Assembly: GCA_037134915.1 (NCBI GenBank)
Contig: JBAXLJ010000002.1
Location: 192,935-256,934 of the forward strand
Length of the DNA stretch: 64,000 nt
Reading direction: 5' to 3'
DNA from: Candidatus Falkowbacteria bacterium
Lineage (GTDB): Bacteria; Patescibacteriota; Patescibacteriia; Patescibacteriales; UBA12465
Of this stretch, positions 1-64,000 are shown in pieces. The translations under genes were made by a program, and so were the position numbers. Positions within the stretch are counted from its first letter, which is position 1, and every line of letters begins with the position of its first letter. The notes beneath the pieces are model-generated. The model did no database searches. It saw nothing but the letters and a program-made list of their open reading frames with translations, and had not been told where the DNA came from.

Positions 1-629
1 AATTACTTTTTGGTACGGCCAGTTTAGGCCTATTGCTTATCCTTTCGGCCTGCAGCACTGGCTCTAGTGCCCCTACTGCTTCTTCGGGGTCAAATTCTAA
101 TGGCGCCCCGGCGCCAGCTAAAGGTGGCCCGGGTCGTCAACCTGATTACGGTCAACCGGCCACACCTCCTGAAATTAGAGGTTTAGTTAAATCTATCGTG
201 GGTAACGAAGTAGATATTTTAAAAATTGATCAACCACAAAGAGCGACGAGTACGGACGCTAATAGCGCCGCCGCTTCTACTACCAGAACGCCTTCTTTAA
301 GTTTAGGGGGCGCAGGTAATACTGGCGGTCGTGGTCAAGGCGGTGGCGGTTTTGGTTTTGCCGGTGGCGGTCGTGGTCAGGGTGGTGCTAGTAGTACCAC
401 GGACCGAACAGCGATGTTGGCCCGGATTAAAGCGATGAGTACTGGCGAAGATCAGGTTGTTATTCCTGTCGGGATTAAAATGCTAAAGGCGGACCCAAAT
501 AGCACTGGACGCCAAAGAACCATGGTTGAAGCGACTTTGTCTGATATTACCGCTGACAAGATGATTACCATTTGGTTGGATAACTCCGTGACTGATAAAA
601 AAGTGGCGAGTTTTGTAATGATTAATTAA
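1..629 (+). CDS. Glycine-rich lipoprotein (5' end runs off the window)
   Basis: The frame is open from nt 3. The hydrophobic leader ..LLFGTASLGLLLILSAC ends in a lipobox (L-S-A-C). It has a low-complexity block GGRGQGGGGFGFAGGGRGQGG and is the first gene of the adaptor/ABC operon. Confidence 0.6.
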   Translation, partial: LLFGTASLGLLLILSACSTGSSAPTASSGSNSNGAPAPAKGGPGRQPDYGQPATPPEIRGLVKSIVGNEVDILKIDQPQRATSTDANSAAASTTRTPSLSLGGAGNTGGRGQGGGGFGFAGGGRGQGGASSTTDRTAMLARIKAMSTGEDQVVIPVGIKMLKADPNSTGRQRTMVEATLSDITADKMITIWLDNSVTDKKVASFVMIN

Positions 630-652
630 TTTTGAATAAAGCATAAAAAAGT

Positions 653-2524
653 ATGGCCAAGTCATCAATTATTGAAGAAAGTAAAAGAGCTAAAGGTAGT
701 GGATTTATAAAAACCATTTTTAGTAAAAAGATTTTAATTATTCTGATTATTGTTATCGCTTTAGGCGGCGGTGCTTATTATTTTTTCGGCAAAAAGACTA
801 CTACTGTTGCAGCCGTAGTCAAGCAAACAACATCCGTTAAAAAGGAGGACTTACAAATTGCCGTTCAGTCTGACGGTAAAGTGGTAGCTAAGGATGGCGT
901 TGTCCTTTCTTTTTCCAATAGCGGTTCGACTGCCGAAGTAAGTAATGTTTATGTCAAAGAAGGGGCGACCGTAAAAAAAGGTGATAAGATTGCCTCGATT
1001 AAAACCGACTCTTTAGAATTTGATTTACGCAACGCTTATTCAAGTTACCAATCAGCCTTGGCCAATTTACAACTTAAGGAAGCCGGGGCCACGGCTAATG
1101 ATCGGGCGAAAGCTCAAAATGCTATTGATCAGGCCAAATTAAGTTTGGATCAAGCGAAAATTAGTTTAGCGCAAACTCAAAGTAGTTCTAATCAAAGCGT
1201 GAGCAATGCGGAAAATTCAGTGCAAGTAGCTGAAAACAATTTAAAACTTAATTCTGATGAAAAAAGCAGCGCGATTGTAAATGATGCTTATGATAATCTG
1301 ACTAATTCCTTAAAATCAATAAATATTTCTTTGGCTAAGAGTTTGCAAGACGCTGATAGTATTTTAGGGGTTGATAATACCGGAATTAATGATTCTTTTG
1401 AAAGTTTGCTGGGAGTTAAAAATGCCGGTATTTATAATTTAGCCAAAAATAGTTATGCCACGGCTAAAAGTGATAATAGTAATTTTAGTTCCGCTTTTTC
1501 TTATTTAAATAGTAGCAGTAGTCAATCAGATATCGATTCAGTGGCACAAAAAGCGGCGACTGCGATAAATTCCATGGAAAAAGTCTTGGCGGATACCAAG
1601 GGCACTTTAGACGCAACCATTATTTCCTCAGGATTCTCTCAGAGTCAATTAGATTCTCTGAGTTCTAAAATTGATAGCTCAAGGTCAAACATGACCAGCG
1701 CTGATTCTAATTTAACCAGTAACTTACAAGCAATTGCTAATGCTAAAAGAAGTTTGGCCAGCTTTCAGTTATCTTATCAGAAATCCTTAGATGATTTAGC
1801 TGCTGCTAAGACGACCGCTGCTCAAAACGTGGCTAATGCTAATAATAATGTAGCTAATCGGGCTTCTGCTTTGCAAAGTGCGCAAATTAGTTACAACGCT
1901 TTAGTGGCCCCAGCTTCGGCTGCTGACTTAGCCGGTGCCAGGTCGCAACTGACTTCAGCTTCAGTTAGTGTTGATAAGGCTAAATATAATATTGATCAAG
2001 CAACTTTAGTTTCGCCAATAGATGGCGTAGTTTCACAACTTAATTATAAACAAGGTGATATTGTCACGGATAATACTAAATCAATGGCCACTATTATTAA
2101 TAATAATACTTTATACATTGAAGCTAATATTGAAGAATCGGATGTTAGTAAGATTAAAGTAGGTCAAAAAGCCCGAGCGACTTTTGATGCGGTTGATGGT
2201 TTAACTTTAGACGGAGAAGTGAGTTTTATTTCTATGACCTCGGTAACCAGTTCTAATGGCATTGTGACTTACTTAGTTCGAGTTATTTTCACGGCACCTA
2301 AAGATAGTCCCATCCGTGAAGGCATGACCGCTTCGGTTAATTTTATTACCGCTGAAGCCTTAAATGTCTTAACCGTACCAGTTGATGCCGTGCGTAATGT
2401 AAGTGGTAAATCATCAGTGGAGACCGCTGACAACGTCTTTACACCGGTAACAACTGGTTTTACCGACGGTAAACGAGTGGAGATAATTAGCGGTTTAAGT
2501 TTGGGTGATAAAGTTATCTATTAA
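653..2524 (+). CDS. HlyD/MacA-family periplasmic adaptor (membrane fusion protein) with an unusually long coiled-coil region
   Basis: N-terminal TM (ILIILIIVIALGGGAYYFF). Lipoyl/beta-barrel motifs are present (VKEGATVKKGDKIASI; LVSPIDGVVSQLNYKQGD; IEANIEESDVSKIKVGQKA). It lies directly upstream of the ABC ATPase and FtsX-type permease. Confidence 0.85.
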   Translation: MAKSSIIEESKRAKGSGFIKTIFSKKILIILIIVIALGGGAYYFFGKKTTTVAAVVKQTTSVKKEDLQIAVQSDGKVVAKDGVVLSFSNSGSTAEVSNVYVKEGATVKKGDKIASIKTDSLEFDLRNAYSSYQSALANLQLKEAGATANDRAKAQNAIDQAKLSLDQAKISLAQTQSSSNQSVSNAENSVQVAENNLKLNSDEKSSAIVNDAYDNLTNSLKSINISLAKSLQDADSILGVDNTGINDSFESLLGVKNAGIYNLAKNSYATAKSDNSNFSSAFSYLNSSSSQSDIDSVAQKAATAINSMEKVLADTKGTLDATIISSGFSQSQLDSLSSKIDSSRSNMTSADSNLTSNLQAIANAKRSLASFQLSYQKSLDDLAAAKTTAAQNVANANNNVANRASALQSAQISYNALVAPASAADLAGARSQLTSASVSVDKAKYNIDQATLVSPIDGVVSQLNYKQGDIVTDNTKSMATIINNNTLYIEANIEESDVSKIKVGQKARATFDAVDGLTLDGEVSFISMTSVTSSNGIVTYLVRVIFTAPKDSPIREGMTASVNFITAEALNVLTVPVDAVRNVSGKSSVETADNVFTPVTTGFTDGKRVEIISGLSLGDKVIY

Positions 2525-2527
2525 TCT

Positions 2528-3238
2528 ATGAATGAACAGATTGAAATTGAATTAGATGATGTCCATAAATCTTATTATCTAGCGGGCGGTGAAGAAATTC
2601 CTGTGCTACGCGGTGTTGATCTTAAAATAAATAAGGGAGAGTTTGTGGCCATCATGGGCGAGTCCGGTTGTGGTAAAACGACTTTGCTTAATATTTTGGG
2701 TTGCTTGCACCCAATAGATAGTGGTAAGTATTTACTGGCCGGCGAAGATTTGGGCGGCGTTAAAGATGATTTTACCTTGGCTTATATCCGTAATAAAAAG
2801 ATGGGCTTTATTTTTCAACAGTTTAATTTATTTGCGAGATTGTCCGCTATTAAGAATGTGGCTTTACCGGCGCTTTACGCCGGTGTGCCACGTCACGAGC
2901 GTGAAGAAAAAGCCAGAGAATTACTAGAGTCTGTCGGCATGGGTGAGCGAACTAAACATAAGCCCAGTGAGCTCTCTGGTGGGCAACAGCAAAGAATTGC
3001 CATCTGTCGCGCTCTAATTAACGACCCAGAAATAATTTTAGCTGATGAGCCAACTGGCGCCTTAGATTCGAAGGCTGGTTTAGAGTTAATGAGAATTTTT
3101 AAAGGTTTTAAAGAACGCGGCAAAACTCTAATTATGGTCACACACACCACTGAGGTGGCTAAATATGCGGATCGTATAATTTATATGAAAGACGGCCAAG
3201 TGGTTGACTCTGATTATAAACTAAAAACTTCTTTTTAA
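2528..3238 (+). CDS. ABC transporter ATP-binding protein, MacB/LolD-type
   Basis: Walker [10 protein letters not shown], signature LSGGQQQR, Walker [10 protein letters not shown]-loop MVTH. Confidence 0.95.
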
Positions 3239-3242
3239 AATT

Positions 3243-4442
3243 ATGATTTTAGAAATTATTAAAATGGCGTTTGAGTCTTTGTTTGCTAGTAAGACTAGAA
3301 GTTTTTTGTCGATGTTAGGAATTATCATCGGGGTGTCGACGGTTATTGCCGTGTTCGCCATTGGCCAAGGTGCTAAAGATGCGGTCAGCGCTCAATTTCA
3401 AAATTTAAGCGCTAATTCTATTTTGGTGATGTCTAATCAGGGGCGAGGCGCTGTGGCAACTTCAAAATTTAAGGCCTCGGATGCTCAGTTAATTGCCAGC
3501 CAAGTACCCAATGTTTCGGCTGTAACCGGAGCAATTGAAGGCAACTCCTCGGTTTCTTATGGATCGGTTAGCAAGAGTTATGGTGTAACCGGAGTCGATT
3601 TAAATTATTTTTCCGTGTCTAACCTTAAGTTACAAAGTGGGCGGGCAATTACTCAGGAAGATTTAGATTCCAAGGCGATGGTGGCCGTTTTAGGCAGCAC
3701 AGCTGTCACGGATTTGTTTCCTGATGGCCAAAATATTTTAGGTAGTACTATTACCGTTAGTGGTAAAAAACTAGAAGTTATTGGCGTGTTAAATAAAACC
3801 GGTTCCAGAATGGGGCCAATGTCAGTTGATGAATCAGTCATTGTGCCACTTTCGACCGCTGAGAAAAATTTATTAGGTTCTAAGGGGCAGATAATGATTA
3901 ATGTTCAGGCTGATAGCGTTGATAATGTTGCGACCGTGAGCGCCAATATTACTACGGCGCTGCGTACCGAGCATAAACTAAAAACTGGGGCGGCTGACGA
4001 TTTTAGATTAATGGATGCTGGCAGTATGGTGGCCTCAGCCCAAGCTTCGGCCAGCTTAATGTCTATTTTACTGACTGTTATCGCGGCAATTACGCTAGTA
4101 GTTTCCGGTATTGGCATTATGAATGTGATGTTAGTGACAGTAGCGGAGCGAACCAAGGAAATCGGTATCGCTAAAGCCATCGGTGGCAAGCAATCTAATA
4201 TCTTAAGCCAATTTATTTTAGAATCAATTATTTTATCGACTTTAGGCGGCTTAATTGGTATAATTGTGGGACAAATAGCGATTCCGATTATCTCTTATTT
4301 TAAGATTATGACGCTAGCCTCTTCGGTTACCGGGCCGCTGATTGGTTTTTCTTTCTCTTTTTTTGTTGGCGTTTTCTTCGGTTTTTATCCGGCTTACAAG
4401 GCTAGTCGCTTAGATCCGGTGGATGCTTTAAGAAGTGAATAA
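3243..4442 (+). CDS. ABC transporter permease, MacB/FtsX family
   Basis: N-terminal TM, a large extracytoplasmic domain and a C-terminal FtsX-type TM bundle. The family-typical end is FYPAYKASRLDPVDALRSE. Confidence 0.9.
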   Translation: MILEIIKMAFESLFASKTRSFLSMLGIIIGVSTVIAVFAIGQGAKDAVSAQFQNLSANSILVMSNQGRGAVATSKFKASDAQLIASQVPNVSAVTGAIEGNSSVSYGSVSKSYGVTGVDLNYFSVSNLKLQSGRAITQEDLDSKAMVAVLGSTAVTDLFPDGQNILGSTITVSGKKLEVIGVLNKTGSRMGPMSVDESVIVPLSTAEKNLLGSKGQIMINVQADSVDNVATVSANITTALRTEHKLKTGAADDFRLMDAGSMVASAQASASLMSILLTVIAAITLVVSGIGIMNVMLVTVAERTKEIGIAKAIGGKQSNILSQFILESIILSTLGGLIGIIVGQIAIPIISYFKIMTLASSVTGPLIGFSFSFFVGVFFGFYPAYKASRLDPVDALRSE

Positions 4443-4520
4443 TTAGAGTTTTGAAGATTTTGCAAGTTTTTGCGTATTACTGTAGTTGTCGCTAATATAT
4501 TAAATTAATTTTTAAATTTT

Positions 4521-5033
4521 ATGGAAGATGAAAAAAAGGAAATAGATGTTGCCGGTGAAAAATCAGAAAAAAGAGATTCTGGCTTTTGCGGCCATCATCA
4601 CTGTGCTTGCAGCGGCCATTTTATGTTGCGAGCTTTTATTAAAATAATCATAATTTTAGCTATTTTTTCGATTGGTGTCTCCGTGGGTTCTCATTTAAAT
4701 CGAGAAAACTATGGTCATTTCAATAATTATCGTTCTTTTAGATATGGTAATTTTGAACCAGGCAACTTTGAAGGCGGCGCAATGCGCGGTGGCCGGACTA
4801 TGATGCAGGGTCGTGGCGAGTTTCAATCAGAAACTTTTGCCTCACCAATGCAGGGTAATGTTACTTATACCAGTGCTCAAGCGGTACCAGCTTGTGGATT
4901 TCAAGGAGTAGAGCTAATTCAAGGTAGCGGCTTTCAAATGATGAACCAAGGTGCGATTCAAGCTGGAGTGTCAGTTCCGACGAGAATGATGCCCACTGTG
5001 GTTTCACCAACGACGACCATTAAAGTTAAATAA
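4521..5033 (+). CDS. Hypothetical membrane protein with a His/Cys cluster and Met-rich tail
   Basis: Contains CGHHHCACSGH before a single TM (IIIILAIFSIGVSVG). The exported part holds repeated Met motifs (RTMMQGRG, FQMMNQG, RMMPT). A terminator follows. Confidence 0.5.
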   Translation: MEDEKKEIDVAGEKSEKRDSGFCGHHHCACSGHFMLRAFIKIIIILAIFSIGVSVGSHLNRENYGHFNNYRSFRYGNFEPGNFEGGAMRGGRTMMQGRGEFQSETFASPMQGNVTYTSAQAVPACGFQGVELIQGSGFQMMNQGAIQAGVSVPTRMMPTVVSPTTTIKVK

Positions 5034-5047
5034 ACTTCTGATAAAAA

Positions 5048-5078
5048 ATCACCTCATTAAAACTGAGGTGATTTTTTT
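5048..5078 (+). terminator. Rho-independent terminator
   Basis: ATCACCTCA-ttaaaac-TGAGGTGAT followed by TTTTTT. Confidence 0.7.
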
Positions 5079-5088
5079 GTAGTTCTTG

Positions 5089-5097
5089 TGTTATAAT
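5089..5097 (+). promoter_or_regulatory. Extended -10 promoter element TGTTATAAT
   Basis: TGT+TATAAT lies 21 nt upstream of the ATG at 5119. Confidence 0.45.
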
Positions 5098-5118
5098 GTT
5101 GGCATAATTATAATTTAA

Positions 5119-5622
5119 ATGTTTTTTTTCTTAACTTTTCCCGGAGTCATGGTCCATGAATGGGCCCATAAAATATTTTGTAAATTATCGGGGTTACACG
5201 TTGTTAAAACAGTTTATTTTCGTTTTGGTAATCCCAGTGGTTACGTGATTCATGAAGCGCCGCATAACTATTTGCAATCTTTTTTTGTTTCCACCGGTCC
5301 GATTATTTTTAATTCTTTACTGAGTTTTGTTTTAGCTTACGCCATTTCTTTTTTGGACCACGGTTCTAACTTAAGAATCTTATTTTTGTGGTTAGCTTTT
5401 TCGGCCGCAGCGCATGCCTTTCCTAGTGAGGAAGATTTAAAGGGGGCCTCTTTAGACGGTTTATCTAACTTAAAACGAGGCAGCAGCCTGTGGCCTCTTA
5501 TCGGTTTTCCTTTAATCGGCTTAATGTGGCTCGCGGGTCGTTTTGGCTTAATCTTCCGGATTGCCTTTGCTTTTATAATAGTAATTTTGGGGTTAGTCAG
5601 TGCGGGCCAATTAGTGCTATAA
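5119..5622 (+). CDS. Integral membrane protein with HEXXH motif (putative zincin-like metalloprotease)
   Basis: HEWAH lies at the N-terminus (GVMVHEWAHKIF). Four or more predicted TM segments. Confidence 0.5.
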   Translation: MFFFLTFPGVMVHEWAHKIFCKLSGLHVVKTVYFRFGNPSGYVIHEAPHNYLQSFFVSTGPIIFNSLLSFVLAYAISFLDHGSNLRILFLWLAFSAAAHAFPSEEDLKGASLDGLSNLKRGSSLWPLIGFPLIGLMWLAGRFGLIFRIAFAFIIVILGLVSAGQLVL

Positions 5623-5652
5623 TAAAAAGATAAAAAATAATTTGCTATATCT

Positions 5653-6162
5653 ATGAAAAAAACCTGGCTTTTAATTTTACCGCTTATTTTTTTAGTTTCG
5701 GGTTGTTCGTCTGTTTCTAAAACAGAACCAGCCGCGCCCGATACTACAGGTTTAAGCAATGCGGCGACCGCTTGTGTGATCCCGGCGACCACTACCGAGG
5801 ATATTTCAGCCAGCACTACTAAAAGCATTTTGCCGCCTGTTAGCCAAGAAGAAGTTAAAAAAACTTTTACTTATGAAGACGAGGATATGGGCGTGAAGTT
5901 AAAATATCCCGGCTCCTGCTATTTTAATAAAGGTGTCTTCCAGTGTTCGGATTTTACTTTAAGTGTTTGGGTTCTAGATAGCATTGCTAAACCTAGCTCG
6001 ACTCCAGAGAAAACTTTTAAAGATGGGCAAACCCAGATAAAGTATGTCTTTATTCACGGTAATAAAATTTATGCTTTGATGGCCTGGTATGATGGTCAAA
6101 ATCGCAGCGATTTAGAAAAGGTGATTGATAAAATTGCTAAGAGTTTAAAATTTACTAGATAG
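5653..6162 (+). CDS. Lipoprotein, unknown function
   Basis: The signal peptide ends in lipobox LVSGC (LILPLIFLVSGCSS). Confidence 0.6.
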   Translation: MKKTWLLILPLIFLVSGCSSVSKTEPAAPDTTGLSNAATACVIPATTTEDISASTTKSILPPVSQEEVKKTFTYEDEDMGVKLKYPGSCYFNKGVFQCSDFTLSVWVLDSIAKPSSTPEKTFKDGQTQIKYVFIHGNKIYALMAWYDGQNRSDLEKVIDKIAKSLKFTR

Positions 6163-6170
6163 TCAGTTAT

Positions 6171-6203
6171 AAAAGAGCCTTCTAACTTAGAAGGCTCTTT
6201 TTT
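6171..6203. terminator. Bidirectional terminator between convergent genes
   Basis: AAAAGAGCCTTC-taactta-GAAGGCTCTTTTTT, with an A-tract on one side and a T-tract on the other. Confidence 0.75.
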
Positions 6204-6212
6204 GGTGGTTTT

Positions 6213-6632
6213 TTATTTTTTTAACAAATCCCTGATTTCACTGAGCAGTTTCTGATCTTTAGTGAGTTCTGGTTCAGGGGCAATCTTAGCTTCTTCATCT
6301 TTGTGGCGCTGCAACTGGTCCTTTAAGCGAGCCAGTAATTTAATCATAAGGAAAATGGCGCCGGTGATAATTAGAAAATCAACAATATTCTGGATAAAAG
6401 TGCCGATGTTGAGCGTTAGCGGCGGCAGGTTGCCGGCCGATTCGCGAAGAATAACCTTCCAGCTGGTAAAAGACTCACCTTTAGTCAGTAGTCCCGCTAA
6501 GGGCATGATAATATCAGTGACTAAGGAGGTCACTATTTTGCCAAAGGCGCCGCCGATGATAACCGCGGTGGCCAGTTCAATGGCGTTGCCTTTAACGGCA
6601 AACTCTTTAAATTCTTGAATAATTTTTTTCAT
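6213..6632 (-). CDS. mscL: Large-conductance mechanosensitive channel
   Basis: MKKIIQEFKEFAVKGNAIELATAVIIGGAFGKIVTSLVTDIIMP is the canonical MscL N-terminus/TM1. Length is 139 aa. Confidence 0.95.
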   Translation of the reverse strand: MKKIIQEFKEFAVKGNAIELATAVIIGGAFGKIVTSLVTDIIMPLAGLLTKGESFTSWKVILRESAGNLPPLTLNIGTFIQNIVDFLIITGAIFLMIKLLARLKDQLQRHKDEEAKIAPEPELTKDQKLLSEIRDLLKK

Positions 6633-6690
6633 AATTATATTATAGTATTTTTTTATTTTTTTATCAAAATTAGGACCTTATTTAATTTTT

Positions 6691-6699
6691 TGTTAAAAT
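6691..6699 (+). promoter_or_regulatory. Extended -10 element TGTTAAAAT (leaderless geometry)
   Basis: The -10 ends 6 nt before the rlmH ATG (6706). Confidence 0.45.
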
Positions 6700-6705
6700 T
6701 AGAAT

Positions 6706-7164
6706 ATGTTAAATATTACATTAGTTACGGTGGGAAAAATTAAAGAAGCTTACTTAAGTGAGGCCGCCACTTCTTATATTAAAAGAATTAAGCCTTACGG
6801 GCGCTTAAATATTTTAGAGGTTAAAGCGGAATCTTTTTCGACGGCCACTAAAGATAAAGCTAAAAATAATGAAGCGCTAAAAATCCAAGCTATTTTAGAT
6901 AATAAAAGGGAAGCGCAAATCTATTTGATGTCGGAGCATGGCACTTTATTTAATTCTTTAGAATTCGCTACTAAAATAGAAAATCCTCAAGAAATTGTTT
7001 TAGTCATTGCTGGGAGTCTCGGTTTTGCTAAGGAGCTGGAGGCTAAATACCCGAAAATATCACTCTCGCCCTTAACTTTTCCGCATGAGCTGGCGCGCGT
7101 TATTTTGCTGGAACAAATTTATCGAGCGGCTACGATTATAAATCATAAAGAATATCACTATTAA
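6706..7164 (+). CDS. rlmH: 23S rRNA (pseudouridine1915-N3)-methyltransferase
   Basis: 152-aa SPOUT protein. MLNITLVTVGKIKEAYL at the N-terminus and LSLSPLTFPHELARVILLEQIYRA at the C-terminus match RlmH. Confidence 0.9.
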   Translation: MLNITLVTVGKIKEAYLSEAATSYIKRIKPYGRLNILEVKAESFSTATKDKAKNNEALKIQAILDNKREAQIYLMSEHGTLFNSLEFATKIENPQEIVLVIAGSLGFAKELEAKYPKISLSPLTFPHELARVILLEQIYRAATIINHKEYHY

Positions 7165-7259
7165 GAAAAAAGGCTTTCGGTTGAAGGAAAGCTTTTTAGT
7201 GTTTTTAGAAGGTAGTGGGAACTTGATTGACAACATCAATAAACTAATATTGTTACACT

Positions 7260-7985
7260 ATGTCTAGTTTAACTAAGTTAATTCGCCAAGCTAAGAGCCT
7301 TTATTCGGTTGAAAGGGCGGAGCACTCCAAATATTTCTTTAAGACCGGCCCGGGGCAATATGGCGCGGGTGATATCTTTTGGGGCTTAAGTGTTCCGGAG
7401 ATGAGAGTTCTGGCTAAAGAATTTTCTAATTTGAGTTTAATTGAGGTTAGTAGTTTGCTTGCCGAATCGGTTCATGAATTGCGCCTGATCGGTTTAACTA
7501 TTTTAGTTAATCAGTATCAAGCGGCTAAGACCGATTTAGAGCGCCAAAAGGTTTATAAGTTTTATTTAAAGCATCGAGCGGCGGCTAATAATTGGGATTT
7601 AGTAGATCTATCAGTTTATAAGATAATGGGCGATTATTTAGTGAGACATCCGCAAGAGCGGACAATTCTTTACCGCCTCGTTAAATCAAAAAATCTTTGG
7701 GAGCGTCGTCTTGCTATGGTGTCAACTATGGCTTTTATTCGCAACCAAGAAAGTGCCGATGTTCTTAAATTAGCAGGCCTGCTTTTAAATGACTCCGAAG
7801 ATTTACTCCATAAAGCCAGTGGCTGGATGCTAAGAGAGCTCGGCAAAAGGAATGAAAAATTACTCTGCGATTTTTTAGATGACAATGCTTCACGGATGCC
7901 ACGCACCATGCTTAGATACGCCATTGAACGCTTAGCGGAGCCCAAACGTTTAAAATATTTAAAAATAAAGAGGGAGATGTTATAA
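7260..7985 (+). CDS. DNA alkylation repair protein (AlkD/AlkC-like HEAT-repeat glycosylase family)
   Basis: YFFKTGPGQYGAGDIFWGLSVPEMRVLAKEF and NLWERRLAMVSTMAF are typical of the DNA_alkylation family. Confidence 0.8.
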   Translation: MSSLTKLIRQAKSLYSVERAEHSKYFFKTGPGQYGAGDIFWGLSVPEMRVLAKEFSNLSLIEVSSLLAESVHELRLIGLTILVNQYQAAKTDLERQKVYKFYLKHRAAANNWDLVDLSVYKIMGDYLVRHPQERTILYRLVKSKNLWERRLAMVSTMAFIRNQESADVLKLAGLLLNDSEDLLHKASGWMLRELGKRNEKLLCDFLDDNASRMPRTMLRYAIERLAEPKRLKYLKIKREML

Positions 7986-7986
7986 T
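7978..7986 (+). promoter_or_regulatory. Extended -10 element TGTTATAAT
   Basis: Overlaps the end of the preceding gene, 27 nt upstream of the ATG at 8014. Confidence 0.4.
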
Positions 7987-8013
7987 AAAATCATAATAAA
8001 TTAAATTAGTTAT

Positions 8014-8781
8014 ATGGAAAAAGAAACTTTAACTTGGCGCAGCCCTAAAACAATTCTCCTGCTGTTAATTATTCTAGGAATTACGGCCACGATTGTCATC
8101 TCAATTTTAAGGGATCGAATTACTAATCAACAATTTAGGCAGGTGACTGTTACTGGGCAAGGTAAGATTTCTTATGAACCAGATTTAGCGATTGTGACTC
8201 TGGGTGTCCAAATTGATAAAGCGAAGACAGCGGATTTAGCTTTAAAACAATTAAACGATAAGATGGCTAAAATTATGGCCGCTGTTTATGCTAATAAAAT
8301 TCCGGAGGCGGATATTTCTACTTCAGTTTATTCCTTGTCACCGCAATATGATTACAAAGATAATGTTTCGGTTGTTTCCGGTTATAATGCTAATGAACAG
8401 TTGATTATTAAAGTTCGTAACTATGATAAGGATCAAAATAATTTAAACAAGATAATTTCGGTGGCCACCTTAGCCGGCGCCAATCAAGTTAGCGGTTTAG
8501 CTTTTGACGTCTCTAATGTTAATGATTTAAAACAAGCGGCCAGAATCAAAGCGATTGGCGATGCTAAGGCTAAAGCTCAAGTTTTGGCCACCGCGGCCGG
8601 AGTAAAACTCAAAGATATTTCCAGTTGGTATGAAAATGTTTTACAAGTGCCATCGCCAGTTTACGCCGCTGGTATCGGGGGCGGAGCTAGTGGTATGGGT
8701 GGCGGCGGTGGATTACCGCAAACGCCAAGCGGACTTAAGGAAATAATTATTGAAATGAACCTAACTTATAATTTAAAATAG
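8014..8781 (+). CDS. SIMPL (DUF541) domain protein
   Basis: N-terminal TM, then VTVTGQGKISYEPDLAIVTLGV and ARIKAIGDAKAKAQVLA. Gly-rich segment near the C-terminus. Confidence 0.8.
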   Translation: MEKETLTWRSPKTILLLLIILGITATIVISILRDRITNQQFRQVTVTGQGKISYEPDLAIVTLGVQIDKAKTADLALKQLNDKMAKIMAAVYANKIPEADISTSVYSLSPQYDYKDNVSVVSGYNANEQLIIKVRNYDKDQNNLNKIISVATLAGANQVSGLAFDVSNVNDLKQAARIKAIGDAKAKAQVLATAAGVKLKDISSWYENVLQVPSPVYAAGIGGGASGMGGGGGLPQTPSGLKEIIIEMNLTYNLK

Positions 8782-8789
8782 AAAGATAT

Positions 8790-8824
8790 AAAAAAGACCG
8801 AAATTACTCTCGGTCTCTTTTTTT
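8790..8824. terminator. Bidirectional terminator
   Basis: AAAAAAGACCG-aaattactct-CGGTCTCTTTTTTT between convergent genes. Confidence 0.75.
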
Positions 8825-9158
8825 ATTCGATAATTTTTTGTAAATCACTAAGGCTAATTGGTTTAGTGTGAAAATCGTCGCAGCCGACATTTAAGGCTCT
8901 TTTTCGGTCATCATGGTAAGCCGCTATCATAAAAATTTTGACGATTTCATTAAGAGCTCTTATTTCTTCAACTACTTTAAAACCGTCAATATTGTTTAAA
9001 TGAGAATTAATAATCACAAAGTCCGGTTGATGTTCAAAAAACATTTCTAAAGCGTCTTTGCCATCAGTGGTTGTAAAAAGATGATGGTTCATAAAAACTC
9101 TTTCATAATAACTCAGGGACACCGGGTCGCAATCAGCAATCAAAATTTTCTTTTTCAT
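8823..9158 (-). CDS. Stand-alone receiver (CheY-like) domain lacking the phospho-acceptor Asp
   Basis: KKILIADCD..., DFVIINSHLNNIDG and FHTKPIS align to CheY D12/13, D57 and K109. The D57 position is Asn and the T87 position is Ala. Confidence 0.8.
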   Translation of the reverse strand: MKKKILIADCDPVSLSYYERVFMNHHLFTTTDGKDALEMFFEHQPDFVIINSHLNNIDGFKVVEEIRALNEIVKIFMIAAYHDDRKRALNVGCDDFHTKPISLSDLQKIIE

Positions 9159-9268
9159 TTTTTAGGATTTTTAAGTTACGTTAAAGTGAATTATAATGAT
9201 TTTTTACCTTTTGTAAAGGCTCTGCCTACGGCTCATAATTAACAATTAACTAGCTCGGCCCCTGTTTA

Positions 9269-9297
9269 TTGGCAAATATTTTTACGTGTGATATAAT
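9269..9297 (+). promoter_or_regulatory. Sigma-70-type promoter of hup
   Basis: TTGGCA, a 17-nt spacer, then TGaTATAAT. This implies a ~125-nt 5' UTR containing a 12-bp hairpin (TTGAAAGTTTGT..ACAAATTTTCAA). Confidence 0.55.
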
Positions 9298-9427
9298 ACT
9301 CTTGTAAATAAAGGTTAATTGAAAGTTTGTATTTTAAAAACAAATTTTCAATTTAATAATTTAGGCAGAAGTGATTTTAATTATTTTTTTTAAAGAATAA
9401 TTATTTATTACAAAGCCCCATGCAACT

Positions 9428-9709
9428 ATGTCTAAAATGACAAAGGCTCAAATGGTAGCCAACTTAGCTGAAGCCACTGGCTATGCTAAGAAAGAAGTAG
9501 CAATGTTTTTAGAAACTATTGCTGAACTAACTTATAAAGAAGTTAAGAAGAATGGTGAATGCATCGTTCCTGGCTTCGGTAAATTAGTTAAAGCAAAAAG
9601 AAAAGCTCGTGAAGGCCGCAATCCAGCTACTGGCGAAACTATCAAAATCCCAGCTAAAACTGTGGTTAAGTTCCGTCTAGCTAAAGCGGTTAAAGATGCT
9701 GTTCTATAA
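9428..9709 (+). CDS. hup: DNA-binding protein HU
   Basis: 93 aa. GFGKLVKAKRKAREGRNPATGETIKIPAKTVVKFRLAKAVKD is the HU/IHF arm. Codon usage is biased in the way expected of a highly expressed gene. Confidence 0.95.
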   Translation: MSKMTKAQMVANLAEATGYAKKEVAMFLETIAELTYKEVKKNGECIVPGFGKLVKAKRKAREGRNPATGETIKIPAKTVVKFRLAKAVKDAVL

Positions 9710-9733
9710 TTTGTAAACAGCGAACTCGTATAT

Positions 9734-9768
9734 AAAAAAATCACCTTCGGAATCGGGTGATTTTTTTT
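9734..9768 (+). terminator. Rho-independent terminator of hup
   Basis: AAAAAAATCACC-ttcggaatcg-GGTGATTTTTTTT. Confidence 0.8.
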
Positions 9769-9849
9769 ATTCTCGGGAATTTTTTATTTTTAGAGAATCT
9801 CGGTTCTAAAAGAACCATCCTTCTTTATTTTGATAACGCCGCTAAATAA

Positions 9850-9960
9850 ATTTACGATTCGGTTGGCCTGGTCGTTGAAGTTGGCAAAAATATATTAGTT
9901 GTTGACTTTGATCCTCTCGTCCATCGCTTTAAGCAAAACAATATTGTTAGCATCTGGTAA
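9850..9960 (+). pseudogene. Possible relic of a ParA/MinD-like ATPase gene
   Basis: Two adjacent frames read ..FTIRLAWSLKLAK and ..VGKNILVVDFDP. The ParA pattern is ..TAxNLAxxLAxxGKKVLLVDLDPQ. There is no Walker A, the frames are broken and the ORF is 37 codons. Confidence 0.3.
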
Positions 9961-9981
9961 ATTAATTTAAGAGAGTCATAA

Positions 9982-10221
9982 TTACTCAAGATATTGGCCT
10001 AAACCATTTTTATTTAACTTATTTTTGAGTTTTATATTTCGATTTAAAAAAGATAAGAGAGAACCCAGTTCGATCTTATAGCGGTCCTTAACTATTTTGT
10101 ATTTTAGATTCGGGTCATTCTTTAGAGCCCGGCGAATAGTTTTAGGATCGACGCCACCTAGTTTGGCTGAAGAAGAAACAGAAAACCACAGCGGGGAAGC
10201 GATTTCTTTGTCTGGATTCAT
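9982..10221 (-). CDS. Small HTH protein, excisionase/MerR-like DNA-binding domain
   Basis: WFSVSSSAKLGGVDPKTIRRALKN..YKI....LLSFL matches the excisionase-family HTH pattern. 79 aa. Confidence 0.5.
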   Translation of the reverse strand: MNPDKEIASPLWFSVSSSAKLGGVDPKTIRRALKNDPNLKYKIVKDRYKIELGSLLSFLNRNIKLKNKLNKNGLGQYLE

Positions 10222-10663
10222 AAAATAATAGCTAAGTCCATTATAGCTTGGACTAAAGTATTATTATTGTCGGTCTTTTTAATTTAAAAGTCAAGATAAA
10301 CTATTTTATATTATCTTATATTTTAATCTTCTTTCGAAAAATGAAGGATTTCTGCTCCAAGGCGTATAAATAAAAGGAGGGGTTAGAAAAAGAGATTAAT
10401 CTTGCTCTTTTTTGTCACTTATGCTAATATTGTGGCAACTAATAAGAGGCAAAAGTTGCAGGGAAATGAATAATTCCCTTATTTTTTATTAAAATACCAA
10501 ACATCTGAAACTACCACTGGCTAAAAAATTTAAAGATAAACAAACCTTAAGTCGTCTTAAAAATAAGGACAAAGAAGTCTTTATTAAGGTTTATGACGAT
10601 TTTGCGGGCGATATCTACCGCTTTGTCTATTTTAAGGTCGGCCATGTCGAGGAGGCCAAAGAT

Positions 10664-11080
10664 TTGACTTCCATGATTTTTCTTAAAACTTGGAATCATA
10701 TCCAAAATAATAGTTTAACAAGTAGTGGCACGCTGCGGGCCCTTCTATATAAGATCGCCCGAACCTCAATTGTTGATTATTATCGGGAGACCGGTAATAA
10801 ACTAGAGGTATCTTTAAATGACGAGGAGCATCCGATTGATTTGCCAGATGAAAACATTGATTTGGAGGCTAATTTAGACCGAAATACCGATTTAGCCAGA
10901 ATTAATAGCAAATTGCCACTTCTTAAGGAGGAATATCGGGAAGTAATTGTCTTAAAATTCGTTAATGACTTAGATATTGAAGAGATTAGTGAGGTGACTG
11001 GTAAAACTAAGGGTAATATCCGCGTTTTGCTACATCGCTCACTGGCAGCTCTTAAAGAATTATTAGAAGACGATAAATAG
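10664..11080 (+). CDS. Sigma-70 family (ECF-type) RNA polymerase sigma factor; true N-terminus lies upstream of the ORF-track start
   Basis: Region 4 HTH: EYREVIVLKFVNDLDIEEISEVTGKTKGNIRVLLHRSLAALKE. Region 2 (DIYRFVYFKVGHVEEAKDLTSMIFLKTW) continues in frame upstream to 10493 with no ATG/GTG/TTG (see findings). Confidence 0.85.
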   Translation: MTSMIFLKTWNHIQNNSLTSSGTLRALLYKIARTSIVDYYRETGNKLEVSLNDEEHPIDLPDENIDLEANLDRNTDLARINSKLPLLKEEYREVIVLKFVNDLDIEEISEVTGKTKGNIRVLLHRSLAALKELLEDDK

Positions 11081-11160
11081 TAGGAGAAAATCCGAGAAAA
11101 ACGTCATAGTTTTTGCAACTGTAACGTTTTTTCTTTTTTTACGTATATTAGGACGTAATA

Positions 11161-11922
11161 ATGTGTAATTTTATGACTGACCGCGATCTTATCAAAAAAT
11201 TAGGTAATCTTAAAGAAATTAAACCCGATGCTAGCTGGTTAAAAGCTAATCGGGATTCTTTGTATACCCAAATTTCTAACTCAGGGGCGACTAATTTGAC
11301 AGTTTGGTCGTCTTTTGTGATTAACTTCAGAAGTGCCTTAATGGCGGTTTCCACTCCGGCGGCGGCCTTAGCTTCAATTATGTTAGTTGTCATCGCTTCC
11401 AGCGCTTACGCTCACTTATTACTCGTTAACACTAAGCCTAACCAATCATTATATATTGCCCGTGAGATTTCCGAGAAAGCAAAACTGACCACGATTTTAA
11501 ACACTGATGCTAGAGAGAAAATGGCTGGACAGTTTGCCGCTAATAACGCTCAAGATATTACCACGGTTTTATCTGATCCAACTTTCAATAACGAACAAGA
11601 AATTGCTAAATTAAATGTTAAGTTTGATGAAGAGATTAAAACAGTTCAAAAGAGCGTGGCTAAGTTAGACAAACAAAGCGTGGCTAAAGAGGCAACCCCA
11701 AAATTACTCGCCACTGGTAGTGATGAGGTTTTTAGTGCCACCGTTGGCAAAGATAAGGTTGGGGTTTCGCTAGTGGGCACAACGACTTCGGCCGCGGATA
11801 ATGTTTTAAATACCACTTCCACCACCACCAAGATTTTAGAAGAAGCTAAAAGTTTATTTGATAATAAAAATTACACAGAAGCACTTAACAAATTAAAAGA
11901 AGTAAATAACCTAATTAAGTAA
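11161..11922 (+). CDS. Single-pass membrane protein, putative anti-sigma factor
   Basis: Immediately follows the sigma gene. It has a cytoplasmic N-terminus (probable start ATG 11173), one TM (ALMAVSTPAAALASIMLVVIASSAYA) and an extracytoplasmic C-terminus. The call rests on position and topology only. Confidence 0.45.
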   Translation: MCNFMTDRDLIKKLGNLKEIKPDASWLKANRDSLYTQISNSGATNLTVWSSFVINFRSALMAVSTPAAALASIMLVVIASSAYAHLLLVNTKPNQSLYIAREISEKAKLTTILNTDAREKMAGQFAANNAQDITTVLSDPTFNNEQEIAKLNVKFDEEIKTVQKSVAKLDKQSVAKEATPKLLATGSDEVFSATVGKDKVGVSLVGTTTSAADNVLNTTSTTTKILEEAKSLFDNKNYTEALNKLKEVNNLIK

Positions 11923-12339
11923 GGCGTAAGTAGCGCTGAGCTGTTAGTTTATCTCTTTTCTGAAACATTCCTTTTCGGAAGATTCTTACATCATCTGATT
12001 TGGCTGGGCGGTTTGAGATAAATTAACAGGTCTGCGTTTAGTTCGCTAAGACAGATCAGTGAAACCCCGTAAAGGGTCGGGTCCCGCAAGGGATTGGTTT
12101 CGCTCTATTAAAAATCAAAAAAATTCGGGGATAAGCTAAAATCGCGAGATACCCAAGTGTACATCGATTTAGCTTTTCACTAGTCCGCAATTCTAGCGCG
12201 ATTAGGGAAGCGGGATTCCGATTGATGTACCCAATGGTGTACACCTCGTAATGGCAGCTTTAACCGAATAAATCTCGGAAGGGAATTGTTCTTACTAATG
12301 TTGTAGGGACGCTCAACTTCCGAATCCTTAATTACAAAT
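11923..12339 (+). promoter_or_regulatory. Structured ~0.4-kb non-coding leader upstream of the S-layer candidate
   Basis: 15-bp helix 11941-11955/12015-12029. Three-way junction 12061-12101 with a GCAA (GNRA) tetraloop hairpin and a GUAAA-loop hairpin. Competing pairings exist (AATCGCG 12139-12145 with CGCGATT 12197-12203; AAGCTAAAATCG with CGATTTAGCTT). Direct repeat TACCCAA(G/TG)GTGTACA at 12150 and 12228. Confidence 0.5.
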
Positions 12340-15300
12340 ATGAAAAATTTACGCAAGTTCTTAACTATCGGCGTAATGACATTAACTATCTTAGGAATGA
12401 CTGGCATTAACGTTAATGCTGCTGCTCCTCAAGCTGGTGACCTCATCAAGATGGACGGTCTTTCAACTGTTTATTTCTTGGGCAACGATGGTAAGAGATA
12501 TGTTTACCCAACTTCTTCTGTATATTTCTCTTGGCACAAGGATTTTAGTGGCGTAGTAACTGTTTCTGCTTCAGAATTACAGAGCTACCCATTAGGTTCC
12601 AACATTACCGTGAGACCTGGTACAAAATTAGTTAAAATCACAACTGATCCTTCCGTATATGCTGTTGAAGCTAATGGCACATTAAGAAAGATCGCTAGCG
12701 AAGCTGATGCTATCGCTATCTATGGTGCAAACTGGGCAAAGAGAGTTATTGATGTTCCTGATGCTTTCTTCACCAACTACACTATTGGTACAGCTTTGAC
12801 TTCTGGTCAAATCCCTGCTGGCACTTTAGTAAAGAATGCTAATTCCGGTGCTATCTATTTATATGATGGTACTAACTATCGTTCTATTGCTACTGAAGCT
12901 GCTTTCAATGCAAATAGATATGATTTCGCTAATGTAATCACTATTTCCAACGCTATTACAGCTGGTGGAACTGCTATTACAGGTGCTGAATCTTTAAACT
13001 ATGATGCACAAAACAGCACCAACAACAATAATGTTGTAACAACTTCTGGTGTTACAGTTAGTGTTTCTGCAAATACTGCAGCTGCATCTTCTGTTATCGG
13101 AGGACAAGCTTTAGCTGACTTAGCTTCTTTCAACTTCACCGCTTCTAACGACGGTCAAGCTGTTATCAAGACTATTAAGTTAAAGAGAATTGGTATTTCT
13201 TCTGACTCTTCTTTAGATAACGTTTATCTTTACGATGGTGTTACAAGATTAACTGACGGTGCTACTTTCTCTAATGGTTATGTTTCTTTCTCCAATGGTA
13301 CTGGTATTATTTCCATCCCAGCTGGTCAAACAAAAACATTAACTGTTAAAGGTGATGTCGCTGTTGGCGCTACTGGTAATATCGGTGTAGCTATTAACGC
13401 TGCTTCTGATATTATTTCTTCAGCTGCTGCAATCACTGGCTCTTTCCCAATTTCTGGTAATTTAATGAGCCCAACTGCTGCTTCTGATCTTTCCAAGGTT
13501 GCTTTAACTCTTAACCCAGTTGCTGCAACTGCTAAGGCTGGTAATACTAATACTATTATCTGGTCTAACACTGCTAACGTTACTAGCAAAGCTGTTGATT
13601 TCAAGTACATTGCTTTCAAGCAAATTGGATCAATTAATGCTAGTGATTTAGCAAATTTAAGCTTATACGTTGATGGTACTAAAGTTGGCACTGCTACTTT
13701 AAACAACAACGATTTAGCTTTCAACTTAGCTACTCCAGTTAGATTGAATACCGGAACTCACACTATTGAGTTAAAGGCTGATATCATCACTGGTTCAAGC
13801 CGCACTTTCAGCTTCTCTTTACAGACAGCTGCTAATGCTGTGTTCACTGACACTAACTACAATGTTAATGTAGCTCCTACTTCTTCCTTAGGTTTCGGTG
13901 GTACAACTGTTACAATCAGCCAAGGTACTTTAAGTATCTCTGCTGACTCCACTTTCAATGATACTCAAATCGTTAAGACTGCAACTAATGCAACTTTAAG
14001 CCGATTTAAGATCAAAGCTTTTGGTGAAGATGTTAAAGTAAATACTTTTGGCATCAGCGTTGTAACTAACGGTACAACTTCTGCAACTACAACTGAAAAA
14101 ATTAATGACTTAGCAATTGTCGTTAATGGAAGTCAAGTTGGTTCTTCCAAATCCATCGCTGTAGTTACTGGTACTCCAGCAACTACTGCTGCATCTTTTG
14201 GTACAACCAATTTATTCACTATCCCAGCTGGTACTGAAGTTGTTGTTGAAATCAAGGGTTCTTTAAGTCTTGATACCAACACAGCTATGAAAGATATTAA
14301 GGTTAATATCTCTGGCATCACTGCCCAAGGTGTTACTTCTTATGGATCTATCTCAGGTGCAGCTACTACTGCAAACAATACTTTAAGCATCGTTTCTGGC
14401 AGCATGACTGTTGCTAAGAATACCAACACTCAAGATCAATATGTTTCCAAGAATGTCCAAAAGGTCAAGATTGGTTCATACATCTTATCTGCTGGTTCTG
14501 CTGAAGGCGTAAACATCTCTAATGTTAGAGTTAACTTTACTTCTACTTCAACAGCTGACTTAAACAATGTTAGCAACCTATATATCAGTGAAAACACCAC
14601 TCCAGTTAACCCTCAAACTAATAACGATTTCAATACTAATTTGACAATCGATAAGAGCCAGAGCAAGACTATTGATGTTTATGCTGACTTAGGTGACTTA
14701 GCAAATGGTATTAAAGTTCAAACTTCTTTAGTCGTTACTTATAAGACTACTGTAACTCAGACCTTTGGTACTTCTGCAGAAACTTTAGGTCAGGTTATGA
14801 CTTTAGCTACTGCAACTTTAGACAGCGTTTCCAATGTATCTGATACTCCAGCTTCTGGCTTTGTATTAGGTGGAAATACTGCTACTGCTGCTAAATTGAA
14901 GTTCGTTGCCACTAACGGCGCTGCTACTATCAATGAGTTATACTTCACAGTTAACTCTTCCATAGATGCAATTAGCCAAATTACTGTTGACGGTGTTACT
15001 GCTCCAGTAATCGGTGGTAAGGTTGTTATGACTGGTTTAAACACTGTTATTGCTGCTGGTCTTCAAGGTGTTAACGTTGAAGTTAAGGCTGCTTATAACA
15101 ATGTAACTTCCGCAGGTCAAGGTGGTGTTGCTACAGGTAATACTGTCAACTTAACCTTAACTGGTATGAAGTATACTGTTAATGGTGCTCAATCCACTTC
15201 TGGTACTTTAGCTGTAAATACTAATTCCATGAAGTTGGTATCCGCTCTTCCTACTGTTGTTGACGCTTCTTCCTATGGATCAAACGCTAACTTAGTACCT

Positions 15301-15714
15301 AGCGGAAAATCTGAAGTAATGAGATTCTCTGTAACTGCTACTGGTAATAATCCTATTAACATGAAGCAGATCAGCTTAACTCCTTACTTTGATTACACCA
15401 TCCCTGCTGCAACCAGCTCCATCAAGATTTATGACGCTTCTGATTTATCAAACGTCTTATCTACTTCAACTGCTGTCTTTACAACATCTGGTACTCGCTC
15501 TAACGTAGCCTTTACTAATGATGTAACTGTTTCCGCTGGAACAACCCGTACTTTCGTTGTCTACGCTGACAACACTGGTACTGCTTCCACAACAGGTAAC
15601 TACTTCAGAATGGATATGGTTAACCCAGGTTGGTTATGGAACGATTCCACAATCACTGGTACTATCGATGGTACTTATGTGAAGGAATTCACTGGTACTA
15701 CCTTCAAGAAATAA
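12340..15714 (+). CDS. Major secreted surface protein, S-layer candidate (1124 aa)
   Basis: Signal peptide MKNLRKFLTIGVMTLTILGMTGINVNA. Thr/Ser/Ala/Asn/Gly-rich beta-type sequence without Cys. Strong codon bias (GCT/ACT/GGT/TCT, TTC/TAC/AAC/ATC, few NCG codons) is shared with hup. Strong terminator. Confidence 0.7.
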   Translation: MKNLRKFLTIGVMTLTILGMTGINVNAAAPQAGDLIKMDGLSTVYFLGNDGKRYVYPTSSVYFSWHKDFSGVVTVSASELQSYPLGSNITVRPGTKLVKITTDPSVYAVEANGTLRKIASEADAIAIYGANWAKRVIDVPDAFFTNYTIGTALTSGQIPAGTLVKNANSGAIYLYDGTNYRSIATEAAFNANRYDFANVITISNAITAGGTAITGAESLNYDAQNSTNNNNVVTTSGVTVSVSANTAAASSVIGGQALADLASFNFTASNDGQAVIKTIKLKRIGISSDSSLDNVYLYDGVTRLTDGATFSNGYVSFSNGTGIISIPAGQTKTLTVKGDVAVGATGNIGVAINAASDIISSAAAITGSFPISGNLMSPTAASDLSKVALTLNPVAATAKAGNTNTIIWSNTANVTSKAVDFKYIAFKQIGSINASDLANLSLYVDGTKVGTATLNNNDLAFNLATPVRLNTGTHTIELKADIITGSSRTFSFSLQTAANAVFTDTNYNVNVAPTSSLGFGGTTVTISQGTLSISADSTFNDTQIVKTATNATLSRFKIKAFGEDVKVNTFGISVVTNGTTSATTTEKINDLAIVVNGSQVGSSKSIAVVTGTPATTAASFGTTNLFTIPAGTEVVVEIKGSLSLDTNTAMKDIKVNISGITAQGVTSYGSISGAATTANNTLSIVSGSMTVAKNTNTQDQYVSKNVQKVKIGSYILSAGSAEGVNISNVRVNFTSTSTADLNNVSNLYISENTTPVNPQTNNDFNTNLTIDKSQSKTIDVYADLGDLANGIKVQTSLVVTYKTTVTQTFGTSAETLGQVMTLATATLDSVSNVSDTPASGFVLGGNTATAAKLKFVATNGAATINELYFTVNSSIDAISQITVDGVTAPVIGGKVVMTGLNTVIAAGLQGVNVEVKAAYNNVTSAGQGGVATGNTVNLTLTGMKYTVNGAQSTSGTLAVNTNSMKLVSALPTVVDASSYGSNANLVPSGKSEVMRFSVTATGNNPINMKQISLTPYFDYTIPAATSSIKIYDASDLSNVLSTSTAVFTTSGTRSNVAFTNDVTVSAGTTRTFVVYADNTGTASTTGNYFRMDMVNPGWLWNDSTITGTIDGTYVKEFTGTTFKK

Positions 15715-15743
15715 TCTTAGATTAATTCTTTGATAGTAATAAA

Positions 15744-15768
15744 AGAGCCCCTTCGGGGGCTCTTTTTG
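15744..15768 (+). terminator. Rho-independent terminator
   Basis: AGAGCCCC-ttcg-GGGGCTCT followed by TTTTGTTT. Confidence 0.85.
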
Positions 15769-15792
15769 TTTAGTTACGAATAATTAATTTTA

Positions 15793-15801
15793 TGTTATAA
15801 T
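15793..15801 (+). promoter_or_regulatory. Extended -10 element TGTTATAAT
   Basis: 29 nt upstream of the ATG at 15831. Confidence 0.45.
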
Positions 15802-15830
15802 ATATTTATATTTTTATAATTAAAATTAAT

Positions 15831-18320
15831 ATGAAAAAATTAATCACTTTATTTTTATTCGCCGTCGCTCTTTTTGGTTTGCAAATATCTATTGCTAGCG
15901 CCGCTTCGACCACTTTATCTCTTTCTAGTACTGGAGAAGGAGATAATGTTCAGATCTCAGTTTCGGGCGATCCTAGCTCAGGCGTTTTATTGCTTTTTCA
16001 GAAGACTAGTGGTACCTCTTTTATTAAATATTTAGGATCTAGCAACGCTAGTGGTTATTACTCGGCTACCTTTAGTACGGCTGATTTAGATGTGGCCCCG
16101 GGGTCATCAGTCCAAGTTAAGATTAATAACCAATTATCGGCTTCTGTAAATTGGCCTTATAATTCTGTAACTAATAGTGGTGCGATAACTTTAAGCAAAA
16201 CCGGTTTAATTTTAAGCGTCGGTGGAAATAATACGATAAATATAAATAATTTAGGTTCCAATAAAGTTTATCTATTAAACAATACTAATCCGCAAGTCGC
16301 TAATATTAATTTAAGCGGTTCTCAGGCGACAGTTTATGCTAATGCCTATGGTCAAACCGTTGCTACAATTTGTGTGTTAGGCACAACTTCTAACTGTGCC
16401 AGCGCCTATATTACGGTCCAAAATTCTGGCGCCCAGCCTTTAACTTTGAGTCAAAGTAATCTGACTATCGCTTATGGTCAAAGTTCTCAGGTTTCTATTT
16501 TAAATAGCACCGGAAATTACACAATTTTAAATAATTCCAACCCTAATGTTATTACCGCCAGTTTAAATGCCCAAACTATTACTTTAAATGCCAGTAACAA
16601 TGGTGGTTCGGCGGCTATTACAATTTGCACCACGGATATGAGTGCCTGTGGCATTATTAATGCCACGGTTGGTTCACTTAGTTCTTCGGCTTTAACTTTT
16701 AATCAAACGGCACCAACTCTAGCGGTTGGGCAAACTTTAATAGTGACAATTTCTGGTAGCGATGGCCCTTATAATATTTCCTCTAATTCTAATTCTAGTA
16801 TTGTAAATGCTTTTATTTCAGGCAACACTTTAAATTTAGTTGGTAATGGTGTTGGCTCTTCGGTGGTCACAGTTTGTTCTTCACAAGGGAACTGTAATTC
16901 TTTAACGGCTACAGTGAGCTACGCCTCAAACGGCGGCGCCTTGTCTTTAAGCCAAACTAATTTATGGTTACAGGTTGGCCAAGCGGCTAGTGTGGTCGTT
17001 TCTGGTGGCACAGCTCCTTATAGCTTTTTAAATGATGCTAGTTCAGCTACTTATTTCCAGACCAGTTTAAATAATAATATTTTAACCTTGACCGGTATTA
17101 GTGCTGGTTCAGCCAATATTAATGTCTGCTCCGCTGGTGGAGCCTGCAAACAATTGTCAGTTCTAGTAAATGGTGTTAGTTCTAACACTCAATTAACTTT
17201 TGGTAATAATAATTTAAATTTACGGGTCGGCGCCACTTCGGACGTTACTTTATATGGTTCGGGCGGCTACTATATTTCTAACAGTGTTAATCAAAATGTT
17301 GCCACGATTGTGGTAAATGGTAATAAGGCCACTGTCACTGCCGTTGGGGCGGGGAGCGCTAACGCTACTGTTTGCCAGACCGGTGGTCAATGTGGTGTGA
17401 TCTATGTTTCTGTGACCGCTACTAATTCGCTAATACCAATTGCTTTTAATGCCAGTAATCCGACTCTTTCCGTGGGACAAAATTTTAGTGTTTCCATTTC
17501 TGGTGGTTCTAGCAACGTCTATTACATCTCTTCAAATTCTAATCCCGCCATTGTGCAAGCTAATATCAGCGGTAGTATTTTATCGTTAACCGGTAATGTC
17601 AGTGGTTCTTCAGTAATTAATATTTGTTCAGCGACTAATAACTGTAATTCTTTGTCAGTCACCGTTAATAATGTGGTTACTCCAGTTATTGTCGCTCCGA
17701 CACCCACCACCACTCCAACTAGCACACCTACCCCCGTAGTTAATACCGATGAAGCTTTGTTAATTTTTAACGGCAATGTTGAAACTATCGCTAGTAAAGT
17801 CGGAGCTAAACGTAACACCGCTACCGAAAAAAACTATTTAACTCGTTACACTAAACCACTGCTTGTCGGATTAAAATTAAGCACCGCGGCGATAAATAAC
17901 CTTAATTATTTTATCGTTTATGGCACCCCGAGCACGGTCAAATTAGGCGCCGGCGAACGGGCTGGAGTTTTGGGTTCATACCTTAGTGCTTATAAAAAAT
18001 TACCGACAGCTTTAACTGATTGGTCTGATTTAATTAGAATTAGTACTGGTAATCAACCGGTGGGATTAAGTGTGGCTGCTGAAAATCAAGCTAAACTAGA
18101 ATTTAAAAAAGTTTATAACCGGGCACCCGCCATGGCCACCAGTAACACTGATTTAAGTGCCGTTAAAATTATTGCTTATGGCCTTCGTTTCCCAATTCGT
18201 AATGCTAGTGCCGAAAAAGCAGCCGTTAAAGCCTTTACTAAAGTTTACGCCCACGCTCCGATTAGCCCCTTAGCCTGGAATATCGTTCGAGCAATCACTT
18301 ATAGTGGCGTTATTAAATAA
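15831..18320 (+). CDS. Secreted protein with six tandem Cys-paired Ig-like (Big_2-like) repeats, PT linker and conserved C-terminal domain
   Basis: Signal peptide ..LQISIASA. Six repeats of ~83 aa. Linker APTPTTTPTSTPTP. The ~190-aa C-terminal domain (..GERAGVLGSYLSAYKKLP..DWSDL..) has unknown function. Confidence 0.8.
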   Translation: MKKLITLFLFAVALFGLQISIASAASTTLSLSSTGEGDNVQISVSGDPSSGVLLLFQKTSGTSFIKYLGSSNASGYYSATFSTADLDVAPGSSVQVKINNQLSASVNWPYNSVTNSGAITLSKTGLILSVGGNNTININNLGSNKVYLLNNTNPQVANINLSGSQATVYANAYGQTVATICVLGTTSNCASAYITVQNSGAQPLTLSQSNLTIAYGQSSQVSILNSTGNYTILNNSNPNVITASLNAQTITLNASNNGGSAAITICTTDMSACGIINATVGSLSSSALTFNQTAPTLAVGQTLIVTISGSDGPYNISSNSNSSIVNAFISGNTLNLVGNGVGSSVVTVCSSQGNCNSLTATVSYASNGGALSLSQTNLWLQVGQAASVVVSGGTAPYSFLNDASSATYFQTSLNNNILTLTGISAGSANINVCSAGGACKQLSVLVNGVSSNTQLTFGNNNLNLRVGATSDVTLYGSGGYYISNSVNQNVATIVVNGNKATVTAVGAGSANATVCQTGGQCGVIYVSVTATNSLIPIAFNASNPTLSVGQNFSVSISGGSSNVYYISSNSNPAIVQANISGSILSLTGNVSGSSVINICSATNNCNSLSVTVNNVVTPVIVAPTPTTTPTSTPTPVVNTDEALLIFNGNVETIASKVGAKRNTATEKNYLTRYTKPLLVGLKLSTAAINNLNYFIVYGTPSTVKLGAGERAGVLGSYLSAYKKLPTALTDWSDLIRISTGNQPVGLSVAAENQAKLEFKKVYNRAPAMATSNTDLSAVKIIAYGLRFPIRNASAEKAAVKAFTKVYAHAPISPLAWNIVRAITYSGVIK
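16179..17672 (+). repeat. Six tandem ~250-nt coding repeats (protein-level ~83-aa units)
   Basis: Each unit has the form L(T/S)(L/F)..S/N..L.L.VGQ....V..SG....Y.I.SNSN..(I)V.A.(I)SGN.L.L.G...GS..(I/V).(I/V)C(5-7 aa)C....V.V. Examples: VTVCSSQGNCNSLTATV, INVCSAGGACKQLSVLV, ATVCQTGGQCGVIYVSV, INICSATNNCNSLSVTV. Confidence 0.8.
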
Positions 18321-18432
18321 AAAAATGAAATATATAAAGGCCTCTCTTTGTCGGGAGGCTTTTTGCTTTTTTAGCAACTAATGCTAAAATATACTAGGTA
18401 TTAATTATTATTGACTATTAATTTCTTTTATT

Positions 18433-20589
18433 ATGACTTCAAAATTTTATCTGCGTGTTTTGCAGTTTGGCGCCATTGCTTCACTGGTTACTGTTTTTCT
18501 GGTTTTTTCGGATTTGTTATTTCCTTATATTACTTCTAAGCAGTTAACCTTCAACATTTTAACCGAGTTCTTATTGCTTATTTGGGCCGTTTTTATTTGG
18601 AAATTTCCAACCTACAGACCCAAAAAATCTTTAATTACCTGGGGCATTATCGCTTTTTTAGGGGCGATTTTACTGTCTTGTTTTGTGAGTGTTGATTTTA
18701 ATACCAGTTTTTGGGGGGACGCTGAGAGAATGTTGGGCGTTTTTCATATTATTCATTTCTTCTTCTTATATTTAGTCTTAATTACGGTTTTTAAGTCTTA
18801 TAAAGACTGGCAAGTTCTGCTCGCTTCTTCAGTGGCGATTGCGACTATTGTCAGTATTATGGGGCTCGCGGGTAATGCTTATAGTACAATCGGTAATACG
18901 GCTTATGTTAGCGGTTATCTTATTTTTAATTTATATTTTTGTGCTTTGTTGTTCTTTAGGGCTAAAAAACAGAGCTGGCGCTGGTTTCTGCTGATTCCGG
19001 TGCTGATTATGTTGTTTGAATTTGCCAAGACTCATACTTCTGGGGCGATTATCGGGCTAGGTATCAGCGTACTTTTTATCGTTTTCTTAATTGGCGTTTT
19101 ACATCAGAACAAGAAAATTAAGATTGCCGCCTGGAGTTCTCTAATTATGGCTATTTTAATTTTGGTGTTAATTTTTTCGCAACAAAATGCTGCCTGGTTT
19201 GAAAATTCCTTTCTTAAAAATTTAACCGCTCAAAAAGCCACCTTTCAAACCCGTTTAATTTCTTGGGAAGCGGCCGCTAAGGATTTTCACAATCATCCTT
19301 TACTCGGCGTAGGCTTTGGTAATTATTCGGTGATTTTTGATCGTTATTTCCAGGCTAAATTTTATGACTACTCCAGAGGTGATACCTATTTTGACCGGGC
19401 TCATAATAATTTAATTGATATTGCCTCAACCTCAGGAATTATTGGTTTACTCGCTTATCTAAGTATTTTTGTAGCGGTCATTATTTATTTACTTCAACTG
19501 ATTAAAAAAGATCGTCATAATTTTGAACCTATTATTTTAATTGGTTTGTTTACGGCTTACTTTATTCAGAATTTGGCGGTTTTTGATTCGCTTGTGACTT
19601 ATATTGGACTGATGATTTCCTTGGCTTATATTTATTATTTAATTAATCCGGAAACAGCCAAGGAAACCGAAAAACCAGTGGCCGAATTTACGGCGCTCAC
19701 GATTGGTTTTATCATTGTCTTAATCCTAACTAATTATTTCAATATCAGACCGTGGCAAGCCTTTCAGGGGGTAATTAAGGGCTATACCGCCTTGGTTCAG
19801 GGTGAGGTAAATTATGGCCTGGAAGTTTACAAAGACGCCTTTTCCAGTAACACGCCTTTAGACCGCGATGGCAAAACAGCGCTTATTAATTCCGTGATTA
19901 CTTCGCCGCAAGTTATTTTCCAATTACCACCGGCTGAAGGTAAGGCGGCGATGGATTATGTAATCTCTTTAGCCAGAGAAAATCTAGAAAATAATTATGA
20001 AGATAGCTTGATGCAGCTACAGCTGGCTCAAGTAAATAGTTTGGCTTTTGGTTTAAAAATAAACAACCCTCAGGCTTTAAATACCTATTATGATGACGCT
20101 TTAAAGGCAGTCGATGCTTCTATTGGGGCTAGCCCACAAAGAATTCCGGTTTACTTTATGAAAGCTAATATTCTGCTGGCTAAAGGGAACTACGACGGGG
20201 CCATTTCGGTAATTAACCAATCAATTGAGTTTAATCCTAAGTTTCCTGATACTTATTGTCAGCTCTACCGCATTTACTCCCTTAAGAAAGATCTTAAAAA
20301 TGCCTATGCCTATGGTGACAAATGTGTCGATTTAAAAGGCGGTGACACTCTGGGTATGAGTAAAGAATTTTTAGCTTTAATTGATCATTATTATCAAGCT
20401 AAAGACTGGGATAGATCAATTGCCCTAATTAAACAATTAGTGATTTATCAGCCTAATAATGAACAAGCCTGGCGTTTTCTGGCTGAAGTTTATCAGCAGT
20501 CGGGTGATATTATGGATGCTAATGAAGCTTTAAGCCATGTTAGCGCTAAGACTGGTAATCCGGCGACTACTTCCAGTTCGCTTGAATAA
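18433..20589 (+). CDS. O-antigen ligase/polymerase-like (Wzy_C) polytopic membrane protein fused to C-terminal TPR repeats
   Basis: About 12 TM segments. The loop HNHPLLGVGFGNYSVIF is typical of Wzy_C/WaaL/PglL-type proteins. The C-terminal ~250 aa carry TPR-like repeats (AISVINQSIEFNPKFPDTYCQLYRIY; AKDWDRSIALIKQLVIYQPNNEQAWRFLAEVYQQSGD). Confidence 0.8.
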   Translation: MTSKFYLRVLQFGAIASLVTVFLVFSDLLFPYITSKQLTFNILTEFLLLIWAVFIWKFPTYRPKKSLITWGIIAFLGAILLSCFVSVDFNTSFWGDAERMLGVFHIIHFFFLYLVLITVFKSYKDWQVLLASSVAIATIVSIMGLAGNAYSTIGNTAYVSGYLIFNLYFCALLFFRAKKQSWRWFLLIPVLIMLFEFAKTHTSGAIIGLGISVLFIVFLIGVLHQNKKIKIAAWSSLIMAILILVLIFSQQNAAWFENSFLKNLTAQKATFQTRLISWEAAAKDFHNHPLLGVGFGNYSVIFDRYFQAKFYDYSRGDTYFDRAHNNLIDIASTSGIIGLLAYLSIFVAVIIYLLQLIKKDRHNFEPIILIGLFTAYFIQNLAVFDSLVTYIGLMISLAYIYYLINPETAKETEKPVAEFTALTIGFIIVLILTNYFNIRPWQAFQGVIKGYTALVQGEVNYGLEVYKDAFSSNTPLDRDGKTALINSVITSPQVIFQLPPAEGKAAMDYVISLARENLENNYEDSLMQLQLAQVNSLAFGLKINNPQALNTYYDDALKAVDASIGASPQRIPVYFMKANILLAKGNYDGAISVINQSIEFNPKFPDTYCQLYRIYSLKKDLKNAYAYGDKCVDLKGGDTLGMSKEFLALIDHYYQAKDWDRSIALIKQLVIYQPNNEQAWRFLAEVYQQSGDIMDANEALSHVSAKTGNPATTSSSLE

Positions 20590-20810
20590 TAAAAATTTTT
20601 AGGAAAATAAAAAAATCGATTTATCGCTTGGTAGGTCGATTTTTTAATTATGTCAAATAATAATATTTATTTTAAAAATAATAATAAATTGGTTTTAGTA
20701 TTTTTTGAGGTTTTGTTAAGGCAGCCTTAATTAGCTTTTTGTTATGATATTTTCATATTAATTGCTTAGCTTAATTTAAATCTTTTTATTTTAAGCGGCA
20801 CTTCAAAAAT

Positions 20811-21761
20811 ATGGATAAAATAAAAATCATTTGGCAAAAAACAAGAGATTTTATTAAAAAACATTGGTTAATTTGCGCTGGTTCTTTTGGATTCATCTTA
20901 CTTATTATGATGTTTTTGCCAGTCTTTCGTTCGAGCTGGCTCTATTATCCAGATTCTCTGCGTGGCCGGATTGCGCTTAAAAAATTGGCAGCGGCTTCAG
21001 AAACCGGAATTTATTGTCACGAAGATTGCAGCGCCAAGAGTCTCTTATACAAAAATATAATCAGTTCAGCTTTAGCTAAGGAAAAGGAAAAATTATTACC
21101 TGATTTAGAAGCAGCTATTTTAGATTTTAAAGTTTTACCAGAAAATAGAAAAATGTTAATTGATCTCTGGCAAGTCAGTGGGCAAGAGCCGAGCGCTAAG
21201 CTTAAAGAATTTTATAACAACCCTAATAATCCTTTGGTTTTAAGAGCGGCGCTAGTTAAAGCTTGGCCACAGCTAGACAGTGGTTCTGGGGTAGCGGAGA
21301 TGGTTGGTAGTTTTAAAGCTGCAACTAGTGAGGCGCAAAAGATTGAGATTCTTAATTTACTAACTGGTAAAAGTGAGGCAGTAGTCCTTAAATTAATTTG
21401 GGATTTAATTTTAGGTGATTACTCGGATAATTTAAAAAATAAAGCTTGGTTTTTACTGGCCAACATTGATAATAAACAAATTGCTTATCAAGCGATTGAT
21501 CTAGATAATTTACGATTAGTTTTAGAATCTGGGACTTATCCGTCGCGCTTAAAAGATCAGGCTATTTTAGTTCTAAATGATTATTATCTTTACTATCCGG
21601 AGCTTAGCCAGTCTTTACTAGTTGATGTGGTTAATCGAACCAAATATTTTGACGACTATCAAAGAAGTTTCGCGATTGATATCCTAAATCGCTACCGAAC
21701 AGATAAAATCATGATGCCCGAATTATCCTTAGATGACTGGAATGCTTATTTTAAAAATTAA
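20811..21761 (+). CDS. Hypothetical N-terminally anchored alpha-helical protein
   Basis: One TM (WLICAGSFGFILLIMMFLPVF), with the remainder helical-repeat-like. No motif recognised. Confidence 0.5.
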   Translation: MDKIKIIWQKTRDFIKKHWLICAGSFGFILLIMMFLPVFRSSWLYYPDSLRGRIALKKLAAASETGIYCHEDCSAKSLLYKNIISSALAKEKEKLLPDLEAAILDFKVLPENRKMLIDLWQVSGQEPSAKLKEFYNNPNNPLVLRAALVKAWPQLDSGSGVAEMVGSFKAATSEAQKIEILNLLTGKSEAVVLKLIWDLILGDYSDNLKNKAWFLLANIDNKQIAYQAIDLDNLRLVLESGTYPSRLKDQAILVLNDYYLYYPELSQSLLVDVVNRTKYFDDYQRSFAIDILNRYRTDKIMMPELSLDDWNAYFKN

Positions 21762-21803
21762 TAAATAATAAAAAAGCGGCGCCCCCTTAGCTAGCTTAAA
21801 GTT

Positions 21804-24800
21804 ATGATGAAGAAGATTATTTCTTTGGGGCTACTTGTGATTCCGACGCTGTTTTTACCTTTAAAACCAGCCGCGGCGCTACCCCTTGGAACGCTGCTGT
21901 ATCGAACTTCGGGTGGTGACAAAATGTACGGTTATAATACCACTGATTTAATTGTGGCCGAAAAAGGGAAGCTAGCTCACATTTATTCTGGGCACACCGC
22001 GATTTACGTCGGTCAGGAAAACGGGGTTGATTATATTGTGGAAATGCAGCCCAAGGGGGCAATAAAAGTTCCGGCTAAATATTTTATTAATGAATCGCTG
22101 GGCGAAAAATTAGTCGGAGCGAAATTACCAAGTCAGGCTTCGCCACTGCAAATAGCTAAAGCGGTCGCTATTGCTAAGAATTTAGCTAATAATAATTTGG
22201 CCTATGATTTTGATTTTAAATATCAAAAAGGACCGCAAGCTGGCCAGTGGATTTGTTCAGGTTTAACTGAAAAAGTTTATGAAAGCGCTAATATCAGTAA
22301 TCCGACTAATTTAAATTCTTTGGAATATGATCCAAACTATTACGCCGTCGATATAACGCCCGATGGTTATGACAATGAAGGCATTTATAATTCGGCTGGC
22401 GATTGTTTTTCAGAAAATCGAGAATATTCCAAAATTACACGTAAGACTGATATGTTAATTCCGGCACCAGAGCTAATTGGCTATGATGTGGGCTTAGAAT
22501 TTAATGGTGACCGCTATATTTTTTTGCCATACACTCAATATCTGCAAAGTAGCCTTAAAGATGTACCGATAGATATTACCTTGGCCTCGTCTTTTTCGGA
22601 ACCGGAGGTTCGTGGCAACTCCCCCATCCTCGGTTTAATTTTAAAGTGGAGTTTAATTAATAATCCAATCTCCACTGTTAAAAATCTAGCGAGCAAAGTC
22701 AGTGATGGTTTAATAGCGATTAAGAATAAGGTTTTCCCTGATAACAGCGTGGCTCTGGCTGATAATTCAAGTGCTTATGATTTTGGAGCGGCTTCTACGG
22801 CTACTAAAACGGCTACTTCAAAAGTTACCGCCACTAAGGCCACTAGTTCTAAAACTAGTAGCACTAAGGTGGCCACCACTAAAACAGCCACTACTAAAGC
22901 GAGCGGCACCAAAATTGTGGCCGTTAAAACTCCGGTGATTAAAGCCACAACTACCACCAGCTCTAAAACTACCACGCCTAAGGCTTCAGTCACTCCAGCT
23001 ACTAGCACCGCTTCGGTCGTAAACACAACGACTAAGAAAACTGCGGTGGCAGTGGTTAGAACTACGGCCAAACCAACAGTGACTAGTGCCACTAAAGCTA
23101 CGACCACTGTCTCGCATACCACTTCGACTCCGGTTGTTACGGCCAGTACTACGCCCGCGGCCACGAGTACGGTTGAAGAATCAGAAGTAATTCCGGACTC
23201 CGTCGAATCATCGACTCCCGTAGCTTTGATTGCCAAAATATATAGCAATGATGGCGATGACTGGTTAGAAATTGTTAATACCTCCGATCAGGACTTTGAT
23301 TTAGCCGCTGCTGGTTATCGTTTAGAGAAAGCTAAAACGGCCGCCGACCCCACGCTAATTATGCGTTTTGGTGATGAGGCTGATGGAGTTTATCCAGGGG
23401 GAACAATTATTAGCGCTTATGGTTCGTATTTAGTAGCTAGTAGTAAGGCTTCTGAAGAAACCAAAGCGAGAGCGGACGCCATTTCTACTAAAGATACTTT
23501 TTCTTGGACGGATGATGCTTACACTATATATTTAGGGACGGCTGCTATTTCTTCAGATGATGATTCGGATATTGTTGATAAGCTTGGTTATGGCACGGCT
23601 TTATATTTTGAGGGGAGAGCTCCGGCACCGGCTTTAAAACCGGGTTATGCCTTGGAGCGTCGTGCTAGTGCTACTTCCACGGTGGAACTGCTCGCTACAG
23701 GCGGTTTGCAAGAATTTTGGCCGCGACTCTTTAATAGTCACGATAATAGCGCGGATTTTTTATTAATACCTTATGATTTAGCGGTGATTGAATCGGAAAA
23801 CTCCACCACTGACAAGGAATCAACTAGTTCGGATTTATTTGTTAATCCGCCGGGCCTTAACTCCGAAGATTTAAGTCAGTTATGGCACTTTGATGAATGT
23901 TATGGCACGACGGCCGCTAATGAATTACAGCTAAGCGGTCAAAATCCAATGGATCTCAATCGTTTTGATCGCTGGTTACCTGGAAAATGGGGTTGTGCAG
24001 CTGGTTTAAGCTATACCGACACCAGCACTACTAAAGGAATTTTTAGTGGCCCATTGGACCCTAATCAATTTTCTTTAAATTTCTATTATAAAAATGATAG
24101 CGGTAACTTTAATCTGTTTCTAAATTTTTCAAATCCAGCTAGTTCTGGCCAACAAGCTTATTTAGAGTTTTCGCCTTATTACACTTCAATTTCCGGCTTT
24201 CCGGGTCCAGAAGGCCGCTTAAATACTCTAGTTTGGCCCAGTGATGGCGCCTGGCACCAAATAACTTTAGTGGTTAATCGCAGCGGTAATTATTGGTCGC
24301 TTTATCTCGATGGCCAAGAAGTCTACCGTTATGAATACAGCGGTATTATGCCCACCTTTGCTTATTTTGAAATGGGCAATAAACAGAACGAAGCAATTGC
24401 CGTTGACGAGCTTTCTATGTGGAGTCGGTCGCTACCGGAAACCGAAATTCGGACAATTAATTTATTAAATCAACCTTTTAATCCTTATGCCTGGCCCACC
24501 CCTCAGAAAGTAGCTAAATTAGAGCATTACTGGAGTTTTAATGAAAATGCCGGCACCTTAACTAAAGATTTAGTCTCTAGTAATGATATGCCGCTAAAAC
24601 TCGAACAATGGGATATGGAGGGTAAAAGTAGTAGTTCTTTAATGATTGGGTCAACAATAAATTTACCTTTGGCTAATTTGTCCGTGACTGATTTATCCTT
24701 GTCTTTTTGGTGGCGTAACACCAGTAGTCCCAATGAGGGTCGTTTACAACTCAGATTACTAAAAGATAACACCAGGACAATTATGTCACTTAAACCAACT

Positions 24801-25106
24801 ATCTATAACGCTACTTTTGGTTTTAATGATTATGGTGAATATTTCGTGCCTTATGGTCAAAGTTTTTTTCCAACGGATAATAAATGGCATCATTTAGCTT
24901 TAACTTATGATTCTTACCGCTACCAACTTAAATTTTACTTAGACGGTGAACTCAAACTGGAAAGGCAATTGGTTAAATTAAGGACTGGGGAAGAGATCAA
25001 CAATTTAGAGATTGTTCAAGAAAATTGGCTTTCATCACTTGACGAACTTAAGATTTGGTCCGGAACCTTAAGCGCTGCCCAAGTTTTGGCGGAATATAAT
25101 AATTAA
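21804..25106 (+). CDS. Secreted multidomain protein: permuted papain-like (YiiX/NlpC-P60-like) domain, Thr/Lys-rich linker, lamin-tail domain, two LamG/ConA-like lectin domains
   Basis: Signal peptide. GHTAIYVGQENGVDYIVEM and QWICSGLTEKVYESA are His and Cys motifs of permuted papain-fold amidases. Low-complexity T/K/S/A region at nt 22790-23170. The LTD motif is IYSNDGDDWLEIVNTSDQDFDLAAAGYRLEK. LamG_3-type ends are VDELSMWSRSLPETEI and LDELKIWSGTLSAAQV. Confidence 0.75.
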   Translation: MMKKIISLGLLVIPTLFLPLKPAAALPLGTLLYRTSGGDKMYGYNTTDLIVAEKGKLAHIYSGHTAIYVGQENGVDYIVEMQPKGAIKVPAKYFINESLGEKLVGAKLPSQASPLQIAKAVAIAKNLANNNLAYDFDFKYQKGPQAGQWICSGLTEKVYESANISNPTNLNSLEYDPNYYAVDITPDGYDNEGIYNSAGDCFSENREYSKITRKTDMLIPAPELIGYDVGLEFNGDRYIFLPYTQYLQSSLKDVPIDITLASSFSEPEVRGNSPILGLILKWSLINNPISTVKNLASKVSDGLIAIKNKVFPDNSVALADNSSAYDFGAASTATKTATSKVTATKATSSKTSSTKVATTKTATTKASGTKIVAVKTPVIKATTTTSSKTTTPKASVTPATSTASVVNTTTKKTAVAVVRTTAKPTVTSATKATTTVSHTTSTPVVTASTTPAATSTVEESEVIPDSVESSTPVALIAKIYSNDGDDWLEIVNTSDQDFDLAAAGYRLEKAKTAADPTLIMRFGDEADGVYPGGTIISAYGSYLVASSKASEETKARADAISTKDTFSWTDDAYTIYLGTAAISSDDDSDIVDKLGYGTALYFEGRAPAPALKPGYALERRASATSTVELLATGGLQEFWPRLFNSHDNSADFLLIPYDLAVIESENSTTDKESTSSDLFVNPPGLNSEDLSQLWHFDECYGTTAANELQLSGQNPMDLNRFDRWLPGKWGCAAGLSYTDTSTTKGIFSGPLDPNQFSLNFYYKNDSGNFNLFLNFSNPASSGQQAYLEFSPYYTSISGFPGPEGRLNTLVWPSDGAWHQITLVVNRSGNYWSLYLDGQEVYRYEYSGIMPTFAYFEMGNKQNEAIAVDELSMWSRSLPETEIRTINLLNQPFNPYAWPTPQKVAKLEHYWSFNENAGTLTKDLVSSNDMPLKLEQWDMEGKSSSSLMIGSTINLPLANLSVTDLSLSFWWRNTSSPNEGRLQLRLLKDNTRTIMSLKPTIYNATFGFNDYGEYFVPYGQSFFPTDNKWHHLALTYDSYRYQLKFYLDGELKLERQLVKLRTGEEINNLEIVQENWLSSLDELKIWSGTLSAAQVLAEYNN

Positions 25107-25280
25107 AATGATTATAGGGCTGATTTGCAAGCGGCCATATAAATAATAGCTTGCCTGAGCCTAGTCGAGAGACGGTGAGGGAAAAAAGAGCCGTTTTTAT
25201 GGCTCTTTTGGCTTGTCTAAAATAAAATTATATTTTTGTCAATAACTTGATTTTTTCCTTATTTTCTTGTAGTATATAAT

Positions 25281-25658
25281 CGTTATTCGGGTAAGCGGAC
25301 GATCGCTTCGTGTTAAAACGGAGAGGAAAGTCCGGACTCCATTTAAAGGGCAGTGGATAACGTCCACCAGGGGTAACCCTAGGGAAAGTGCCACAGAGAC
25401 AATACTAATTTTAGCTTGCTAAGATGAAAGGTGAAAAGAAAGAAGGTGTCAACTTGTTTGGCTACTTTTTTCGACTAGCGGTGACGCTAGATTCGCGGTA
25501 AACCCTGCCTGGAGCAAGGACAAATTCCAATTCAAGTGAGCTGGAAAAAAAGTGGTCCGCCAGATCTTATTGGCAACAATAAGACTAGATAAATGATCGT
25601 CCTGTTTAGATTTTTATTTAAGCAGACAGAATCCGGCTTATAGCTTGCCCTGATAACA
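25281..25658 (+). ncRNA. rnpB: RNase P RNA, bacterial type A
   Basis: Conserved blocks GAGAGGAAAGTCCGGACTCC, GGGTAACCCTAGGGAAAGTGCCACAGAGA and ACAGAATCCGGCTTA. P1 pairs 25282-25296 with 25643-25657. P2 pairs GGACGATC (25297-25304) with GATCGTCC (25595-25602). Confidence 0.9.
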
Positions 25659-25711
25659 AAAAATATTTGCGCCAATTTTAAGCGCCTAGATCTGATTAAA
25701 TTTTATAATTT

Positions 25712-27133
25712 ATGAAATTAAAAAAAGTTGAATTATTTTTTACCACCATTTTGGTACCGATTGATTTTTTAACCATTTTTTTAGCCGGACTGAGTGCTTA
25801 CTATCTTCGTTTTTCAGACTATTACCGTGGTATTCGGCCGGTAATTTTTAATTTGCCGATTAATAGCTATCTTTTTTCTTTAGCGCTGATTTCCTTGGCG
25901 ATGGTGCCGATTTTTTTCTTTTCCGGTTTGTATCGAACCAAAAAAAATATCCCCCTGGCGAAAGAATTAGTGCGAATCGTTTTAGGCTGCTCTATGGGCC
26001 TGGCTTTAATCGCCATTATGATTTTTTTCCGCCGCGAACTATTTGATTCAAGATTTATCGTTTTAGTTGGTTGGTTGCTAGCGATAATTTATTTAGTAAT
26101 TGTCCATTCTTTTTTAAATTGGTTGCAAAGAAAATTGTATATCTATGGCGTTGGTGTTCATAAAGTAATTTTGGTGGGAAATAGTAAAACAGCGGATAAT
26201 TTAATTGCGGAGTTTTCTTCTAATAAATACTCCGGTTTTGAAGTGGTGCGCCGTATTCGCGATTTTTCTTTGGAAACTTCTCAGGAACTGGCTGAATATA
26301 TTAAAGACCGCGAGGTTGATGAAATCATCCAAAGCGATCCCAATTTAAGTAAAGTCGAAACTTTGCGTCTTTATGATTTTGCTACGGAGAATCAATTAAC
26401 TTTTAAATACGTGGCCGACTTGTTAGAGATCAAAGTTTTACGTCATGAAGTGGCGGAAATAATTGGAATTCCAGTAGTTGAAGTTAAGCGTACCACCTTG
26501 GAAGGTTGGGGACGGGTGGCTAAACGCAGTATGGACTTAATCGTTTCCGGTATTTTAATCATTCTTTTATCGCCAATTTTTTTAATTACCGCCATTGCCA
26601 TTAAACTAGGTTCGCGTGGCCCAATTTTCTTTGCTAGTCGTGATGACGGCACACCGGTGACTCGAGTGGGTGAAAAAGGCGTGCCTTTTCATTATTTTAA
26701 GTTCCGTTCCATGATCGATAAAGTCGATAATATGCGGTATAATGAACTAGCAGACCGAAACATCAGAAGTGATGGTCCGATGGTAAAAATTAAAGACGAT
26801 CCACGGGTGACTCGAGTCGGTAAATTTATCCGTCGCTTTTCCATTGATGAGCTGCCAGAATTATTCTTAGTTTTTGCTGGTCGTATGAGCTTAGTTGGCC
26901 CTCGTCCGCATTTACCGGAAGAGGTGGCTAAATATGAACATCATCACAAAAAAACTTTAACCATTAAGCCGGGAATTACCGGTTTGGCTCAAGTTTCCGG
27001 ACGCAGTGATTTGCTTTTTGAAGAAGAAGTGAAATTAGATGTTTATTATATCGAAAATTGGTCACTGTTATTAGATTTTTCAATTCTACTTAAAACTCCG
27101 ATGGCGGTTTTAAAACATCGTCAAGCGGAATAA
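25712..27133 (+). CDS. Polyprenyl-phosphate sugar-phosphotransferase (WbaP/bacterial sugar transferase family), priming enzyme
   Basis: N-terminal TM bundle. The C-terminal domain reads KRSMDLIVSGILIILLSPIFL..GPIFF..FKFRSM..DPRVTRVGKFIRRFSIDELPELFLVFAGRMSLVGPRP. Confidence 0.9.
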   Translation: MKLKKVELFFTTILVPIDFLTIFLAGLSAYYLRFSDYYRGIRPVIFNLPINSYLFSLALISLAMVPIFFFSGLYRTKKNIPLAKELVRIVLGCSMGLALIAIMIFFRRELFDSRFIVLVGWLLAIIYLVIVHSFLNWLQRKLYIYGVGVHKVILVGNSKTADNLIAEFSSNKYSGFEVVRRIRDFSLETSQELAEYIKDREVDEIIQSDPNLSKVETLRLYDFATENQLTFKYVADLLEIKVLRHEVAEIIGIPVVEVKRTTLEGWGRVAKRSMDLIVSGILIILLSPIFLITAIAIKLGSRGPIFFASRDDGTPVTRVGEKGVPFHYFKFRSMIDKVDNMRYNELADRNIRSDGPMVKIKDDPRVTRVGKFIRRFSIDELPELFLVFAGRMSLVGPRPHLPEEVAKYEHHHKKTLTIKPGITGLAQVSGRSDLLFEEEVKLDVYYIENWSLLLDFSILLKTPMAVLKHRQAE

Positions 27134-27142
27134 AATAAACAC

Positions 27143-28261
27143 ATGAAAGTTGCTTTAATTCACGATCATTTAGCTCAAGACGGCGGTGCCGAGAAAGTCC
27201 TTAAGGTTTTAGCCGAAATGTTTCCCGAGGCGGTCATTTATGCCTTGCTGGCTGATAAAGTTAAGACGGATAAATATTTAAAGGGGCGCCGTATTGATAC
27301 ATCAATTATTCAAAGACTGCCGGGCGGAGTGCGCCATTATAAATGGTTTTTGCCTTTTATGCCGATGGCGGTGGAATTCTTTGATTTACGTGAATATGAT
27401 TTGGTAATTTCCGATACTAGTTCTTTTGCTAAGGGAGTGATCACTTTACCGGAGGTACCCCATATTTGTTATTGCCATACGCCGACTCGTTATTTGTGGA
27501 GCGATGCCCATCAATACTTAAATGAACTTAAATATAATAAGTGGATTAAAAAAGTAATTTCTTTAATGCTAACCAATCTGAGAATCTGGGATTTTTTAGC
27601 CGCGGCCCGAGTAGATTATTTTATTGCTAATTCGAAAACGGTTCAAAAAAGAATTCAAAAATACTATCGTCGGGAATCAGAAGTGATTTATCCGCCCGTA
27701 GAAACAGAGCATTTTTTCATTAGCGATTTAAAGAATCAGGACCCGGAAGAGAAATATTTTTTAATCGGTTGCCGCTTAGTACCTTATAAGCGCGTGGATA
27801 TTGTTGTTGAAGCTTTCAAAAAACTGGGAACCGATTATAAATTAAAAGTCTTTGGTGACGGCTTGGACTTAAAGAGACTTAAAGTTATCGCTGGAGAGGC
27901 GTCTAATATTGAATTTTTGGGCCGAGTAAGCGATGATGAAAAAGCGGTTTTATATAGTCGTTCTCAGGCCTTTATTAACCCTCAGGAGGAGGATTTTGGC
28001 ATCACGCCCGTTGAATCAATGGCTTCGGGGCGCCCTGTTATTGCTTATCAAAAAGGCGGTGTGACTGAAACAGTGATTGAGGGGAAAACCGGGTTATTTT
28101 TTAAAGAGCAGACCGCCGACTCTTTGGCTGAAGCGGTTAGGAAATTTAAGGGTGATGATTTTGATTCCAGCTATATCCGCGCTCATGCAGAAAAATTTTC
28201 AGTTGGTCACTTTAAAGAGGAAATTACTAGCTTTATAAATGAAGTAAAAAATAAACAATAA
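27143..28261 (+). CDS. Glycosyltransferase family 4 (GT-B)
   Basis: KVALIHDHLAQDGGAEKV and the C-terminal EDFGITPVESMASGRPVIAYQKGGVTETV (EX7E-type motif). Confidence 0.85.
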   Translation: MKVALIHDHLAQDGGAEKVLKVLAEMFPEAVIYALLADKVKTDKYLKGRRIDTSIIQRLPGGVRHYKWFLPFMPMAVEFFDLREYDLVISDTSSFAKGVITLPEVPHICYCHTPTRYLWSDAHQYLNELKYNKWIKKVISLMLTNLRIWDFLAAARVDYFIANSKTVQKRIQKYYRRESEVIYPPVETEHFFISDLKNQDPEEKYFLIGCRLVPYKRVDIVVEAFKKLGTDYKLKVFGDGLDLKRLKVIAGEASNIEFLGRVSDDEKAVLYSRSQAFINPQEEDFGITPVESMASGRPVIAYQKGGVTETVIEGKTGLFFKEQTADSLAEAVRKFKGDDFDSSYIRAHAEKFSVGHFKEEITSFINEVKNKQ

Positions 28262-28263
28262 AC

Positions 28264-29406
28264 ATGAAAATTGGCGTTGACATCCGTGTTTTAATGGATA
28301 AACAATACAGTGGTATTTCGGAGTATGCTTATTATTTACTTAAAGAGCTTTTAGCGCGCGAGGATGATAATGAATACGTTTTTTATTACAATTCATTTAA
28401 GAAGTTAGATGAGCACTTTTTAGATTGGGATAGCCCTAAAATCACTTTTAAAAATACAAGTTGGCCGAACAAAATCTTTAATTATATTTTGCAAAAGTTT
28501 TTAGATTGGCCCAAACTCGATTCGGTCACGGGTCCGGTTGATGTTTTTTGGTCACCACATCTTAACTTTTCTTGTTTTGGGCAGCAAGCCGGTAAGAAAA
28601 TCTTAACGGTGCATGATTTATCATTTCTGCGTTATCCAGAATTTTTTAGTAATCGTAAAAATTTGTGGCACAAAGGACTTAATGTTAAAAAGCTGGTTAG
28701 AAAATACGACACTATTGTTGCTATTTCTGAAAATACCAAAGTTGATTTAATGGAACTATTGCATGTTCCCGAAGAAAAAATTATCGTTATTTACTCCGGT
28801 TTAAATCAGGAACTAAATGATTTAAGTCCAGCTAGTATCAATTCTTTTAAAAGCCGTCATGAAATAAATTCGCGTTTCATCCTTTATTTAGGGGCGATTG
28901 AGCCGCGAAAGAATGTGGCCGGTTTAATTGAGGCATACAACTTAATGAGAGACCGGCATTTTCCTTTAACCGAGTATCAGTTACTTCTAGCCGGAGCTAG
29001 TGGTTGGAAAAATAAACATATCTATAAGAAGGCTGAGGATTCTCTATACCGTGATGATATTCGTTTCTTGGGCTATGTTAGTCGTCAGGAGCGTGATTGG
29101 CTCTATACTAACGCTTCTTTGTTTGTCTATCCTTCTTATTACGAAGGCTTTGGCTTTCCGCCGCTTGAAGCTATGTCTCGTGGTTTAGCAACCATCACTT
29201 CAGATATTTCTTCGTTACCGGAAGTAACCGGCGACGCCGCTTTACTAATTAATCCTTATTCGGCTTTAGATTTAGCTAGAGGCATGGAAACTATGCTTTT
29301 AGACTCGGACCTAAGAAAAAGATATTCCGAGAAAGGCTTAGAAAGATCTAAATTATTTAGCTGGTCAAAAACCGCTGATAATTATTTAAAATTATTTAAA
29401 AAATAA
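28264..29406 (+). CDS. Glycosyltransferase family 4 (GT-B)
   Basis: EGFGFPPLEAMSRGLATITSDISSLPEVTGDAALLINP. Confidence 0.85.
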   Translation: MKIGVDIRVLMDKQYSGISEYAYYLLKELLAREDDNEYVFYYNSFKKLDEHFLDWDSPKITFKNTSWPNKIFNYILQKFLDWPKLDSVTGPVDVFWSPHLNFSCFGQQAGKKILTVHDLSFLRYPEFFSNRKNLWHKGLNVKKLVRKYDTIVAISENTKVDLMELLHVPEEKIIVIYSGLNQELNDLSPASINSFKSRHEINSRFILYLGAIEPRKNVAGLIEAYNLMRDRHFPLTEYQLLLAGASGWKNKHIYKKAEDSLYRDDIRFLGYVSRQERDWLYTNASLFVYPSYYEGFGFPPLEAMSRGLATITSDISSLPEVTGDAALLINPYSALDLARGMETMLLDSDLRKRYSEKGLERSKLFSWSKTADNYLKLFKK

Positions 29407-29407
29407 T

Positions 29408-29845
29408 ATGCGCGCTGTCATCCAAGTAGTTAGATCCGCCAGTGTTAGCTGTGACGATAAAATAGTTGGAGAAGTGGCTCAAGGCTATTTAATATTGCTG
29501 GCCATTTGCCACAATGACACGGAAGATAAGATTCTTAAAATGGCTGATAAAATAGCTAATTTGAGAATTTTTATGGATCAAGAAGAGAAGATGAATTTGA
29601 GCCTCAAAGATGTTGGGGGAGAAATTCTATTAGTTTCACAATTTACTTTATATGGCGATACCAAAAAAGGTAATCGTCCGAGTTTTATTGACTCCGCTCG
29701 ACCAGACAAAGCTGAACCCTACTATGAAAAGATTATTTCTTTACTTAGAGACAAAGGTTTTAAGGTGGCGACCGGTATTTTTGGGGCCAAAATGTCCATT
29801 TCTTTAGTTAATGAAGGCCCGACAACTATAATTATTGATTTATAA
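29408..29845 (+). CDS. dtd: D-aminoacyl-tRNA deacylase
   Basis: MRAVIQVV.. and SQFTLYGDTKKGNRPSF with the C-terminal NEGPTTIIID match Dtd. 145 aa. Confidence 0.9.
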   Translation: MRAVIQVVRSASVSCDDKIVGEVAQGYLILLAICHNDTEDKILKMADKIANLRIFMDQEEKMNLSLKDVGGEILLVSQFTLYGDTKKGNRPSFIDSARPDKAEPYYEKIISLLRDKGFKVATGIFGAKMSISLVNEGPTTIIIDL

Positions 29846-29846
29846 A

Positions 29847-30929
29847 ATGACCACTAAAAAAATAAAAATATTAATGGCGATGTCCGGCGGGGTTGACTCC
29901 TCGGTGGCAGCGCAACTCTTAAAAAACCAAGGCTATGACGTCACTGGTATTTTTTTACATTTCTGGAAGGACGAAAAATTAGGGGCTAAGGCGGAAAATA
30001 AATGTTGCTCTCTCGAATCATTGCTTGACGCTAAGGCGGTGGCTAATAAAATCGGCATCCCGTTACATACTTTTAATTTTGCTAAAGAATTTAAGGCGAC
30101 GGTAGTAGATAATTTTTTAGATGAGTACGCAGCTGGTCGGACACCTAATCCTTGTGTTTTATGCAATAAAAAAATTAAAATTGGTTTGTTGCTAGAGTAT
30201 GCAAAAAATTTAGGTTTTGATTATGTGGCTACGGGGCACTACTTAAAAATTAAAGATTTTGCCGGCGAGCGGAGATTATATAAAGCGAAAGATACAAAAA
30301 AAGATCAGTCATATTTTTTATATACTTTTAATCAAAAACAGCTTAAGCATTTAATGTTTCCTTTGGGCGGCTATGATAAGCCCAAGGTTCGTAAATTGGC
30401 CGAAAAATACGGTTTAATTACCGCCGCCAAACCGGAAAGCCAAGACATCTGTTTTCTGTCTGGTCCGCATAATGATTTTTTAAAAAGGTATTTAAAACTG
30501 AAACCGGGGCCGATAAAATTACTTGATAGTGGGGAAGAGATTGCCACACATCAAGGCCTACCGTTATACACTATAGGACAGCGAAGAGGAATTGAAATTG
30601 GCGGTAATGGCCCTTATTATGTGGCTAAAATGGATTATGAGACAAACACGCTTTATGTTGTCAGACAGTGGAATGAAGAGATTCTTTTTGCTTCCGGCTT
30701 AAACTGCCAGGGCAGCAATTGGTTATCAGGTAAGGCACCTAAACTCCCTCTAAGCTGCCAAGCCGTTATTCGTTACGGGCACGCTTCCGTTCCTTGTGTG
30801 GTTAGTCGCGGTAAAATAAAAGATGAACTGGTGGTTAAATTTAAAGCGCCGCAGCGAGCCGTCACTCCCGGCCAAAGTGTGGTTTTTTATGACAAAAATC
30901 GCGTTTTAGGCGGGGGAATTATAAAGTAA
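29847..30929 (+). CDS. mnmA: tRNA 2-thiouridine(34) synthase
   Basis: PP-loop AMSGGVDSSVAA. NPCVLCNKKIK and ATGHY motifs. The ATG at 29847 is preferred over the ORF-track start at 29835. Confidence 0.95.
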   Translation: MTTKKIKILMAMSGGVDSSVAAQLLKNQGYDVTGIFLHFWKDEKLGAKAENKCCSLESLLDAKAVANKIGIPLHTFNFAKEFKATVVDNFLDEYAAGRTPNPCVLCNKKIKIGLLLEYAKNLGFDYVATGHYLKIKDFAGERRLYKAKDTKKDQSYFLYTFNQKQLKHLMFPLGGYDKPKVRKLAEKYGLITAAKPESQDICFLSGPHNDFLKRYLKLKPGPIKLLDSGEEIATHQGLPLYTIGQRRGIEIGGNGPYYVAKMDYETNTLYVVRQWNEEILFASGLNCQGSNWLSGKAPKLPLSCQAVIRYGHASVPCVVSRGKIKDELVVKFKAPQRAVTPGQSVVFYDKNRVLGGGIIK

Positions 30930-30947
30930 AGATTTTTTTATTTTTTA

Positions 30948-30956
30948 TGTTATAAT
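30948..30956 (+). promoter_or_regulatory. Extended -10 element TGTTATAAT
   Basis: 36 nt upstream of the ATG at 30993. Confidence 0.4.
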
Positions 30957-30992
30957 AAAATTTGTAATTAAAAAATAAATTTAAAATATTCT

Positions 30993-31346
30993 ATGTCACA
31001 AAATCTTCAAGAAGTTTTTAAAAGGATTCAGGAAAAGAAAAAAGAGCAGAGTGAGCTTAAAAAAATGTATCGCGATGCTTTATCAGTTAACGGTGGTTAC
31101 CAAGAACTTTTAGAAGAGCTGGAAGCTTTAAAACTTAAGAAAAAGAAATTAGAAGCGGGTGTGCAATCGGATTTTAAAGAAGAATTTGATAAAATTGAAG
31201 GGCTAAAATTAAATATTGCCGGTGACGCGCAAATATTATCTGACTTAGCTCTAACGCAACTAACTAGCGGTCAAGAAGTAAAAATTGTTGATGAAAATAA
31301 GGTGGAATACGAACCGATATTTACTGTCCGATTTAAAAAGAGCTAA
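30993..31346 (+). CDS. Hypothetical coiled-coil protein
   Basis: 117 aa, heptad-rich (ELLEELEALKLKKKKLEAG). A terminator follows. Confidence 0.5.
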   Translation: MSQNLQEVFKRIQEKKKEQSELKKMYRDALSVNGGYQELLEELEALKLKKKKLEAGVQSDFKEEFDKIEGLKLNIAGDAQILSDLALTQLTSGQEVKIVDENKVEYEPIFTVRFKKS

Positions 31347-31355
31347 ATCAAATTT

Positions 31356-31386
31356 AAAAGGCCTGGGATTGTCCAGGCCTTTTTTG
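31356..31386. terminator. Bidirectional terminator
   Basis: AAAAGGCCTGG-gattgt-CCAGGCCTTTTTT between convergent genes. Confidence 0.8.
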
Positions 31387-31401
31387 TTATGAGCAGTATT
31401 T

Positions 31402-32463
31402 TTAGATGACCATTTTGAATAAGTCATCTTTGTAATAACCATTAAGAGAATCTTTAATTTTATCTCTTAACTTGATGAATAAAATTCCTTCTTCGTAGGT
31501 ATCCATTTCTTCAGAGAAATTATCCAAACAGAAGATAAAAGAAGATTTAGTTTCAATAGCAGGCATGATATTGCTGCTTAGGATATTAATCATAATTTCC
31601 AGGTGCCCGAGATCGTTATAGGAAACTCGGAATTCATCGACTATTTGTTCATCATAACACCAGAGCCAAACTATTTTGCCATTTATCTTTGCGGCAATAT
31701 CTATCGTTTTATTCAAAATAGATTTATAGTTATCGTAAAAAAGTGAATTTGATAAATCAATTTTAACAGTAGTGTGCGTATAATCATCTTGTTTACTTCC
31801 TAGTCCGGAACAAATCGATTTAGATAATACCCCTGAAGGGTTATTAACAAAATAACCTAGCCATTTATCTATGGCAAGTTTGTGCCATTTACCATTTAGA
31901 TTATCAAGCCAGATCATTAGCGGTAGCGAAATTATTCCGATAAAGTAATAAGGACTAAATATAAAACCAAATAGTATTGCCGCTGCAAAAACCAGCAAAA
32001 GCAATGAGGTCCAGGTTGGTACATCGCTGGGCTTAGATCTAAAAAATCCTTTATTAACCTTAAGATAGGTTTCGCCTTCATCATTAAGTGGTCGGAAAAC
32101 AAAAAAACCTTTTTGCAACTCCAAAGAATTGAGTAAGAAGTTTTTTTCAATCACTACTTTTCCCGAATCTCCTTTGAAGCGTCTTTGATCGGAAAAGTGA
32201 TTTTTGATGTTTTTTCTAATTTCTTGCCAGTCTTCGAAGTCGATTCCTTCGGCAACGCGAATAATTGTACCGGAAACTTTGCCCAAAGATGATTCCTCGG
32301 CCCTAGATTTTAAATTTCCCAGGCATTCATCTTGAGTAGCCTGAAGTTTTCTTAGAAAATTTTTCATTGTTAAATAACTTTTTTTGTTTCCTACTCCTAT
32401 ATTTAAAGTCCCGTTCGGTTTTGGACTTGAGAAGAATCTAACATAATAATTGCTAAAAGTCAA
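31402..32463 (-). CDS. Hypothetical protein with central TM hairpin
   Basis: Long ORF with TM segments WTSLLLLVFAAAILFGFIF/YYFIGIISLPLMIWL. The ORF-track start overlaps the tRNA-Leu terminator, so the ATG at 32367 (MKNFLRKLQ..) is more likely. Confidence 0.55.
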   Translation of the reverse strand: MTFSNYYVRFFSSPKPNGTLNIGVGNKKSYLTMKNFLRKLQATQDECLGNLKSRAEESSLGKVSGTIIRVAEGIDFEDWQEIRKNIKNHFSDQRRFKGDSGKVVIEKNFLLNSLELQKGFFVFRPLNDEGETYLKVNKGFFRSKPSDVPTWTSLLLLVFAAAILFGFIFSPYYFIGIISLPLMIWLDNLNGKWHKLAIDKWLGYFVNNPSGVLSKSICSGLGSKQDDYTHTTVKIDLSNSLFYDNYKSILNKTIDIAAKINGKIVWLWCYDEQIVDEFRVSYNDLGHLEIMINILSSNIMPAIETKSSFIFCLDNFSEEMDTYEEGILFIKLRDKIKDSLNGYYKDDLFKMVI

Positions 32464-32499
32464 AAAACAGGCTTTTTAGAAGAAGCCTGCTTTTATCTG

Positions 32500-32583
32500 T
32501 GCCGCGGGAGGGAATCGAACCCTCATGATATCGCTACCACACGAGTTTGAGTCGTGCGCGTCTACCAATTCCGCCACCGCGGC
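32500..32583 (-). tRNA. tRNA-Leu (anticodon CAA), class II with long variable arm; CCA not encoded
   Basis: Reverse complement GCCGCGG-TG-GCGG-AATTGGTAGA-CGCG-CACGA-CTCAAAC-TCGTG-TGGTAGCGATATCAT-GAGGG-TTCGATT-CCCTC-CCGCGGC-A. A hairpin plus T-run follows at 32492-32462. Confidence 0.93.
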
Positions 32584-32686
32584 GTTAAATTCCTTCTTAT
32601 TATAATATAAAAACTTGGATTGTCAAATTTATTGGAATATTTAATTAAAATATCAATGGAAATATTGGTCTTATTTTGTTATAATA

Positions 32687-32695
32687 AAAATAATT
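32687..32695 (+). promoter_or_regulatory. Extended -10 element TGTTATAAT
   Basis: 20 nt upstream of the ATG at 32716. Confidence 0.4.
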
Positions 32696-32715
32696 AATTA
32701 AGTAATTTTATTTAT

Positions 32716-33347
32716 ATGGGGAGTCTTAATTTAAATAAATCAATTGCTATTTTTGAGAACGACCCAGTTCGTCGCCTTTGGTTGGAAAAAGAAGAAAAGT
32801 GGGTATTTAGTGTGGTGGATGTTGTAAGGGTTTTGACTGGAAGTCTTAACGCCCGTGATTATTGGAAAGTTTTAAAATTTCGTTTGATTGAAGAGGGCTC
32901 AAATCAAACGGTTACAAATTGTAACCAGTTGAAATTATTGGCTAATGATGGAAAAATGAGATTAACCGATACAGCTGATGTCGAAACAATATTCCGTCTC
33001 ATAAAGTTTCTCAACAAGAAGAGTTTGCAGTGTTAACAAATATTATTCATCAAGAATGGACCGGACTTACGGTTATTCAACATAAAAAACTAAAAAGCTT
33101 AAAAGGTCATAATTTAAGAGATAATATGACTGAAGCAGAATTACCTTTTACTTCTTTAGCCGAATTATCTACTAGACAAATTGCCGAGAAAGATACAGCT
33201 ATTGGTTTTAGGAATAATGCTATTTCTGCTAAAAAAGGTGGTGGCGTTGCGTCGAGAGCCAAAAAAGATTTTGAAAAATTAACCGGGAATAAAGTAGTGT
33301 CAAAAAATAATTTTTTAGCACCTAGAAAAAGAACAAAACTAATATGA
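32716..33347 (+). pseudogene. Disrupted Bro-N/antirepressor-like gene (internal deletion plus frameshift)
   Basis: ORF 32716-33036 carries the N-terminal part (..EEKWVFSVVDVVRVLTGSLNARDYWKVLKFRL..LKLLANDGKMRLTDTADVETIFRLI). ORF 33030-33347, in another frame, carries the C-terminal part (EEFAVLTNIIH..LRDNMTEAEL..GGGVASRAKKDFEKLTGNKVVSKNNFL) of what I recall as one family. The central ~70-80 aa are missing. Confidence 0.6.
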
Positions 33348-33958
33348 ATCAAGAAACAAAAACTACTGACGCTTATAATAAAATCGCGGCTGAATACAGT
33401 GAACGCAACTATAATCTTATTTGGGTTAATGAATATAATTATTATAAAACCCTGTTAAGCGGTAACAAGATTATTGATTTAGGCTGTGGCGCCGGTCGCG
33501 ACGGCGAACATTTTGTTAAAGATGGATACGACTACTTAGGAATCGATTCGTCTTCGGAAATGATTAAAATTGCCAAAAATAGAGTTAAAAATGGGGAATT
33601 TAAGATAATGGATTTACGTAATATGACTCTACCATTAGAATCTTTTGATGGTTTTTGGGCTTCGGCCAGCTTATTACATTTTCCTAAAACGGAAGCTTTT
33701 AGCATCTTAAAATCATTTTTTAAATTATTAAAAAGAGATGGTGTCGGTTTTGTTTCAGTTAAAGAAAAAACTAAGATGGATGAGGGGTTTATTAAAGAAG
33801 ATAAGGGCGGCGGCATCGAACGTTATTTTTCTTTTTATATGGAAGGGGAAATGATCAATTTGTTAGAAACCGCTGGTTTTGAAATATTAAATATTACCCA
33901 CCTTCTTGAAGACGATAAATTTCAGACCAAATGGCTGTGTTTCTTTGTAAAAAAGTAA
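33344..33958 (+). CDS. Class I SAM-dependent methyltransferase
   Basis: Motif I IIDLGCGAGRDGEHF. Its start overlaps the preceding stop (ATGA). Confidence 0.8.
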   Translation: MNQETKTTDAYNKIAAEYSERNYNLIWVNEYNYYKTLLSGNKIIDLGCGAGRDGEHFVKDGYDYLGIDSSSEMIKIAKNRVKNGEFKIMDLRNMTLPLESFDGFWASASLLHFPKTEAFSILKSFFKLLKRDGVGFVSVKEKTKMDEGFIKEDKGGGIERYFSFYMEGEMINLLETAGFEILNITHLLEDDKFQTKWLCFFVKK

Positions 33959-34018
33959 TCTCTATTGTTACGGCTTCTTTTTTCCGTTATAATCAAGGCA
34001 GTTATAGATAAAGTATTT

Positions 34019-34789
34019 ATGGGTAAAATTATTGCCGTCGTGAATCAAAAAGGGGGAGTCGGTAAAACGACCACCTCTGTTAATTTAGGTGCCTATTTGG
34101 CCGGTTTAGGAAAACAGGTGCTTTTGGTTGATTTAGACCCTCAAGCTAATGCCACCTCTGGCTTAGGCATTGAACACAGCAAACTAGAGGCCGGAATTTA
34201 TGAAGCTTTAATTGGTGAGAAACGAATTTTTGATATTATTAAGCGAACTTTACAAAAAGGCTATTCAATTGCTCCGGCTACAGTTTCTTTGGCTGGCGCT
34301 GGAATTGAACTGGTTTCGATGGAAAATCGAGAGTTTCGCTTATCTCAAATTCTGGAAAGTATTCGCGGTGAATATGATTATATAATCGTTGATGGTCCAC
34401 CATCTCTAGGACTTTTAACTATAAATAGTTTGGTGGCGGCTGATGAAATTTTAATTCCCACCCAAAGTGAATATTATGCTTTAGAGGGTTTGGGTCAATT
34501 ACTGCAAACTATTGGTTTGATTCAGGAAAATTTAAAACCAGAACTTAAAATAATGGGGACGGTGGTCACAATGTTTGACCGCCGCAATAAATTATCGGGC
34601 TCGGTAATGGAAGAACTGAAAAAGCATTTTCCGGGAAAAGTTTTTGAGGCAGTGATTCCGCGCAGTGTGCGTTTAGCGGAAGCGCCGAGTTATGGCCGCA
34701 GTATTTTTCAATATGATAATAAATCGACCGGCGGCCGAGCTTATGAAGCCTTGGCTTTAGAAGTTATTTCCTTAGAAGAAATTAAATAA
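34019..34789 (+). CDS. parA: Chromosome partitioning ATPase ParA/Soj
   Basis: MGKIIAVVNQKGGVGKTTTSVNLGAYLA (deviant Walker A) and VLLVDLDPQANATSGLG. The ATG at 34019 is preferred over the ORF-track start at 33965. Confidence 0.93.
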   Translation: MGKIIAVVNQKGGVGKTTTSVNLGAYLAGLGKQVLLVDLDPQANATSGLGIEHSKLEAGIYEALIGEKRIFDIIKRTLQKGYSIAPATVSLAGAGIELVSMENREFRLSQILESIRGEYDYIIVDGPPSLGLLTINSLVAADEILIPTQSEYYALEGLGQLLQTIGLIQENLKPELKIMGTVVTMFDRRNKLSGSVMEELKKHFPGKVFEAVIPRSVRLAEAPSYGRSIFQYDNKSTGGRAYEALALEVISLEEIK

Positions 34790-34800
34790 ATTTATATATT

Positions 34801-35676
34801 ATGCCAAACGGTTTAGGTCGCGGGCTTGATTCACTCATCCCTAAAAAAATAATTACCACGATGCCAGCTGAGGCCTTGTCAGAGGTTGGTTCGGCTTTGC
34901 TGCTTAACGATTTAGATAGAATTGTTAAGGTTGCTCCGGAAAAAATTGCAATTAATCCTTGGCAACCGCGCCAGCATTTTGCGGATGCGGCCTTGCATGA
35001 ACTAGTAGAATCAATTAGAGAACACGGCATTATTCAGCCTTTAATTGTTACTAAAACTAATGGCAACTATGAACTAATTGCCGGTGAACGCCGCCTGCGT
35101 AGCGCTAAGGTTTTAGGTTTAAAAGAAGTACCGGTCATTGTGCGTGAAGCCAGTGAACAAAAGAAATTAGAATTTGCCATTATTGAAAACTTGCAGCGTG
35201 AGAATTTAAATCCACTCGAAACTGCCTGGGCTTATCAAAAATTAATTGATGAATTTAATATTTCCCAAGAGGATGCCGCGAAACGGGTCGGGAAAGCTCG
35301 TTCGACTGTGGCTAATTGTTTGCGTTTGCTGCTTTTGCCAGACGAGATTAAAACGGCTTTAGCAGAGAAAAAGATTAGCGAGGCTCATGCTAAATATCTA
35401 TTAGGTTTAGATAGTGAAGCCAAGCAGATTAATGTTTTTCGTAAGATTGTTCGAAATAATATGACCGTGGCGGAAACCGATCGAGAAATTAAGCGTTTAG
35501 GTGGTACTAAAGAGGCTCGGGTCAAAGATTTTGCCGATGAAGACAAGGAAAAACGTTTGGCTCAAGCGCTAAACACTAAAATAAATATTAAAAGACAGGG
35601 AAAAGGCGGTAAAATTGTGATTGATTTTTACAGTGAGGGTGAGCTAGGCGATATTATTGACAAAATTACAAATTGA
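34801..35676 (+). CDS. parB: Chromosome partitioning protein ParB/Spo0J
   Basis: GLGRGLDSLIP, IQPLIV, ELIAGERRLRSAK and the HTH QEDAAKRVGKARSTVANCLRLL. Ends at TGA. Confidence 0.93.
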   Translation: MPNGLGRGLDSLIPKKIITTMPAEALSEVGSALLLNDLDRIVKVAPEKIAINPWQPRQHFADAALHELVESIREHGIIQPLIVTKTNGNYELIAGERRLRSAKVLGLKEVPVIVREASEQKKLEFAIIENLQRENLNPLETAWAYQKLIDEFNISQEDAAKRVGKARSTVANCLRLLLLPDEIKTALAEKKISEAHAKYLLGLDSEAKQINVFRKIVRNNMTVAETDREIKRLGGTKEARVKDFADEDKEKRLAQALNTKINIKRQGKGGKIVIDFYSEGELGDIIDKITN

Positions 35677-35738
35677 TTGTATAATAATTAGTTATTTAGT
35701 TCTTATATTTAAAAACTTAATTAGAGGAGGAAAGAATC

Positions 35739-35957
35739 ATGAATAAAGAGGCTCAAGAAAAAGCTTTCTGTCTGATTTGGTATCTTGGTTTGTTGGTTGG
35801 TTTTTTAACGATGATTATTTCTCTGGTTGCAGACGGTTTATCTTTAATGAGCCTCAAGCAAGCAATGTTGATCGGTGGAATAACGTCGATCTCTTCTGTT
35901 TTTTTAATGTTTGCGGCTTTTACACAAAAAGATGGGTCGCTACACATTAAGCTGTAA
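35739..35957 (+). CDS. Small two-TM membrane protein
   Basis: 72 aa. It is the only start I checked with a canonical SD (GAGGAGG 8 nt upstream). A hairpin with T-run follows at ~35978-36000. Confidence 0.5.
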   Translation: MNKEAQEKAFCLIWYLGLLVGFLTMIISLVADGLSLMSLKQAMLIGGITSISSVFLMFAAFTQKDGSLHIKL

Positions 35958-36009
35958 ATTTTTAAAAAAAGTGTTTCGCAAGGGACACTTTTTTTCTTTT
36001 CAGGCAACG

Positions 36010-36038
36010 TTGATTAGCCAGTCTAAACTTGTTATAGT
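36010..36038 (+). promoter_or_regulatory. Sigma-70-type promoter of dnaE
   Basis: TTGATT, a 17-nt spacer, then TGtTATAGT. Confidence 0.5.
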
Positions 36039-36074
36039 TAACTTAAGATTAACTTAAGAAAAGCTCAATTTTCT

Positions 36075-39000
36075 ATGTCTTTTGTTCACCTCCATAATCA
36101 TACCCATTATTCCTTGCTTGACGGCTTAACTCAGCTCGATGAGCTGATTAATCGTGCTAAAAGCGAAGGTTCACCAGCAGTTGCTATCACTGATCATGGC
36201 ACCATGTATGGCGTGATTGAATTTTATCAAAAATGTAAAAAAGCTGGTATTAAGCCGATTATCGGGGTGGAAACTTACCTAGCGCCAAAGAGCCGCTTTG
36301 ATAAATTAAATCGCTTAGACGCTAAAAATTATCACCTGCTGCTACTAGCTAAAAATGATACTGGTTATAAGAATTTAATTAAACTAATCTCTGCGGCTCA
36401 TCTGGAAGGTTTTTATTATAAGCCACGAATCGACTGGGAACTTCTAGAGAAATATCATGAAGGCATTATTGCTTCTACTGCTTGTTTAGGTGGCGAAATT
36501 TCCCAATATATTTTAGCCGGTGACTTAGTGGGGGCCAAAAAAAGGATTCTCGAATATAATGATTTATTTGGTCAGGATAATTTCTATTTAGAAATTATGG
36601 ATCACCCGGAACTTGAGGGCCAAGCTCGAGTTAATAAAGCGTTAATCGATTTTTCTAAGGAATTAAATATTCCGCTCGTGGCCACTAACGACGTCCATTA
36701 TTTAAAAAAGGAAGATGCTGAAGCTCAGGATATTCTTTTGTGTCTACAAAATAAAAAGAAAATTCAAGACACGGACCGGATGTCAATGATTGGTCATGGC
36801 GATTATTCGATGCGCTCTAACGCCGAAATGATTGAAGCCTTTAAGGATACCCCCGAGGCAGTGGCCAATACTTTGAAAATTGCCGAAATGTGCAATTTGG
36901 AAATTGAACTAGGTAAGATTCAGCTGCCATATTTTGACGTACCAGCCGGTTATGATGGTAATTCTTATTTAAAATATCAATGTGAATTAGGTTTAAAATT
37001 ACGTTACCCAGATTTAATCTCTGGCAGCGATGAAGAAAAGACGATTTTAGATCGTATGAATTTCGAACTTTCAGTGGTACTTAAAATGGGTTGGCCAGAT
37101 TATTTCTTAATTGTGGCTGATTTTGTTAATTGGGCTAAAGATAATGGTGTGGTTGTTGGTCCGGGTCGCGGTAGTGCCGCCGGATCTTTGGTTTGTTATC
37201 TAACGGGGATTACTAATCTCGATCCCCTGAAGTACGATTTATTGTTTGAGCGTTTTTTAAATCCGGAACGCATCTCCATGCCCGATATTGATATGGATTT
37301 TTCTGATATCCGTCGTAATGATGTTTTAGAATATGTGGCTAAAAAATATGGTGTCGACCACGTCTCGCAGATTATTACCTTTGGAACGATGGCGGCGCGT
37401 GCGGCCGTGCGTGATGTGGGCCGAGTTTTAGATTATCCTTATGATTTTTGTGACAGTTTAGCTAAGGATATTCCAATGTTTACTAAGTTGGCCGAAGCTA
37501 TTAAAACGGTTCCGGAGCTCAAAGAGAAATACGCCAACAATGCTGATGCTAAAAGAGTTTTAGATTACGCTTTACGTTTAGAAGGGGTGGCGCGTCACAG
37601 CTCGACTCATGCTTGCGGTGTTTTAATTACTAAAAACCCTTTAACCGATTACACTCCGATTCAATATGCCTCTTCGGCTGATAAAACTTTAGTTTCTCAG
37701 TATTCCGCCCATCCAATTGAAGATTTAGGTTTACTTAAAATGGACTTTTTAGGTCTTAAAAATCTAACAATTATTGAGGCTGCGCTTAAGATTATTAAAA
37801 ATACCCGGGGATTAAAAATTAACATTAATGATATCCCGATGGATGATAAGGCGGCTTACGAATTATTCCAGCGCGGAGAAACAACCGGGGTTTTTCAATT
37901 TGAATCATCAGGAATGAAGCGTTATCTACGTGATTTAAAGCCAACCGAATTTGAAGATATTATCGCGATGGTAGCTCTTTATCGTCCGGGTCCAATGGAA
38001 TGGATTCCTGATTATATTAGCGGTAAGCACGGTGATAAAAAAGTAGTTTATTTACACGCCAAACTTGAACCGATTTTAGCTAAGACCTATGGTGTGGCTA
38101 TTTATCAGGAACAAGTCATGCAAATCGCTCGCGATTTAGCGGGTTTTTCAATGGGGCAGGCAGATGTGTTGCGTAAGGCGATGGGTAAAAAAATTGTCAG
38201 TTTGCTCGCTGAACAGAAAGAAAAATTTGTTGATGGCTGTGTCAAAAATGGTATCTACAAAGAATTGGCGGAGAAAGTTTTTTCTTTCATCGAACCTTTT
38301 GCTGGCTATGGCTTTAATCGGTCACACGCGGCTTGCTACGCTTTAATTGGTTATCAAACCGCTTATCTGAAGGCTCATTGGCCGGTGGAGTTTATGGCGG
38401 CGCTACTGACGGCTGATCAGCAAGATACTGACCGAGTCGCTATTGAAATCGAAGAGTGCCGCAACATGGGCATTAAAATTATGGCCCCTGATGTTAACGA
38501 ATCATTTGGTTCTTTTACGGTGGTTACGGCTGGAACTTCGGAAGACCGGGTAATTTCAGAAAATGAAAAAGTGGATACAATTCGTTTTGGTTTAAACGCG
38601 GTCAAAAATATCGGCGAACATATTGTGGGTGTAATTATTCATGAACGCAAAGAGAACGGACCCTATACGGATTTATTTAATTTTTTAGAAAGGATTACTG
38701 ATAAAGATTTGAACAAGAAGTCAATGGAAAGTCTTATCAAGTGTGGCGCTTTAGAAAGTTGGGGTGAACGCGGCAGTTTGTTAGCTAATTGCGAACGGCT
38801 TCTGATGTTAAACAAGGAAATTGTTAAAAATAAAGAGAGTCGCCAGAGCAGTTTATTTTCTGGAGTAACTGAAGTATCTTATCAACCTAAACTGACCCTA
38901 GATGAAGTCGAGCCCACACCGCAGGCTGAAAAATTAGCCTGGGAAAAAGAACTACTCGGTTTATATATCAGTGAACATCCTTTTAATATCTATAAAAAAT

Positions 39001-39707
39001 ATCTAAGCGCCTACGCGGTGCCACTAATTGAGCTTCCTCGGCATAAAGGTTCTGATTCAGTAGTAACAGCTGGTATTATCGGTTCAATAAAAAAAATTAT
39101 TACCAAGAAAAATGAGTCTATGCTATTTGTGAAGATTGAAGACGCGGTCGCTTCGGTCGAACTTTTAATTTTTCCTAAACTCCTCAAAGAAACTTTAAAT
39201 ATCTGGCAGCCCGGAAAGGCAATTATTTGTGAAGGTAGTGTTTCCGAAAAAGACCAGGATGTAAAATTGCTGATTAATCAGGTTATGATAATGGATTCAG
39301 TTAGTCCTCAAAACTCGGTTGATGATTTTAAAAAAATCATGATGGCTTATCGTGAAAAAAATGGACCAGCCAGTTCTTGGCAGAAAAAATACCGTAATAA
39401 TGACAATCGTAATAATTCCGGAGCTTATAGTAGTAACGCCAATAAAATTGTTGCCGCCGTAAAAGCCGAAACTATTTCGCCTGAAAATCCACCGCTTAAG
39501 ATTATTTTTGAAAGTGAACTCTCAAATGATGCTCTGCAAAAACTTCGCGAACTCTTAATTGCCCACCCAGGTGACAGTGATACTTATTTTAAAATTAAAC
39601 AAACCGACAAAGATACAATTATGAAAACTGGTTTTAAGGTTAATAATTCTCCAGCCTTAACCGATCTTCTCCGTGATAATTTTTCTGGTACTTTAAAAAT
39701 TGTTTAG
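36075..39707 (+). CDS. dnaE: DNA polymerase III alpha subunit
   Basis: PHP domain MSFVHLHNHTHYSLLDG. Also GPGRGSAAGSLVCYLTGIT, PDIDMDF and the polymerase core through the OB fold. 1210 aa. Confidence 0.97.
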   Translation: MSFVHLHNHTHYSLLDGLTQLDELINRAKSEGSPAVAITDHGTMYGVIEFYQKCKKAGIKPIIGVETYLAPKSRFDKLNRLDAKNYHLLLLAKNDTGYKNLIKLISAAHLEGFYYKPRIDWELLEKYHEGIIASTACLGGEISQYILAGDLVGAKKRILEYNDLFGQDNFYLEIMDHPELEGQARVNKALIDFSKELNIPLVATNDVHYLKKEDAEAQDILLCLQNKKKIQDTDRMSMIGHGDYSMRSNAEMIEAFKDTPEAVANTLKIAEMCNLEIELGKIQLPYFDVPAGYDGNSYLKYQCELGLKLRYPDLISGSDEEKTILDRMNFELSVVLKMGWPDYFLIVADFVNWAKDNGVVVGPGRGSAAGSLVCYLTGITNLDPLKYDLLFERFLNPERISMPDIDMDFSDIRRNDVLEYVAKKYGVDHVSQIITFGTMAARAAVRDVGRVLDYPYDFCDSLAKDIPMFTKLAEAIKTVPELKEKYANNADAKRVLDYALRLEGVARHSSTHACGVLITKNPLTDYTPIQYASSADKTLVSQYSAHPIEDLGLLKMDFLGLKNLTIIEAALKIIKNTRGLKININDIPMDDKAAYELFQRGETTGVFQFESSGMKRYLRDLKPTEFEDIIAMVALYRPGPMEWIPDYISGKHGDKKVVYLHAKLEPILAKTYGVAIYQEQVMQIARDLAGFSMGQADVLRKAMGKKIVSLLAEQKEKFVDGCVKNGIYKELAEKVFSFIEPFAGYGFNRSHAACYALIGYQTAYLKAHWPVEFMAALLTADQQDTDRVAIEIEECRNMGIKIMAPDVNESFGSFTVVTAGTSEDRVISENEKVDTIRFGLNAVKNIGEHIVGVIIHERKENGPYTDLFNFLERITDKDLNKKSMESLIKCGALESWGERGSLLANCERLLMLNKEIVKNKESRQSSLFSGVTEVSYQPKLTLDEVEPTPQAEKLAWEKELLGLYISEHPFNIYKKYLSAYAVPLIELPRHKGSDSVVTAGIIGSIKKIITKKNESMLFVKIEDAVASVELLIFPKLLKETLNIWQPGKAIICEGSVSEKDQDVKLLINQVMIMDSVSPQNSVDDFKKIMMAYREKNGPASSWQKKYRNNDNRNNSGAYSSNANKIVAAVKAETISPENPPLKIIFESELSNDALQKLRELLIAHPGDSDTYFKIKQTDKDTIMKTGFKVNNSPALTDLLRDNFSGTLKIV

Positions 39708-39802
39708 AATTAATATTTTTGGTATAATTAATTTAAATTAAAATCAAAGAAATAAAAAATTTCTTTTCTCGCATTTAATTGCGAAAAAACAAGAAAAATC
39801 TT

Positions 39803-41377
39803 ATGCCAAAAATAAGTAAAGCGCCAAAAGTTAAAAACACGGCACCTAAAAAAAATAAAATTGTTAAAAAAACTAAAACTGCACCAGTGAAGAAAAAGGT
39901 TGTTAAGAAAGTTGTTAAGAAAATTACCCCACCAAAAACTAACCGAATTGTAGTTGACGTTATTTCTGATGAAGAAATTTTTGGTACCGATAACACTAAT
40001 GAAACTTTGCCGGTTTTTTCTTCTTGGCCAGATTTTAATAAAACGGCTAGCTTGGAGAGTCAGGTAGAAGTTGAGACTGATTATAAAATTTCTGAGGAAG
40101 AGGTTTTGCCGAGTGATGATGAAAATTATGATAAGCAGAAAAAGTTCTTTTCTGATTGGGCGTCTCAGATTAAGTCGGTTGAAGGACAGGAGAAGCCTAT
40201 GCTGGCCCCTAAAAAATCTGTTGGTTTATACCGTAAACAAGCTTTATTTTATCTCGGAGCCACCGCCATTTTACTATTTGCGGTCTTTTACCTATTTTTT
40301 TCCAAATTAACGATTATGATTTCACCTCAAGGTGAAACAGTTAATGACTCTTTGACTTTTAATATTTCTGGAAGCAGTGCTGGTGCTAGTTCTGACACCT
40401 CTACCGATGATTCCGAACTCAAATATAATAAGAATATTGACGGCGAGGTGAGCGTGGTGGAAGTTGACGCTGAAAAAACTTATCAAACTAGCGGGGAAGA
40501 AGTTTTAGGTGGCGAAGATGTCTCTGGCACGGTTATAATTACCAATAAATCAGCCAAAGCTCAACCACTAGTAGCTAAAACTAGATTACTTTCACCGGAT
40601 GGAAAATTATTCCGTTTGAAAGATTCTGTTAGTGTTCCAGCTGGTGGGGTAGTAACTGCCAATATTTACGCCGATAAGCCTAGCACTGAGATGGCCATTA
40701 CCACTCCGACTCGTTTTACCATCCCTGGTTTATGGGCCGGTTTGCAGGATCGAATTTACGCAGAAAATTCTGGAGATTTTGTTTACCAGACGCAAGTTAA
40801 AAAATATTTAAAACAGGCCGATATTGATAACGCTAAAAAAGATATTAATGAAGTTTTGAATTTAAAAGCTAAGAATGATTTAAAGAGTTCTGACTCTAGC
40901 AAAGTAGTAGTTTATGGCGATAGTAGTAGTGACGGCGCAACTACTGAATTTGATGCTAAATTAGGCGATGAAAAGACTAACTTTACTGTTAAAGCTAAAA
41001 AGCAAGTGGTGGTAGTTGTTTTCTCTAAAGAAAAAGCCGCCTCTTTAGCTGAGGCTCGCTTATCTTTACTGGTGCCTGATGACAAACAATTGGCGAATTT
41101 TAATAAAGACCAAATCACTTACTCCTTAGAAAATTTTGATCCGGCCACCAAGCTAGCTGTTGTTAAAGCTTATTTTAGTGGTTCAATTTTCTTAAAATCA
41201 GATTCTACTTTCCTGGATCGAAAAAAATTAGTGGGCTTAAATAGTAGTCAGATTTCTCAGTACCTTAATAGTTTCCCGGAAATTAAGGATTATGACTTAA
41301 AGTTTTCGCCACCATTTATAAAAACGGCCCCTACTTTGCCAGATAGAATAAATATCGAAATCAAAAACGCTCAGTAA
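39803..41377 (+). CDS. Hypothetical membrane-anchored protein with Lys-rich N-terminal tail
   Basis: Tail MPKISKAPKVKNTAPKKNKIVKKTKTAPVKKKVVKKVVKK. One TM (ALFYLGATAILLFAVFYLFF) and a ~350-aa external domain. The ORF-track start at 39779 is a TTG, so the ATG at 39803 is preferred. Confidence 0.55.
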   Translation: MPKISKAPKVKNTAPKKNKIVKKTKTAPVKKKVVKKVVKKITPPKTNRIVVDVISDEEIFGTDNTNETLPVFSSWPDFNKTASLESQVEVETDYKISEEEVLPSDDENYDKQKKFFSDWASQIKSVEGQEKPMLAPKKSVGLYRKQALFYLGATAILLFAVFYLFFSKLTIMISPQGETVNDSLTFNISGSSAGASSDTSTDDSELKYNKNIDGEVSVVEVDAEKTYQTSGEEVLGGEDVSGTVIITNKSAKAQPLVAKTRLLSPDGKLFRLKDSVSVPAGGVVTANIYADKPSTEMAITTPTRFTIPGLWAGLQDRIYAENSGDFVYQTQVKKYLKQADIDNAKKDINEVLNLKAKNDLKSSDSSKVVVYGDSSSDGATTEFDAKLGDEKTNFTVKAKKQVVVVVFSKEKAASLAEARLSLLVPDDKQLANFNKDQITYSLENFDPATKLAVVKAYFSGSIFLKSDSTFLDRKKLVGLNSSQISQYLNSFPEIKDYDLKFSPPFIKTAPTLPDRINIEIKNAQ

Positions 41378-41379
41378 AT

Positions 41380-41413
41380 AAAAAACTAGACTTTAAAAAG
41401 TCTAGTTTTTTTT
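41380..41413. terminator. Bidirectional terminator
   Basis: AAAAAACTAGACT-ttaaaa-AGTCTAGTTTTTTTT. Confidence 0.8.
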
Positions 41414-41436
41414 ATTGAAGTTAAGCGGGATAATCT

Positions 41437-42387
41437 TTAAAATATTCCTAAGAAATCTGATTTGTGATGATGATCAATTTTCTTTTTCCCAGAATAGACA
41501 TCTAGAGCGTCTTCTAAGGTGGCGCCGTGGTTAATAATTAAAGCTAAAGCGGTGGCTAATTTAATGGCCTCGGGCAAAGTTCTCTGATGAAGATTGCGAC
41601 CCAAAGCCAGACCTTCACAACCGGCAATATTTTTCTGATTCCAGGCGTGGGCAATTAACTCTTCAGCTTTTTGTTTACTGCCGCCAACACAAATAACTCG
41701 AGTTCGGCCAGCGGCCTTAGTGACCTCCTGAAAACTTTCAGCGGTCGCTTTTATCTTGCCGGCATAAGGATATTTAACTTTAACAAAATCAGCACCCAAA
41801 GCCGCGGCTACGCCAGCACCACCGCTGATTGTGTGAACATCTTCCTCATTGACGTTTTCACCGCGAGGATACATCCAAATAATGACTATTAAACCATTCT
41901 TATGAGCCTCACGGATAATTCCGGCGGCTTCTTTTAACATTTTACTTTCCTTGGCGCCGCCAAGATAGACCGTATATCCTACGCCTAAAATATTCAAATT
42001 ACTTTGTTTTTTAAAATCCATGACATCTTCAACACTAAACCAAGCCTTGCTCATTAAAGCCTCATCATTTTTATATAGATTAGTGCGACCATTTAACTTA
42101 ACTAAATATGGTATTTTAGGGTAGTTAGCGCCATAACGAGCAATTAAGCCCAGATGAGTGGCAAAGACACCAATTGGCGAGGCAGCGGCGATTTGAAATA
42201 AGTGTTCCGGATTGGCATTTTCCGGAGCAATATCAGGACCAAAAAAATCGTCGTTTAGATGTTCGACTTTTTGATCGCCAGCAAATAGCAACAAAGAGCC
42301 GCTACCGGCAGTTGCCCAGCTCAAATTTTTACGATAGTCTCGATGTTTGGCAGCGGGGACAGTTAAGGGGATTTTTATTTCCATCAT
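41437..42387 (-). CDS. fba: Class I fructose-bisphosphate aldolase, archaeal/DhnA type (DeoC/LacD superfamily)
   Basis: LLLFAGDQKVEH, IIWMYPRG and GADFVKVKYP (Schiff-base Lys context). 316 aa. Confidence 0.8.
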   Translation of the reverse strand: MMEIKIPLTVPAAKHRDYRKNLSWATAGSGSLLLFAGDQKVEHLNDDFFGPDIAPENANPEHLFQIAAASPIGVFATHLGLIARYGANYPKIPYLVKLNGRTNLYKNDEALMSKAWFSVEDVMDFKKQSNLNILGVGYTVYLGGAKESKMLKEAAGIIREAHKNGLIVIIWMYPRGENVNEEDVHTISGGAGVAAALGADFVKVKYPYAGKIKATAESFQEVTKAAGRTRVICVGGSKQKAEELIAHAWNQKNIAGCEGLALGRNLHQRTLPEAIKLATALALIINHGATLEDALDVYSGKKKIDHHHKSDFLGIF

Positions 42388-42462
42388 AAAGTTAAAAAGT
42401 TTATAAAATTACTAAAATATGATATTATAAAGATATTAAAAACAATTTTATTATATCATTTT

Positions 42463-43350
42463 ATGAGTGAGGATAAAAGACCAAAAAGTACTATTGATTT
42501 AAAAAAATATGAAGACCCCACCGGACTGGCTGCTAAAAATTTAGATTTTGGTTTATGGATGGCCAATAATAGACAGCGTCTTCATAAAATATTAATTATC
42601 TCTTTATCAATCTTGGCCGGCAGTTTAATCCTTTATTCTATTTATGGAGTGGTTTATTATTTTACTTACGGAAAAAATCAGGATCAAATTTTAGCGCAAG
42701 ATAATTCGGGTATTGATTTGGCGGCTTATCGAGCTCAGAGCAAGCCAATAGATATGATTCTAATAAGCGCTAAAGCAATTAGTAGTAATATCGGGTCCGA
42801 TTTTGTGGCCACTTTAAAAAATCCTAATCCGAAGCAAGCAGCTGTTTTCGATTTTTGTTTTGGATCGGGTGATACCAAGGCTTGCGGTTCAAGTTTTATC
42901 CTGCCCAGCGAAGAAAAAAACGTTTTACTTTTAAATAGCTTAGTTAAACTACCAACGGGGCCAGTAAATATGGAAATAAGCAATGTTAGGTGGCAAAAAA
43001 TAAATGCGGGAAAAATTCCCGATTGGAATCTTTTTAGAACGGAACATATTAAATTTAACACTGGTGATCCTAAATTTATTTCTTATGACAAGGGTATTAA
43101 TTACTTAGAATTTACTGTTAGCAATGATTCTGCCTATGGCTACTTTGAGGTTCCTTTAGATATCACAATATTACAGGGTAATGAAATTGTGGCAATTAAC
43201 CGTTATGTAGTTAAAGATTTTGCTAGTCGAACCCAGAAATCAGTTCGCTTGTCCTGGCCCGAGGCGGCTAATATTATTGGAGTGATAAAAATAATTCCTG
43301 ATTTAAATATTGTCAACGATAGTATTTATAAGCCTTACAGTAGTAACTAA
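42463..43350 (+). CDS. Hypothetical single-pass membrane protein
   Basis: TM ILIISLSILAGSLILYSIYGVVYYF with an external beta-rich domain. Upstream of the SEDS gene. Confidence 0.5.
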   Translation: MSEDKRPKSTIDLKKYEDPTGLAAKNLDFGLWMANNRQRLHKILIISLSILAGSLILYSIYGVVYYFTYGKNQDQILAQDNSGIDLAAYRAQSKPIDMILISAKAISSNIGSDFVATLKNPNPKQAAVFDFCFGSGDTKACGSSFILPSEEKNVLLLNSLVKLPTGPVNMEISNVRWQKINAGKIPDWNLFRTEHIKFNTGDPKFISYDKGINYLEFTVSNDSAYGYFEVPLDITILQGNEIVAINRYVVKDFASRTQKSVRLSWPEAANIIGVIKIIPDLNIVNDSIYKPYSSN

Positions 43351-43352
43351 TT

Positions 43353-44462
43353 ATGTATTATCAGATTAAACTATATTTAAAGAATTTTGATTGGATTATT
43401 TTTTCCGCTGTTTTACTTTTGTCAGTTTTTGGTTTAATGGAGGTCTATAGTGTAGCCCTAGGTTTGGGCAGTCACGATTTAGTTAATTTTTATAAGCAAG
43501 CTTTTTTTGTAGGTTTGGGAATAATTTTAATGTTTATTTTTACCTTCATTGATTACCGTTTTTTAAAAAGTTTAAGCCGTTATCTTTATTGGTTTGGGGC
43601 TTTTATTTTGATTTCGGTGTTAGTTTTTGGCCAGACTATTAACGGCACCAAAGGCTGGTTTAATGTCTTTGGTTTCGGGATTCAGCCGGTGGAATTTATA
43701 AAAATAATTTTGATTATATTTTTAGCCAGTTATTTTTCTAATCTAGCGACCAAAGTCAAAACTTTACGCCATTTTATTTTTTCAGCCTTAAGCACAATTC
43801 TCTTAGCGGCGTTAATTATCTTACAACCAGACTTTGGTTCCGCTTTGGTTTTGTTAGCCGTTTGGTTCGTAATGATCATTATGGCGGGATTTAATAAACG
43901 TTATTTTATTGCCATTTTTTTAATCGCAATAGTTTTATCAGGCACTGCCTGGCTAACCTTTAAAGATTATCAAAAGCAAAGAATCACCACTTTTTTGAAT
44001 CCTTCGCTAGAATCGTGTTCCCAAAAAGAGTGCTATAATAGCTTTCAGGCGATTATTGCGGTCGGCTCCGGCGGGGTCACCGGTAAGGGGGTGGGCTTTG
44101 GTTCGCAGTCACAGCTAAAGTTTTTACCAGAGGCCCAGACTGATTTTATTTTTTCCGTCGTTTCTGAAGAATTGGGTTTTCTAGGCGTGGGACTTATCTT
44201 AAGCTTTTTCGGAATCTTCTATTTCCGTTCACTGTCCGCTTTAAAAAAGATCAATAATGATTTTGGGATTTATTTTATTTTGGGTTTGCTAGGCTTAATT
44301 TTAACCCATATGTTTGTTAATATCGGTATGAATATTGGACTGCTGCCGATTGTTGGTTTACCTTTGCCCTTTATTAGCTATGGTGGCAGCGCAACCCTAT
44401 CTTTATTTATGGCAGTCGGAATTATGGAAAATATTATTATTAAATCAAAGATTAATTATTAA
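43353..44462 (+). CDS. SEDS-family peptidoglycan glycosyltransferase (FtsW/RodA)
   Basis: QPVEFIKI, LQPDFGSAL, PEAQTDFIFSVVSEELGF and GLPLPFISYGGSA. Confidence 0.9.
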   Translation: MYYQIKLYLKNFDWIIFSAVLLLSVFGLMEVYSVALGLGSHDLVNFYKQAFFVGLGIILMFIFTFIDYRFLKSLSRYLYWFGAFILISVLVFGQTINGTKGWFNVFGFGIQPVEFIKIILIIFLASYFSNLATKVKTLRHFIFSALSTILLAALIILQPDFGSALVLLAVWFVMIIMAGFNKRYFIAIFLIAIVLSGTAWLTFKDYQKQRITTFLNPSLESCSQKECYNSFQAIIAVGSGGVTGKGVGFGSQSQLKFLPEAQTDFIFSVVSEELGFLGVGLILSFFGIFYFRSLSALKKINNDFGIYFILGLLGLILTHMFVNIGMNIGLLPIVGLPLPFISYGGSATLSLFMAVGIMENIIIKSKINY

Positions 44463-44508
44463 AGCCGAAAAAACCCATTTAAAATTGGTATAAATAGGCT
44501 ATAAATGT

Positions 44509-45117
44509 ATGGATATTATTTTAAAATCTCAAGCTCGTGAGCCCAAAGAAAGACTAAGTGTCGATTTTGTGCCAGCCATTCTCTACGGCCGCGGCGTGGC
44601 CAGTGTTAGTTTAAAGGTAAGACGTGGTGATTTAGACAAAGTCGTTGGTTTAGCTGGCGAGTCCAACCTAATTCTTCTAGAACACGAGGGCGGCAAAGTT
44701 AAGGTCCTAATTAAAGAAATTCAAAGAAGTGGTTTAAATGGCAGTTTATTGCATGTTGATTTTTTTCAAGTAAACATGACTAGTAAAATCAATACTGAAA
44801 TTCCTTTGCACTTTGTGGGCGAATCTAAAGCAATTAAAGAAATGTCTGGCTCCTTAATCAAAGATATCGATTCTTTGGAAGTCGAATGTTTACCCGGAGA
44901 TTTGGTTGATCATATCGATGTTGATATTTCCGTGCTTAAAGAATTTCATGATGAAATTTCGACCAGTGATTTAATTTTACCAAAGGGAATTGAACTCGCT
45001 AGTGATGTAAATCGTATTATTGCCAGTGTTATTCCACCTCGAGTTCAAGAAGCTGTCGTTGAGGCAGCTCCAGTTACGGCCACCAAAGAAGAACCTAAAA
45101 CTGAGGATAAAAAATAA
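44509..45117 (+). CDS. rplY: 50S ribosomal protein L25/Ctc
   Basis: VPAILYGRG.., LHVDFFQV and the two-domain Ctc form with an acidic/Lys tail. Confidence 0.9.
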   Translation: MDIILKSQAREPKERLSVDFVPAILYGRGVASVSLKVRRGDLDKVVGLAGESNLILLEHEGGKVKVLIKEIQRSGLNGSLLHVDFFQVNMTSKINTEIPLHFVGESKAIKEMSGSLIKDIDSLEVECLPGDLVDHIDVDISVLKEFHDEISTSDLILPKGIELASDVNRIIASVIPPRVQEAVVEAAPVTATKEEPKTEDKK

Positions 45118-45128
45118 ACAACAAGTTC

Positions 45129-46211
45129 ATGTCTTCTAAAAATAATAATGAATTATCACCAAAACTATTATACGCCACTAAATTAGCTGTAGTAGTTTTG
45201 GTGTTGTCGAGCACTGGTTTATTCATTTATTTTTTTCAACCTAGTTGGTTTAAATTTAATCTTAAAAAATCTGAAACTTCCCAGCCCGTTTCGGTTACAG
45301 CCACTTCTTCAGCGCCGCTTACTTGTACGGATTGCGTGCGCCGCTTGTTAGACGGTGAAATGGTGGCACCTGAACTAGCCAAATTAAGACCTTACGCCGT
45401 GATGATTGATAATTTTCCCGCTGCTCGCCCCGAATCAGGCCTAAGTGCCGCTTCCTTGGTTTATGAAGCTCCAGTTGAAGGTGGTATTACTCGCTATTTA
45501 GCTTTTTTTACTCCAGACAAAGCACCTTCAGAGATTGGACCAATTCGAAGTGCGCGGTCTTATTTTTTAAACTGGGCTAAAGAGGCGAGCGCCACTTACG
45601 TTCATGTGGGTGGTAGCGCCCAAGCCTTAGACTTAGCTAAAAATTTAGGAACTAGTAACTTGGATGAATTTTTTAAAGGGTCATATTTTTGGCGTAGTGA
45701 CTCTCGGATGACCCCTCACAATGTTTTAAGTTCAGCTGATAATCTAAATAAATATCGAATTAGCAGTGGCGAATCGGGTCCAGACCTTATTCCTTGGCAA
45801 TTTAAAGATGCTCTGGCCTCTGGCACACCGATAATTTCTCAAATTAAAATTAAATATCCCACGGGTTACGCCATTTATTGGCAGTATCAAGAAAATACTA
45901 ACGACTATGTTCGTTATCAAGACAACGCCCTTTACTTAGATGCTAATTCTCAAAAGGTGATTGCTAAAAATATTATTGTTCACTTAGCTTCATTTAAAGT
46001 GGTTGATGATAAACTACGTTTAGAAATGGCCAATGATTTATCGGGGCAGGCTTTACTGTGCCAAGATGGCAATTGTAAACTTGGAGTTTGGAAAAAAAAT
46101 AGCTCGACGAGTCGAGCTAAATACTATGATAAAAAGGGGCTAGAGTTTACTTTTAATGCCGGCAATACTTGGATTGAGGTGATTGATAATTTAAATATTT
46201 TAGAATATTAA
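45129..46211 (+). CDS. DUF3048 domain protein (YerB-like)
   Basis: N-terminal TM. RPYAVMIDNFPAARPESGLSAASLVYEAPVEGGITRYLAFF is the DUF3048 signature as I recall it. Confidence 0.75.
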   Translation: MSSKNNNELSPKLLYATKLAVVVLVLSSTGLFIYFFQPSWFKFNLKKSETSQPVSVTATSSAPLTCTDCVRRLLDGEMVAPELAKLRPYAVMIDNFPAARPESGLSAASLVYEAPVEGGITRYLAFFTPDKAPSEIGPIRSARSYFLNWAKEASATYVHVGGSAQALDLAKNLGTSNLDEFFKGSYFWRSDSRMTPHNVLSSADNLNKYRISSGESGPDLIPWQFKDALASGTPIISQIKIKYPTGYAIYWQYQENTNDYVRYQDNALYLDANSQKVIAKNIIVHLASFKVVDDKLRLEMANDLSGQALLCQDGNCKLGVWKKNSSTSRAKYYDKKGLEFTFNAGNTWIEVIDNLNILEY

Positions 46212-47095
46212 ATACTTAAAATAAAAAATCTGATTTGTCCGCTATAGTCAGATTTGAAATAAGTTTCACTTTCGGGAAAACTGGTTTGAGCCAGTTTTTC
46301 TATTTTTAGAGCTTGATCAGGATTAATTTCACAAACCAAAAATAGCTTGGTCAATTTAGCTTGTTTAATTTGTAAGAACAAACGCTGATAATGCCACAAG
46401 CCATCAGCGTCTGAGAGCAGGGCAGCTCTTGGTTCTCTTATAATACTTGGTTCTTCAAGCTCACTTGGTTTTAGGTAAGGAAGGTTGGCAGCGATAATGA
46501 CTTCGTTATTTATTTCATTTTTTAAAATCGGTAAATAAGGTCTTAGTAAATCACCTTTTAAGAAGTTTATTTTAGCTTGATGATTTTGGGTGTTAACTCT
46601 AGCAATTTTTAGAGCTTTAGCGGATTTATCAGAAGCATAAAAAAGATGCTGGCTGTTTTTTAAATTTTTAAACAAGGCGTTAATAATTGCTCCAGATCCC
46701 GTACCGATGTCCATTATCAAAGCCCGGGGACTAGCTTTGGCGCGCTGGGTGATTATATCAACCAGGATTTCAGTTTCCGGGCGGGGAACTAAAACGTTTT
46801 GGTCAACTTTAAATTCTAGGCCATAGAATTCTTTAACACCAAGTAAAACGGCACTAGACCAACCAGATAGCCGAGATTTAACTAACTTATTAAATTGTCT
46901 GACTTCTAAATTGCTGATTAAATATTCAGGGTGAGCAATTACAAAAAGACGATCCTGCTTAAGAACGTGGGCTAATAGCAACTGGGCCTCTAATTCCGGA
47001 GAGGTAAATTTTTGTTGCTTAAAAAGATAAACAGCCTCTTTTAAGAGGCCGGTTAACTTATTTTCCTTGATTTTTTTGTTCTTCTTTGGCAGCAT
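46208..47095 (-). CDS. prmC: Release-factor glutamine N5-methyltransferase
   Basis: LVPRPETE, motif I IMDIGTGSGAI and the catalytic tetrapeptide position reading NLPY. Adjacent to and overlapping prfA. Confidence 0.85.
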   Translation of the reverse strand: MLPKKNKKIKENKLTGLLKEAVYLFKQQKFTSPELEAQLLLAHVLKQDRLFVIAHPEYLISNLEVRQFNKLVKSRLSGWSSAVLLGVKEFYGLEFKVDQNVLVPRPETEILVDIITQRAKASPRALIMDIGTGSGAIINALFKNLKNSQHLFYASDKSAKALKIARVNTQNHQAKINFLKGDLLRPYLPILKNEINNEVIIAANLPYLKPSELEEPSIIREPRAALLSDADGLWHYQRLFLQIKQAKLTKLFLVCEINPDQALKIEKLAQTSFPESETYFKSDYSGQIRFFILSI

Positions 47096-48116
47096 TTTTA
47101 AGGGCAGTAATTATTTGATCTAAATTTCCTTCCATAATCAGATTGATACTGTGCCATGATTGGTTGATACGATGATCTGTAATCCGATCTTGTGGGAAGT
47201 TATAGGTTCTAATCTTTTCACTGCGATCACCGACACCAATTTGAGTCTTACGAGCACTTGATTCTTGAGCGATTCTTTCTTCTTCTTGTTTGGCTAGTAG
47301 ACGGGAACGTAAAACTTGTAAAGCTTTTTCTTTATTTTGATGTTGTGATTTTTGATCTTGGCAGCTAACAGTGATGCCAGTGGGAATATGAACGATTCTA
47401 ATAGCTGAATAGGTGGTATTAACGCACTGTCCGCCTGGTCCGCTGGAACAAAAAGTATCAATACGTAAATCACTCATTTTAAGCTCGATATCAACCTCCT
47501 CAGCTTCTGGTAAAACTACCACTGTGGCGGTGGAAGTGTGGACTCGGCCTTGTTTTTCAGTTTCAGGAACACGCTGCACCCGGTGGGTTCCGGCTTCATA
47601 TTTCATTACACCAAAGGCTCCTTGGCCAATAACCGAGAAAACAACCTCTTTGTAGCCACCGATACCAATCATACTGGAATCCAAGACTTCAATTTTTAGA
47701 CCTCTTTTTTCACAAAACTTGATATACATTCTAAATAAATCACCAGCAAACAAAGCCGCTTCGTCACCGCCAGCGCCGCCTCTTATTTCGATAATGGCAT
47801 TTTTCTTGTCATTAGGATTATCAGGGTGTAGTTCTTCTTCGATTTTTTCGTATAGTTTGGCTTGATTTATTTCTAAGTCAGAGAGCTCAGCGGCGGCCAT
47901 TTCCTTTAATTCAGGGTCATTTTCAGTTTCTAGAATCTCTTTATTTTCCTTAATACTGGTGGAAATTCTTTCATAAGCATTAATTTGCGCCACGACATCG
48001 CGTAAATTGGCATGTTCTTGGGAAACTTTAACCATTTCCTTTTGATCGTTCATTAAAACCGGGTCGCTTAAGCGACTTTCAAGTTCAGAAAATTTTTGTT
48101 TGATATCTTCGTACAT
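47058..48116 (-). CDS. prfA: Peptide chain release factor 1
   Basis: RVQRVPETEKQGRVHTS (PxT anticodon-like motif) and SGPGGQCVNTT (GGQ). Confidence 0.95.
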   Translation of the reverse strand: MYEDIKQKFSELESRLSDPVLMNDQKEMVKVSQEHANLRDVVAQINAYERISTSIKENKEILETENDPELKEMAAAELSDLEINQAKLYEKIEEELHPDNPNDKKNAIIEIRGGAGGDEAALFAGDLFRMYIKFCEKRGLKIEVLDSSMIGIGGYKEVVFSVIGQGAFGVMKYEAGTHRVQRVPETEKQGRVHTSTATVVVLPEAEEVDIELKMSDLRIDTFCSSGPGGQCVNTTYSAIRIVHIPTGITVSCQDQKSQHQNKEKALQVLRSRLLAKQEEERIAQESSARKTQIGVGDRSEKIRTYNFPQDRITDHRINQSWHSINLIMEGNLDQIITALKNAAKEEQKNQGK

Positions 48117-48141
48117 AGGTTTGGTCTAAGAGGTTTAGCTC

Positions 48142-48169
48142 TTGACATTATCTAGAATTGTGTTATAAT
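48142..48169 (+). promoter_or_regulatory. Near-consensus sigma-70 promoter facing away from both flanking genes
   Basis: TTGACA (48142-48147), a 16-nt spacer, then TGtTATAAT (48161-48169). Confidence 0.6.
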
Positions 48170-48175
48170 TAGCTA

Positions 48176-48290
48176 ACTATACAAAATGTATATTAAAGCC
48201 TTATAGCCATTAAGAACTACTAAAGTTGAACGTCCCGGGAACCCCTCCTTCTGGTGCCACGTCAATCAAGTACCTTAATGGCTTTTTTAT
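48176..48290 (+). ncRNA. Candidate ~115-nt sRNA, antisense to the rpmE-prfA intergenic transcript
   Basis: Bounded by the promoter above and by the closing stem GCCATTAAG (48206-48214)/CTTAATGGC (48274-48282) plus TTTTTTATTT. Inner helix TTGAACGT/ACGTCAA. The apical region carries CCCCTCCTTCT (48242-48252). No family identified. Confidence 0.45.
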
Positions 48291-48374
48291 TTAAAAAAAT
48301 AATCAGCCATTTTCTTCTTAGATTAAAGTTAAAACTAAAATCAAAAGACTGGCTGATTATTTTTATTGATGAAG

Positions 48375-48710
48375 CTATTTTTTTCCTAGAGTAACTTGAG
48401 CAATTTTTTTAATATCTTTAGTCTTAATGACTACTTCTTTTTTAGAACGAGCTTCAGCTCGGGCCGCTGTCTTAACTTTTTTACCCTTACGGACAGCCGA
48501 AACCTTAGCCGTAGTAGCGGCTTTAGCGCTGAATTTCTCAACACGACGCGCCGTGTCGACTAATTTTTGTTTACCAGTATAGAAAGGATGGCAAGCTGAA
48601 CAAAGTTCAACTTTAATTTCTGGTTCAGTGGAGCCAGTTAAAAAAGTATTGCCGCAAACACAGCTTACTTTGCAGTCAGTATAATACTTTGGGTGGATTT
48701 CATTTTTCAT
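48375..48710 (-). CDS. rpmE: 50S ribosomal protein L31 with Lys-rich C-terminal extension
   Basis: [42 protein letters not shown], then a ~40-aa K/A-rich tail. The ATG at 48710 is preferred over the TTG at 48716. Confidence 0.9.
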
Positions 48711-48782
48711 ACTCAATTTTTATCGTTATTTATTTATATTTATGCCCTAATGCTATCATAACTTCAAAAATTAATCAAGAGC

Positions 48783-48791
48783 TGTTATAAT
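48783..48791 (+). promoter_or_regulatory. Extended -10 element TGTTATAAT (leaderless geometry)
   Basis: The -10 ends 7 nt before the ATG at 48799. Confidence 0.5.
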
Positions 48792-48798
48792 TAAGACC

Positions 48799-50229
48799 AT
48801 GACTAAAATACACAATATCGCCAGAAATACATCTTATCTAACTTTGGCTTTGATTCTCCAAAAAATCATTTCCTTTACTTACTTCATCATTTTAACCAGG
48901 GCCCTGGGGATTGAAATGATGGGACAATATTACGCCGCCCTATCATTTACCACTATTTTCGCTATTTTTATCGATTTAGGCTTTGCCAACACGCTCACTC
49001 GAGAAGTGGCCAAGCATCAAGACCAAGCTGAGGCCTGGTTAGGCAACGTGATTTCTCTTAAAATTCCATTAGCGGCTTTAACTTTATTTTTAGCTTTAGG
49101 AACAGCAATTATTTTTGGCTATTCTAGCTTAAGTTTTGAGTTGATTATGATTTCTTCGGTTTGCATGATTCTTGATTCATTTACGACCACCTTTTTCTCA
49201 GCTGTGCGCGGTTTTCATAATCTAAAGTTTGAAAGCATCTCTTCGGTTATTTATCAATTAATTGTTTTAGTTCTGGGATATCTGGCTCTATATTATGGTT
49301 TAGGAGTAAGAACGGCTATGGCGGTACTGGCCATCGCTAGTGTCTATAACTTTATTTATAGTTTTATCGTCGTTCGTTATAAATTAAATCTGAAATGGAA
49401 ATTACTTTATCAAAAAGAATTTATTCGAAATATTTTTGTAATCAGTTGGCCCTTCGCTCTATTTGCGATTTTTCAAAGACTTTATCTTTATTTAGATTCC
49501 GTAATGATCGGCGCCCTGGCTAATTATCATCAGGTTGGTGTTTACCAGATTGCCTTTAAAATAATTTTTGCTTTACAATTTTTACCAATGGCTTTTACCG
49601 CCTCACTTTATCCGGCGATGAGTTCTTATTGGTTAAATAATCGGCCGCAATTAGTAGCCTCCTTTGAAAGGGCGATTAATTATTTAATAATTATTTCTTT
49701 GCCTATTATTGGTGGCGTTATTGCTTTAGATGATAAGATTGTAGATTTGTTTAAAGCTGGAAATGAAGCTCTGTGGCCGCTGAGAATTTCGATTTTGGCA
49801 CTATTTTTTATCTTTGTAAATTTTCCTATTGGTTCACTGCTTAATGCTTGTGATAGACAGCGTCGGAATTTATCATTTATGGTCGCCGTAACTATTATCA
49901 GTGTTTCCGCTAATTTTTTATTGATTCCTAAATACGGCGCAATTGGCGCTAGTTTAACCGTGCTAGTGACTAACGCTATTATGTTTATTTTAGGGATTAT
50001 TGAAGCTAGAAGCATAATCTCTTATAACCCCCGTAAAAATTTAGTGACCCTGGGTAAATCTTTGTGGGCGGCGGCCGTCATGGGCACGATTGTTTATTAC
50101 GGCAAAAATTATCTGCCAATTATTGTAGCCACCACTCTCGGCGGCTTGCTTTACTTTATTTTTCTTTATTTAGTGGGTGGCTTTAAAAAGCAAGATATTA
50201 TTAGTGTTTATTCATCTTTTAAGAGATAG
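48799..50229 (+). CDS. Oligosaccharide flippase, Wzx/MOP superfamily
   Basis: 476 aa with ~14 TM segments. N-terminal pattern ..NTSYLTLALILQKIISFTYFIILTRALG..G.Y. Confidence 0.85.
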   Translation: MTKIHNIARNTSYLTLALILQKIISFTYFIILTRALGIEMMGQYYAALSFTTIFAIFIDLGFANTLTREVAKHQDQAEAWLGNVISLKIPLAALTLFLALGTAIIFGYSSLSFELIMISSVCMILDSFTTTFFSAVRGFHNLKFESISSVIYQLIVLVLGYLALYYGLGVRTAMAVLAIASVYNFIYSFIVVRYKLNLKWKLLYQKEFIRNIFVISWPFALFAIFQRLYLYLDSVMIGALANYHQVGVYQIAFKIIFALQFLPMAFTASLYPAMSSYWLNNRPQLVASFERAINYLIIISLPIIGGVIALDDKIVDLFKAGNEALWPLRISILALFFIFVNFPIGSLLNACDRQRRNLSFMVAVTIISVSANFLLIPKYGAIGASLTVLVTNAIMFILGIIEARSIISYNPRKNLVTLGKSLWAAAVMGTIVYYGKNYLPIIVATTLGGLLYFIFLYLVGGFKKQDIISVYSSFKR

Positions 50230-50232
50230 ATT

Positions 50233-51282
50233 ATGAAAAGCATTCTCCTAACTTTAGAATACCCGCCATTTAAAGGCGGAGTAGCTAACTATTATGGACA
50301 TTTAGTTCATAACTGGCCGGATAAAGAGGGAATCGAAGTCCTGCAGCATACTAAGGGGCATTGGCTTTTAGCCTTCTGGGGTTTACGTCGAGCCCTGCTT
50401 AAAAACTCACAAGCCTTTGTTTTAGTTGGTCAGGTTTTGCCACTAGGCACAGTGGCTTACCTACAATATTTAATCAGACCTTACGAATATGGGGTTTTTT
50501 TACATGGCATGGATTTTACTTTTGCCCTGAAAAAATCTAGAAAAAGCTGGTTGATGGGCAAAATCCTTAAGCGGGCCAAAAAGATTATTTGTGCTAATTC
50601 CTATGTGGCTAACCTAGTTAGAGAGTGGCGGCCAGAACTTGCCCACAAGATTATTATCATTAATCCGGGGGTTGATATTGCTTCTTTTAACCGCCTAGAG
50701 AATACCACTTTGTTATTACAAGAAAAATATCAAACTAAAAATAAAATTACTTTACTTAGTTTAGGCCGTTTAGTTAAACGTAAAGGAGTGGACTCGGTTA
50801 TTAAGGCCCTGGCTACTCTAGATGAGAGCACTAAGAATAAAATTTGTTATATTGTAGCTGGAACTGGAGAAGCCGATTATTATTTAAAAAGTTTAGCGGT
50901 TACAGAGAAGGTTCCGGTAATTTTTACCGGTGAAGTCAGTGAGCTCGAGAAATGGTCGTTTTTAGATTTATGTGATATATTCGTAATGCCGGCGCGAGCG
51001 GTTAATGGTGATTTTGAGGGCTTTGGGATAGTTTATTTAGAGGCCAATCTTTACGGAAAACCAGTCATTGCTGGACGCTCCGGTGGTGTCAGTGACGCCG
51101 TAATTGACCGAAAAACTGGTCTTTTAGTTAATCCTGAAAGTATCAGTGAAATTGCCGCCGCCATAAAATATTTAGTTGATAACTCCGCCGATAGATTAGC
51201 GTTCGGACAATTCGGACGAGAGCGAGTTATTTCCGATTTTCCGTGGGCCAGTCAAATTAAAAAATTATATAATAATTTATGA
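50233..51282 (+). CDS. Glycosyltransferase family 4
   Basis: EGFGIVYLEANLYGKPVIAGRSGGVSDAV. Ends at a TGA overlapping the next ATG. Confidence 0.85.
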   Translation: MKSILLTLEYPPFKGGVANYYGHLVHNWPDKEGIEVLQHTKGHWLLAFWGLRRALLKNSQAFVLVGQVLPLGTVAYLQYLIRPYEYGVFLHGMDFTFALKKSRKSWLMGKILKRAKKIICANSYVANLVREWRPELAHKIIIINPGVDIASFNRLENTTLLLQEKYQTKNKITLLSLGRLVKRKGVDSVIKALATLDESTKNKICYIVAGTGEADYYLKSLAVTEKVPVIFTGEVSELEKWSFLDLCDIFVMPARAVNGDFEGFGIVYLEANLYGKPVIAGRSGGVSDAVIDRKTGLLVNPESISEIAAAIKYLVDNSADRLAFGQFGRERVISDFPWASQIKKLYNNL

Positions 51283-51977
51283 TTTCTGTTATTATTCCTG
51301 TTTATAACCAAGCGGAAAAACTCAAACAAACCCTTATTAGTCTTAACGATCAAACTTACCGTGATTTTGAAATAATTATTGTTAACGATGGCTCGAGTGA
51401 TAATCCCGAAAAAACTTTTACCGATTTTTTAATCAATAATAAAACCGAACTCAACTTATATTTTTTTAACCAAAAAAATCTCGGAGCTCCAGCTGCTCGT
51501 AATCACGGGGCCAGGGAAGCTAAAGGTGATTATTTTTTCTTCTGCGATGCTGACGCCATGTTAAAACCTCAGGCTTTAGAAACACTGCTTAAAACTTTAG
51601 ATAATAATCCTCAGGCCAGTTACGCTTACCCCTCTTTTGTTTGGGGAAAAAAATTATTCAAAGGGCGCCCCTTTGACCCTCAGGAATTAAGAAAAAAACC
51701 TTATATTCACACTATGGCCTTAATTCGCCGCGGTGATTTTCCAGAAAATGGTTGGGATGAAAAGATAAAGAAATTTCAAGATTGGGATTTATGGCTGACT
51801 ATGCTAAGTAATAATAAAATCGGTATCTTTGTCGATGCGGTTTTGTTTACAGTCACTCCCGGCGGCACCATTTCTTCTTGGTTGCCTTCATTTGCTTATA
51901 AATTATTACCATTTTTACCTTTAGTTAAAAAATATAAAAAAGCGATGGCCGTTATCTACGCTAAACATCAATTATAA
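51279..51977 (+). CDS. Glycosyltransferase family 2
   Basis: ISVIIPVYNQAEKLKQTLISLNDQTYRDFEIIIVNDGSSD and the DxD motif (FCDADA). Confidence 0.9.
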   Translation: MISVIIPVYNQAEKLKQTLISLNDQTYRDFEIIIVNDGSSDNPEKTFTDFLINNKTELNLYFFNQKNLGAPAARNHGAREAKGDYFFFCDADAMLKPQALETLLKTLDNNPQASYAYPSFVWGKKLFKGRPFDPQELRKKPYIHTMALIRRGDFPENGWDEKIKKFQDWDLWLTMLSNNKIGIFVDAVLFTVTPGGTISSWLPSFAYKLLPFLPLVKKYKKAMAVIYAKHQL

Positions 51978-53443
51978 TGTCACTTATTACCAAAAAAACC
52001 GTATTTATATTGGGTGTAATTACTATTTTAGAACTCATCTCTTTGGCTGCTTATTTTTTTCCGACTCTAAAAATAATTAGCACCATTGTTATTTTTGCCA
52101 TCATTTTAATTCTAACACTTAAAAACTTAGAAAATGGCCTACTGATTATCTTTGCGGAATTAATTATCGGTTCCAAAGGTCATTTATTTGAATTAGGGCC
52201 AGTTTCGCTCCGAATGCTTATTTTTGCGGCCATTCTCCTGGCTTATTTAATTTCTCTCTTCAAGAAGGAGGAACGGCTTAAGATTTGGACTTTTTTAAAG
52301 GAGTCTCAATGTGGAAAATATTTTGGGGCGCTTGCCATCTTCGTTATACTAGCACTTGCCACCGCTCTAATTTATGGTAATAGTTTAAATAATATCTTGG
52401 CCGATTTTAATGCCTGGTTATTTTTCTTACTTTTATTTCCCATCTTATCGGTTTATTTTAAAGCCTCAGCCGCCACTTATCAAAGACTGATACCGGTAGT
52501 TATTGCGGCTTTTCTTTGGTTGGGTCTTGAAACCTTAAGCATTCTCTATATCTTTACTCACAATATTGCCATCTCCTCGGATTTATATTTTTGGCTTAGA
52601 AAAACTGGGGAAGCGGAGATTACTTCAACTTTAGGAGCGTGGCCGCGAATTTTTTTGCAATCACAAATTTACGCCGCGATTGCTCTGGTAATAATGCCTT
52701 TTAGTTTGAAGTTGAAAAAAATCAGCACCTGGGCGCTGATGACACTAGCTTGGAGCGTTTTAATTTTATCGATGTCACGTAGTTTTTGGTTAGCCACAGC
52801 GGCCGTTTTAGTCATCGGTTTACTTTGGCAAATTATTTTTTGCCCCTGGCGCAAAATATGGTCGGAAATTATCCTAATCAGTGCCACGGCCATAGGTTCA
52901 GTTATTTTGATTTTAATCATTGTTTTATTTCCAATTCCTAAACCAGGAACATTTTCGACCGATTCCTTTATTAGTCGTCTGAGTTTAAATTCTAATGAAG
53001 CCGCCGTGGCCTCTCGTTGGTCGCTGCTACCAGTTATGTGGCAAGAAATTAAGCGAGCCCCGCTACTTGGTTTTGGTTACGGTAAAACGATTACTTATAA
53101 AAGCAGTGACCCGAGAATCTTACAAAACAACCCTGATGGAACATATTCAACCTATGCTTTTGAGTGGGGCTATTTATCTCTCTGGTTAAAATTTGGTCTT
53201 TTTGGGCTACTGACTTATCTAACCTTATTCTTGATGGCTATTTATAAGGGCTTGTTAAAATGGAGACAAGGCGATAATTTAGCCGGAGTTTTAGCTTTAG
53301 GGTTATTAGTTTTAATAGCCGTTAATTTTTTCACCCCCTATCTGGATCATCCTCTAGGAATCGGCTATTTATTATTAGCTGTTAGCTTGATTTCTTTGGC
53401 AAAAATACAAAAAAATACCACCTTGCCAAAAACTTGCAAATGA
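51977..53443 (+). CDS. O-antigen ligase/polymerase-like (Wzy_C) membrane protein
   Basis: Polytopic. The external loop followed by RAPLLGFGYG is typical of Wzy_C. Last gene of the flippase/GT cluster. Confidence 0.75.
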   Translation: MSLITKKTVFILGVITILELISLAAYFFPTLKIISTIVIFAIILILTLKNLENGLLIIFAELIIGSKGHLFELGPVSLRMLIFAAILLAYLISLFKKEERLKIWTFLKESQCGKYFGALAIFVILALATALIYGNSLNNILADFNAWLFFLLLFPILSVYFKASAATYQRLIPVVIAAFLWLGLETLSILYIFTHNIAISSDLYFWLRKTGEAEITSTLGAWPRIFLQSQIYAAIALVIMPFSLKLKKISTWALMTLAWSVLILSMSRSFWLATAAVLVIGLLWQIIFCPWRKIWSEIILISATAIGSVILILIIVLFPIPKPGTFSTDSFISRLSLNSNEAAVASRWSLLPVMWQEIKRAPLLGFGYGKTITYKSSDPRILQNNPDGTYSTYAFEWGYLSLWLKFGLFGLLTYLTLFLMAIYKGLLKWRQGDNLAGVLALGLLVLIAVNFFTPYLDHPLGIGYLLLAVSLISLAKIQKNTTLPKTCK

Positions 53444-53533
53444 AGTATATTAAATTGCATAAAATCATATTTATTCGCTTATTAAATAGGAAAATTAATT
53501 AAGATTTACTATTTGGTATTTAAACTATTTTGT

Positions 53534-53992
53534 ATGCCAGAACAAATCATCACCCAAGACGGGTACAACAAATTAAAAGAGGAACACGATTTTCTCTCAA
53601 CGGTTAGACGTAAGGAAATCGCAGAACGAATTGAGCGCGCTAAGGAGTTGGGCGACTTATCAGAAAACGCCGAATATAGCGAAGCCAAAGATGCTCAAGC
53701 CTTAAACGAAGGGCGCATTATTGAACTTTCAGCCATTTTAAAAAATGTCACTATTGTTGATAAAATTTCTGACAGTGATCACATTGTAATGGGATCAACA
53801 GTCACCGCCAAAGTTGACGGCAAAGAAAAAGAGTATACTATTGTCAGCTTTAATGAAGCTGATCCTCTAAATGGCTTAATTTCTAACGAATCACCTTTAG
53901 GCGTAGCTTTTATTGGCAAGAGAAAAGGCGAGAGTGTTGATGTTGAAACTCCACGAGGAGTCATGCATTATAAGATCGTTAAAGTGGTCTAA
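53534..53992 (+). CDS. greA: Transcription elongation factor GreA
   Basis: MPEQIITQDGYNKLKEEHDFL..RAKELGDLSENAEYSEAKD. The ATG at 53534 is preferred. Confidence 0.93.
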   Translation: MPEQIITQDGYNKLKEEHDFLSTVRRKEIAERIERAKELGDLSENAEYSEAKDAQALNEGRIIELSAILKNVTIVDKISDSDHIVMGSTVTAKVDGKEKEYTIVSFNEADPLNGLISNESPLGVAFIGKRKGESVDVETPRGVMHYKIVKVV

Positions 53993-54011
53993 TTATAACT
54001 TAAGAAAAAAT

Positions 54012-55490
54012 ATGGAAAATGCTAATCAATTAGAGAGCACCGGTAGCGAGCGAGATGATCGCTTACTTAAATTAGCCGAGCTTAAAAATTTAGGAATTGC
54101 TGCTTATCCAGCTAAAGTGAAGCGGGATAAGATGGTGTCTGAGGTTTTAGCTGACTTTGATTCTTTAGCAGAAAATAAACAAGAGTTTTATGTGGCTGGA
54201 CGTTTGCGCGCTAAAAGGGAACATGGCAATTTGGCCTTCGCTAATTTAGAAGATGCTTCCGGCAATCTTCAATTAGCTTTTTCCAAAAAAGATTTAGGCG
54301 CTGATAGCTATAAAACATTTATTAAATTGATTGATACGGCTGATTTTATTCAAGCTAAAGGTTATTCTTTTCTAACTCATAAGGGTGAAAAAAGTCTTTT
54401 TGTAACCGAATGGCAATTACTGACTAAGGCCTTACGACCCATTCCTGATGCTTGGTATGGCTTAAAAGATGAAGAAGATCGACTCAGAAAACGTTATTTA
54501 GATATTCTGCTTAATCCGGAACTTCGAGAAATGTTTTATAAGAAAGCCCTATTTTGGGAAGTAACCCGTGATTTTATGAAACGCCATGGTTTTTTTGAGG
54601 TGGAGACACCGACCATTGAAGTTAGTACCGGTGGCGCTGAAGCTAACCCCTTTAAAACTCATCATGATGATTTTGATATTGATGTCTTTATGAGAATTTC
54701 AGTTGGTGAATTATGGCAAAAAAGATTAATGGCGGCTGGCTACGAAAGAGTTTTTGAAGTTGGACGAGTATATCGAAATGAAGGTTCCAGTGCTGACCAT
54801 TTACAGGAATTTACTAATATGGAATTCTATTGGGCTTACGCTGACTACGAAATGGGTATGAAATTAGCTCAAGAATTATATCAAGAAATCGCCCTCAAAG
54901 TTTTTGGTCGCACTAATTTTACAACTAAAGGTTTTGCCTATGATTTAGCTGGCGATTGGCCTAAAATTGATTATCGCGACACCGTGCTGGCAAATACCGG
55001 CATCGATGTTTTGAGTGCCACTGAAGACCAAATGAGAGCTAAATTAGAAGAGCTGCAAGTTAAATATGAAGGAGCTAACCGAGAAAGATTAATGGATACG
55101 CTCTGGAAATATTGTCGCAAAACTATTGCTGGCCCAGCCTTTTTAATTAATCATCCAAAACTGGTTTCACCGCTGTCTAAGGCTAAAACTGATAATCCAG
55201 AATTAACCGAAAGGTTTCAAATTATTATTGCCGGCTCGGAAGTTGGCAATGGTTTCTCCGAACTCAACGATCCAATTGATCAAAGAGAGCGTTTTGAATT
55301 ACAAGAAAAACTAATTGACCGGGGTGATAAAGAGGCGATGATGCCTGACTGGGAATTTGTCGAAATGCTAGAACACGGAATGCCACCGACTTGTGGCTTC
55401 GGCTTTGGTGAAAGATTATTTGCTTTCTTAGTTGATAAGCCAGTTCGAGAAACCACTTTATTTCCTCTAATGAAACCAAAAGCGGAATAA
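54012..55490 (+). CDS. lysS: Lysine--tRNA ligase, class II
   Basis: RLRKRYLDIL, FFEVETP, FRNEG-type motif 2 (VYRNEGSSADHLQEFT) and motif 3 (GFGFGERL). The ATG at 54012 is preferred over 53913. Confidence 0.95.
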   Translation: MENANQLESTGSERDDRLLKLAELKNLGIAAYPAKVKRDKMVSEVLADFDSLAENKQEFYVAGRLRAKREHGNLAFANLEDASGNLQLAFSKKDLGADSYKTFIKLIDTADFIQAKGYSFLTHKGEKSLFVTEWQLLTKALRPIPDAWYGLKDEEDRLRKRYLDILLNPELREMFYKKALFWEVTRDFMKRHGFFEVETPTIEVSTGGAEANPFKTHHDDFDIDVFMRISVGELWQKRLMAAGYERVFEVGRVYRNEGSSADHLQEFTNMEFYWAYADYEMGMKLAQELYQEIALKVFGRTNFTTKGFAYDLAGDWPKIDYRDTVLANTGIDVLSATEDQMRAKLEELQVKYEGANRERLMDTLWKYCRKTIAGPAFLINHPKLVSPLSKAKTDNPELTERFQIIIAGSEVGNGFSELNDPIDQRERFELQEKLIDRGDKEAMMPDWEFVEMLEHGMPPTCGFGFGERLFAFLVDKPVRETTLFPLMKPKAE

Positions 55491-55511
55491 AATTATAATG
55501 ACCATAATAGT

Positions 55512-56273
55512 ATGATTAAAAAATTCTTACAGGATATTGGTTTAAATGAAAAAGAAGTCAGCATCTATTTGGAATTGCTCCGAGTTGATAATAACTCAGT
55601 TTTAGATTTGGCCAAGAAGACTGGTATTTTGCGAACTTCGATTTATTCCATTATTGAATCATTAAAAGAGAAGGGCTTGGTTTCCGAAATTGAAGTTGGC
55701 AAGAAAATTAATTTCCAAGCAGAACCGCCAGAAAGAATTGCGGCCTTTATTGAATCACAGCGATTAAAAGTTGAAGAACAGTCTCAACTGGCTAATGAAT
55801 TTATTCCGCAGCTTCGAAGTTTGTCCCGTCAAACTGGAGAAAAACCAGTGGTTAAAGTTTATGAAGGGCGCGAAGGTATCTTCAAGGCTAACGAAGAATC
55901 ATTCGGATACGGAAAATCAAACCAAAATGACACTGCTTACTTTATCTACCCTTACGATTTAATTGAAAATCTATTTTCTGGACAGGAAATAAAAAAATCC
56001 AGTACACAGCGAATTAATCGCCGCATTAAATCACGAGCTATTTATACTTATTCTAAGGGCGACCGACCTAAAAGCGAAGACTCTATCAGATTAAAAATAG
56101 ACGGCCAAAAATATCCGATTAAGTGCGATATCAGCATCTTTAAAGATATGATTCGCATCCACACCTTAGGCAAATCTCTTTCGTCTTTAGTGATAAAAAG
56201 TCAAGATATCGCTGACACTCTTAAGTCTTTATTTGAAGCTGTCTTTGATAGTCAAAAAAAGCTTGAAAAATAA
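55512..56273 (+). CDS. TrmB-like HTH transcriptional regulator
   Basis: N-terminal wHTH LGLNEKEVSIYLELLRVDNNSVLDLAKKTGILRTSIYSIIESLKEKGLV. Confidence 0.7.
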   Translation: MIKKFLQDIGLNEKEVSIYLELLRVDNNSVLDLAKKTGILRTSIYSIIESLKEKGLVSEIEVGKKINFQAEPPERIAAFIESQRLKVEEQSQLANEFIPQLRSLSRQTGEKPVVKVYEGREGIFKANEESFGYGKSNQNDTAYFIYPYDLIENLFSGQEIKKSSTQRINRRIKSRAIYTYSKGDRPKSEDSIRLKIDGQKYPIKCDISIFKDMIRIHTLGKSLSSLVIKSQDIADTLKSLFEAVFDSQKKLEK

Positions 56274-56532
56274 AAAAAGGGTCGCCTGCTTGTGCAAACG
56301 ACCCCATTACCAAAATTAAAACTTTTTTCGATTAGCCCCTCTAAGGAGCTTCATTAAAATTTTCCAGAAAACAAATTTTTTTAATCACCCACTTTCGGCC
56401 TCCTTTCTTAAAAATTAAATTTACAAATCACTATAAGAGACATAAGACCCACTTAGGGCGAAGGTGGCGCTGATGCAGCACCAACCTTCGTTAAGTTTTA
56501 GTCTTGCATGGCTCCTCCTTTTTTAAGTTGTT
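56272..56532 (-). ncRNA. Candidate ~260-nt non-coding transcript (promoter-to-terminator unit without ORF)
   Basis: Minus-strand promoter at 56567-56539. Minus-strand terminator GGGTCG-n14-CGACCC plus TTTTTTT (56304-56272). Internal hairpin CGAAGGTTGG..CCACCTTCG. Two strong AGGAGG motifs, each followed by a 3-codon mini-ORF. The longest ORF is ~14 codons. Confidence 0.4.
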
Positions 56533-56538
56533 GCTAAG

Positions 56539-56567
56539 AATCTAACATATAAAAAAATTATTGTCAA
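56539..56567 (-). promoter_or_regulatory. Sigma-70-type promoter (minus strand)
   Basis: TTGACA (56567-56562), a 17-nt spacer, then TAGATT (56544-56539). Confidence 0.45.
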
Positions 56568-56803
56568 TATTATTATTAAAACGTTTTATTTTAAATACAG
56601 AAAATATTTTAATATTAAACAAAAAAACTAGTAAAGCGGTTACTACGTCAAAAGTTTTCCACAGATATAGCGATAGTTTCTAATATTTTTTAATTTTTTG
56701 GTTATTTTTATAAAAGAGTTTATAATTTAAAACATTTTATTTTATACAAAGTCCTATTAATTAGGCCTTTTTTATTATCTATAATTAAAAGTGACAAATA
56801 CTA

Positions 56804-56832
56804 TTGACAAATATTTAGATATAATCTAGACT
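56804..56832 (+). promoter_or_regulatory. Promoter-like element upstream of the structured leader
   Basis: TTGACA (56804-56809), a 17-nt spacer, then TAGACT (56827-56832). A TATAAT at 56820-56825 has the wrong spacing. Ambiguous in AT-rich DNA. Confidence 0.35.
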
Positions 56833-56861
56833 CTCTTTACGAGTTATTTTGGTTCTTTTTA

Positions 56862-57133
56862 AAAGGCTTAATGCAGTTGCTAATACAAACGGAGTATTAG
56901 CATAGCCTTTCGAGCACGTGATTATTAGCTATCTTAAGCAAAAGCATATCCGTCTTGCCGAGCTCGCCGAGCTACAAGTATGATAATGCGACGGGATACC
57001 CCCAATTTAAGGGGGTGCAGGGAAAAGCCCTGCTAGTTCGAAAAATCGACATAAAAGTCGAAAACTGTTTGGGGCAATTTTTCGAAATTGCCCCTCAACT
57101 CTAGTTTCTAAATACTTGGAAACTGAAGTTGAG
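56862..57133 (+). promoter_or_regulatory. Highly structured non-coding leader (seven consecutive hairpins) upstream of the 57160 operon
   Basis: Hairpins at 56862-56910, 56947-56998, 56999-57015 (CCCCC/GGGGG), 57017-57033 (GCAGGG/CCCTGC), 57046-57061, 57071-57094 (10 bp + UUCG loop) and 57095-57133. None is followed by a U-tract. Confidence 0.5.
56928..56973 (+). repeat. Tentative diverged copy of the 28-nt tRNA-end-like element
   Basis: ..CTATCTTA[agcaaaagca]TATCCGTCTTGCCGAGCT compared with copy C CAATCTTATCCCTGTCTCCGAGCA. CCGAGCT is duplicated (56958-56964 and 56967-56973). Confidence 0.25.
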
Positions 57134-57159
57134 TTTGAACCTTTAAAATTAAATATAAG

Positions 57160-57774
57160 ATGAAAAAGAAAGTTAAACGCCCGGAACTGAAAGATTTATT
57201 TTGCGATCAAATAAATCAGTTGCTAAAGCTCGGCTATCCATCTGAGATTATCAGCCGTTTTAAATCTAAAGAAACTGATTTACTAGATGTTTGCGAGAAC
57301 TTAGATTTTTTAGAAGAACAAACACCCTTTATGCCGGTGGTGCCTGAAAAAGTTTTAGCTTATCGCGATCAAGCGAGTCTTGTCTCTAAAATGCCTTATC
57401 TTAAAAACACTTTAGATGTTCGAGGCTGGCGCCATCATTTACTGGAGAAACTTCAAAATACCTATATTCCAAATTTTTCCAGCCAACCCTATTACCTTGT
57501 TGGAGTAGTTATAGCCGAGGAACCCGAATTAAACGGTCTTTTAAAAATAAATCATGAGGAAGGATTTGCAATCACCGCTTTAAAACCAGAGCTGTTAAAA
57601 CATCAACGAATGCTAGCCGCTACGGCCTGCGATTGGGAAGGTGACGAAACAGCCGTGATTCATTTAACGGTCTTAGAAGCGGGCTTTAACGAATATTATA
57701 TTGCCGCTGATTGGCGCACCGCCAAAAGATGTCAGAACCTCTCTTATGGTTTTTGCCAAAGTAGATTAATCTAA
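57160..57774 (+). CDS. Hypothetical protein (204 aa), no recognised domain
   Basis: Long ORF following the structured leader. First of three co-oriented genes. Confidence 0.55.
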   Translation: MKKKVKRPELKDLFCDQINQLLKLGYPSEIISRFKSKETDLLDVCENLDFLEEQTPFMPVVPEKVLAYRDQASLVSKMPYLKNTLDVRGWRHHLLEKLQNTYIPNFSSQPYYLVGVVIAEEPELNGLLKINHEEGFAITALKPELLKHQRMLAATACDWEGDETAVIHLTVLEAGFNEYYIAADWRTAKRCQNLSYGFCQSRLI

Positions 57775-57801
57775 AAAATCAAACCACTAAAACACTACCA
57801 G

Positions 57802-58302
57802 ATGAAAGCATTATTTATTTTGATTATTAGTCTTATGTCCTTCTTTTCGCTAAATTCTTTAGCTGATGATAACAAGGCTTTCTTAGAAAGTTTTGTTAAG
57901 ACCGTTAAATTAAATGAGCACCGGTTTCAGGACATCAATTTAGTTTATCCGGGGGACACGGTCATGGTTGTTGGCAAGGGGATTACTCCAATTGCAATCT
58001 TGCCAAGAGATAGCTTACCTGGTTATCATGATTGCGTTTGGTACGCGGTCAAGCGCTCTCTAAGACAAAGCAACGGGGTTCCAAAGTTAAAACCGCTTAT
58101 AAATAAAATTGATGAAAAAATTAATTTTAATTTATCAGATTTTATTAAAGATAACCCGGCTTTAATAATTACCTCTTTACTGGCAGGGATTTTTCTATTG
58201 CTACTTTTATTAATAATACTGATGGCCGTAAGAAGGCCGATAATTATTAATAATAATTTATCCTGTCATCATCCGCCAACCGTACCACCGACCACGGTTT
58301 AA
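57802..58302 (+). CDS. Hypothetical exported, C-terminally anchored protein
   Basis: Signal peptide MKALFILIISLMSFFSLNSLA. C-terminal TM ALIITSLLAGIFLLLLLLIILMAV and a Pro-rich tail. A 10-bp hairpin without a U-tract follows (58310-58334). Confidence 0.55.
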   Translation: MKALFILIISLMSFFSLNSLADDNKAFLESFVKTVKLNEHRFQDINLVYPGDTVMVVGKGITPIAILPRDSLPGYHDCVWYAVKRSLRQSNGVPKLKPLINKIDEKINFNLSDFIKDNPALIITSLLAGIFLLLLLLIILMAVRRPIIINNNLSCHHPPTVPPTTV

Positions 58303-58368
58303 GATAAATCCGGGACTCACAAACTGAGTCCCGGTAAATTATTCATTTTCATCTAAACAATAGTAATA

Positions 58369-59166
58369 ATGGAAAAATTCAGAATTTTAGTAATCGATGA
58401 TAAAATAGCTAATTTAGAAGCGGCCGAAAAACAGTTTGCCGAAAAAAACGTTGAATTAATTGTGATGGGGACCTATGCCGGAGCTGTCTACTTTATTAAC
58501 AATGAACATTTCGATATCGTCCTGTCAGATTTAATGTTGCCAGGAGATGACGAGGGTATAAGTTGTAACAACCCGGAAATTGGTCAAGATGTGCCTTATG
58601 GTTTATTGCTAGCCATCCTCGCCAAAAATAGAGGCGTGGAAAAAGTGGCCATTTTAACCGATATCAGTCATCATGCGGGACCAATTGCCTGGTCAATGGA
58701 CAAACTTATGGGTATTAATCCTTTTGTTAGCTGCTTTAGTCATAAAAATTGGTTAGAAGTGGCTTCAAAATTTGTTGAGATAGGATCTGTTTCCGCTGAA
58801 ACTGAGGTACCATTTCACACGCCAACCGTTTTATTAGCCGGCCACGGTGATGATTTTAAAAGAAGTATTCAAAAAGAGATTTCAAGTAAATTTAAAGTAA
58901 TTTTTATTGAAGAGGAGTCTAATTTTGCCAGAACTTTTAATCGATTCATTGGTTATAAGCCGAATTTTACTATAATTGTTGGCGAGATAACCAAGGAACT
59001 GAAGGAAAGCAGCTTGAATATCGGGCGTATTTTTAAAGATTTGCAAGGTGTAAAAACTTCGGAACAGAAAGTTTTTGCTCTAGGTTTTTTGCCTCATAAT
59101 CATCCCGATTATGTCCAGCTGCCGCTTAGTATTAGCGAGATTCTAACACGAACCGGTTTAGTATAA
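58369..59166 (+). CDS. Receiver-domain protein with uncharacterised C-terminal half
   Basis: FRILVIDDK.. and FDIVLSDLMLPG show an intact acidic pocket and phospho-acceptor Asp. The C-terminal ~130 aa (TVLLAGHGDD..KVIFIEEE..FTIIVGE) may be a second degenerate flavodoxin-like domain. No output domain recognised. Confidence 0.7.
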   Translation: MEKFRILVIDDKIANLEAAEKQFAEKNVELIVMGTYAGAVYFINNEHFDIVLSDLMLPGDDEGISCNNPEIGQDVPYGLLLAILAKNRGVEKVAILTDISHHAGPIAWSMDKLMGINPFVSCFSHKNWLEVASKFVEIGSVSAETEVPFHTPTVLLAGHGDDFKRSIQKEISSKFKVIFIEEESNFARTFNRFIGYKPNFTIIVGEITKELKESSLNIGRIFKDLQGVKTSEQKVFALGFLPHNHPDYVQLPLSISEILTRTGLV

Positions 59167-59177
59167 ATTTTAAAGTA

Positions 59178-59206
59178 AGCGCCAGCAAAAAGTTGGTGCT
59201 TTTTTT
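59178..59206 (+). terminator. Rho-independent terminator
   Basis: AGCGCCAGC-aaaaa-GTTGGTGCT (two G-U pairs) plus TTTTTT. Confidence 0.7.
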
Positions 59207-59218
59207 ATAAGCGGCAGC

Positions 59219-59247
59219 TTGAATAATCTTTTTTTAAATGCTATAAA
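59219..59247 (+). promoter_or_regulatory. Promoter of tRNA-Gln
   Basis: TTGAAT, a 17-nt spacer, then TGcTATAAA. It lies ~20 nt upstream of the tRNA 5' end. Confidence 0.5.
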
Positions 59248-59266
59248 TAAAAGCGTATTAAATCAT

Positions 59267-59337
59267 TCGGGGATCGTCTAATGGTAGGACTCAAGCCTCT
59301 GAAGTTTGCTATCTTGGTTCGAATCCAAGTCCCCGAG
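59267..59337 (+). tRNA. tRNA-Gln (anticodon CUG); CCA not encoded
   Basis: Acceptor TCGGGGA/TCCCCGA with U1-A72 and discriminator G, as in bacterial tRNA-Gln. Anticodon stem CAAGC/GTTTG with loop CTCTGAA. T arm CTTGG-TTCGAAT-CCAAG. Confidence 0.9.
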
Positions 59338-59350
59338 CAAAACACAAAAT

Positions 59351-59375
59351 CAGGCTTTAAAAGCCTGTTTTTGTT
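59351..59375 (+). terminator. Terminator of tRNA-Gln
   Basis: CAGGCTT-taa-AAGCCTG plus TTTTTGTTT. Confidence 0.75.
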
Positions 59376-59473
59376 TGAATATTAGATATATTTTAAGTTC
59401 AAACGTGGTTCGAACATTTTTTGGATATTTATGTCATTTTATAGAAAACCCCCGATTTTATTGGCCTATATTA

Positions 59474-59489
59474 GTTCGAATCCCGTTCC
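59474..59489 (+). repeat. Degenerate T-loop-like fragment (GTTCGAATCCCGTTCC)
   Basis: Matches the tRNA T-loop region but lacks the CCGAGCA end. A second fragment, GGTTCGAAC, lies at 59407-59415. Confidence 0.35.
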
Positions 59490-59510
59490 TATTATTTTGA
59501 AATTAAATCA

Positions 59511-59519
59511 TGCTATAAT
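59511..59519 (+). promoter_or_regulatory. Extended -10 element TGCTATAAT (leaderless geometry)
   Basis: The -10 ends 8 nt before the ATG at 59528. Confidence 0.45.
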
Positions 59520-59527
59520 ACTAAAAT

Positions 59528-60259
59528 ATGAGTAAAAGAGAACTAAAAAATGTAACATTATTAGGCATTGACTGTGTCGATGTTGAGAGACTTAGATTGG
59601 CAGTGAGTATTTGTCAAAACAATTTTGAGTTTGCAGAAGTTAAAATTCTAACTTCTTTAGATGTGGCTTATAAAGAAAATGTTGTTAAAATAAAAGCTAT
59701 AAACTCGACTGAAGAATATTCCAATTTTATAATTAATGATCTTTGGGGATATATCAACACGTCTCATGTCCTACTAGTTCAATATGATGGTTTTATACTC
59801 AACCCTGAAGCCTGGACTGATGAATATTTAGATTACGATTATATTGGCGCACCTTGGTTAGTAGCTGACTGGTCAGTTACTAATTTTTCCTTCCCTCAAG
59901 AACTAGTTGGAAAATTTGTAGTTGGCAATGGTGGCTTTAGTTTAAGAAGTAAAAAGATTTTAGCACTAACATCGCAATTATCTAAAACTGGAAAAATCGC
60001 TAAGTTACACCCAGAAGATGTTTCTATTTGTGTTTGGTATCGGCAACTTTTTGAGGATGAGGGGATAAAATTTGCACCCCTTACCTTAGCAAAAAAATTT
60101 AGTTTTGAATCAGAGGATAAAGATAATTATTTTTGGGATGGACAATTTGGTTTTCACGGTCTTAAATGGACCGATATATCAAAATGGGCCAAAATACACC
60201 CTGAATATAAAATAGATAATCCGGCGATTGCGAAGAGTGAAAGATTAAAATGGCTATAA
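59528..60259 (+). CDS. DUF5672-like protein (putative glycosyltransferase-like fold)
   Basis: LLVQYDGFILNPEAW..YDYIGAPW..VGNGGFSLRSKKI resembles the DUF5672 pattern as I recall it. Needs an HMM check. Confidence 0.55.
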   Translation: MSKRELKNVTLLGIDCVDVERLRLAVSICQNNFEFAEVKILTSLDVAYKENVVKIKAINSTEEYSNFIINDLWGYINTSHVLLVQYDGFILNPEAWTDEYLDYDYIGAPWLVADWSVTNFSFPQELVGKFVVGNGGFSLRSKKILALTSQLSKTGKIAKLHPEDVSICVWYRQLFEDEGIKFAPLTLAKKFSFESEDKDNYFWDGQFGFHGLKWTDISKWAKIHPEYKIDNPAIAKSERLKWL

Positions 60260-60768
60260 AAAGTATGAAAATAAAATTAGACGAGAAAGTAATGTCCGGA
60301 CTCCGCTGGATAGTCACTATTCTGGATAGAAATAAAATACCCTATAAGATTGGTGGCGGTTTTGCTGCTAAAGTTTATGGTTCGCCCAGAGAAGTGAACG
60401 ACATCGACATATCTCTCTCTGGTGAATATTTTGATATGATTGTTTCTGAAGTTTCTGATTATATCACGGCTGGGCCAAAGCATTATCTAAATGAAAAATG
60501 GGATTGCAATACTTTATCGGTGAATTATCAAGGGCAAGATATTGACATGACAGACGTTGATACTTTAAAAATGACTAATTTAGAAAAGACTGAATGGTTT
60601 AATGTTAAAGAAAAGAGGTTATATGATGGCATTATTACGGATATTAATGGGGTTGCCGTTTCCATAATGGATCCTCGTGATCTTATTTCATATAAAAAAT
60701 TACTAGGAGGAGAGCACCAACAAATTGATGTTGATGCTATTCAGATCTATTTAGATAAAAATGTTTAG
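60250..60768 (+). CDS. Minimal nucleotidyltransferase-fold protein (Lnu/ANT(2'')-like family)
   Basis: IPYKIGGGFAAKVYGSPREVNDIDISL carries the G-[GS]-x(9-13)-D-x-D pattern of Pol-beta-type NTases. Overlaps the upstream gene by 10 nt (ATGGCTATAA). Confidence 0.6.
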   Translation: MAIKSMKIKLDEKVMSGLRWIVTILDRNKIPYKIGGGFAAKVYGSPREVNDIDISLSGEYFDMIVSEVSDYITAGPKHYLNEKWDCNTLSVNYQGQDIDMTDVDTLKMTNLEKTEWFNVKEKRLYDGIITDINGVAVSIMDPRDLISYKKLLGGEHQQIDVDAIQIYLDKNV

Positions 60769-60856
60769 TATTATTAAGAATTACCAGGATTAAGGAGAAG
60801 TGCTTTTTAAATCAGTGGATTGAGCCCCTAATTCTCATCTAATCTTAGCCACACTA

Positions 60857-60884
60857 GTTCGAACTTCGTCCACGACCCCGAGCA
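60857..60884 (+). repeat. 28-nt tRNA-3'-end-like element, copy B
   Basis: GTTCGAACTTCGTCCACGACCCCGAGCA, followed by the hairpin AATAGCAC-gttta-GTGCTATT plus TTTGTT (60894-60919). Confidence 0.7.
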
Positions 60885-60916
60885 CGTTGACAAAATAGCA
60901 CGTTTAGTGCTATTTT

Positions 60917-60925
60917 TGTTATAAT
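60917..60925 (+). promoter_or_regulatory. Extended -10 element TGTTATAAT
   Basis: Directly after the copy-B hairpin, 26 nt upstream of the ATG at 60952. Confidence 0.5.
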
Positions 60926-60951
60926 AAAAAGAAAATTAACAATTTAAATAT

Positions 60952-61281
60952 ATGACTATGAAAATTTTTAATAAGTTAGTAAGGGATAAAATTCCTGAAA
61001 TAATAGAGGCAGAAAATAAAATTCCTAAAATAAAAATTTTGAGTAACGATGAATATAAATTAGAACTACTCAAAAAATTAGTCGAAGAATCTAAAGAAGT
61101 CTTGGAAGCTAAAGATGATAAAGAAGATTTGATTAAAGAACTAGGAGATTTATTGGAGGTAATAGACTCCACTGTTAAAACTTTTAGTCTTAATTTAGAA
61201 GACATCTTAGTTTTAAAGGATAAAAGAAAACAAGAGAGAGGCGGATTCGATAAACAAATTTTCTTAGAAAGCGTTGAATAA
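60952..61281 (+). CDS. MazG-like/PRA-PH-like nucleoside triphosphate pyrophosphohydrolase
   Basis: KLVRDKIPEIIE.., ELGDLLEVI and ERGGFDKQIFL match the all-alpha NTP-PPase family. 109 aa. Confidence 0.75.
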   Translation: MTMKIFNKLVRDKIPEIIEAENKIPKIKILSNDEYKLELLKKLVEESKEVLEAKDDKEDLIKELGDLLEVIDSTVKTFSLNLEDILVLKDKRKQERGGFDKQIFLESVE

Positions 61282-61319
61282 TAACTAGGGGCATATATTT
61301 GCCTCTTTTTCATAAAAAA

Positions 61320-61347
61320 GTTCCAATCTTATCCCTGTCTCCGAGCA
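61320..61347 (+). repeat. 28-nt tRNA-3'-end-like element, copy C
   Basis: GTTCCAATCTTATCCCTGTCTCCGAGCA, followed by the hairpin ATAAGCT-attact-AGCTTAT plus TTTTTGTT (61357-61384). Confidence 0.8.
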
Positions 61348-61479
61348 CTAATAAAAATAAGCTATTACTAGCTTATTTTTTGTTGGATAGAGTAATCAAA
61401 ATATTTCTAAATGGTGATATATTTTAGCTAATATTCATATAAATAGTAGCTGTTCCAAAGTAAGATATGTATCTATATA

Positions 61480-61508
61480 TTGACATATATTATAAAATAT
61501 GATATTAT
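61480..61508 (+). promoter_or_regulatory. Sigma-70-type promoter of module 3
   Basis: TTGACA, a 17-nt spacer, then TGaTATTAT. Homologous to the promoter at 62218. Confidence 0.5.
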
Positions 61509-61625
61509 TTAATCATTAAAATAGAACACTAACAAACAAGATTAGATTTGATTAATCACCGAATTCATCTAAAAAGGTGTGTTTAGTAATTAATCAAATA
61601 TATTAATCTTTAAAATAAAAGAAAA

Positions 61626-62075
61626 ATGGAAGCACTCAGTTGTAATTTTTCAGACGTAGTTATTAATAGCTACAAAAATAATGTTCATAAAATGCAGAAC
61701 ATTCCTGATACTGGCTTTAATGAAGCTACTCAAGGAAGTTTTAATTTTATTGGCATTATTGCTCATAGCGGTATCGTTGGTGATAGTGATGATTTATTAT
61801 TACTTGACCCAGAGATTAGTCAAAAGTTAAATGATTTTGACGTCTGCGTTGAGATTCTGTATCAACTCGGAAAACTCACAGGAAAAAATTTCTCTAGTTG
61901 GCAAGAAGCTCTGATTGATTCTGATTATTATCAGAAAGGTCAGTTGATGATTTTGCAAAGACATTTTTCTCCAGTGGTTTGGACAGGCAAAACAATCCTT
62001 TGCTCTCCAAACGATAAATTAATTCAATACGCAATTCAACGCGTAAATGAAGTAAGGGAAAGAAGAAATAGATGA
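61626..62075 (+). CDS. Hypothetical protein (149 aa)
   Basis: ORF with its own promoter and a long 5'-UTR hairpin (61546-61599). No motif recognised. Confidence 0.5.
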   Translation: MEALSCNFSDVVINSYKNNVHKMQNIPDTGFNEATQGSFNFIGIIAHSGIVGDSDDLLLLDPEISQKLNDFDVCVEILYQLGKLTGKNFSSWQEALIDSDYYQKGQLMILQRHFSPVVWTGKTILCSPNDKLIQYAIQRVNEVRERRNR

Positions 62076-62145
62076 GAATAAACATTCTTCATCAAGAAGC
62101 CTCATAGCTATATTAGTTATCGGGGTTTTTTATTGTCCAAAAACC

Positions 62146-62173
62146 GTTCCAATCTTATCCCAGTCTCCGAGCA
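62146..62173 (+). repeat. 28-nt tRNA-3'-end-like element, copy D
   Basis: GTTCCAATCTTATCCCAGTCTCCGAGCA (27/28 identical to copy C), followed by ATAGACT-aatttt-AGTCTAT plus TTTTTGTTTT (62184-62213). Confidence 0.8.
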
Positions 62174-62217
62174 TAAACATTAAATAGACTAATTTTAGTC
62201 TATTTTTTGTTTTAGTA

Positions 62218-62246
62218 TTGACATATTTATATATTTATGATATAAT
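62218..62246 (+). promoter_or_regulatory. Consensus sigma-70 promoter of module 4
   Basis: TTGACA, a 17-nt spacer, then TGaTATAAT. Confidence 0.6.
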
Positions 62247-62287
62247 TATCCTGTTATTAATTAGTACATTAACTAAAAAAATAAAAA

Positions 62288-62566
62288 ATGAAAGTTGAAG
62301 TCATAATTTCAGTCCCAGAATTAAAGATGTCTTTTTCAAGGGAAATGGATCTATCTTTAGTATTTGTTGGTCACATTATTGCTTTATCTGGACTCGGTTG
62401 TCTGGTTATTAATGAAACCATGGAATCCAATTTTGATGGGGAAGGTAAGAGTGGCCAATTAATAGCTTTTGTTTCAATGGAAAAAGAAATAAAAGAGGCA
62501 TATTTAGCTGGAGGAGCAAAAAAAGCAATAAATATGTTTGCTAATTTTAAATTCGTCGCTAATTGA
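62288..62566 (+). CDS. Hypothetical small protein (92 aa)
   Basis: ORF between a consensus promoter and a terminator (AGAGTA..TACTCT plus T-run, 62585-62615). Confidence 0.45.
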   Translation: MKVEVIISVPELKMSFSREMDLSLVFVGHIIALSGLGCLVINETMESNFDGEGKSGQLIAFVSMEKEIKEAYLAGGAKKAINMFANFKFVAN

Positions 62567-62631
62567 ATTCACTTATTGTTAAAAAGAGTAAATCTGAATA
62601 ATCAGGTATACTCTTTTTTATTTTTAAAATA

Positions 62632-62666
62632 GTTCCAATTTATTGACTTAAAGAAGTTCTGAGACC
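62632..62666 (+). repeat. Degenerate copy E of the tRNA-end-like element
   Basis: GTTCCAATTTATTGACTTAAAGAAGTTCTGAGAC shares the GTTCCAAT start and a TCTGAGAC end, compared with TCTCCGAGCA in copy C. Confidence 0.35.
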
Positions 62667-62711
62667 TTTATCTGTTTTTAAAATATTAGTTATCATATAT
62701 AATAAATTCAT

Positions 62712-63923
62712 ATGACTAATTTATACAGACAAACAGAAGAATTTGTTGATAAAGTTACTGGTGGAAGTCCGCATTTAGAAAGAACTACTTTTTGGCTACA
62801 AAAATTAAAACCAGATGCTAGCGAGGCCCTGTTAATTGCTGCTAGAAGCCATGATATTGAGCGAGCTTTTCGCGATGGTAATTATGATAAAATAACCAAC
62901 TCAGATAAGGGTTATCAAAGTGAGGAACATTTATCTTATCATCAAGCCAAAGGAGCCGAAATTATGTCTAAATTTTTAAAAGAGAAAGGGGCTGATAGGG
63001 TATTAATTCATAAAGTATCAGAACTTATAGCTAATCATGAAGTTGGCGGAGACGATGATCAAAATTTAATAAAAGATGCTGATAGTTTAAGTTTCTTTGA
63101 AAATAATGTAGAACTATTTTTAAAAGAGCAGATTAAAAAGACTAATAAAGAAAAAGTAAGAGATAAGTTTAATTGGATGTTTAATAGAATTACTAGTAAG
63201 CGAGCTAAAGATTTAGCTCGTCCATTTTTTGAAGACGCTATTAAAAAGTTAGACTCTACAAAGAAACGCATAGCAATATTCTCACATGGATTTGGAGTTC
63301 GAAAAGACGATTTAGGCTTACTTAGCAGTATTGCCGAAGCGATGCCTGAGGTAGAATCAATATTATTTGATTATTTTGAAATAAATGAGAAGGAAAATAT
63401 AATGTCTATTTGCCCTCTCAGCTCTCAAGTTGAGAGGTTAAACACGGTTATCAGCAAGGCTAAAATAGCTAATCCTGGAGCTGTCATTGATTTAATCTGC
63501 CATTCCCAAGGAACAATTGTGGCGGCTATGGCAAAGCCAGTAGGAATTAGAAAAACAATACTTCTTGCCCCTGTATTTGATATGAGCCTGGAGAGAACAC
63601 TGGCACGATATCGTTCAAAATCTGATGCCATAATAAATCTTGAAGGAATATCAAAAATTCCATCTTCGAGTGGTTTGACCAGAATTATACCAAAAGAATA
63701 TTGGCAGGAACGTTTAGCTGTAAAACCTTTTATTGAATATAATGCATTCGCGAAGAAAACAGAAATAATTGCTATTGAGGCTAATCAAGATCAATTATTA
63801 TCTAAAGTTGATTTAAAAGAACTAGATTCAGAAATACAAATGTTATCAATTGATGGTGATCATAATTTTAATGATTTGGCGCGAGAACCTTTAATTAAAG
63901 TTATAAAAGATTTGTTAAGATAA
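62712..63923 (+). CDS. Fusion protein: N-terminal HD-domain phosphohydrolase plus C-terminal alpha/beta-hydrolase (serine hydrolase)
   Basis: HD part: SPHLERT, ARSHDIERAF, ANHEVGG, KDADSLSF. Hydrolase part: IAIFSHGFG (oxyanion), LICHSQGT (nucleophile elbow), IDGDHNF (His). The TATAAT at 62698-62703 ends 8 nt before the ATG. Confidence 0.7.
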   Translation: MTNLYRQTEEFVDKVTGGSPHLERTTFWLQKLKPDASEALLIAARSHDIERAFRDGNYDKITNSDKGYQSEEHLSYHQAKGAEIMSKFLKEKGADRVLIHKVSELIANHEVGGDDDQNLIKDADSLSFFENNVELFLKEQIKKTNKEKVRDKFNWMFNRITSKRAKDLARPFFEDAIKKLDSTKKRIAIFSHGFGVRKDDLGLLSSIAEAMPEVESILFDYFEINEKENIMSICPLSSQVERLNTVISKAKIANPGAVIDLICHSQGTIVAAMAKPVGIRKTILLAPVFDMSLERTLARYRSKSDAIINLEGISKIPSSSGLTRIIPKEYWQERLAVKPFIEYNAFAKKTEIIAIEANQDQLLSKVDLKELDSEIQMLSIDGDHNFNDLAREPLIKVIKDLLR

Positions 63924-63927
63924 TATT

Positions 63928-64000
63928 ATGAATATTCCGATAAAAAAATTAAATAGTGGTTTTGAAATACCAGTTCTTGGTTTTGGTACTTGGCTTATGG
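63928..64000 (+). CDS. Aldo/keto reductase (N-terminal fragment, runs off the window)
   Basis: MNIPIKKLNSGFEIPVLGFGTW matches the AKR N-terminal signature. Confidence 0.6.
   Translation, partial: MNIPIKKLNSGFEIPVLGFGTWLM

Follow-up and report, generated by a model that had tools for sequence, protein, structure and literature searches.

The leader that precedes the surface-protein gene of this Candidatus Falkowbacteria genome is a modular, covarying RNA, strictly tied to that gene across the order by one of its modules (module B) and across the class by another (module A). The gene itself is the most strongly codon-optimised in the genome, and its transcripts in situ include the 3' two-thirds of the leader or more. 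On balance, we favor the view that these elements belong to a conserved Falkowbacteria-type cassette, in which an ECF sigma factor and an anti-sigma-like protein are followed by a ~0.4-kb leader acting as the 5' UTR of an S-layer-type surface protein. The features below lie within the 64,000-nt stretch of DNA that was analysed (the window).

9428-9709, + strand: hup (HU), sharing the codon bias of the surface-protein gene, with RNA contig coverage and, in several relatives, synteny
10505-11080, + strand: ECF-type sigma factor, 191 aa (Sigma70_r2 and r4_2; TIGR02937)
11161-11922, + strand: anti-sigma-like protein, 253 aa, one hydrophobic span, so called from its position; a homologue lies upstream in 42/45 loci
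11930-12040, + strand: leader domain 1 of the genus consensus fold, helix 11930-11955/12015-12040 with apical hairpin 11975-11998
12058-12104, + strand: module A, from comparative analysis, with outer helix 12058-12067/12095-12104, box AAAGGGTCGG at 12071-12080 and GCAA hairpin 12081-12094
12105-12122, + strand: A/U-rich single-stranded linker in the fold; most relatives likewise have A/U-rich sequence after module A
12123-12269, + strand: leader domain 3, a long irregular hairpin with module B at its tip (genus consensus, helices H3a-d)
12157-12235, + strand: module B core, from covariation, with P1 12159-12169/12220-12230, P2a 12172-12177/12206-12211 and P2b 12180-12185/12200-12205
12212-12219, + strand: invariant bulge of module B, GGGATTCC, conserved in 28-29 of 29 model-found relatives; referred to below as the GGGAUUCC bulge
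12278-12321, + strand: leader hairpin 4 (MFE and genus consensus)
12340-15714, + strand: surface-protein ORF, 1124 aa, with a signal-like N-terminus
12340-12420, + strand: signal-peptide-like N-terminus judged from sequence, aa 1-27, ending in VNA before AA
12421-12999, + strand: N-terminal triple-repeat domain, aa 28-220, conserved, a candidate wall-anchoring module (alignment, model and relatedness of the units)
13048-15714, + strand: variable all-beta body, aa 237-1124 plus the stop codon, a predicted Ig-like beta-sandwich array (AF2 model, pLDDT 80.1)
15741-15766, + strand: intrinsic-terminator-like hairpin and T run; RNA contigs stop at 15665-15702 and there are none from 15831 on
18433-20589, + strand: membrane protein with Wzy_C (O-antigen-ligase-type) and TPR domains (Pfam)

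The initial annotation had proposed a structured leader of 417 nt (11923-12339), and its folding energy of -139 kcal/mol bears this out (100 shuffled sequences gave -106.7 +/- 5.3; z -6.08), as does a genus consensus fold of 110 pairs, 30 of them with compensatory changes. Covariation in relatives, suggested at the time as a check, is strong in both conserved modules. The search model for module B (R1) matches contig 2 of this genome at 205091-205169. The core has one match in the window and none in shuffles. Within the module, 95.2% of cells are paired, against 34-48% when the helices are slid, and double-change cells number 77 against 22.3 +/- 4.4 after shuffling, with 0/500 shuffles as high. 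An independent, model-found set gave 95.7% paired cells, 13 compensatory pairs and 109 versus 30.3 double-change cells. Exactly one match per genome was found in 95/151 sampled genomes of the order, and the surface-protein orthologue starts 37-191 nt past the core in 54/55 unique loci, across a spacer whose sequence is unrelated between loci; at the 55th locus the sequence ends too early to show the orthologue. Judged by eye, the first 30 listed matches outside this genome are likewise followed, 200-470 nt downstream on the same strand, by a match to the N-terminal domain of the protein.

Module A reaches further. Its architecture is present in 42/53 relatives, against a mean of 2.55/53 with shuffled flanks; compensatory changes occur at each of its 13 pairs, pairing is kept in 95.9% of cells, and the covariation score is 0.954 versus 0.27. 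G3, G4 and G7 of the box occur in 53/53 sequences. The module is also found in further orders of the class, and 10/10 such matches lie upstream of a surface-protein homologue. What had been described as a three-way junction is, on comparative grounds, better drawn as one hairpin interrupted by an asymmetric internal loop of 12-13 nt, in which the invariant AAAGGUCG-type box lies. As first read, there is a GCAA hairpin (12081-12094), and a GUAAA-loop hairpin exists as well, as a 2-bp mini-hairpin, but is genus-specific. The mutually exclusive pairings once suspected around 12130-12210 were not confirmed; these nucleotides make up the 5' arm of a single long hairpin that covaries (12123-12269). 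At the gathering threshold, Rfam 15 found only RNase P and two tRNAs in the whole window and left the leader unmatched; at E <= 10 the leader drew two snoRNA chance matches, far under their cut-offs, and ten diverse relatives gave 0 matches at E <= 0.1.

The coverage data come from three small metatranscriptome runs of one sample (33-61 M letters), whose contigs can neither rank expression nor show RNA ends. Between 6000 and 22000, the only parts matched by contigs at 100% identity are hup, 168 nt at 11230-11397 (in one run) and 12036/12054-15702. The metatranscriptome check proposed with the initial annotation is positive to the extent that contigs cover both the surface-protein gene and hup, but an expression rank goes beyond what they show. 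A contig of 803 nt runs from 12054 to 12839 with 100% identity and joins leader and coding sequence. This contig bears on the idea that the leader is a separate non-coding RNA gene, small or medium in size, that simply lies beside the surface-protein gene. Size and complexity like those of stand-alone structured RNAs, together with the variable spacer to the ATG, would fit such a gene; the contig, the lack of a terminator between the module B core and the ATG, and an orientation and adjacency that are constant at every locus checked make it very improbable.

Domain 1 is a different matter, and it may lie outside the mature mRNA because no contig covers 11923-12035; contig starts fall at 12036 (X3), at 12040 (X4, which comes from another study) and at 12054 (X1, whose loose end looks like adapter). 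These starts, and a domain 1 helix of ~26 bp, could be taken to mean that the leader is mainly a processing or stability element, with the duplex cleaved (e.g. by RNase III) or a promoter in its 3' arm, so that the mature mRNA would start near 12030-12058, headed by the structured module A. L011-type lineages, which lack domain 1 and by eye carry a TTGATN-17-TAKAGT box immediately upstream of the hairpin that follows, point the same way. Against this, the contigs cannot show where an RNA ends, and the invariant boxes would go unexplained. The 15-bp helix reported earlier (11941-11955/12015-12029) is present and invariant in 6/6 genus sequences, with one G.U pair included, and by eye the domain 1 helix is retained in other genera with different sequences and G.U pairs. 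In several genera the G.U pairs are kept on this strand and the helix follows a TATAAT-like box (both by eye), which argues that it is transcribed. We consider the processing explanation improbable.

The initial annotation had singled out the 12340-15714 gene for its narrow codon set, and the genome-wide comparison agrees: NCG, GGG and CTG codons are used 0 times, while the preferred codons GCT (78% of their amino acid), ACT (72%), GGT (72%), TTC (72%) and AAG (69%) dominate. Its ENC of 34.0, against a genome median of 48.6, is the lowest among the 798 genome ORFs of at least 120 aa (rank 1/798). Scored by CAI on a ribosomal and EF gene reference it ranks 28/798. The codon shift runs in the same direction as in ribosomal and EF genes (r=0.79), and EF-Tu, S1 and L7/L12 are the genes closest to it; its AGA, GCA, ACA and GTA choices deviate from the ribosomal set. 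As first noticed, hup is the only other gene in the window with this bias, scoring 0.561 on the codon weights of the surface-protein gene, with the next window ORF at 0.505. As first noted, the gene ends in a terminator-like hairpin, with an 11-bp stem and then a T run. Codon bias and RNA contigs are two independent proxies in support of high expression.

The product is predicted to be secreted, and its description as Cys-free and rich in Thr, Ser, Ala, Asn and Gly holds (0 Cys; T 14.1, A 10.8, S 10.2, N 8.8 and G 8.5%). M1, R5 and K6 of its signal-like N-terminus are conserved among homologues, and residues 1-28 are modelled at pLDDT <50. There follow three tandem units of ~55 aa, which profile-profile comparison found to be related, as had been claimed (units 1 and 3, P 2.3e-8; 1 and 2, P 1.2e-3; 2 and 3, P 8.6e-4). 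The structure prediction suggested for this domain yielded a confident model (pLDDT 92.5, pTM 0.83), and its alignment over 49 sequences has a mean column identity of 64%. For the whole protein, no Pfam family was matched at E <= 0.01, and neither Pfam nor NCBIfam identified an anchor domain; SLH and CW_binding_2 are absent from the Pfam families listed for the 49 N-terminal domains at E <= 1. The S-layer wall anchors SLH and CWB2 both act as triple repeats. In layout, the domain found here resembles them in having three such units at one protein end and in being common to further secreted proteins in related genomes. It differs from them in matching neither Pfam family, and the fold of its units weakly resembles EccB1 repeats, PlyCB and enterococcal phage endolysin cell-wall-binding domains, in weak alignments with unit 1 (model residues 4-63).

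All 1252 homologues of the protein are annotated as 'hypothetical'. Overall, homologues share 25-65% identity with it, the N-terminus being conserved and the remainder variable. The N-terminal domain occurs in 107/114 high-quality genomes of the order, usually on one ~1200-aa copy per genome. Among 24 homologues, 14 are without Cys and 23 have a pI of 4.05-6.14. In sister orders, the module is found on up to 13 proteins per genome, so the module alone is no S-layer marker. Taken as a whole, a conserved N-terminal module on a variable beta-sandwich body, the presence in nearly all genomes and a Wzy_C-type neighbor fit an S-layer. Homologues of this neighbor lie downstream in loci L018, L022, L027, L045 and L055, and it is possibly a glycosylation partner of the surface protein. 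The product is probably the major envelope (S-layer-type) protein; the initial proposal to this effect is partly supported, high expression being backed by the two proxies. The protein would then be fixed to the wall by its conserved triple repeat, and its variable beta-sandwich array would make up the exposed layer. The protein could also be another abundant structure, such as an adhesin or a fiber contacting a host cell. Foldseek returned only generic multi-Ig arrays for the body, with PrgB Ig-like domains among the top matches; Ig-like arrays are typical of adhesins, and the variability of the body suggests selection at an interface. Such a role is nevertheless unlikely, given a codon bias above that of ribosomal genes, near-universal presence in the order as a usually single copy, and the acidic, Cys-free, Thr/Ser/Ala/Asn/Gly-rich composition.

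The sigma/anti-sigma-like pair was confirmed in part. The sigma reading frame is open from 10494 with no ATG, GTG or TTG before 10664; from the N-termini of relatives we infer a CTG start at 10505, and only from there is the protein complete. With this start it scores 73.7 on TIGR02937 (cut-off 42.9), as an ECF (group 4 sigma-70) factor; its best family is BldN-type, at 112.5, under the cut-off of 206. The 11161-11922 product is called anti-sigma-like for its position and its one membrane span; it matched no family of Pfam or NCBIfam, including anti-sigma domains such as zf-HC2 or RskA. In Streptomyces, Sigma-BldN and RsbN control the chaplin and rodlin surface proteins. Here, similarly, an ECF sigma factor whose best family is BldN-type and a membrane anti-sigma-like partner adjoin a surface-protein gene; unlike in the BldN case, the family score is below its cut-off, no ECF-type promoter was identified, and the regulatory link is one of synteny. 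The pair is upstream of the surface-protein gene in 42/45 loci, which is consistent with the earlier suggestion that the adjacent sigma factor may govern the leader, but the promoter-like boxes of relatives look sigma-70-like by eye and not ECF-like.

How might the leader work? We propose that it acts in cis as a 5' UTR to give very high, probably adjustable output. Its base-paired 5' domains would protect the mRNA, and the invariant unpaired AAAGGUCG loop and GGGAUUCC bulge may be docking sites for a trans-acting factor, be it a protein, the ribosome or a small ligand. The start region (12322-12339), which is A/U-rich and unpaired in both MFE and consensus folds, would be kept open in an organism that barely uses Shine-Dalgarno sequences; none precedes the 12340 start, and ORFs with an SD-like motif make up ~3% of those in the genome. 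Plain stabilization leaves the invariant unpaired boxes unexplained, so the leader probably does more than passively stabilize the mRNA. Across loci there is no general support for base pairing between the GGGAUUCC bulge and the spacer (mean z -0.37; 9/54 loci below -1.64). Tentatively, and with more doubt than we attach to the cassette, the leader may represent a large regulatory RNA with several domains, of a type not described before and confined to one Patescibacteria class, whose loop and bulge would recognize either a dedicated protein or some cellular signal and couple coat production to envelope or host-contact status, possibly with the syntenic sigma/anti-sigma pair.

Invariant unpaired nucleotides between covarying helices, as in aptamer-like folds, would also suit a single or tandem riboswitch in which module A and/or B binds an envelope-linked small molecule or ion and tunes the surface protein, and so would a strictly cis, single-copy position ahead of one gene family. 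Yet no expression platform is seen. The leader holds no terminator-like hairpin, neither a terminator/antiterminator arrangement nor start-site sequestration is apparent, and the start region is unpaired; sequestration of a Shine-Dalgarno sequence is irrelevant here because the genome is SD-poor. The distance from core to ATG varies widely over unrelated sequence, and module A stays in some relatives where module B has been lost or replaced; in some genomes of the order the surface protein is present with module B missing or diverged. We give this reading little chance. Likeness to riboswitches and other complex cis leaders such as the T-box extends to covarying helices around invariant loops, one downstream gene family and single-copy occurrence; the differences are that neither an expression platform nor an Rfam match was found and that a ligand is only putative here.

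The closest functional parallel may be slpA of Lactobacillus acidophilus and L. crispatus, a codon-biased, very highly expressed S-layer gene with a long structured 5' UTR, which is reported to stabilize the mRNA, with half-lives of ~15 min (PMC3666127). In both cases a long structured leader precedes a strongly codon-biased gene, the present one being co-transcribed with the coding sequence from 12054 on. Unlike slpA, the leader described here is modular, ~0.4 kb long, with invariant unpaired boxes and covariation across an order and a class, and the two have no sequence or Rfam relation.

The work yields a candidate main surface protein that is near-universal in one order, a new repeat that may anchor proteins to the wall, and a new, strongly covarying structured RNA family absent from Rfam. 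Patescibacteria (CPR) make up a large, mostly uncultured share of bacterial diversity, and to our knowledge almost nothing is known of their gene regulation and envelope building. The leader RNA offers a testable handle on post-transcriptional control where Shine-Dalgarno-led initiation is largely missing, and it may serve as a ready-made high-expression element for the emerging genetic tools of Patescibacteria.

The 417-nt leader (11923-12339) of the surface-protein gene is a structured RNA. Its fold reaches -139 kcal/mol, against -106.7 +/- 5.3 in shuffles (z -6.08), and a comparison with Rfam gave no match. Five of the ten other genus members keep the leader DNA, 68-86% identical across about 280-400 nt, and three further genera share a 25-nt core at 96% identity. 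The genus consensus fold (n = 6 sequences) contains 110 pairs, of which 30 carry compensatory changes, so that covariation among relatives upholds the structured leader of the initial annotation. Its domains are given below together with the other non-coding features of the window.

Non-coding features of the window (leader elements from the genus consensus fold)
11930-55/12015-40: leader domain 1, a long helix with an apical hairpin
12058-12104: leader module A
between module A and domain 3: A/U-rich linker
12123-12269: leader domain 3, a long hairpin tipped by module B
12278-12321: leader hairpin 4
3' of hairpin 4: unpaired A/U-rich start region
15741-15766: terminator-like hairpin, 3' of the surface-protein gene
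25287-25656: RNase P RNA, class A (226.9 bits)
32500-32583 (-): tRNA
59267-59337: tRNA

The earlier view was that the 417-nt leader has no credible ORF; no conserved leader peptide was found. The 5-codon ORF at 12235 of the window corresponds to a 70-codon out-of-frame ORF in a relative's locus (L002), and the indels seen when the genus sequences are aligned do not keep to multiples of three.

Module B (core 12157-12235) was traced with an exact pattern run against one genome per species, which gave 70 loci, 53 of low and 17 of high G+C. The latter group (Rhizobium, Planctomycetota, Paenibacillus and others), in which the 5' half is missing throughout, was discarded as chance matches; by our own estimate, about 9 chance matches were to be expected. 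De-duplication with the relatives' loci L001-L010 left 55 unique loci. In 54 of them an orthologous ORF starts 37-191 nt past the core, with an N-terminus of the form M.KLRK (signal), AGDLIKMDGLS.VYYLG..., and the 55th ends too early. In a 34-sequence alignment, 95.2% of the cells of P1/P2a/P2b are paired versus 34-48% when the pairing is slid, and there are 77 double-change cells versus 22.3 +/- 4.4 in shuffles. Thirty matches found by R1, the search model of module B, are 95.7% paired, with 13 compensatory pairs and 109 double-change cells versus 30.3, in an alignment fitted to the model. In 28-29 of 29 sequences the bulge GGGAUUCC (box B) is conserved, and the hairpin between the two halves of the module ranges from 12 to 269 nt. 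A GUGAAU..CCCAUG..UUUAC element is conserved in this variable hairpin in most lineages and is absent from the window's genus; large insertions carry it in, for example, loci L011, L018 and L027. Its CCC loop and the GGG of the invariant box B could pair as a pseudoknot.

In a sample of 151 genomes from the order, 95 (80/114 of those of high quality) contain a single R1 match each; they cover 18 of 26 families and include all 18 genomes of the window's own family. Across a phylum sample it matched 1/151 genomes, the source genome alone, and with filters off it found no match in five sister-order loci. Among nine order genomes with the protein and no R1 match, a filters-off search regained the core in three (E 2.9e-8, 0.0015 and 0.013). 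Public contigs with this locus carry the titles Candidatus Falkowbacteria, Parcubacteria, Paceibacterota or "Patescibacteria group". Many low-G+C contigs among L011-L080 were deposited as "uncultured Gammaproteobacteria bacterium", titles that look like default labels, not taxonomy.

Module A reaches further than module B. A AAAGGUCG-type box (box A) stands 5' of the core in 53/55 loci. RNAalifold on gappy MAFFT alignments returned 0 pairs; the module was then treated by constrained folds of each sequence with a shuffle control, and by a hand-registered seed of nine sequences. Folded singly with the box held unpaired, 42 of the 53 sequences adopt one architecture (an outer helix, a 5' internal loop of 12-13 nt, an inner hairpin and 0-1 nt on the 3' side), compared with a mean of 2.55/53 and a maximum of 8 in shuffled-flank controls. 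The two search models of module A, R2 and R3, are short and insensitive. R2 matched 25 times in 65 sources (E <= 0.01), the window not among them; 25 model-found sequences show compensatory changes in 13/13 pairs and are 95.9% paired versus 36-47% when slid. Since R3 missed the source genome and three order genomes, two of which (G033 and G039) do hold the box, its tally of at least 10/151 genomes in a class sample is a lower bound. In the ten genomes that it matches elsewhere in the class, beyond this order, every match lies directly 5' of a homologue of the N-terminal domain. Box A is likewise found in 9/9 order genomes having the protein but no R1 match, and module A in 3/3 oriented sister-order loci. 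L122, L128 and L129, all of a single family in the order, have module A, but module B is swapped for another conserved structure, G+C-rich and containing ..cccgttgtcctgcttgcaagc.gggtcggggaggcccgg.., 5' of the orthologous gene.

The gene behind the leader (12340-15714, +) has a product of 1124 aa whose N-terminus is signal-like. This protein is as initially described: it contains no Cys, Thr+Ser+Ala+Asn+Gly make up 52.5% of it, and the mature protein has a pI of 5.6. Pfam and NCBIfam searches found no family. Its 1252 homologues (618-1967 aa) are all unnamed; among 24 full-length ones, overall identity is 25-65% and the first ~200 aa are highly conserved. The three N-terminal units proposed earlier are indeed mutually related, and their predicted structure is confident (pLDDT 92.5, pTM 0.83). 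The remainder is modelled as an all-beta array (pLDDT 80.1). A fold search with the whole protein returned generic multi-Ig arrays only (TM 0.07-0.18), and the nearest Protein Atlas clusters to the N-terminal part are unnamed "hypothetical" proteins. The N-terminal domain occurs in 130/151 order genomes (107/114 of high quality), usually on a single ORF of ~1200 aa, with extra proteins in some; a sister-order genome can have as many as 13 copies. The source genome has one further protein with such units, a 494-aa secreted paralogue encoded at 7851-9335 (-) of contig C2 (L113:1258-2742), the contig whose stretch 192935-256934 is the window. It ends in four C-terminal copies of the ~55-aa N-terminal repeat; Pfam and PDB-sequence searches with it, N-terminal half included, gave no match. 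The N-terminal domain behaves as a shared surface-anchoring module, which is compatible with an S-layer protein and no proof of one. A preprint predicts S-layer proteins in Patescibacteria (Paceibacterales/Nealsonbacteria); Falkowbacteria go unmentioned in its accessible part, and its supplements may list the family. Our literature searches found no paper on an S-layer leader RNA in Patescibacteria.

Codon usage sets the gene apart from the average of its genome (0.98 Mb, 37.5% G+C, 9 contigs), as had been anticipated. No other among the 798 ORFs of 120 aa or more has an ENC as low as its 34.0 (median 48.6), and its CAI ranks 28/798 against ribosomal and elongation factor genes. Its per-codon shift from the genome average correlates with that of the ribosomal/EF set (r 0.79, 55 codons), from which its use of AGA, GCA, ACA and GTA departs. 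The nearest genes are those for EF-Tu, S1, L7/L12 and S2; hup, the HU gene, comes about fourth by likeness, and the comparison bore out that hup alone among window genes shares the bias. The terminator reported at the gene's end is recognizable as the hairpin at 15741-15766.

Parts of 11600-13600 are present in nine metatranscriptome runs, four of which were mapped on 6000-22000. Three of the four come from one freshwater sample (33-61 million letters), and there, within 6000-22000, contigs of 100% identity cover only hup (9319-9744), 12036/12054 to 15702 and, in one run, a 168-nt piece at 11230-11397. Carry-over of DNA would not produce this pattern of hup and leader/surface-gene cover. A single 803-nt contig runs through 12054-12839, joining leader and coding sequence. 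The contigs begin at 12036, at 12040 (from another study; mismatched at 4 positions) and at 12054 (where the loose end resembles an adapter); 11923-12035 and 15831 onward have no contig, which means absence of cover only. Because such contigs can neither rank genes nor reveal RNA ends, they are support, not proof. Directly 3' of the surface-protein gene, 15831-18320 encodes an 829-aa secreted, Cys-containing repeat protein with a weak T2SS-T3SS_pil_N match; it has no RNA contig in the runs covering the surface-protein gene.

The neighbouring genes are conserved as well. Of the proposed ECF sigma/anti-sigma-like pair, the first member would be an ECF-type sigma factor if translation starts at the CTG at 10505. 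This start is likely, because the CTG stands where the N-termini of relatives, M(S/A/T).(L/T)(V/A)(K/Q)KF, begin. The frame (10494-10664) is open and conserved over 57 codons before the first ATG/GTG/TTG. The pair lies upstream in 42/45 loci with enough sequence. The anti-sigma-like ORF next to the leader belongs to no Pfam or NCBIfam family. Many loci have hup further upstream, and several a Wzy_C/TPR protein downstream. By eye, a sigma-70-like box (TTGCTC-17-TAATAT) lies within 10400-10490, just 5' of the sigma gene, and a terminator-like hairpin with a T run (10460-10479) separates the two; they could represent an attenuator or a small transcript.

How might the leader work? Neither a terminator nor an antiterminator, nor a start that is blocked by pairing, emerged from the fold, a terminator search or the consensus fold. 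The 3' end of the 16S rRNA (contig C7) carries the canonical anti-SD CACCTCCTTTCT; upstream regions in this genome are A/U-rich, and only about 3% of the 798 ORFs are preceded by GGAGG/AGGAG at a distance of 20 nt or less. Pairing of the GGGAUUCC bulge with the spacer/start region was rejected as a general mechanism, the duplex energies having a mean z of -0.37 versus shuffles and z < -1.64 in only 9/54 loci. Mimicry of rRNA was also rejected: the genome has no second copy of box B, and the 5 box A-like 9-mers, a chance-level number (about 7 expected), are all outside the rRNA contig. By eye, some genera have a TATAAT-like box 5' of domain 1, whose helix keeps G.U pairs on this strand, and other lineages, which are without domain 1, show a box of sigma-70 type ahead of the following hairpin. 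Both an internal start and a cut in the ~26-bp duplex would agree with where the contigs end in the window. As pure stabilisation does not explain the invariant boxes, the leader may be an element that responds to a ligand or a protein. The reading that asks for the fewest assumptions is a 5' UTR acting in cis, which would shield the mRNA of the surface protein and keep its start region open, with boxes A and B as putative docking sites for some factor.

Follow-up and report, generated by a model that had tools for sequence, protein, structure and literature searches.

A conserved, expressed small RNA with two three-codon mini-ORFs, paired with a convergent TrmB-like gene in Parcubacteria

The locus described here raises the question of why a short minus-strand transcript, in a genome that hardly uses Shine-Dalgarno (SD) sequences, carries two of them, each leading into a mini-ORF of only three codons. 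In the window (the whole 64,000-nucleotide stretch of DNA analysed), this transcript lies tail to tail with a gene for a TrmB/TrmBL2-like protein. It is a real, expressed small RNA and belongs to a previously undescribed family of the ultra-small Parcubacteria (Patescibacteria). Almost nothing is known about regulatory RNAs of the candidate phyla radiation, and this family is conserved, expressed, and structurally supported; a literature search brought up no report of this kind of RNA from Parcubacteria or Patescibacteria.

The RNA unit, its partner gene, and their distribution

The unit is about 260 nt long and occupies the minus strand from about 56532 to 56272, with an inferred transcription start near 56532. 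Its features and those of the partner gene are as follows; the promoter, SD2, and both mini-ORFs were read directly from the sequence.

55512-56273, plus strand: partner gene, encoding a 253-aa winged-helix DNA-binding protein of TrmB/TrmBL2-like type (Pfam, structural model, Foldseek)
56539-56567, minus strand: promoter TTGACA, 17 nt, TAGATT, with an extended -10 TG
56514-56520, minus strand: SD1, AAGGAGG, 4 nt (agcc) before ATG, a 7-nt perfect match to the anti-SD
56498-56509, minus strand: mini-ORF 1, ATG CAA GAC TAA (M-Q-D-stop)
56459-56490, minus strand: hairpin 1, beginning 7 nt past the stop of mini-ORF 1, with a stem of 6 bp plus 8 bp and a CAU loop (folding and covariation)
56448-56458, minus strand: CCCUAAGUGGG, a small 3-bp hairpin or conserved motif directly past hairpin 1, invariant between the window and the relative G006
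56399-56405, minus strand: SD2, AAGGAGG, 6 nt (ccgaaa) before GTG
56381-56392, minus strand: mini-ORF 2, GTG GGT GAT TAA (M-G-D-stop)
56325-56508, minus strand: metatranscriptome contig from run X3 (184 nt, depth 23.9, 0 differences)
56271-56305, minus strand: intrinsic terminator with a 12-bp stem (56305-56278) and then a T run, directly next to the stop codon of the convergent TrmB-like gene

The promoter, the two SD sequences with their mini-ORFs, the hairpin, and the terminator proposed in the first-pass annotation are all found on this strand, well beyond chance expectation. The hairpin is present at 56490-56459, and the start given for it, 56494, lies 4 nt too far 5'. Homologous loci have promoters with a consensus -35 and a TGn-extended -10 element at the same place, and an equivalent terminator is seen in every homologous locus whose sequence was inspected. 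The predicted transcript folds better than shuffled sequences (z = -3.68). As the annotation had it, no long ORF is present: none of at least 30 aa is found on the minus strand between 56314 and 56560. G006 has a 59-aa ORF, which lacks conservation and whose substitutions, read by eye, look non-coding. The suggestion that the region might be the remnant of a decayed gene is accordingly rejected, and the RNA is an independent promoter-to-terminator unit.

Expression is seen in run X3, an RNA library that shares its sample with the likely source of the window DNA. Its contig falls inside the predicted transcript and has its 3' edge at 56325, short of the terminator; such contigs give neither expression levels nor transcript ends, and DNA can be present in an RNA library. 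The TrmB-like gene and the AT-rich spacer have no RNA contig, and run X4 holds next to none of the sequence words of the stretch, neither of which is evidence of absence.

The partner protein matches the Pfam TrmB family (PF01978; E = 9.7e-14). Its AlphaFold model (pLDDT 88.8; H74-107, then a beta-rich domain) has TrmBL2 (5bpd) as its best Foldseek match, over the full length (E = 1e-11), and shows the architecture of the TrmB family: an N-terminal winged helix, a long coiled-coil helix, and a C-terminal alpha/beta domain. Searches of defence and phage libraries and a PDB sequence search with this protein return only wHTH-level matches.

Orthologues of the partner (67 to 75% identity) are found in 8 of the 148 genomes of the family, and the RNA is present in all 8. 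The pair is found in a further 31 loci from other species across Parcubacteria. The arrangement is convergent in every locus where the RNA was recognised, and the TrmB-like gene is the only one common to the loci; the flanking genes vary, and no conserved cas, transporter, or modification genes are found near them. Identity of the TrmB-like proteins is flat at 67 to 75%, and that of LysRS in the same genomes ranges from 57 to 81%. In G101, the mini-ORFs of the RNA are degenerate and the protein gene is intact. From the comparison of these loci, the RNA and the convergent TrmBL2-like gene appear to travel as a two-gene accessory module, with the protein as a candidate transcriptional controller of the RNA. 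A link to AspRS was considered and rejected, as the neighbouring aminoacyl-tRNA synthetase is a LysRS, lies on the other strand, and is not conserved in other loci.

The family is hard to reach by similarity searches. An Rfam gathering scan of the window and a scan of positions 56000-57200 at E up to 10 give only chance matches on the terminator (MIR6135, PyrR, DUF3800-I, and CRISPR-DR, the last being weak AT-rich noise with E values of 0.35 and 7), and no CRISPR array is found in the genome. The earlier idea of a 6S RNA or another Rfam family thus found no credible match. SRP and 6S RNAs are rejected, with no match to RF00169, RF01854, or RF00013 anywhere in the genome, and the RNA is without the features that we take to be typical of them; a T-box leader is rejected as well, there being no downstream gene on the RNA strand and no RF00230 match. 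The tmRNA sits elsewhere (C1:89350-89724). BLASTN against 40 relatives matches only G006, other matches being AT-rich noise. A first covariance model, R1, finds matches in 5 of 148 genomes; a second, R2, finds credible ones in 6 genomes and one in G048 at E = 0.065 (L046), which is a true member of the family. Eight further R2 matches (L040-L045, L047, and L048) were rejected as lying inside coding sequence or having no hairpin, L040, L041, L043, L045, L047, and L048 being judged in context and L042 and L044 as alignments only. R2 falls short of the distant loci: over 31 sources it gives 14 matches with E values up to 1, 5 of them below 1e-5.

Mini-ORF grammar, hairpin, and pseudoknot

The SD sequences of the RNA stand out against the rest of the genome. 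The impression that SD use is rare holds for the whole set of long ORFs: GGAGG or AGGAG is found at -20 to -4 of the first ATG in 21 of the 767 ORFs of at least 150 aa, versus 6 of 767 in a control window. The window's own assembly contains no 16S; a 16S was found in three relatives, G006, G002, and G021, and in each of them the anti-SD (GGATCACCTCCTTT) is intact. No SD-led M-X-D-stop mini-ORFs other than the two of this RNA are present anywhere in the 0.98-Mb genome. The tRNA that decodes their last sense codon, tRNA-Asp(GUC), is encoded by a single gene and is the only Asp isoacceptor of the cell.

The grammar of the RNA is unusually explicit: SD, start, any codon, Asp, stop, twice. Homologues of mini-ORF 1 read MHD, MAD, MQD (with a TGA stop), MQD (with CAG), MND, MED, MID, MFD, and MSD, among others. 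Those of mini-ORF 2 include GTG GGA GAT TAA (G048), ATG GGT GAT TAA (G022), ATG GTC GAT TAA (G006), and ATG TAC GAC TAA/TAG (G147 and G125). In 14.4 kb of RNA-strand regions from 32 loci, RTG-NNN-GAY-stop is found 42 times, compared with 0 on the opposite strand and 3 in 299 kb elsewhere; L105-L108 (23 to 27% identity) were dropped beforehand, and L102 and L104, which were kept, have only partial TrmB-like matches and "downstream" regions that are perhaps not comparable. Asp is the last residue in 42 of the 61 three-codon ORFs of these regions versus 3 of 288 elsewhere. The middle codon of the 42 mini-ORFs is free (17 different residues), the starts are ATG (38) and GTG (4), and the Asp codon is GAC (30) or GAT (12). 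Their stops are TAA (24), TAG (12), and TGA (6); with all three stop codons used at one position, no single stop reassignment opens the frames, and release-factor decoding fits better than base pairing.

An SD of at least 5 nt is found at 32 of the 42 mini-ORFs and one of at least 7 nt at 18. Some members have no SD (mini-ORF 1 of G019, G022, and G048; mini-ORF 2 of G006), and the stop is sometimes delayed, as in MGDC, MGDAD, MGDAPVQP, and MVDQKL, each followed by a stop. Lack of conservation of the AGGAGG motifs had been named beforehand as evidence against the original annotation; AGGAGG-led mini-ORFs are kept in homologous loci. Conservation of the RNA is lowest outside the mini-ORF and hairpin modules, and the two SD-plus-three-codon mini-ORFs are the conserved core of the element. 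About 25 members of the family are intact.

Hairpin 1 differs from that of G006 by 2 compensatory pairs. In an alignment of 12 loci from relatives, 13 of its 14 stem pairs have changed on both sides, and 97% of the cells are paired. The 70 nt past mini-ORF 1 fold with -21 to -42 kcal/mol across the listed loci. Counterparts of CCCUAAGUGGG in G125, G147, G019, and G101 are CCCC(C)AGAGGG, CCCCUAGAGGG, and CCCUACGGGG. In the 12 loci, the loop of hairpin 1 also pairs with the start codon, as a covarying pseudoknot. The hairpin and the loop-to-AUG pseudoknot covary, with 93.8% of cells paired versus 35 to 46% with slid partners, and 0 of 500 shuffles reach the observed values; the 12 loci were chosen for showing the loop motif, which biases the percentage paired in the loop-AUG helix upward. 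In the window's own RNA, this pairing covers only 5 nt and would need the top of the stem to be opened, so that latency through the pseudoknot is not supported for this member. No consistent pairing partner was found for the start codon of mini-ORF 2. The obligatory TrmB-like pairing, the strict Asp codon, and the pairing between hairpin loop and start codon were all absent from the first reading.

Possible modes of action

The existence and conservation of the RNA, the grammar of its mini-ORFs, its structures, and its pairing with the TrmB-like gene are directly supported. Building on them, we favour, tentatively and aware that it may well prove wrong, a minigene/CreT-like RNA that acts via its own translation and traps ribosomes or the single tRNA-Asp; its controller would be the TrmB-like protein. 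The RNA would act through ribosomes decoding its two mini-ORFs, in each of which a strong SD or efficient start leads into one free codon and an Asp codon, mostly with the stop directly after; a long hairpin just downstream would clamp the first of them. The perfect SD would capture 30S subunits in a genome otherwise hardly using SD, and the captured ribosomes would translate three codons repeatedly. This might tie up ribosomes together with tRNA-Asp(GUC), which occupies the P site at the last sense codon, the tRNA being held as peptidyl-tRNA or in slowly terminating complexes, and translation might be throttled or arrested. The TrmB-like protein would act like an antitoxin, or as a governor, by controlling the very strong promoter of the RNA. 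In many members, the pairing between hairpin loop and start codon may keep an abundant RNA translationally latent until the pseudoknot opens. Among the functions proposed in the first-pass annotation, a ribosome-engaging or regulatory role of the mini-ORFs is the best reading, and the mini-ORFs are what is conserved.

CreT, the toxin RNA of CreTA, is encoded in a CRISPR-cas locus beside the gene for CreA, which has degenerate repeats, and is repressed by Cascade; its expression arrests growth, and the cognate tRNA relieves the arrest. The present RNA has no CRISPR-Cas context and no CreA-like repeat, and its partner is a TrmBL2-like protein. CreT systems are found in Haloarcula hispanica, Halobacterium hubeiense, and Pseudomonas aeruginosa (a "proline-codon toxin"), and their toxicity requires an SD (or another efficient start, such as a leaderless AUG), a mini-ORF, and a stable, GC-rich hairpin; the mini-ORF has 4 to 6 codons with a conserved, nonessential immediate stop, and its toxic determinant is a pair of adjacent rare codons (AGA, AUA) in the haloarchaeal toxins and Pro-Pro in that of Pseudomonas (PMC8501985; bioRxiv 10.64898/2026.06.02.729485). 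The RNA resembles CreT in being a non-coding-looking small RNA with an SD or efficient start (here AAGGAGG-N4-ATG and AAGGAGG-N6-GTG), a mini-ORF, and a stable, covarying downstream stem, and, by proposal, in acting via translation rather than a peptide and in being paired with a dedicated transcriptional silencer. It differs from CreT in having one free and one common Asp codon instead of two rare codons or Pro-Pro, two mini-ORFs per RNA, and a loop-AUG pseudoknot in many members; any toxicity would here follow from the proposed mechanism.

Toxic minigenes, such as phage lambda bar and synthetic ones of 2 to 8 codons, share with the present RNA an SD-led ORF of 2 to 4 codons ending in a stop; they are toxic when Pth is limiting. 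The frames described here differ in that they form a natural family that is conserved, lie on a structured RNA of their own beside a partner regulator, and have Asp as the last codon. The effect of a minigene is set by its length, the strength of its ribosome-binding site, and its last sense codon, the tRNA for which becomes sequestered in the form of peptidyl-tRNA (PMC8708949, PMC2490762), and the shortest minigenes inhibit most (PMC2490762). Asp minigenes have 0 occurrences in PMC2490762. Abundant RNA kept latent via intramolecular pairing over the initiation region, as proposed here, is also a property of type I toxin mRNAs. These mRNAs (hok, tisB, aapA1, and others), the primary transcripts of which are translationally inert, encode membrane-toxic peptides of 20 to 60 aa and are countered by antisense RNAs; in the present family, the frame has 3 codons and no antisense RNA is evident.

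Several observations count against the favoured minigene/CreT-like reading. The Asp codon is common, with only one per frame, the genome encodes Pth, which would counteract drop-off trapping, several members have no SD, and the stop is not always immediate. The RNA is apparently well expressed in situ, which is unexpected for a tightly repressed toxin unless it is latent, and an inspection by eye recognised no operator common to the RNA and TrmB-like promoters.

The apparent abundance of the RNA, its near-consensus promoters, and its significant fold (z = -3.68) speak for a stable trans-acting or scaffold sRNA, in which the SD sequences and mini-ORFs only recruit ribosomes or 30S subunits against 5'-end-dependent decay and the function lies in other parts of the RNA. 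STAB-SD is a ribosome-binding 5' stabiliser of this kind. LEE4, with a six-codon mini-ORF, is described as another (PMC8708949). A strong SD or mini-ORF near the transcript 5' end, not serving protein production, is common to these and the present RNA; the stabilisers, however, act on a coding mRNA that follows them, and the identity of their codons is not conserved, whereas no gene follows the present RNA and its Asp codon is strict. Protection would not need the fixed three-codon length, the invariant Asp codon, or the stop, all of which are nevertheless conserved; the regions in which a scaffold function would lie are the least conserved ones, and the obligatory TrmB-like partner is left without a reason. 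This explanation is unlikely. Another explanation is a translation-sensing cis-antisense controller of the TrmB-like gene, in which ribosome occupancy of the mini-ORFs (for example, under limitation of Asp-tRNA or release factor) sets termination versus antisense run-on into the convergent gene. The convergent orientation in every locus with a recognised RNA, a terminator directly next to the stop codon of its partner, and a layout of mini-ORF, hairpins, and terminator resembling leader-peptide attenuators all speak for such control. However, mini-ORF 2 lies 75 to 200 nt before the terminator, no conserved antiterminator pairing was found, and, next to known leader peptides, a single Asp codon makes a weak sensor. 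RNA contig coverage also stops at 56325, short of the terminator, and is lacking over the TrmB-like gene, a weak argument as contigs cannot show ends. We consider run-on control quite improbable.

Two further explanations have very little to recommend them. An mRNA for two functional tripeptides, (f)Met-X-Asp, serving as signal, cofactor precursor, or ligand of the TrmB-like regulator, would account for the genuine start, stop, and SD signals and for the conserved C-terminal Asp, and regulators of the TrmB family are ligand-controlled. Yet the 17 identities of the middle residue make a specific peptide product unlikely, codon 2 covaries with the hairpin loop in 12 loci, which indicates a sequence set by RNA pairing and not by the peptide, and no conserved transporter or modification genes are found nearby; a tripeptide function is thus highly improbable. 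Just as little probability attaches to two other functions from the first-pass annotation, CsrB/RsmY-like protein titration and a sponge or partner role for a C-rich sRNA candidate at 48176-48290. The complementarity of AAGGAGG to CCUCCUU in the latter is real, but none of 40 relatives has a homologue of the candidate, not even G006, in which the module is present. CsrB/RsmY sponges present many GGA motifs in hairpin loops in genomes with CsrA/RsmA; here there are only two GGA-rich sites, neither in a hairpin loop, the Rfam scans gave no match, and no match to CsrA (PF02599) or Hfq was found in the 96%-complete genome.

If the minigene/CreT-like reading is true, RNA toxins made of mini-ORFs reach beyond CRISPR loci, in a toxin-antitoxin-like architecture of RNA toxin and protein repressor. 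A stronger version of it, which we regard as doubtful, is that of a new toxin-antitoxin or growth-governor module, in which an RNA toxin is silenced by a protein transcription factor without CRISPR, two Met-X-Asp minigenes hijack a near-idle SD/anti-SD system to trap ribosomes and the sole tRNA-Asp, and the start-codon pseudoknot provides latency. Were this so, CreT-like "codon toxins" would be a general, independently evolved strategy that extends to the candidate phyla radiation, and the last sense codon, rather than codon rarity, could be the toxic determinant. More speculatively, translation-dependent RNAs of this kind may bear on the retention of an intact anti-SD in organisms that scarcely use SD sequences. 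Should the minigene/CreT-like reading prove wrong, a sharply defined, unexplained translation phenomenon would remain in the strict Asp-then-stop rule and the pseudoknot at the start codon.

A DnaA-box-like sequence upstream of the RNA promoter

The stretch 56530-56700 contains a TGTGGAAAA box, listed as follows.

56655-56663, plus strand: DnaA-box-like TTTTCCACA, 1 mismatch to TTATCCACA, upstream of the RNA promoter; candidate operator

The combination of this box with the AT-rich spacer suggested an oriC, which is rejected, as dnaA lies on a different contig and C2 shows a monotonic GC skew along its length. Exact DnaA boxes number only 10 in the whole genome of the window. At the equivalent place, an exact TTATCCACA is found in 9 of the 32 loci, and a version with at most 1 mismatch in 14 of 32.

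Elements of the RNA unit and its partner gene

The minus-strand RNA unit (about 260 nt, ~56532-56272) converges on a TrmB-like gene and, on its own strand, has no ORF reaching 30 aa. Its elements, together with three other features of the window, are as follows.

Features of the RNA unit and related features (window coordinates, strand, description, basis)
56567-56539, minus: near-consensus promoter TTGACA-17 nt-TAGATT with extended TG; sequence read
56520-56498, minus: SD1 AAGGAGG-agcc and ORF1 ATG CAA GAC TAA; sequence read
56490-56459, minus: two-tier hairpin; sequence read and folding
56405-56381, minus: SD2 AAGGAGG-ccgaaa and ORF2 GTG GGT GAT TAA; sequence read
56305-56278 (stem), minus: terminator, 12-bp stem followed by a T run; sequence read
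55512-56273, plus: TrmB-family gene, 253 aa, tail-to-tail with the RNA; Pfam E = 9.7e-14
48143-48292, plus: small promoter-to-terminator unit, TTGACA-17-TATAAT, long hairpin, T run; sequence read
56804-56832, plus: promoter of a second leader, TTGACA-17-TAGACT; sequence read

Reading of the strand confirms the promoter, both SD-led mini-ORFs, the hairpin and the terminator of the first-pass annotation, which had placed the hairpin at 56494-56459, with a start 4 nt off. The predicted transcript (264 nt) folds more stably than its shuffles (z = -3.68). As that annotation had also stated, the genome hardly uses SD: GGAGG or AGGAG is found at -20 to -4 of the first ATG in 21 of 767 ORFs of at least 150 aa, compared to 6 of 767 in a control window. 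The motif positions form a small peak at -15 to -11, indicating that SD is functional where present. SD-led Met-X-Asp-stop frames occur only twice in the whole 0.98-Mb genome, as ORF1 and ORF2. 16S rRNA was found for three relatives, and all three have an intact anti-SD tail GGATCACCTCCTTT; a search of the window's own assembly (980,682 bp, 96% complete), in which the window occupies C2:192935-256934, revealed no 16S rRNA. Likewise, SRP RNA (small and large models) and 6S RNA were not found in the whole genome, and the 43 tRNAs identified by ARAGORN include neither tRNA-Phe nor tRNA-Trp; these absences may reflect assembly gaps or divergent genes.

In a model-based Foldseek comparison, the AlphaFold model of the TrmB-like protein (pLDDT 88.8) aligns along its full length with the archaeal chromatin protein TrmBL2 (E = 1e-11). 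Its paralogues, with 21 to 32% identity, are common in the family and found in 36 other family genomes. The spacer 5' of the RNA promoter (16 to 23% GC), past which lies an unrelated plus-strand unit, carries a DnaA-box-like TTTTCCACA at 56655-56663 on the plus strand. The motif recurs at the equivalent place in other loci: 9 of 32 have an exact TTATCCACA, and 14 of 32 have a match with at most one mismatch. Exact DnaA boxes number only 10 in the whole own genome. The motif may be a DnaA site or the TrmB-like operator. Identification of the locus as oriC was rejected despite this motif.

Distribution and expression

BLASTN searches of 40 relatives retrieved one homologue of the RNA, in G006, a genome of the same genus, likewise located after a TrmB-like gene; covariance models built from this homologue revealed more members in other genera. 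TrmB-like orthologues with 67 to 75% identity are encoded in 8 of 148 family genomes, and the search for homologues suggested at first pass recovered the convergent RNA in all 8 (seven by covariance model, G022 by sequence reading). Among 22 neighboring window proteins compared by tblastn, only the TrmB-like one is common to the loci. LysRS identities in the same genomes range from 57 to 81%, with a rank order unlike that of the flat TrmB-like values, and the RNA-gene pair is present in 2 of 11 genomes of the genus. Judging from these sequence comparisons, the pair forms a two-gene module that is accessory and probably mobile. When a single genome of each species was scanned, orthologues with 39 to 52% identity emerged in other Parcubacteria lineages; this yielded 31 loci whose match was usable, with four that were more distant left out. 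The homologous loci are labeled Falkowbacteria, Paceibacterota, Zambryskibacteria, Vogelbacteria and Lloydbacteria (Patescibacteria/Parcubacteria), some of these labels being evidently wrong. The existence of a conserved RNA-gene module is practically certain; chance and a decayed gene are excluded by the conservation, the mini-ORF grammar and the covarying structure.

In G006, the RNA is immediately preceded on its own strand by a 222-aa ORF (locus L002, 1595-2263, minus strand), which has no family match in NCBIfam, PADLOC or PHROGs and stops 23 nt short of ORF1; here the RNA could be a 3' UTR, or an insertion may have split it from its promoter. At loci L083 and L085, a segment ~60 to 130 nt upstream of the TrmB-like start resembles, by eye, the 3' portion of a tRNA gene, which would be consistent with a mobile module having integrated beside tRNA genes.

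In X3, an RNA library from the same sample as the probable DNA source, a 184-nt contig covers 56325-56508 with 0 differences at depth 23.9, wholly within the predicted transcript, although strand, ends and levels are not visible in such contigs and RNA libraries can contain DNA. Contigs of X3 and a further run, X4, also cover 56847-57050, within the neighboring plus-strand leader, and no RNA contig was placed on the TrmB-like gene or the spacer. This confinement to two predicted noncoding units fits transcription rather than uniform DNA carry-over. The leader (56804-57159, plus strand) diverges from the same spacer and represents a second candidate, either a structured RNA or a 5' leader, with a 325-nt GC-rich stretch after the promoter (z = -7.07 relative to shuffles). 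Rfam gave no match to it at E<=10, and the 204-aa ORF that follows has no Pfam or NCBIfam match. The leader is not conserved alongside the RNA-TrmB module.

Mini-ORF grammar and RNA structure

Mini-ORFs were counted on the RNA strand over 450 nt past the TrmB-like stop in 32 loci (the window's own and 31 others). The frame RTG-NNN-GAY-stop is found 42 times in these 14.4 kb and not once on their opposite strand; the remaining 299 kb of the loci, both strands counted, contain it 3 times. Asp is the last residue in 42 of 61 three-codon ORFs of the RNA-strand regions versus 3 of 288 elsewhere. At least one such frame is present in 23 of the 32 loci and at least two in 17. The middle codon specifies 17 different residues, whereas starts (38 ATG, 4 GTG), Asp codons (30 GAC, 12 GAT) and stops (24 TAA, 12 TAG, 6 TGA) vary synonymously around it, which, at the sequence level, is a signature of decoding and not of base-pairing. 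The presence of all three stops at one position means that no single stop reassignment opens the frames. An SD of at least 5 nt precedes 32 of the 42 mini-ORFs (at least 7 nt in 18), often as AAGGAGGT(G) 3 to 7 nt from the start; the AGGAGG motifs noted at first pass are conserved in homologous regions. The 9 loci missing the exact pattern fall into three groups: variant frames (MQN in G101, MWN, MGDC and MGDAD, MNG, MGEK and, by eye, MGH and MDH, each followed by a stop), longer frames still starting with M-X-D (MGDAPVQP-stop, MVDQKL-stop and one starting MGDMK) and partial protein matches.

Every member has a long hairpin 7 to 20 nt past the ORF1 stop. Alignment of 12 more distant loci shows changes on both sides in 13 of 14 stem pairs, with 97% of cells paired. 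The apical loops of these 12 loci (consensus ..CAUAG..) show complementarity to the ORF1 start region, spanning -3 to +5 around the AUG, and would form a predicted pseudoknot helix of 9 pairs, 6 of them changed on both sides; AUG:CAU is invariant, and the 5' side of the loop covaries with codon 2. Hairpin and pseudoknot together pair in 93.8% of cells, compared to 35 to 46% with partners slid by 1 to 3 columns and with 0 of 500 shuffles reaching the observed values, but the percentage for the pseudoknot helix is biased because the 12 loci were picked for showing the motif. In an unselected count, cis complementarity of at least 7 nt between loop and start is found in 9 of 25 loci (L082, with 9 nt, is a tenth), compared to 15 of 600 mismatched locus pairs. 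In the window's own RNA, this complementarity is limited to AUGCA:UGCAU, which overlaps the stem; for this member, the pseudoknot is therefore not established. GGAGG can pair with UCUCY 3' of the hairpin in the own and G006 RNAs, a pairing absent from G125 and G147. No consistent pairing partner was found for ORF2.

Possible function

Passages of the CreT reports (PMC8501985; bioRxiv 10.64898/2026.06.02.729485) describe RNA toxins that need an SD or efficient start, a mini-ORF and a stable hairpin. Minigene toxicity, as described in parts of PMC8708949 and PMC2490762, depends on how long the minigene is, how strong its RBS is and which sense codon comes last; the tRNA of that codon becomes depleted as peptidyl-tRNA, and inhibition is strongest with the shortest minigenes. 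In the mini-ORF RNA, it is this final sense codon that is conserved, and a single gene encodes tRNA-Asp(GUC), the sole Asp isoacceptor in the genome. Together with these precedents, this suggests a trap: ribosomes decoding the mini-ORFs would be held together with tRNA-Asp, the TrmB-like protein would be the transcriptional controller of the RNA, and in many members the start-codon pseudoknot would serve to keep the RNA latent, which could reconcile the apparent abundance of the RNA with its potential toxicity. By analogy, this reading is plausible but tentative; that the function depends on ribosomes decoding the mini-ORFs is somewhat probable. Against the trap, Asp codons are not rare, only one codon is critical instead of two, the SD or the immediate stop is missing in some members, the genome encodes Pth, and inspection of TrmB-like promoters identified no operator for TrmB-like control.

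The proposed action resembles those of CreT and toxic minigenes. Unlike CreTA, however, the RNA has neither a CRISPR/CreA context nor consecutive rare or Pro codons and, with two defining features failing, should not be classed with CreT. The literature searched yielded no account of an RNA of this kind; as a probably translation-dependent mini-ORF RNA, it is new in its partner, codon rule and structural feature.

A stable sRNA protected by ribosomes is an unlikely alternative that leaves the Asp codon, the stop and the fixed length unexplained, and a translation-sensing antisense controller of the convergent TrmB-like gene appears still more doubtful, as no alternative pairing was found. Functional tripeptides are highly improbable, given the unconstrained middle residue, which covaries with the RNA loop. 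Equally remote are the first-pass ideas of CsrB-like titration, for which no CsrA or Hfq was found in the genome, and of pairing with a C-rich sRNA at 48176-48290, which has no BLAST-level homologue in the 40 relatives. The suggested Rfam affiliation (6S, CsrB/RsmY-like) fared no better, the Rfam check giving no family for the RNA. The hairpin apex of the 48143-48292 unit carries an anti-SD-like CCCCUCCUUCU.

Follow-up and report, generated by a model that had tools for sequence, protein, structure and literature searches.

Hairpins that process or stabilise messages between cistrons are familiar from the RNase III sites of T7 and from REP elements. In bacterial polycistronic transcripts, hammerheads have been found to flank genes and were proposed to cut these transcripts into gene-length RNAs (Perreault et al. 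2011, PMC3088659). In loci related to the one described here, hammerhead matches lie between the units of an island, which is consistent with a long transcript that is cut into units. The locus itself comes from a Candidatus Falkowbacteria (CPR/Patescibacteria) metagenome-assembled genome, and its 204-aa protein is 100% identical to an NCBI entry so named. Throughout, the window denotes the whole 64-kb stretch of DNA that was analysed. A sequence-only reading had described seven independent hairpins in a leader upstream of an orphan operon and proposed either a structured RNA, cis-regulatory or processed, or a DNA-level recombination or replication site.

Setting of the leader

The leader lies within an 886-nt ORF-free gap (56274-57159; Table 1), and its neighbours are GreA, LysRS, a TrmB-like regulator and orphan genes. 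No ORF of at least 60 aa had been noted in it, and the largest is indeed a 49-aa TTG ORF. The promoter-like element that had been pointed out ahead of the leader is a sigma-70-type match conserved in relatives: TTGACA, 17 nt and TAnnnT are kept ahead of the RNA or its upstream units in L001, L032, L054 and L063, and also in L037, and the duplicated TGACAAATA motif precedes the promoter also in L001, L032, L054 and L063. Transcription would probably start near 56839. The leader is also more GC-rich than the spacer before it, as had been described, with a GC content of 0.46 at 56900-57099 vs 0.20-0.23 in the preceding spacer. The promoter, the RNA and the ATG at 57160 are all on the + strand, and the RNA is sense to the downstream genes. 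No terminator-like site of the + strand, that is, no hairpin followed by a U-tract, was found in 56840-57160 or between the RNA and the ORF, in agreement with the earlier view that the hairpins are not stacked terminators. Canonical terminators do occur elsewhere in the window, one of them on the minus strand at 56305-56278. A Shine-Dalgarno sequence was absent in all 24 window genes checked.

Three co-oriented genes, for proteins of 204, 166 and 265 aa, are located downstream of the RNA. The family of the first is tiny, with four members found in total: two proteins among 5.8 billion clusters and two more from translated scans of GTDB genomes and JGI metagenomes, which yielded L037 (a GTDB representative without the RNA) and duplicates of L032. 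The 204-aa protein had no match in Pfam, PHROG, PADLOC or NCBIfam, and its AlphaFold2 model, with a pLDDT of 37, was unusable. When 15 island proteins were compared with Pfam, PHROGs, PADLOC and NCBIfam, the receiver domain was the sole match, none being informative about an island protein's family, and no phage genes were recognised among them (PHROGs). The 166-aa family is rare (22 representatives at E <= 1e-3 among 1.84 billion), and its homologues in L001, L032, L054 and L063 are 40-64% identical to the window protein. The RNA and this gene family co-occur in 5 of 5 RNA-bearing loci, with another gene between the two in three of them; L037 has no counterpart of the 166-aa gene.

The locus is a variable island, with gene gain and loss between close relatives, and a tRNA gene lies 2 kb from the RNA. 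In L037, the 204-aa gene and the promoter are found with a 130-nt UTR that lacks the RNA; the RNA is thus dispensable for the 204-aa gene. That gene is itself dispensable. It is absent from L054, where the RNA is present and the junction falls within a short CTTAAAA repeat, the same repeat that flanks the gene in L032.

Table 1. Positions of the RNA, its helices and its surroundings in the window, and of counterparts in related loci (the operon terminator and the operator repeats were read from sequence)
Feature	Locus	Position	Strand	Remark
TrmB-like regulator gene	window	55512-56273		upstream neighbour of the gap
Tandem TGACAAATA repeats	window	56792-56800 and 56805-56813	+	candidate operator; overlap the -35
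Sigma-70-type promoter	window	56804-56832	+	TTGACA, 17 nt, TAGACT; 10/12 match
Non-coding leader, RNA family	window	56839-57159	+	~320 nt; core 56862-57133
H1	window	56862-56910	+	outer AAAGGCU/AGCCUUU; inner 56878-56886 with 56894-56902; 7-nt loop
Pseudoknot, 5′ strand	window	56889-56893	+	ACGGA, H1 loop
Long-range helix, 5′ strand	window	56909-56915	+	UUCGAGC; pairs with 57036-57042
H2, conserved form	window	56943-56984	+	CAUA/UAUG, UCCGU bulge, CUUG/CAAG, AGCU/AGCU
Pseudoknot, 3′ strand	window	56949-56953	+	UCCGU, H2 bulge
H3	window	56999-57015	+	CCCCC/GGGGG; L001, L032, L054 have a longer, variable hairpin here
H4	window	57017-57033	+	GCAGGG/CCCUGC
Long-range helix, 3′ strand	window	57036-57042	+	GUUCGAA; encloses H2-H4
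H5	window	57046-57061	+	UCGAC/GUCGA; absent in L063
H6	window	57071-57094	+	10-bp GC-rich hairpin, UUCG loop; first half of module
H7	window	57095-57133	+	long AU-rich hairpin with internal loop; second half of module; no spacer after H6
204-aa orphan ORF	window	57160-57774	+	first gene after the RNA; ATG at 57160
166-aa predicted secreted or membrane protein	window	57802-58302	+	gene family in 5/5 RNA-bearing loci
265-aa protein	window	58369-59166	+	receiver-like domain at the N-terminus; closes the operon
Canonical hairpin and T-run terminator	window	59179-59206	+	ends the operon
tRNA-Gln	window	59267-59338		3′ of the operon terminator
RNA core copy	window	56860-57145
RNA core copy	L001	2648-2979
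RNA core copy	L032	6560-6887
RNA core copy	L054	2941-3272
RNA core copy	L063	3273-3655
R1 extra copy	L063	3958-4052	+	37 bits
R1 extra copy	L060	3889-3980	+	35.6 bits
R1 extra copy	L060	4279-4368	+	35 bits
R1 weaker copy	L001	2479-2567	+	21 bits
R1 weaker copy	L060	6127-6217	+	20 bits
Type III hammerhead match	L032	6124-6176	strand of the RNA	41.6 bits, E = 4e-7
Type III hammerhead match	L063	5365-5419	same strand	40.4 bits; further down the island

Homologues and the conserved fold

Five distinct copies of the RNA core were found, the window and four homologues (L001, L032, L054 and L063). L001, an ENA relative of the 204-aa family, shares synteny, and its intergenic region is recognisably homologous; the other three were reached by synteny, through the closest relatives of the well-conserved TrmB-like protein. 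Further relatives of the TrmB-like gene (L033, L034, L064 and L066) have the spacer and the promoter with other cargo. The sequence of L032 is identical to those of L038 and L039, and over the region L054 and L032 share 91% identity, while L063 is divergent; the flanking proteins of different RNA loci share 40-57% identity. The five RNA sequences represent about three independent lineages, and the counts of alignment cells given below are not counts of independent events.

The homologues differ by indels of 38-41, 7 and 6 nt and by what surrounds the core. The RNA consists of the ~300-nt core in the window and reaches ~770 nt with a 430-nt 5′ extension in L001, L032 and L054. This extension is itself structured, with 10 pairs changed on both sides among its three sequences, and ends in a module-like pair of hairpins. 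The larger element measures 770 nt in L001 and about 1.5 kb including ORFs in L032, and the version in the window is the most reduced. In L063, the ORF follows the core only after a second module and ~400 nt of further structured RNA.

The 326-nt segment 56840-57165 folds with an energy of -107.4 kcal/mol, compared with -72.9 +/- 5.3 kcal/mol for dinucleotide shuffles (z = -6.49, with none of 100 shuffles as good). The minus strand folds equally well (z = -7.14), so that the fold energy alone cannot assign the strand. The complementarities listed in the sequence-only reading are all present at their positions, and five of its hairpins were supported when folded singly, with z values of -3.6 for H1, -3.0 for H4, -4.4 for H5, -3.6 for H6 and -6.2 for H7. 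H3 falls outside this test, its shuffles being identical to H3 itself. H2 as first drawn (56947-56998), with the outer pairing TATCCGTC / GACGGGATA, did not hold up: its z value is -0.93, 37 of 200 shuffles fold as well, and that pairing exists in the window alone, with none of the homologues preserving it. Because no further copies of the hairpins occur in the window, a repeat or MITE was rejected.

Covariation was scored on MAFFT alignments made from sequence only and fitted to no structure. Across the five homologues, 28 base pairs stay paired through changes on both sides, which none of 500 shuffles matches. In the alignment of H6-H7 (A6), 26 pairs are 98.4% paired and 10 of them changed on both sides (0 of 500 shuffles), and slid controls gave 35-59% pairing with 0-2 such pairs. 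The alignment of H1-H5 (A5) has 58 nested pairs, 95.3% paired, 16 of which changed on both sides (0 of 500 shuffles), against 29-42% pairing and 1-4 such pairs in slid controls; for the set of 63 pairs in H1-H5 the values are 95.7% and 18. Changes on both sides affect 5 of 9 pairs in the inner stem of H1, 3 of 6 in H4 (with G·U intermediates of the + strand), 5 of 10 in H6, which is 100% paired, and 5 of 16 in H7.

These alignments replace the picture of seven separate hairpins by that of several helices in one domain, which the long-range helix closes, together with a pseudoknot. The long-range helix has two pairs changed on both sides and one G·U kept in four of the five sequences. All 25 cells of the five-pair pseudoknot are paired across the five sequences; two of its pairs show changes on both sides, and both come from one lineage, L063, which has GUGGA opposite UCCAC. 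In the conserved form of H2, ~45 nt of near-invariant sequence make up the most conserved block of all five homologues. An alternative pairing of the riboswitch type, 57038-57047 with 57078-57087, was rejected as a window-specific by-product of the TTCGAA palindrome.

When the same pairs were tested on both strands, 96.3% of the cells pair on the + strand vs 92.1% on the minus strand, with 22 G·U cells on the + strand vs 5 on the minus strand. This bias favours placing the RNA on the + strand, and together with the conserved promoter and the same-strand hammerheads in relatives it favours a function at the RNA level. We are highly confident that the region is a genuine conserved structure of the + strand RNA, and the structured-RNA proposal of the sequence-only reading is thus supported by the five homologues with their compensatory pairs, by the G·U bias, by the conserved promoter and by the hammerhead upstream of the RNA in relatives.

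No Rfam family matches the leader. At gathering thresholds, Rfam 15 recognised only RNase P and two tRNAs in the window, all outside the leader, and a search of 56200-57400 at E <= 10 returned noise of at most 23 bits vs thresholds of 39-102. Nor was there a match over the core in L001, L032, L054, L060, L063 or L064; hammerheads were all that Rfam recognised in relatives. The RNA had no blastn match in phages and plasmids. Scans of viral contigs with a pattern gave 30 matches, about the chance estimate, and with another gave 14, each within coding sequence of unrelated phages; two DNA patterns of higher specificity had none. Among the downstream proteins, Pfam and NCBIfam show no IscB, TnpB or IS110-type gene next to the RNA, a match to IS605-orfB-II being noise (15.9 bits vs 88), and an omega RNA or IS110 bridge RNA, which requires such an adjacent gene, was rejected. 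The papers searched contain no description of this RNA, nor of hammerheads in CPR/Patescibacteria. The RNA is previously undescribed and without an Rfam family, and its distribution seen so far is very narrow (five loci).

The H6|H7 module and the hammerhead matches

Covariance models separate the two parts of the RNA. With the model of H1-H2 (R2), each RNA-bearing locus yields a single copy. That of H6-H7 (R1) recovers the five expected copies and adds further + strand copies in the same island type (Table 1), with rough E-values near 1e-8 for the copies of 35-37 bits; the 64-kb window contains one copy only. R1 also matches the minus strand, at positions overlapping these, because H7 is nearly palindromic. 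Locus L060 has the module after ORFs and also after an ORF-less structured stretch, and in L063 it stands at the end of each of two tandem non-coding units. Its layout is a GC-rich hairpin followed without a spacer by a second structure.

The same layout is seen in L032, L054 and L063 with a type III hammerhead as the second structure, each hammerhead match abutting a hairpin. The match in L032 is full-length, with CUGAUGA, GAAA and a GUC site, and lies about 390 nt upstream of the RNA core; L054, as read from its sequence, keeps this hammerhead next to its hairpin. In L032 and L063 the core is complete, but the scores are below the Rfam gathering threshold of 48.5 bits (RF00008), and these matches are candidates rather than curated members. 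The L001 hammerhead is a decayed one that has lost its 5′ half, and the promoter of that locus lies directly against the RNA. The window region has no hammerhead even at E <= 10, and H7 was rejected as one because the catalytic core is absent.

Interpretation and relation to known systems

Our preferred reading, to which we give somewhat less than an even chance, is that a punctuated polycistronic transcript begins with this new structured RNA as its first, non-coding unit or leader, and that the RNA combines a pseudoknotted recognition domain with a boundary module. The conserved promoter would produce a transcript whose ~320-nt non-coding head runs into the 204-, 166- and 265-aa genes. The first part of this head would be a single-copy recognition domain, composed of H1, the junction of the long-range helix holding H2-H4, and then H5, and locked by the pseudoknot of the H1 loop with the H2 bulge. 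The second part would be H6|H7, a two-hairpin module of generic type. In related gene islands, such a module or a hairpin with a type III hammerhead directly behind it marks the boundaries of coding and non-coding units within what would be one long transcript. The recognition domain could bind a specific partner, an island protein or a small ligand, and the boundary module could demarcate the RNA and the mRNA 5′ end that follows it and shield both, with the outcome that the stability or expression of the operon with the 166-aa membrane-protein gene is set. Transcription, any cleavage at H6|H7, the binding partner and the effect on the operon are all parts of this model that we infer. The punctuated transcript is supported by the R1 copies at unit boundaries, by the hammerheads in relatives and by the precedent in other bacteria (PMC3088659). 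It is weakened by the lack of a hammerhead in the window itself and by the scores of the relatives' hammerheads below the family threshold, as well as by the case of L037, where the 204-aa gene does without the RNA, and by the island proteins being all orphans. A bolder version, which we consider unlikely, takes the RNA as founding a new class of pseudoknotted CPR ncRNAs, which small variable islands would carry as non-coding 'cistrons' of their punctuated polycistronic transcripts, with H6|H7 as a boundary element equivalent to the hammerhead. H6|H7 occupies the place of the hairpin and type III hammerhead of relatives, and therefore could possibly be a new self-cleaving or nuclease-guiding motif.

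An unprocessed cis-regulatory leader, in which H1-H5 would be a metabolite aptamer or a protein site whose occupancy alters transcription elongation or translation initiation of the operon, is less likely. Its place in sense direction, after a conserved promoter and before the ORFs, the lack of a terminator, the compact pseudoknotted fold with its highly conserved core and the linkage to one gene family in all five loci would suit such a leader. However, no expression platform was found, no U-tract follows H6 in any homologue, and there are no Shine-Dalgarno sequences available to sequester. The spacing also speaks against it, as the distance to the associated gene varies, with an intervening gene in three loci, the L063 core is separated from the ORF by the additional structured RNA and second module, and H6-H7 also stands after ORFs in L060. 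A passive structure without specific recognition, either a 5′ mRNA stabiliser or insulator or the shrinking remnant of a larger element, appears quite improbable to us. Stable 5′ hairpins are known mRNA stabilisers, L001 and the window resemble successive deletions of an L032-like arrangement, and L037 does without the RNA; yet the kept long-range helix, the pseudoknot and the near-invariant stretch of H2 exceed what a simple hairpin needs.

A site acting at the DNA level, whether an attC-like or att recombination site or the single-strand replication origin of an integrated element, as the sequence-only reading had offered as an alternative, is now very improbable. The island is variable, structured elements follow cassette-like units, and the window H7 ends with GTTGAGT, which fits the attC R′ consensus GTTRRRY. 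However, GTTRRRY/RYYYAAC is kept in none of the four homologues: the window has CCTCAAC / GTTGAGT (6/7 and 7/7) vs CTCTAC / ATTAGAG in L001, L032 and L054, and L063 has CACCTCT / AGAGGTG, so that H7 was rejected as attC. The G·U wobbles favour one strand, the same-strand ribozyme and the conserved promoter point to RNA, and no integrase, including the integron integrase, is present among the neighbouring genes examined. Copies of the tRNA-Gln 3′ end make up the true att-like repeats, which are located beyond the tRNA at 60869, 61332 and 62158, and 56862-57159 contains no copy within 3 mismatches of 16; the supposed att-like copy in H2 shares only CCGAGC with them. As for a replication origin, oriC was rejected: a single conserved DnaA box is present, without a box cluster or a GC-skew switch. 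Finally, a coding region or chance hairpins can hardly be credited: the 49-aa TTG ORF (56955-57104) exists, but the indels among homologues break any frame, the substitutions compensate for one another in helices instead of being synonymous, and no shuffle folds as well.

CPR/Patescibacteria have tiny genomes, and here scarce space is spent on an undescribed RNA-level function beside a rare membrane-protein gene. Islands that combine hammerheads and a recurrent two-hairpin module with orphan ORFs and non-coding units offer a testable case of transcript punctuation, in organisms whose genes, at least in this window, are without Shine-Dalgarno sequences. The immediate impact is limited by the narrow distribution and the lack of a functional handle.

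Compared with riboswitches and protein-binding leaders, the RNA shares the sense 5′ UTR position, the pseudoknotted conserved core and the single associated gene family, but lacks a terminator or start-site-sequestering platform and has a variable distance to the gene. With ROOL, GOLLD, OLE, raiA and HEARO it has in common a length of hundreds of nucleotides, many helices, long-range pairing, covariation and orphan function, as well as a place in variable or mobile regions, here with a tRNA gene 2 kb away. It differs from them in showing no covariance-model similarity, in its very narrow distribution and in its predicted co-transcription with ORFs, whereas theirs is a free-standing gene with its own terminator. 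The integron attC site is comparable in that structured elements end cassette-like units in a variable array, and the window H7 fits R′; in contrast to attC, R′/R″ are unconserved here, two hairpins replace one, the wobbles are strand-biased and IntI is missing.

For the boundary module alone, T7 RNase III sites and REP elements are the closer comparison. Like them, H6|H7 recurs between cistrons with structure conserved above sequence and no U-tract, but it consists of two abutting hairpins, a GC-rich 10-bp stem and then a CUC...GAG stem, and no searchable described motif matches it. The hammerhead-punctuated transcripts (PMC3088659) differ from the present locus in that the window has no hammerhead, a large non-coding RNA serves as one of the units, phage genes were not recognised, and most boundaries are formed by the hairpin-hairpin module rather than by a ribozyme. 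What the two share are the full-core type III matches that, in the relatives, stand between units of co-oriented small orphan genes.

Conserved elements before the leader RNA's promoter

Immediately upstream of the promoter of the leader RNA, a conserved A-run, hairpin and T-run is found, the hairpin stems of which covary in relatives (see the table). By its arrangement this element resembles a bidirectional terminator. Tandem TGACAAATA repeats overlap the -35 element of the same promoter; they could be an operator, with the adjoining TrmB-like protein perhaps as its regulator.

The AT-rich spacers of all related loci have in common the 18-mer GTCAAAAGTT(T/A)TCCACAG, within which lies a consensus DnaA box (TTTTCCACA in the window; TTATCCACA in the related contigs L032, L054 and L063). 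A replication origin at this site was rejected because the GC skew does not switch and the 64 kb contain only four DnaA boxes. The conserved box could instead be a regulatory DnaA site.

Positions of the features (window coordinates unless a contig is named)
Feature	Position	Strand	Remark
Bacterial class A RNase P RNA	25287-25656		226.9 bits
tRNA-Leu(CAA)	32499-32583
Candidate small RNA	56275-56532	minus
Its intrinsic terminator	56305-56278	minus
Its mini-ORF	56509-56498	minus	AUG CAA GAC UAA
Its own promoter	56567-56562; 56544-56539	minus	TTGACA; TAGATT
18-mer with DnaA box	56649-56666
A-run, hairpin, T-run	56745-56778
Tandem TGACAAATA repeats	56792-56813
tRNA-Gln	59267-59338
tRNA-Gln 3'-end copies	60869-60884; 61332-61347; 62158-62173
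Type III hammerhead matches	L032 6101-6176; L054 ~2481-2555; L063 5343-5419		Abut upstream hairpin
~51-aa ORF copies	L032 5828-5983; L063 3050-3202; L034 5400-5552

A divergent candidate small RNA

A second candidate small RNA, with its own promoter and intrinsic terminator, is divergent from the leader RNA and has no match in Rfam. Its 5' ~95 nt are conserved at eight loci, all adjoining the TrmB-like gene, and comprise GGAGG, a short spacer and a three-codon mini-ORF, which is preserved despite synonymous and stop-codon changes (CAG GAU UAA in L064, a relative with different cargo; stop UGA in L063). A 13-bp covarying hairpin, whose G·U pairs fall on the minus strand, follows 3' of the mini-ORF. 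Since none of the 24 genes checked (window 39779-63923) is preceded by a Shine-Dalgarno-like motif, the organism appears to start translation independently of Shine-Dalgarno sequences, and the GGAGG before the mini-ORF is oddly at variance with these genes.

Hammerhead matches and a small ORF in related islands

Between units of the orphan-gene islands adjoining the TrmB-like gene, L032, L054 and L063 carry full-core matches to the type III hammerhead, each directly 3' of an abutting GC-bottomed hairpin; they score 40-42 bits, under Rfam's threshold. In the related contig L001 the hammerhead is decayed at the site where upstream ORFs are deleted. A conserved small ORF of ~51 aa (C-terminus ...ERVTIIKTPMGNR), without a family match, also recurs in the islands, upstream of structured RNA.

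tRNA genes and the tRNA-Gln region

The RNase P RNA and tRNA-Leu(CAA) are ordinary housekeeping RNAs. Downstream of tRNA-Gln lie three direct copies of the tRNA 3' end, TCC..GTC.CCGAGCA; four matches to this pattern were reached by none of 100 shuffles. The cargo consists of DUF5672, nucleotidyltransferase-like and MazG-like genes and one orphan gene, and no integrase was seen within window 59267-62173. Judged from its repeats, this region looks like tandem small islets integrated at tRNA-Gln.
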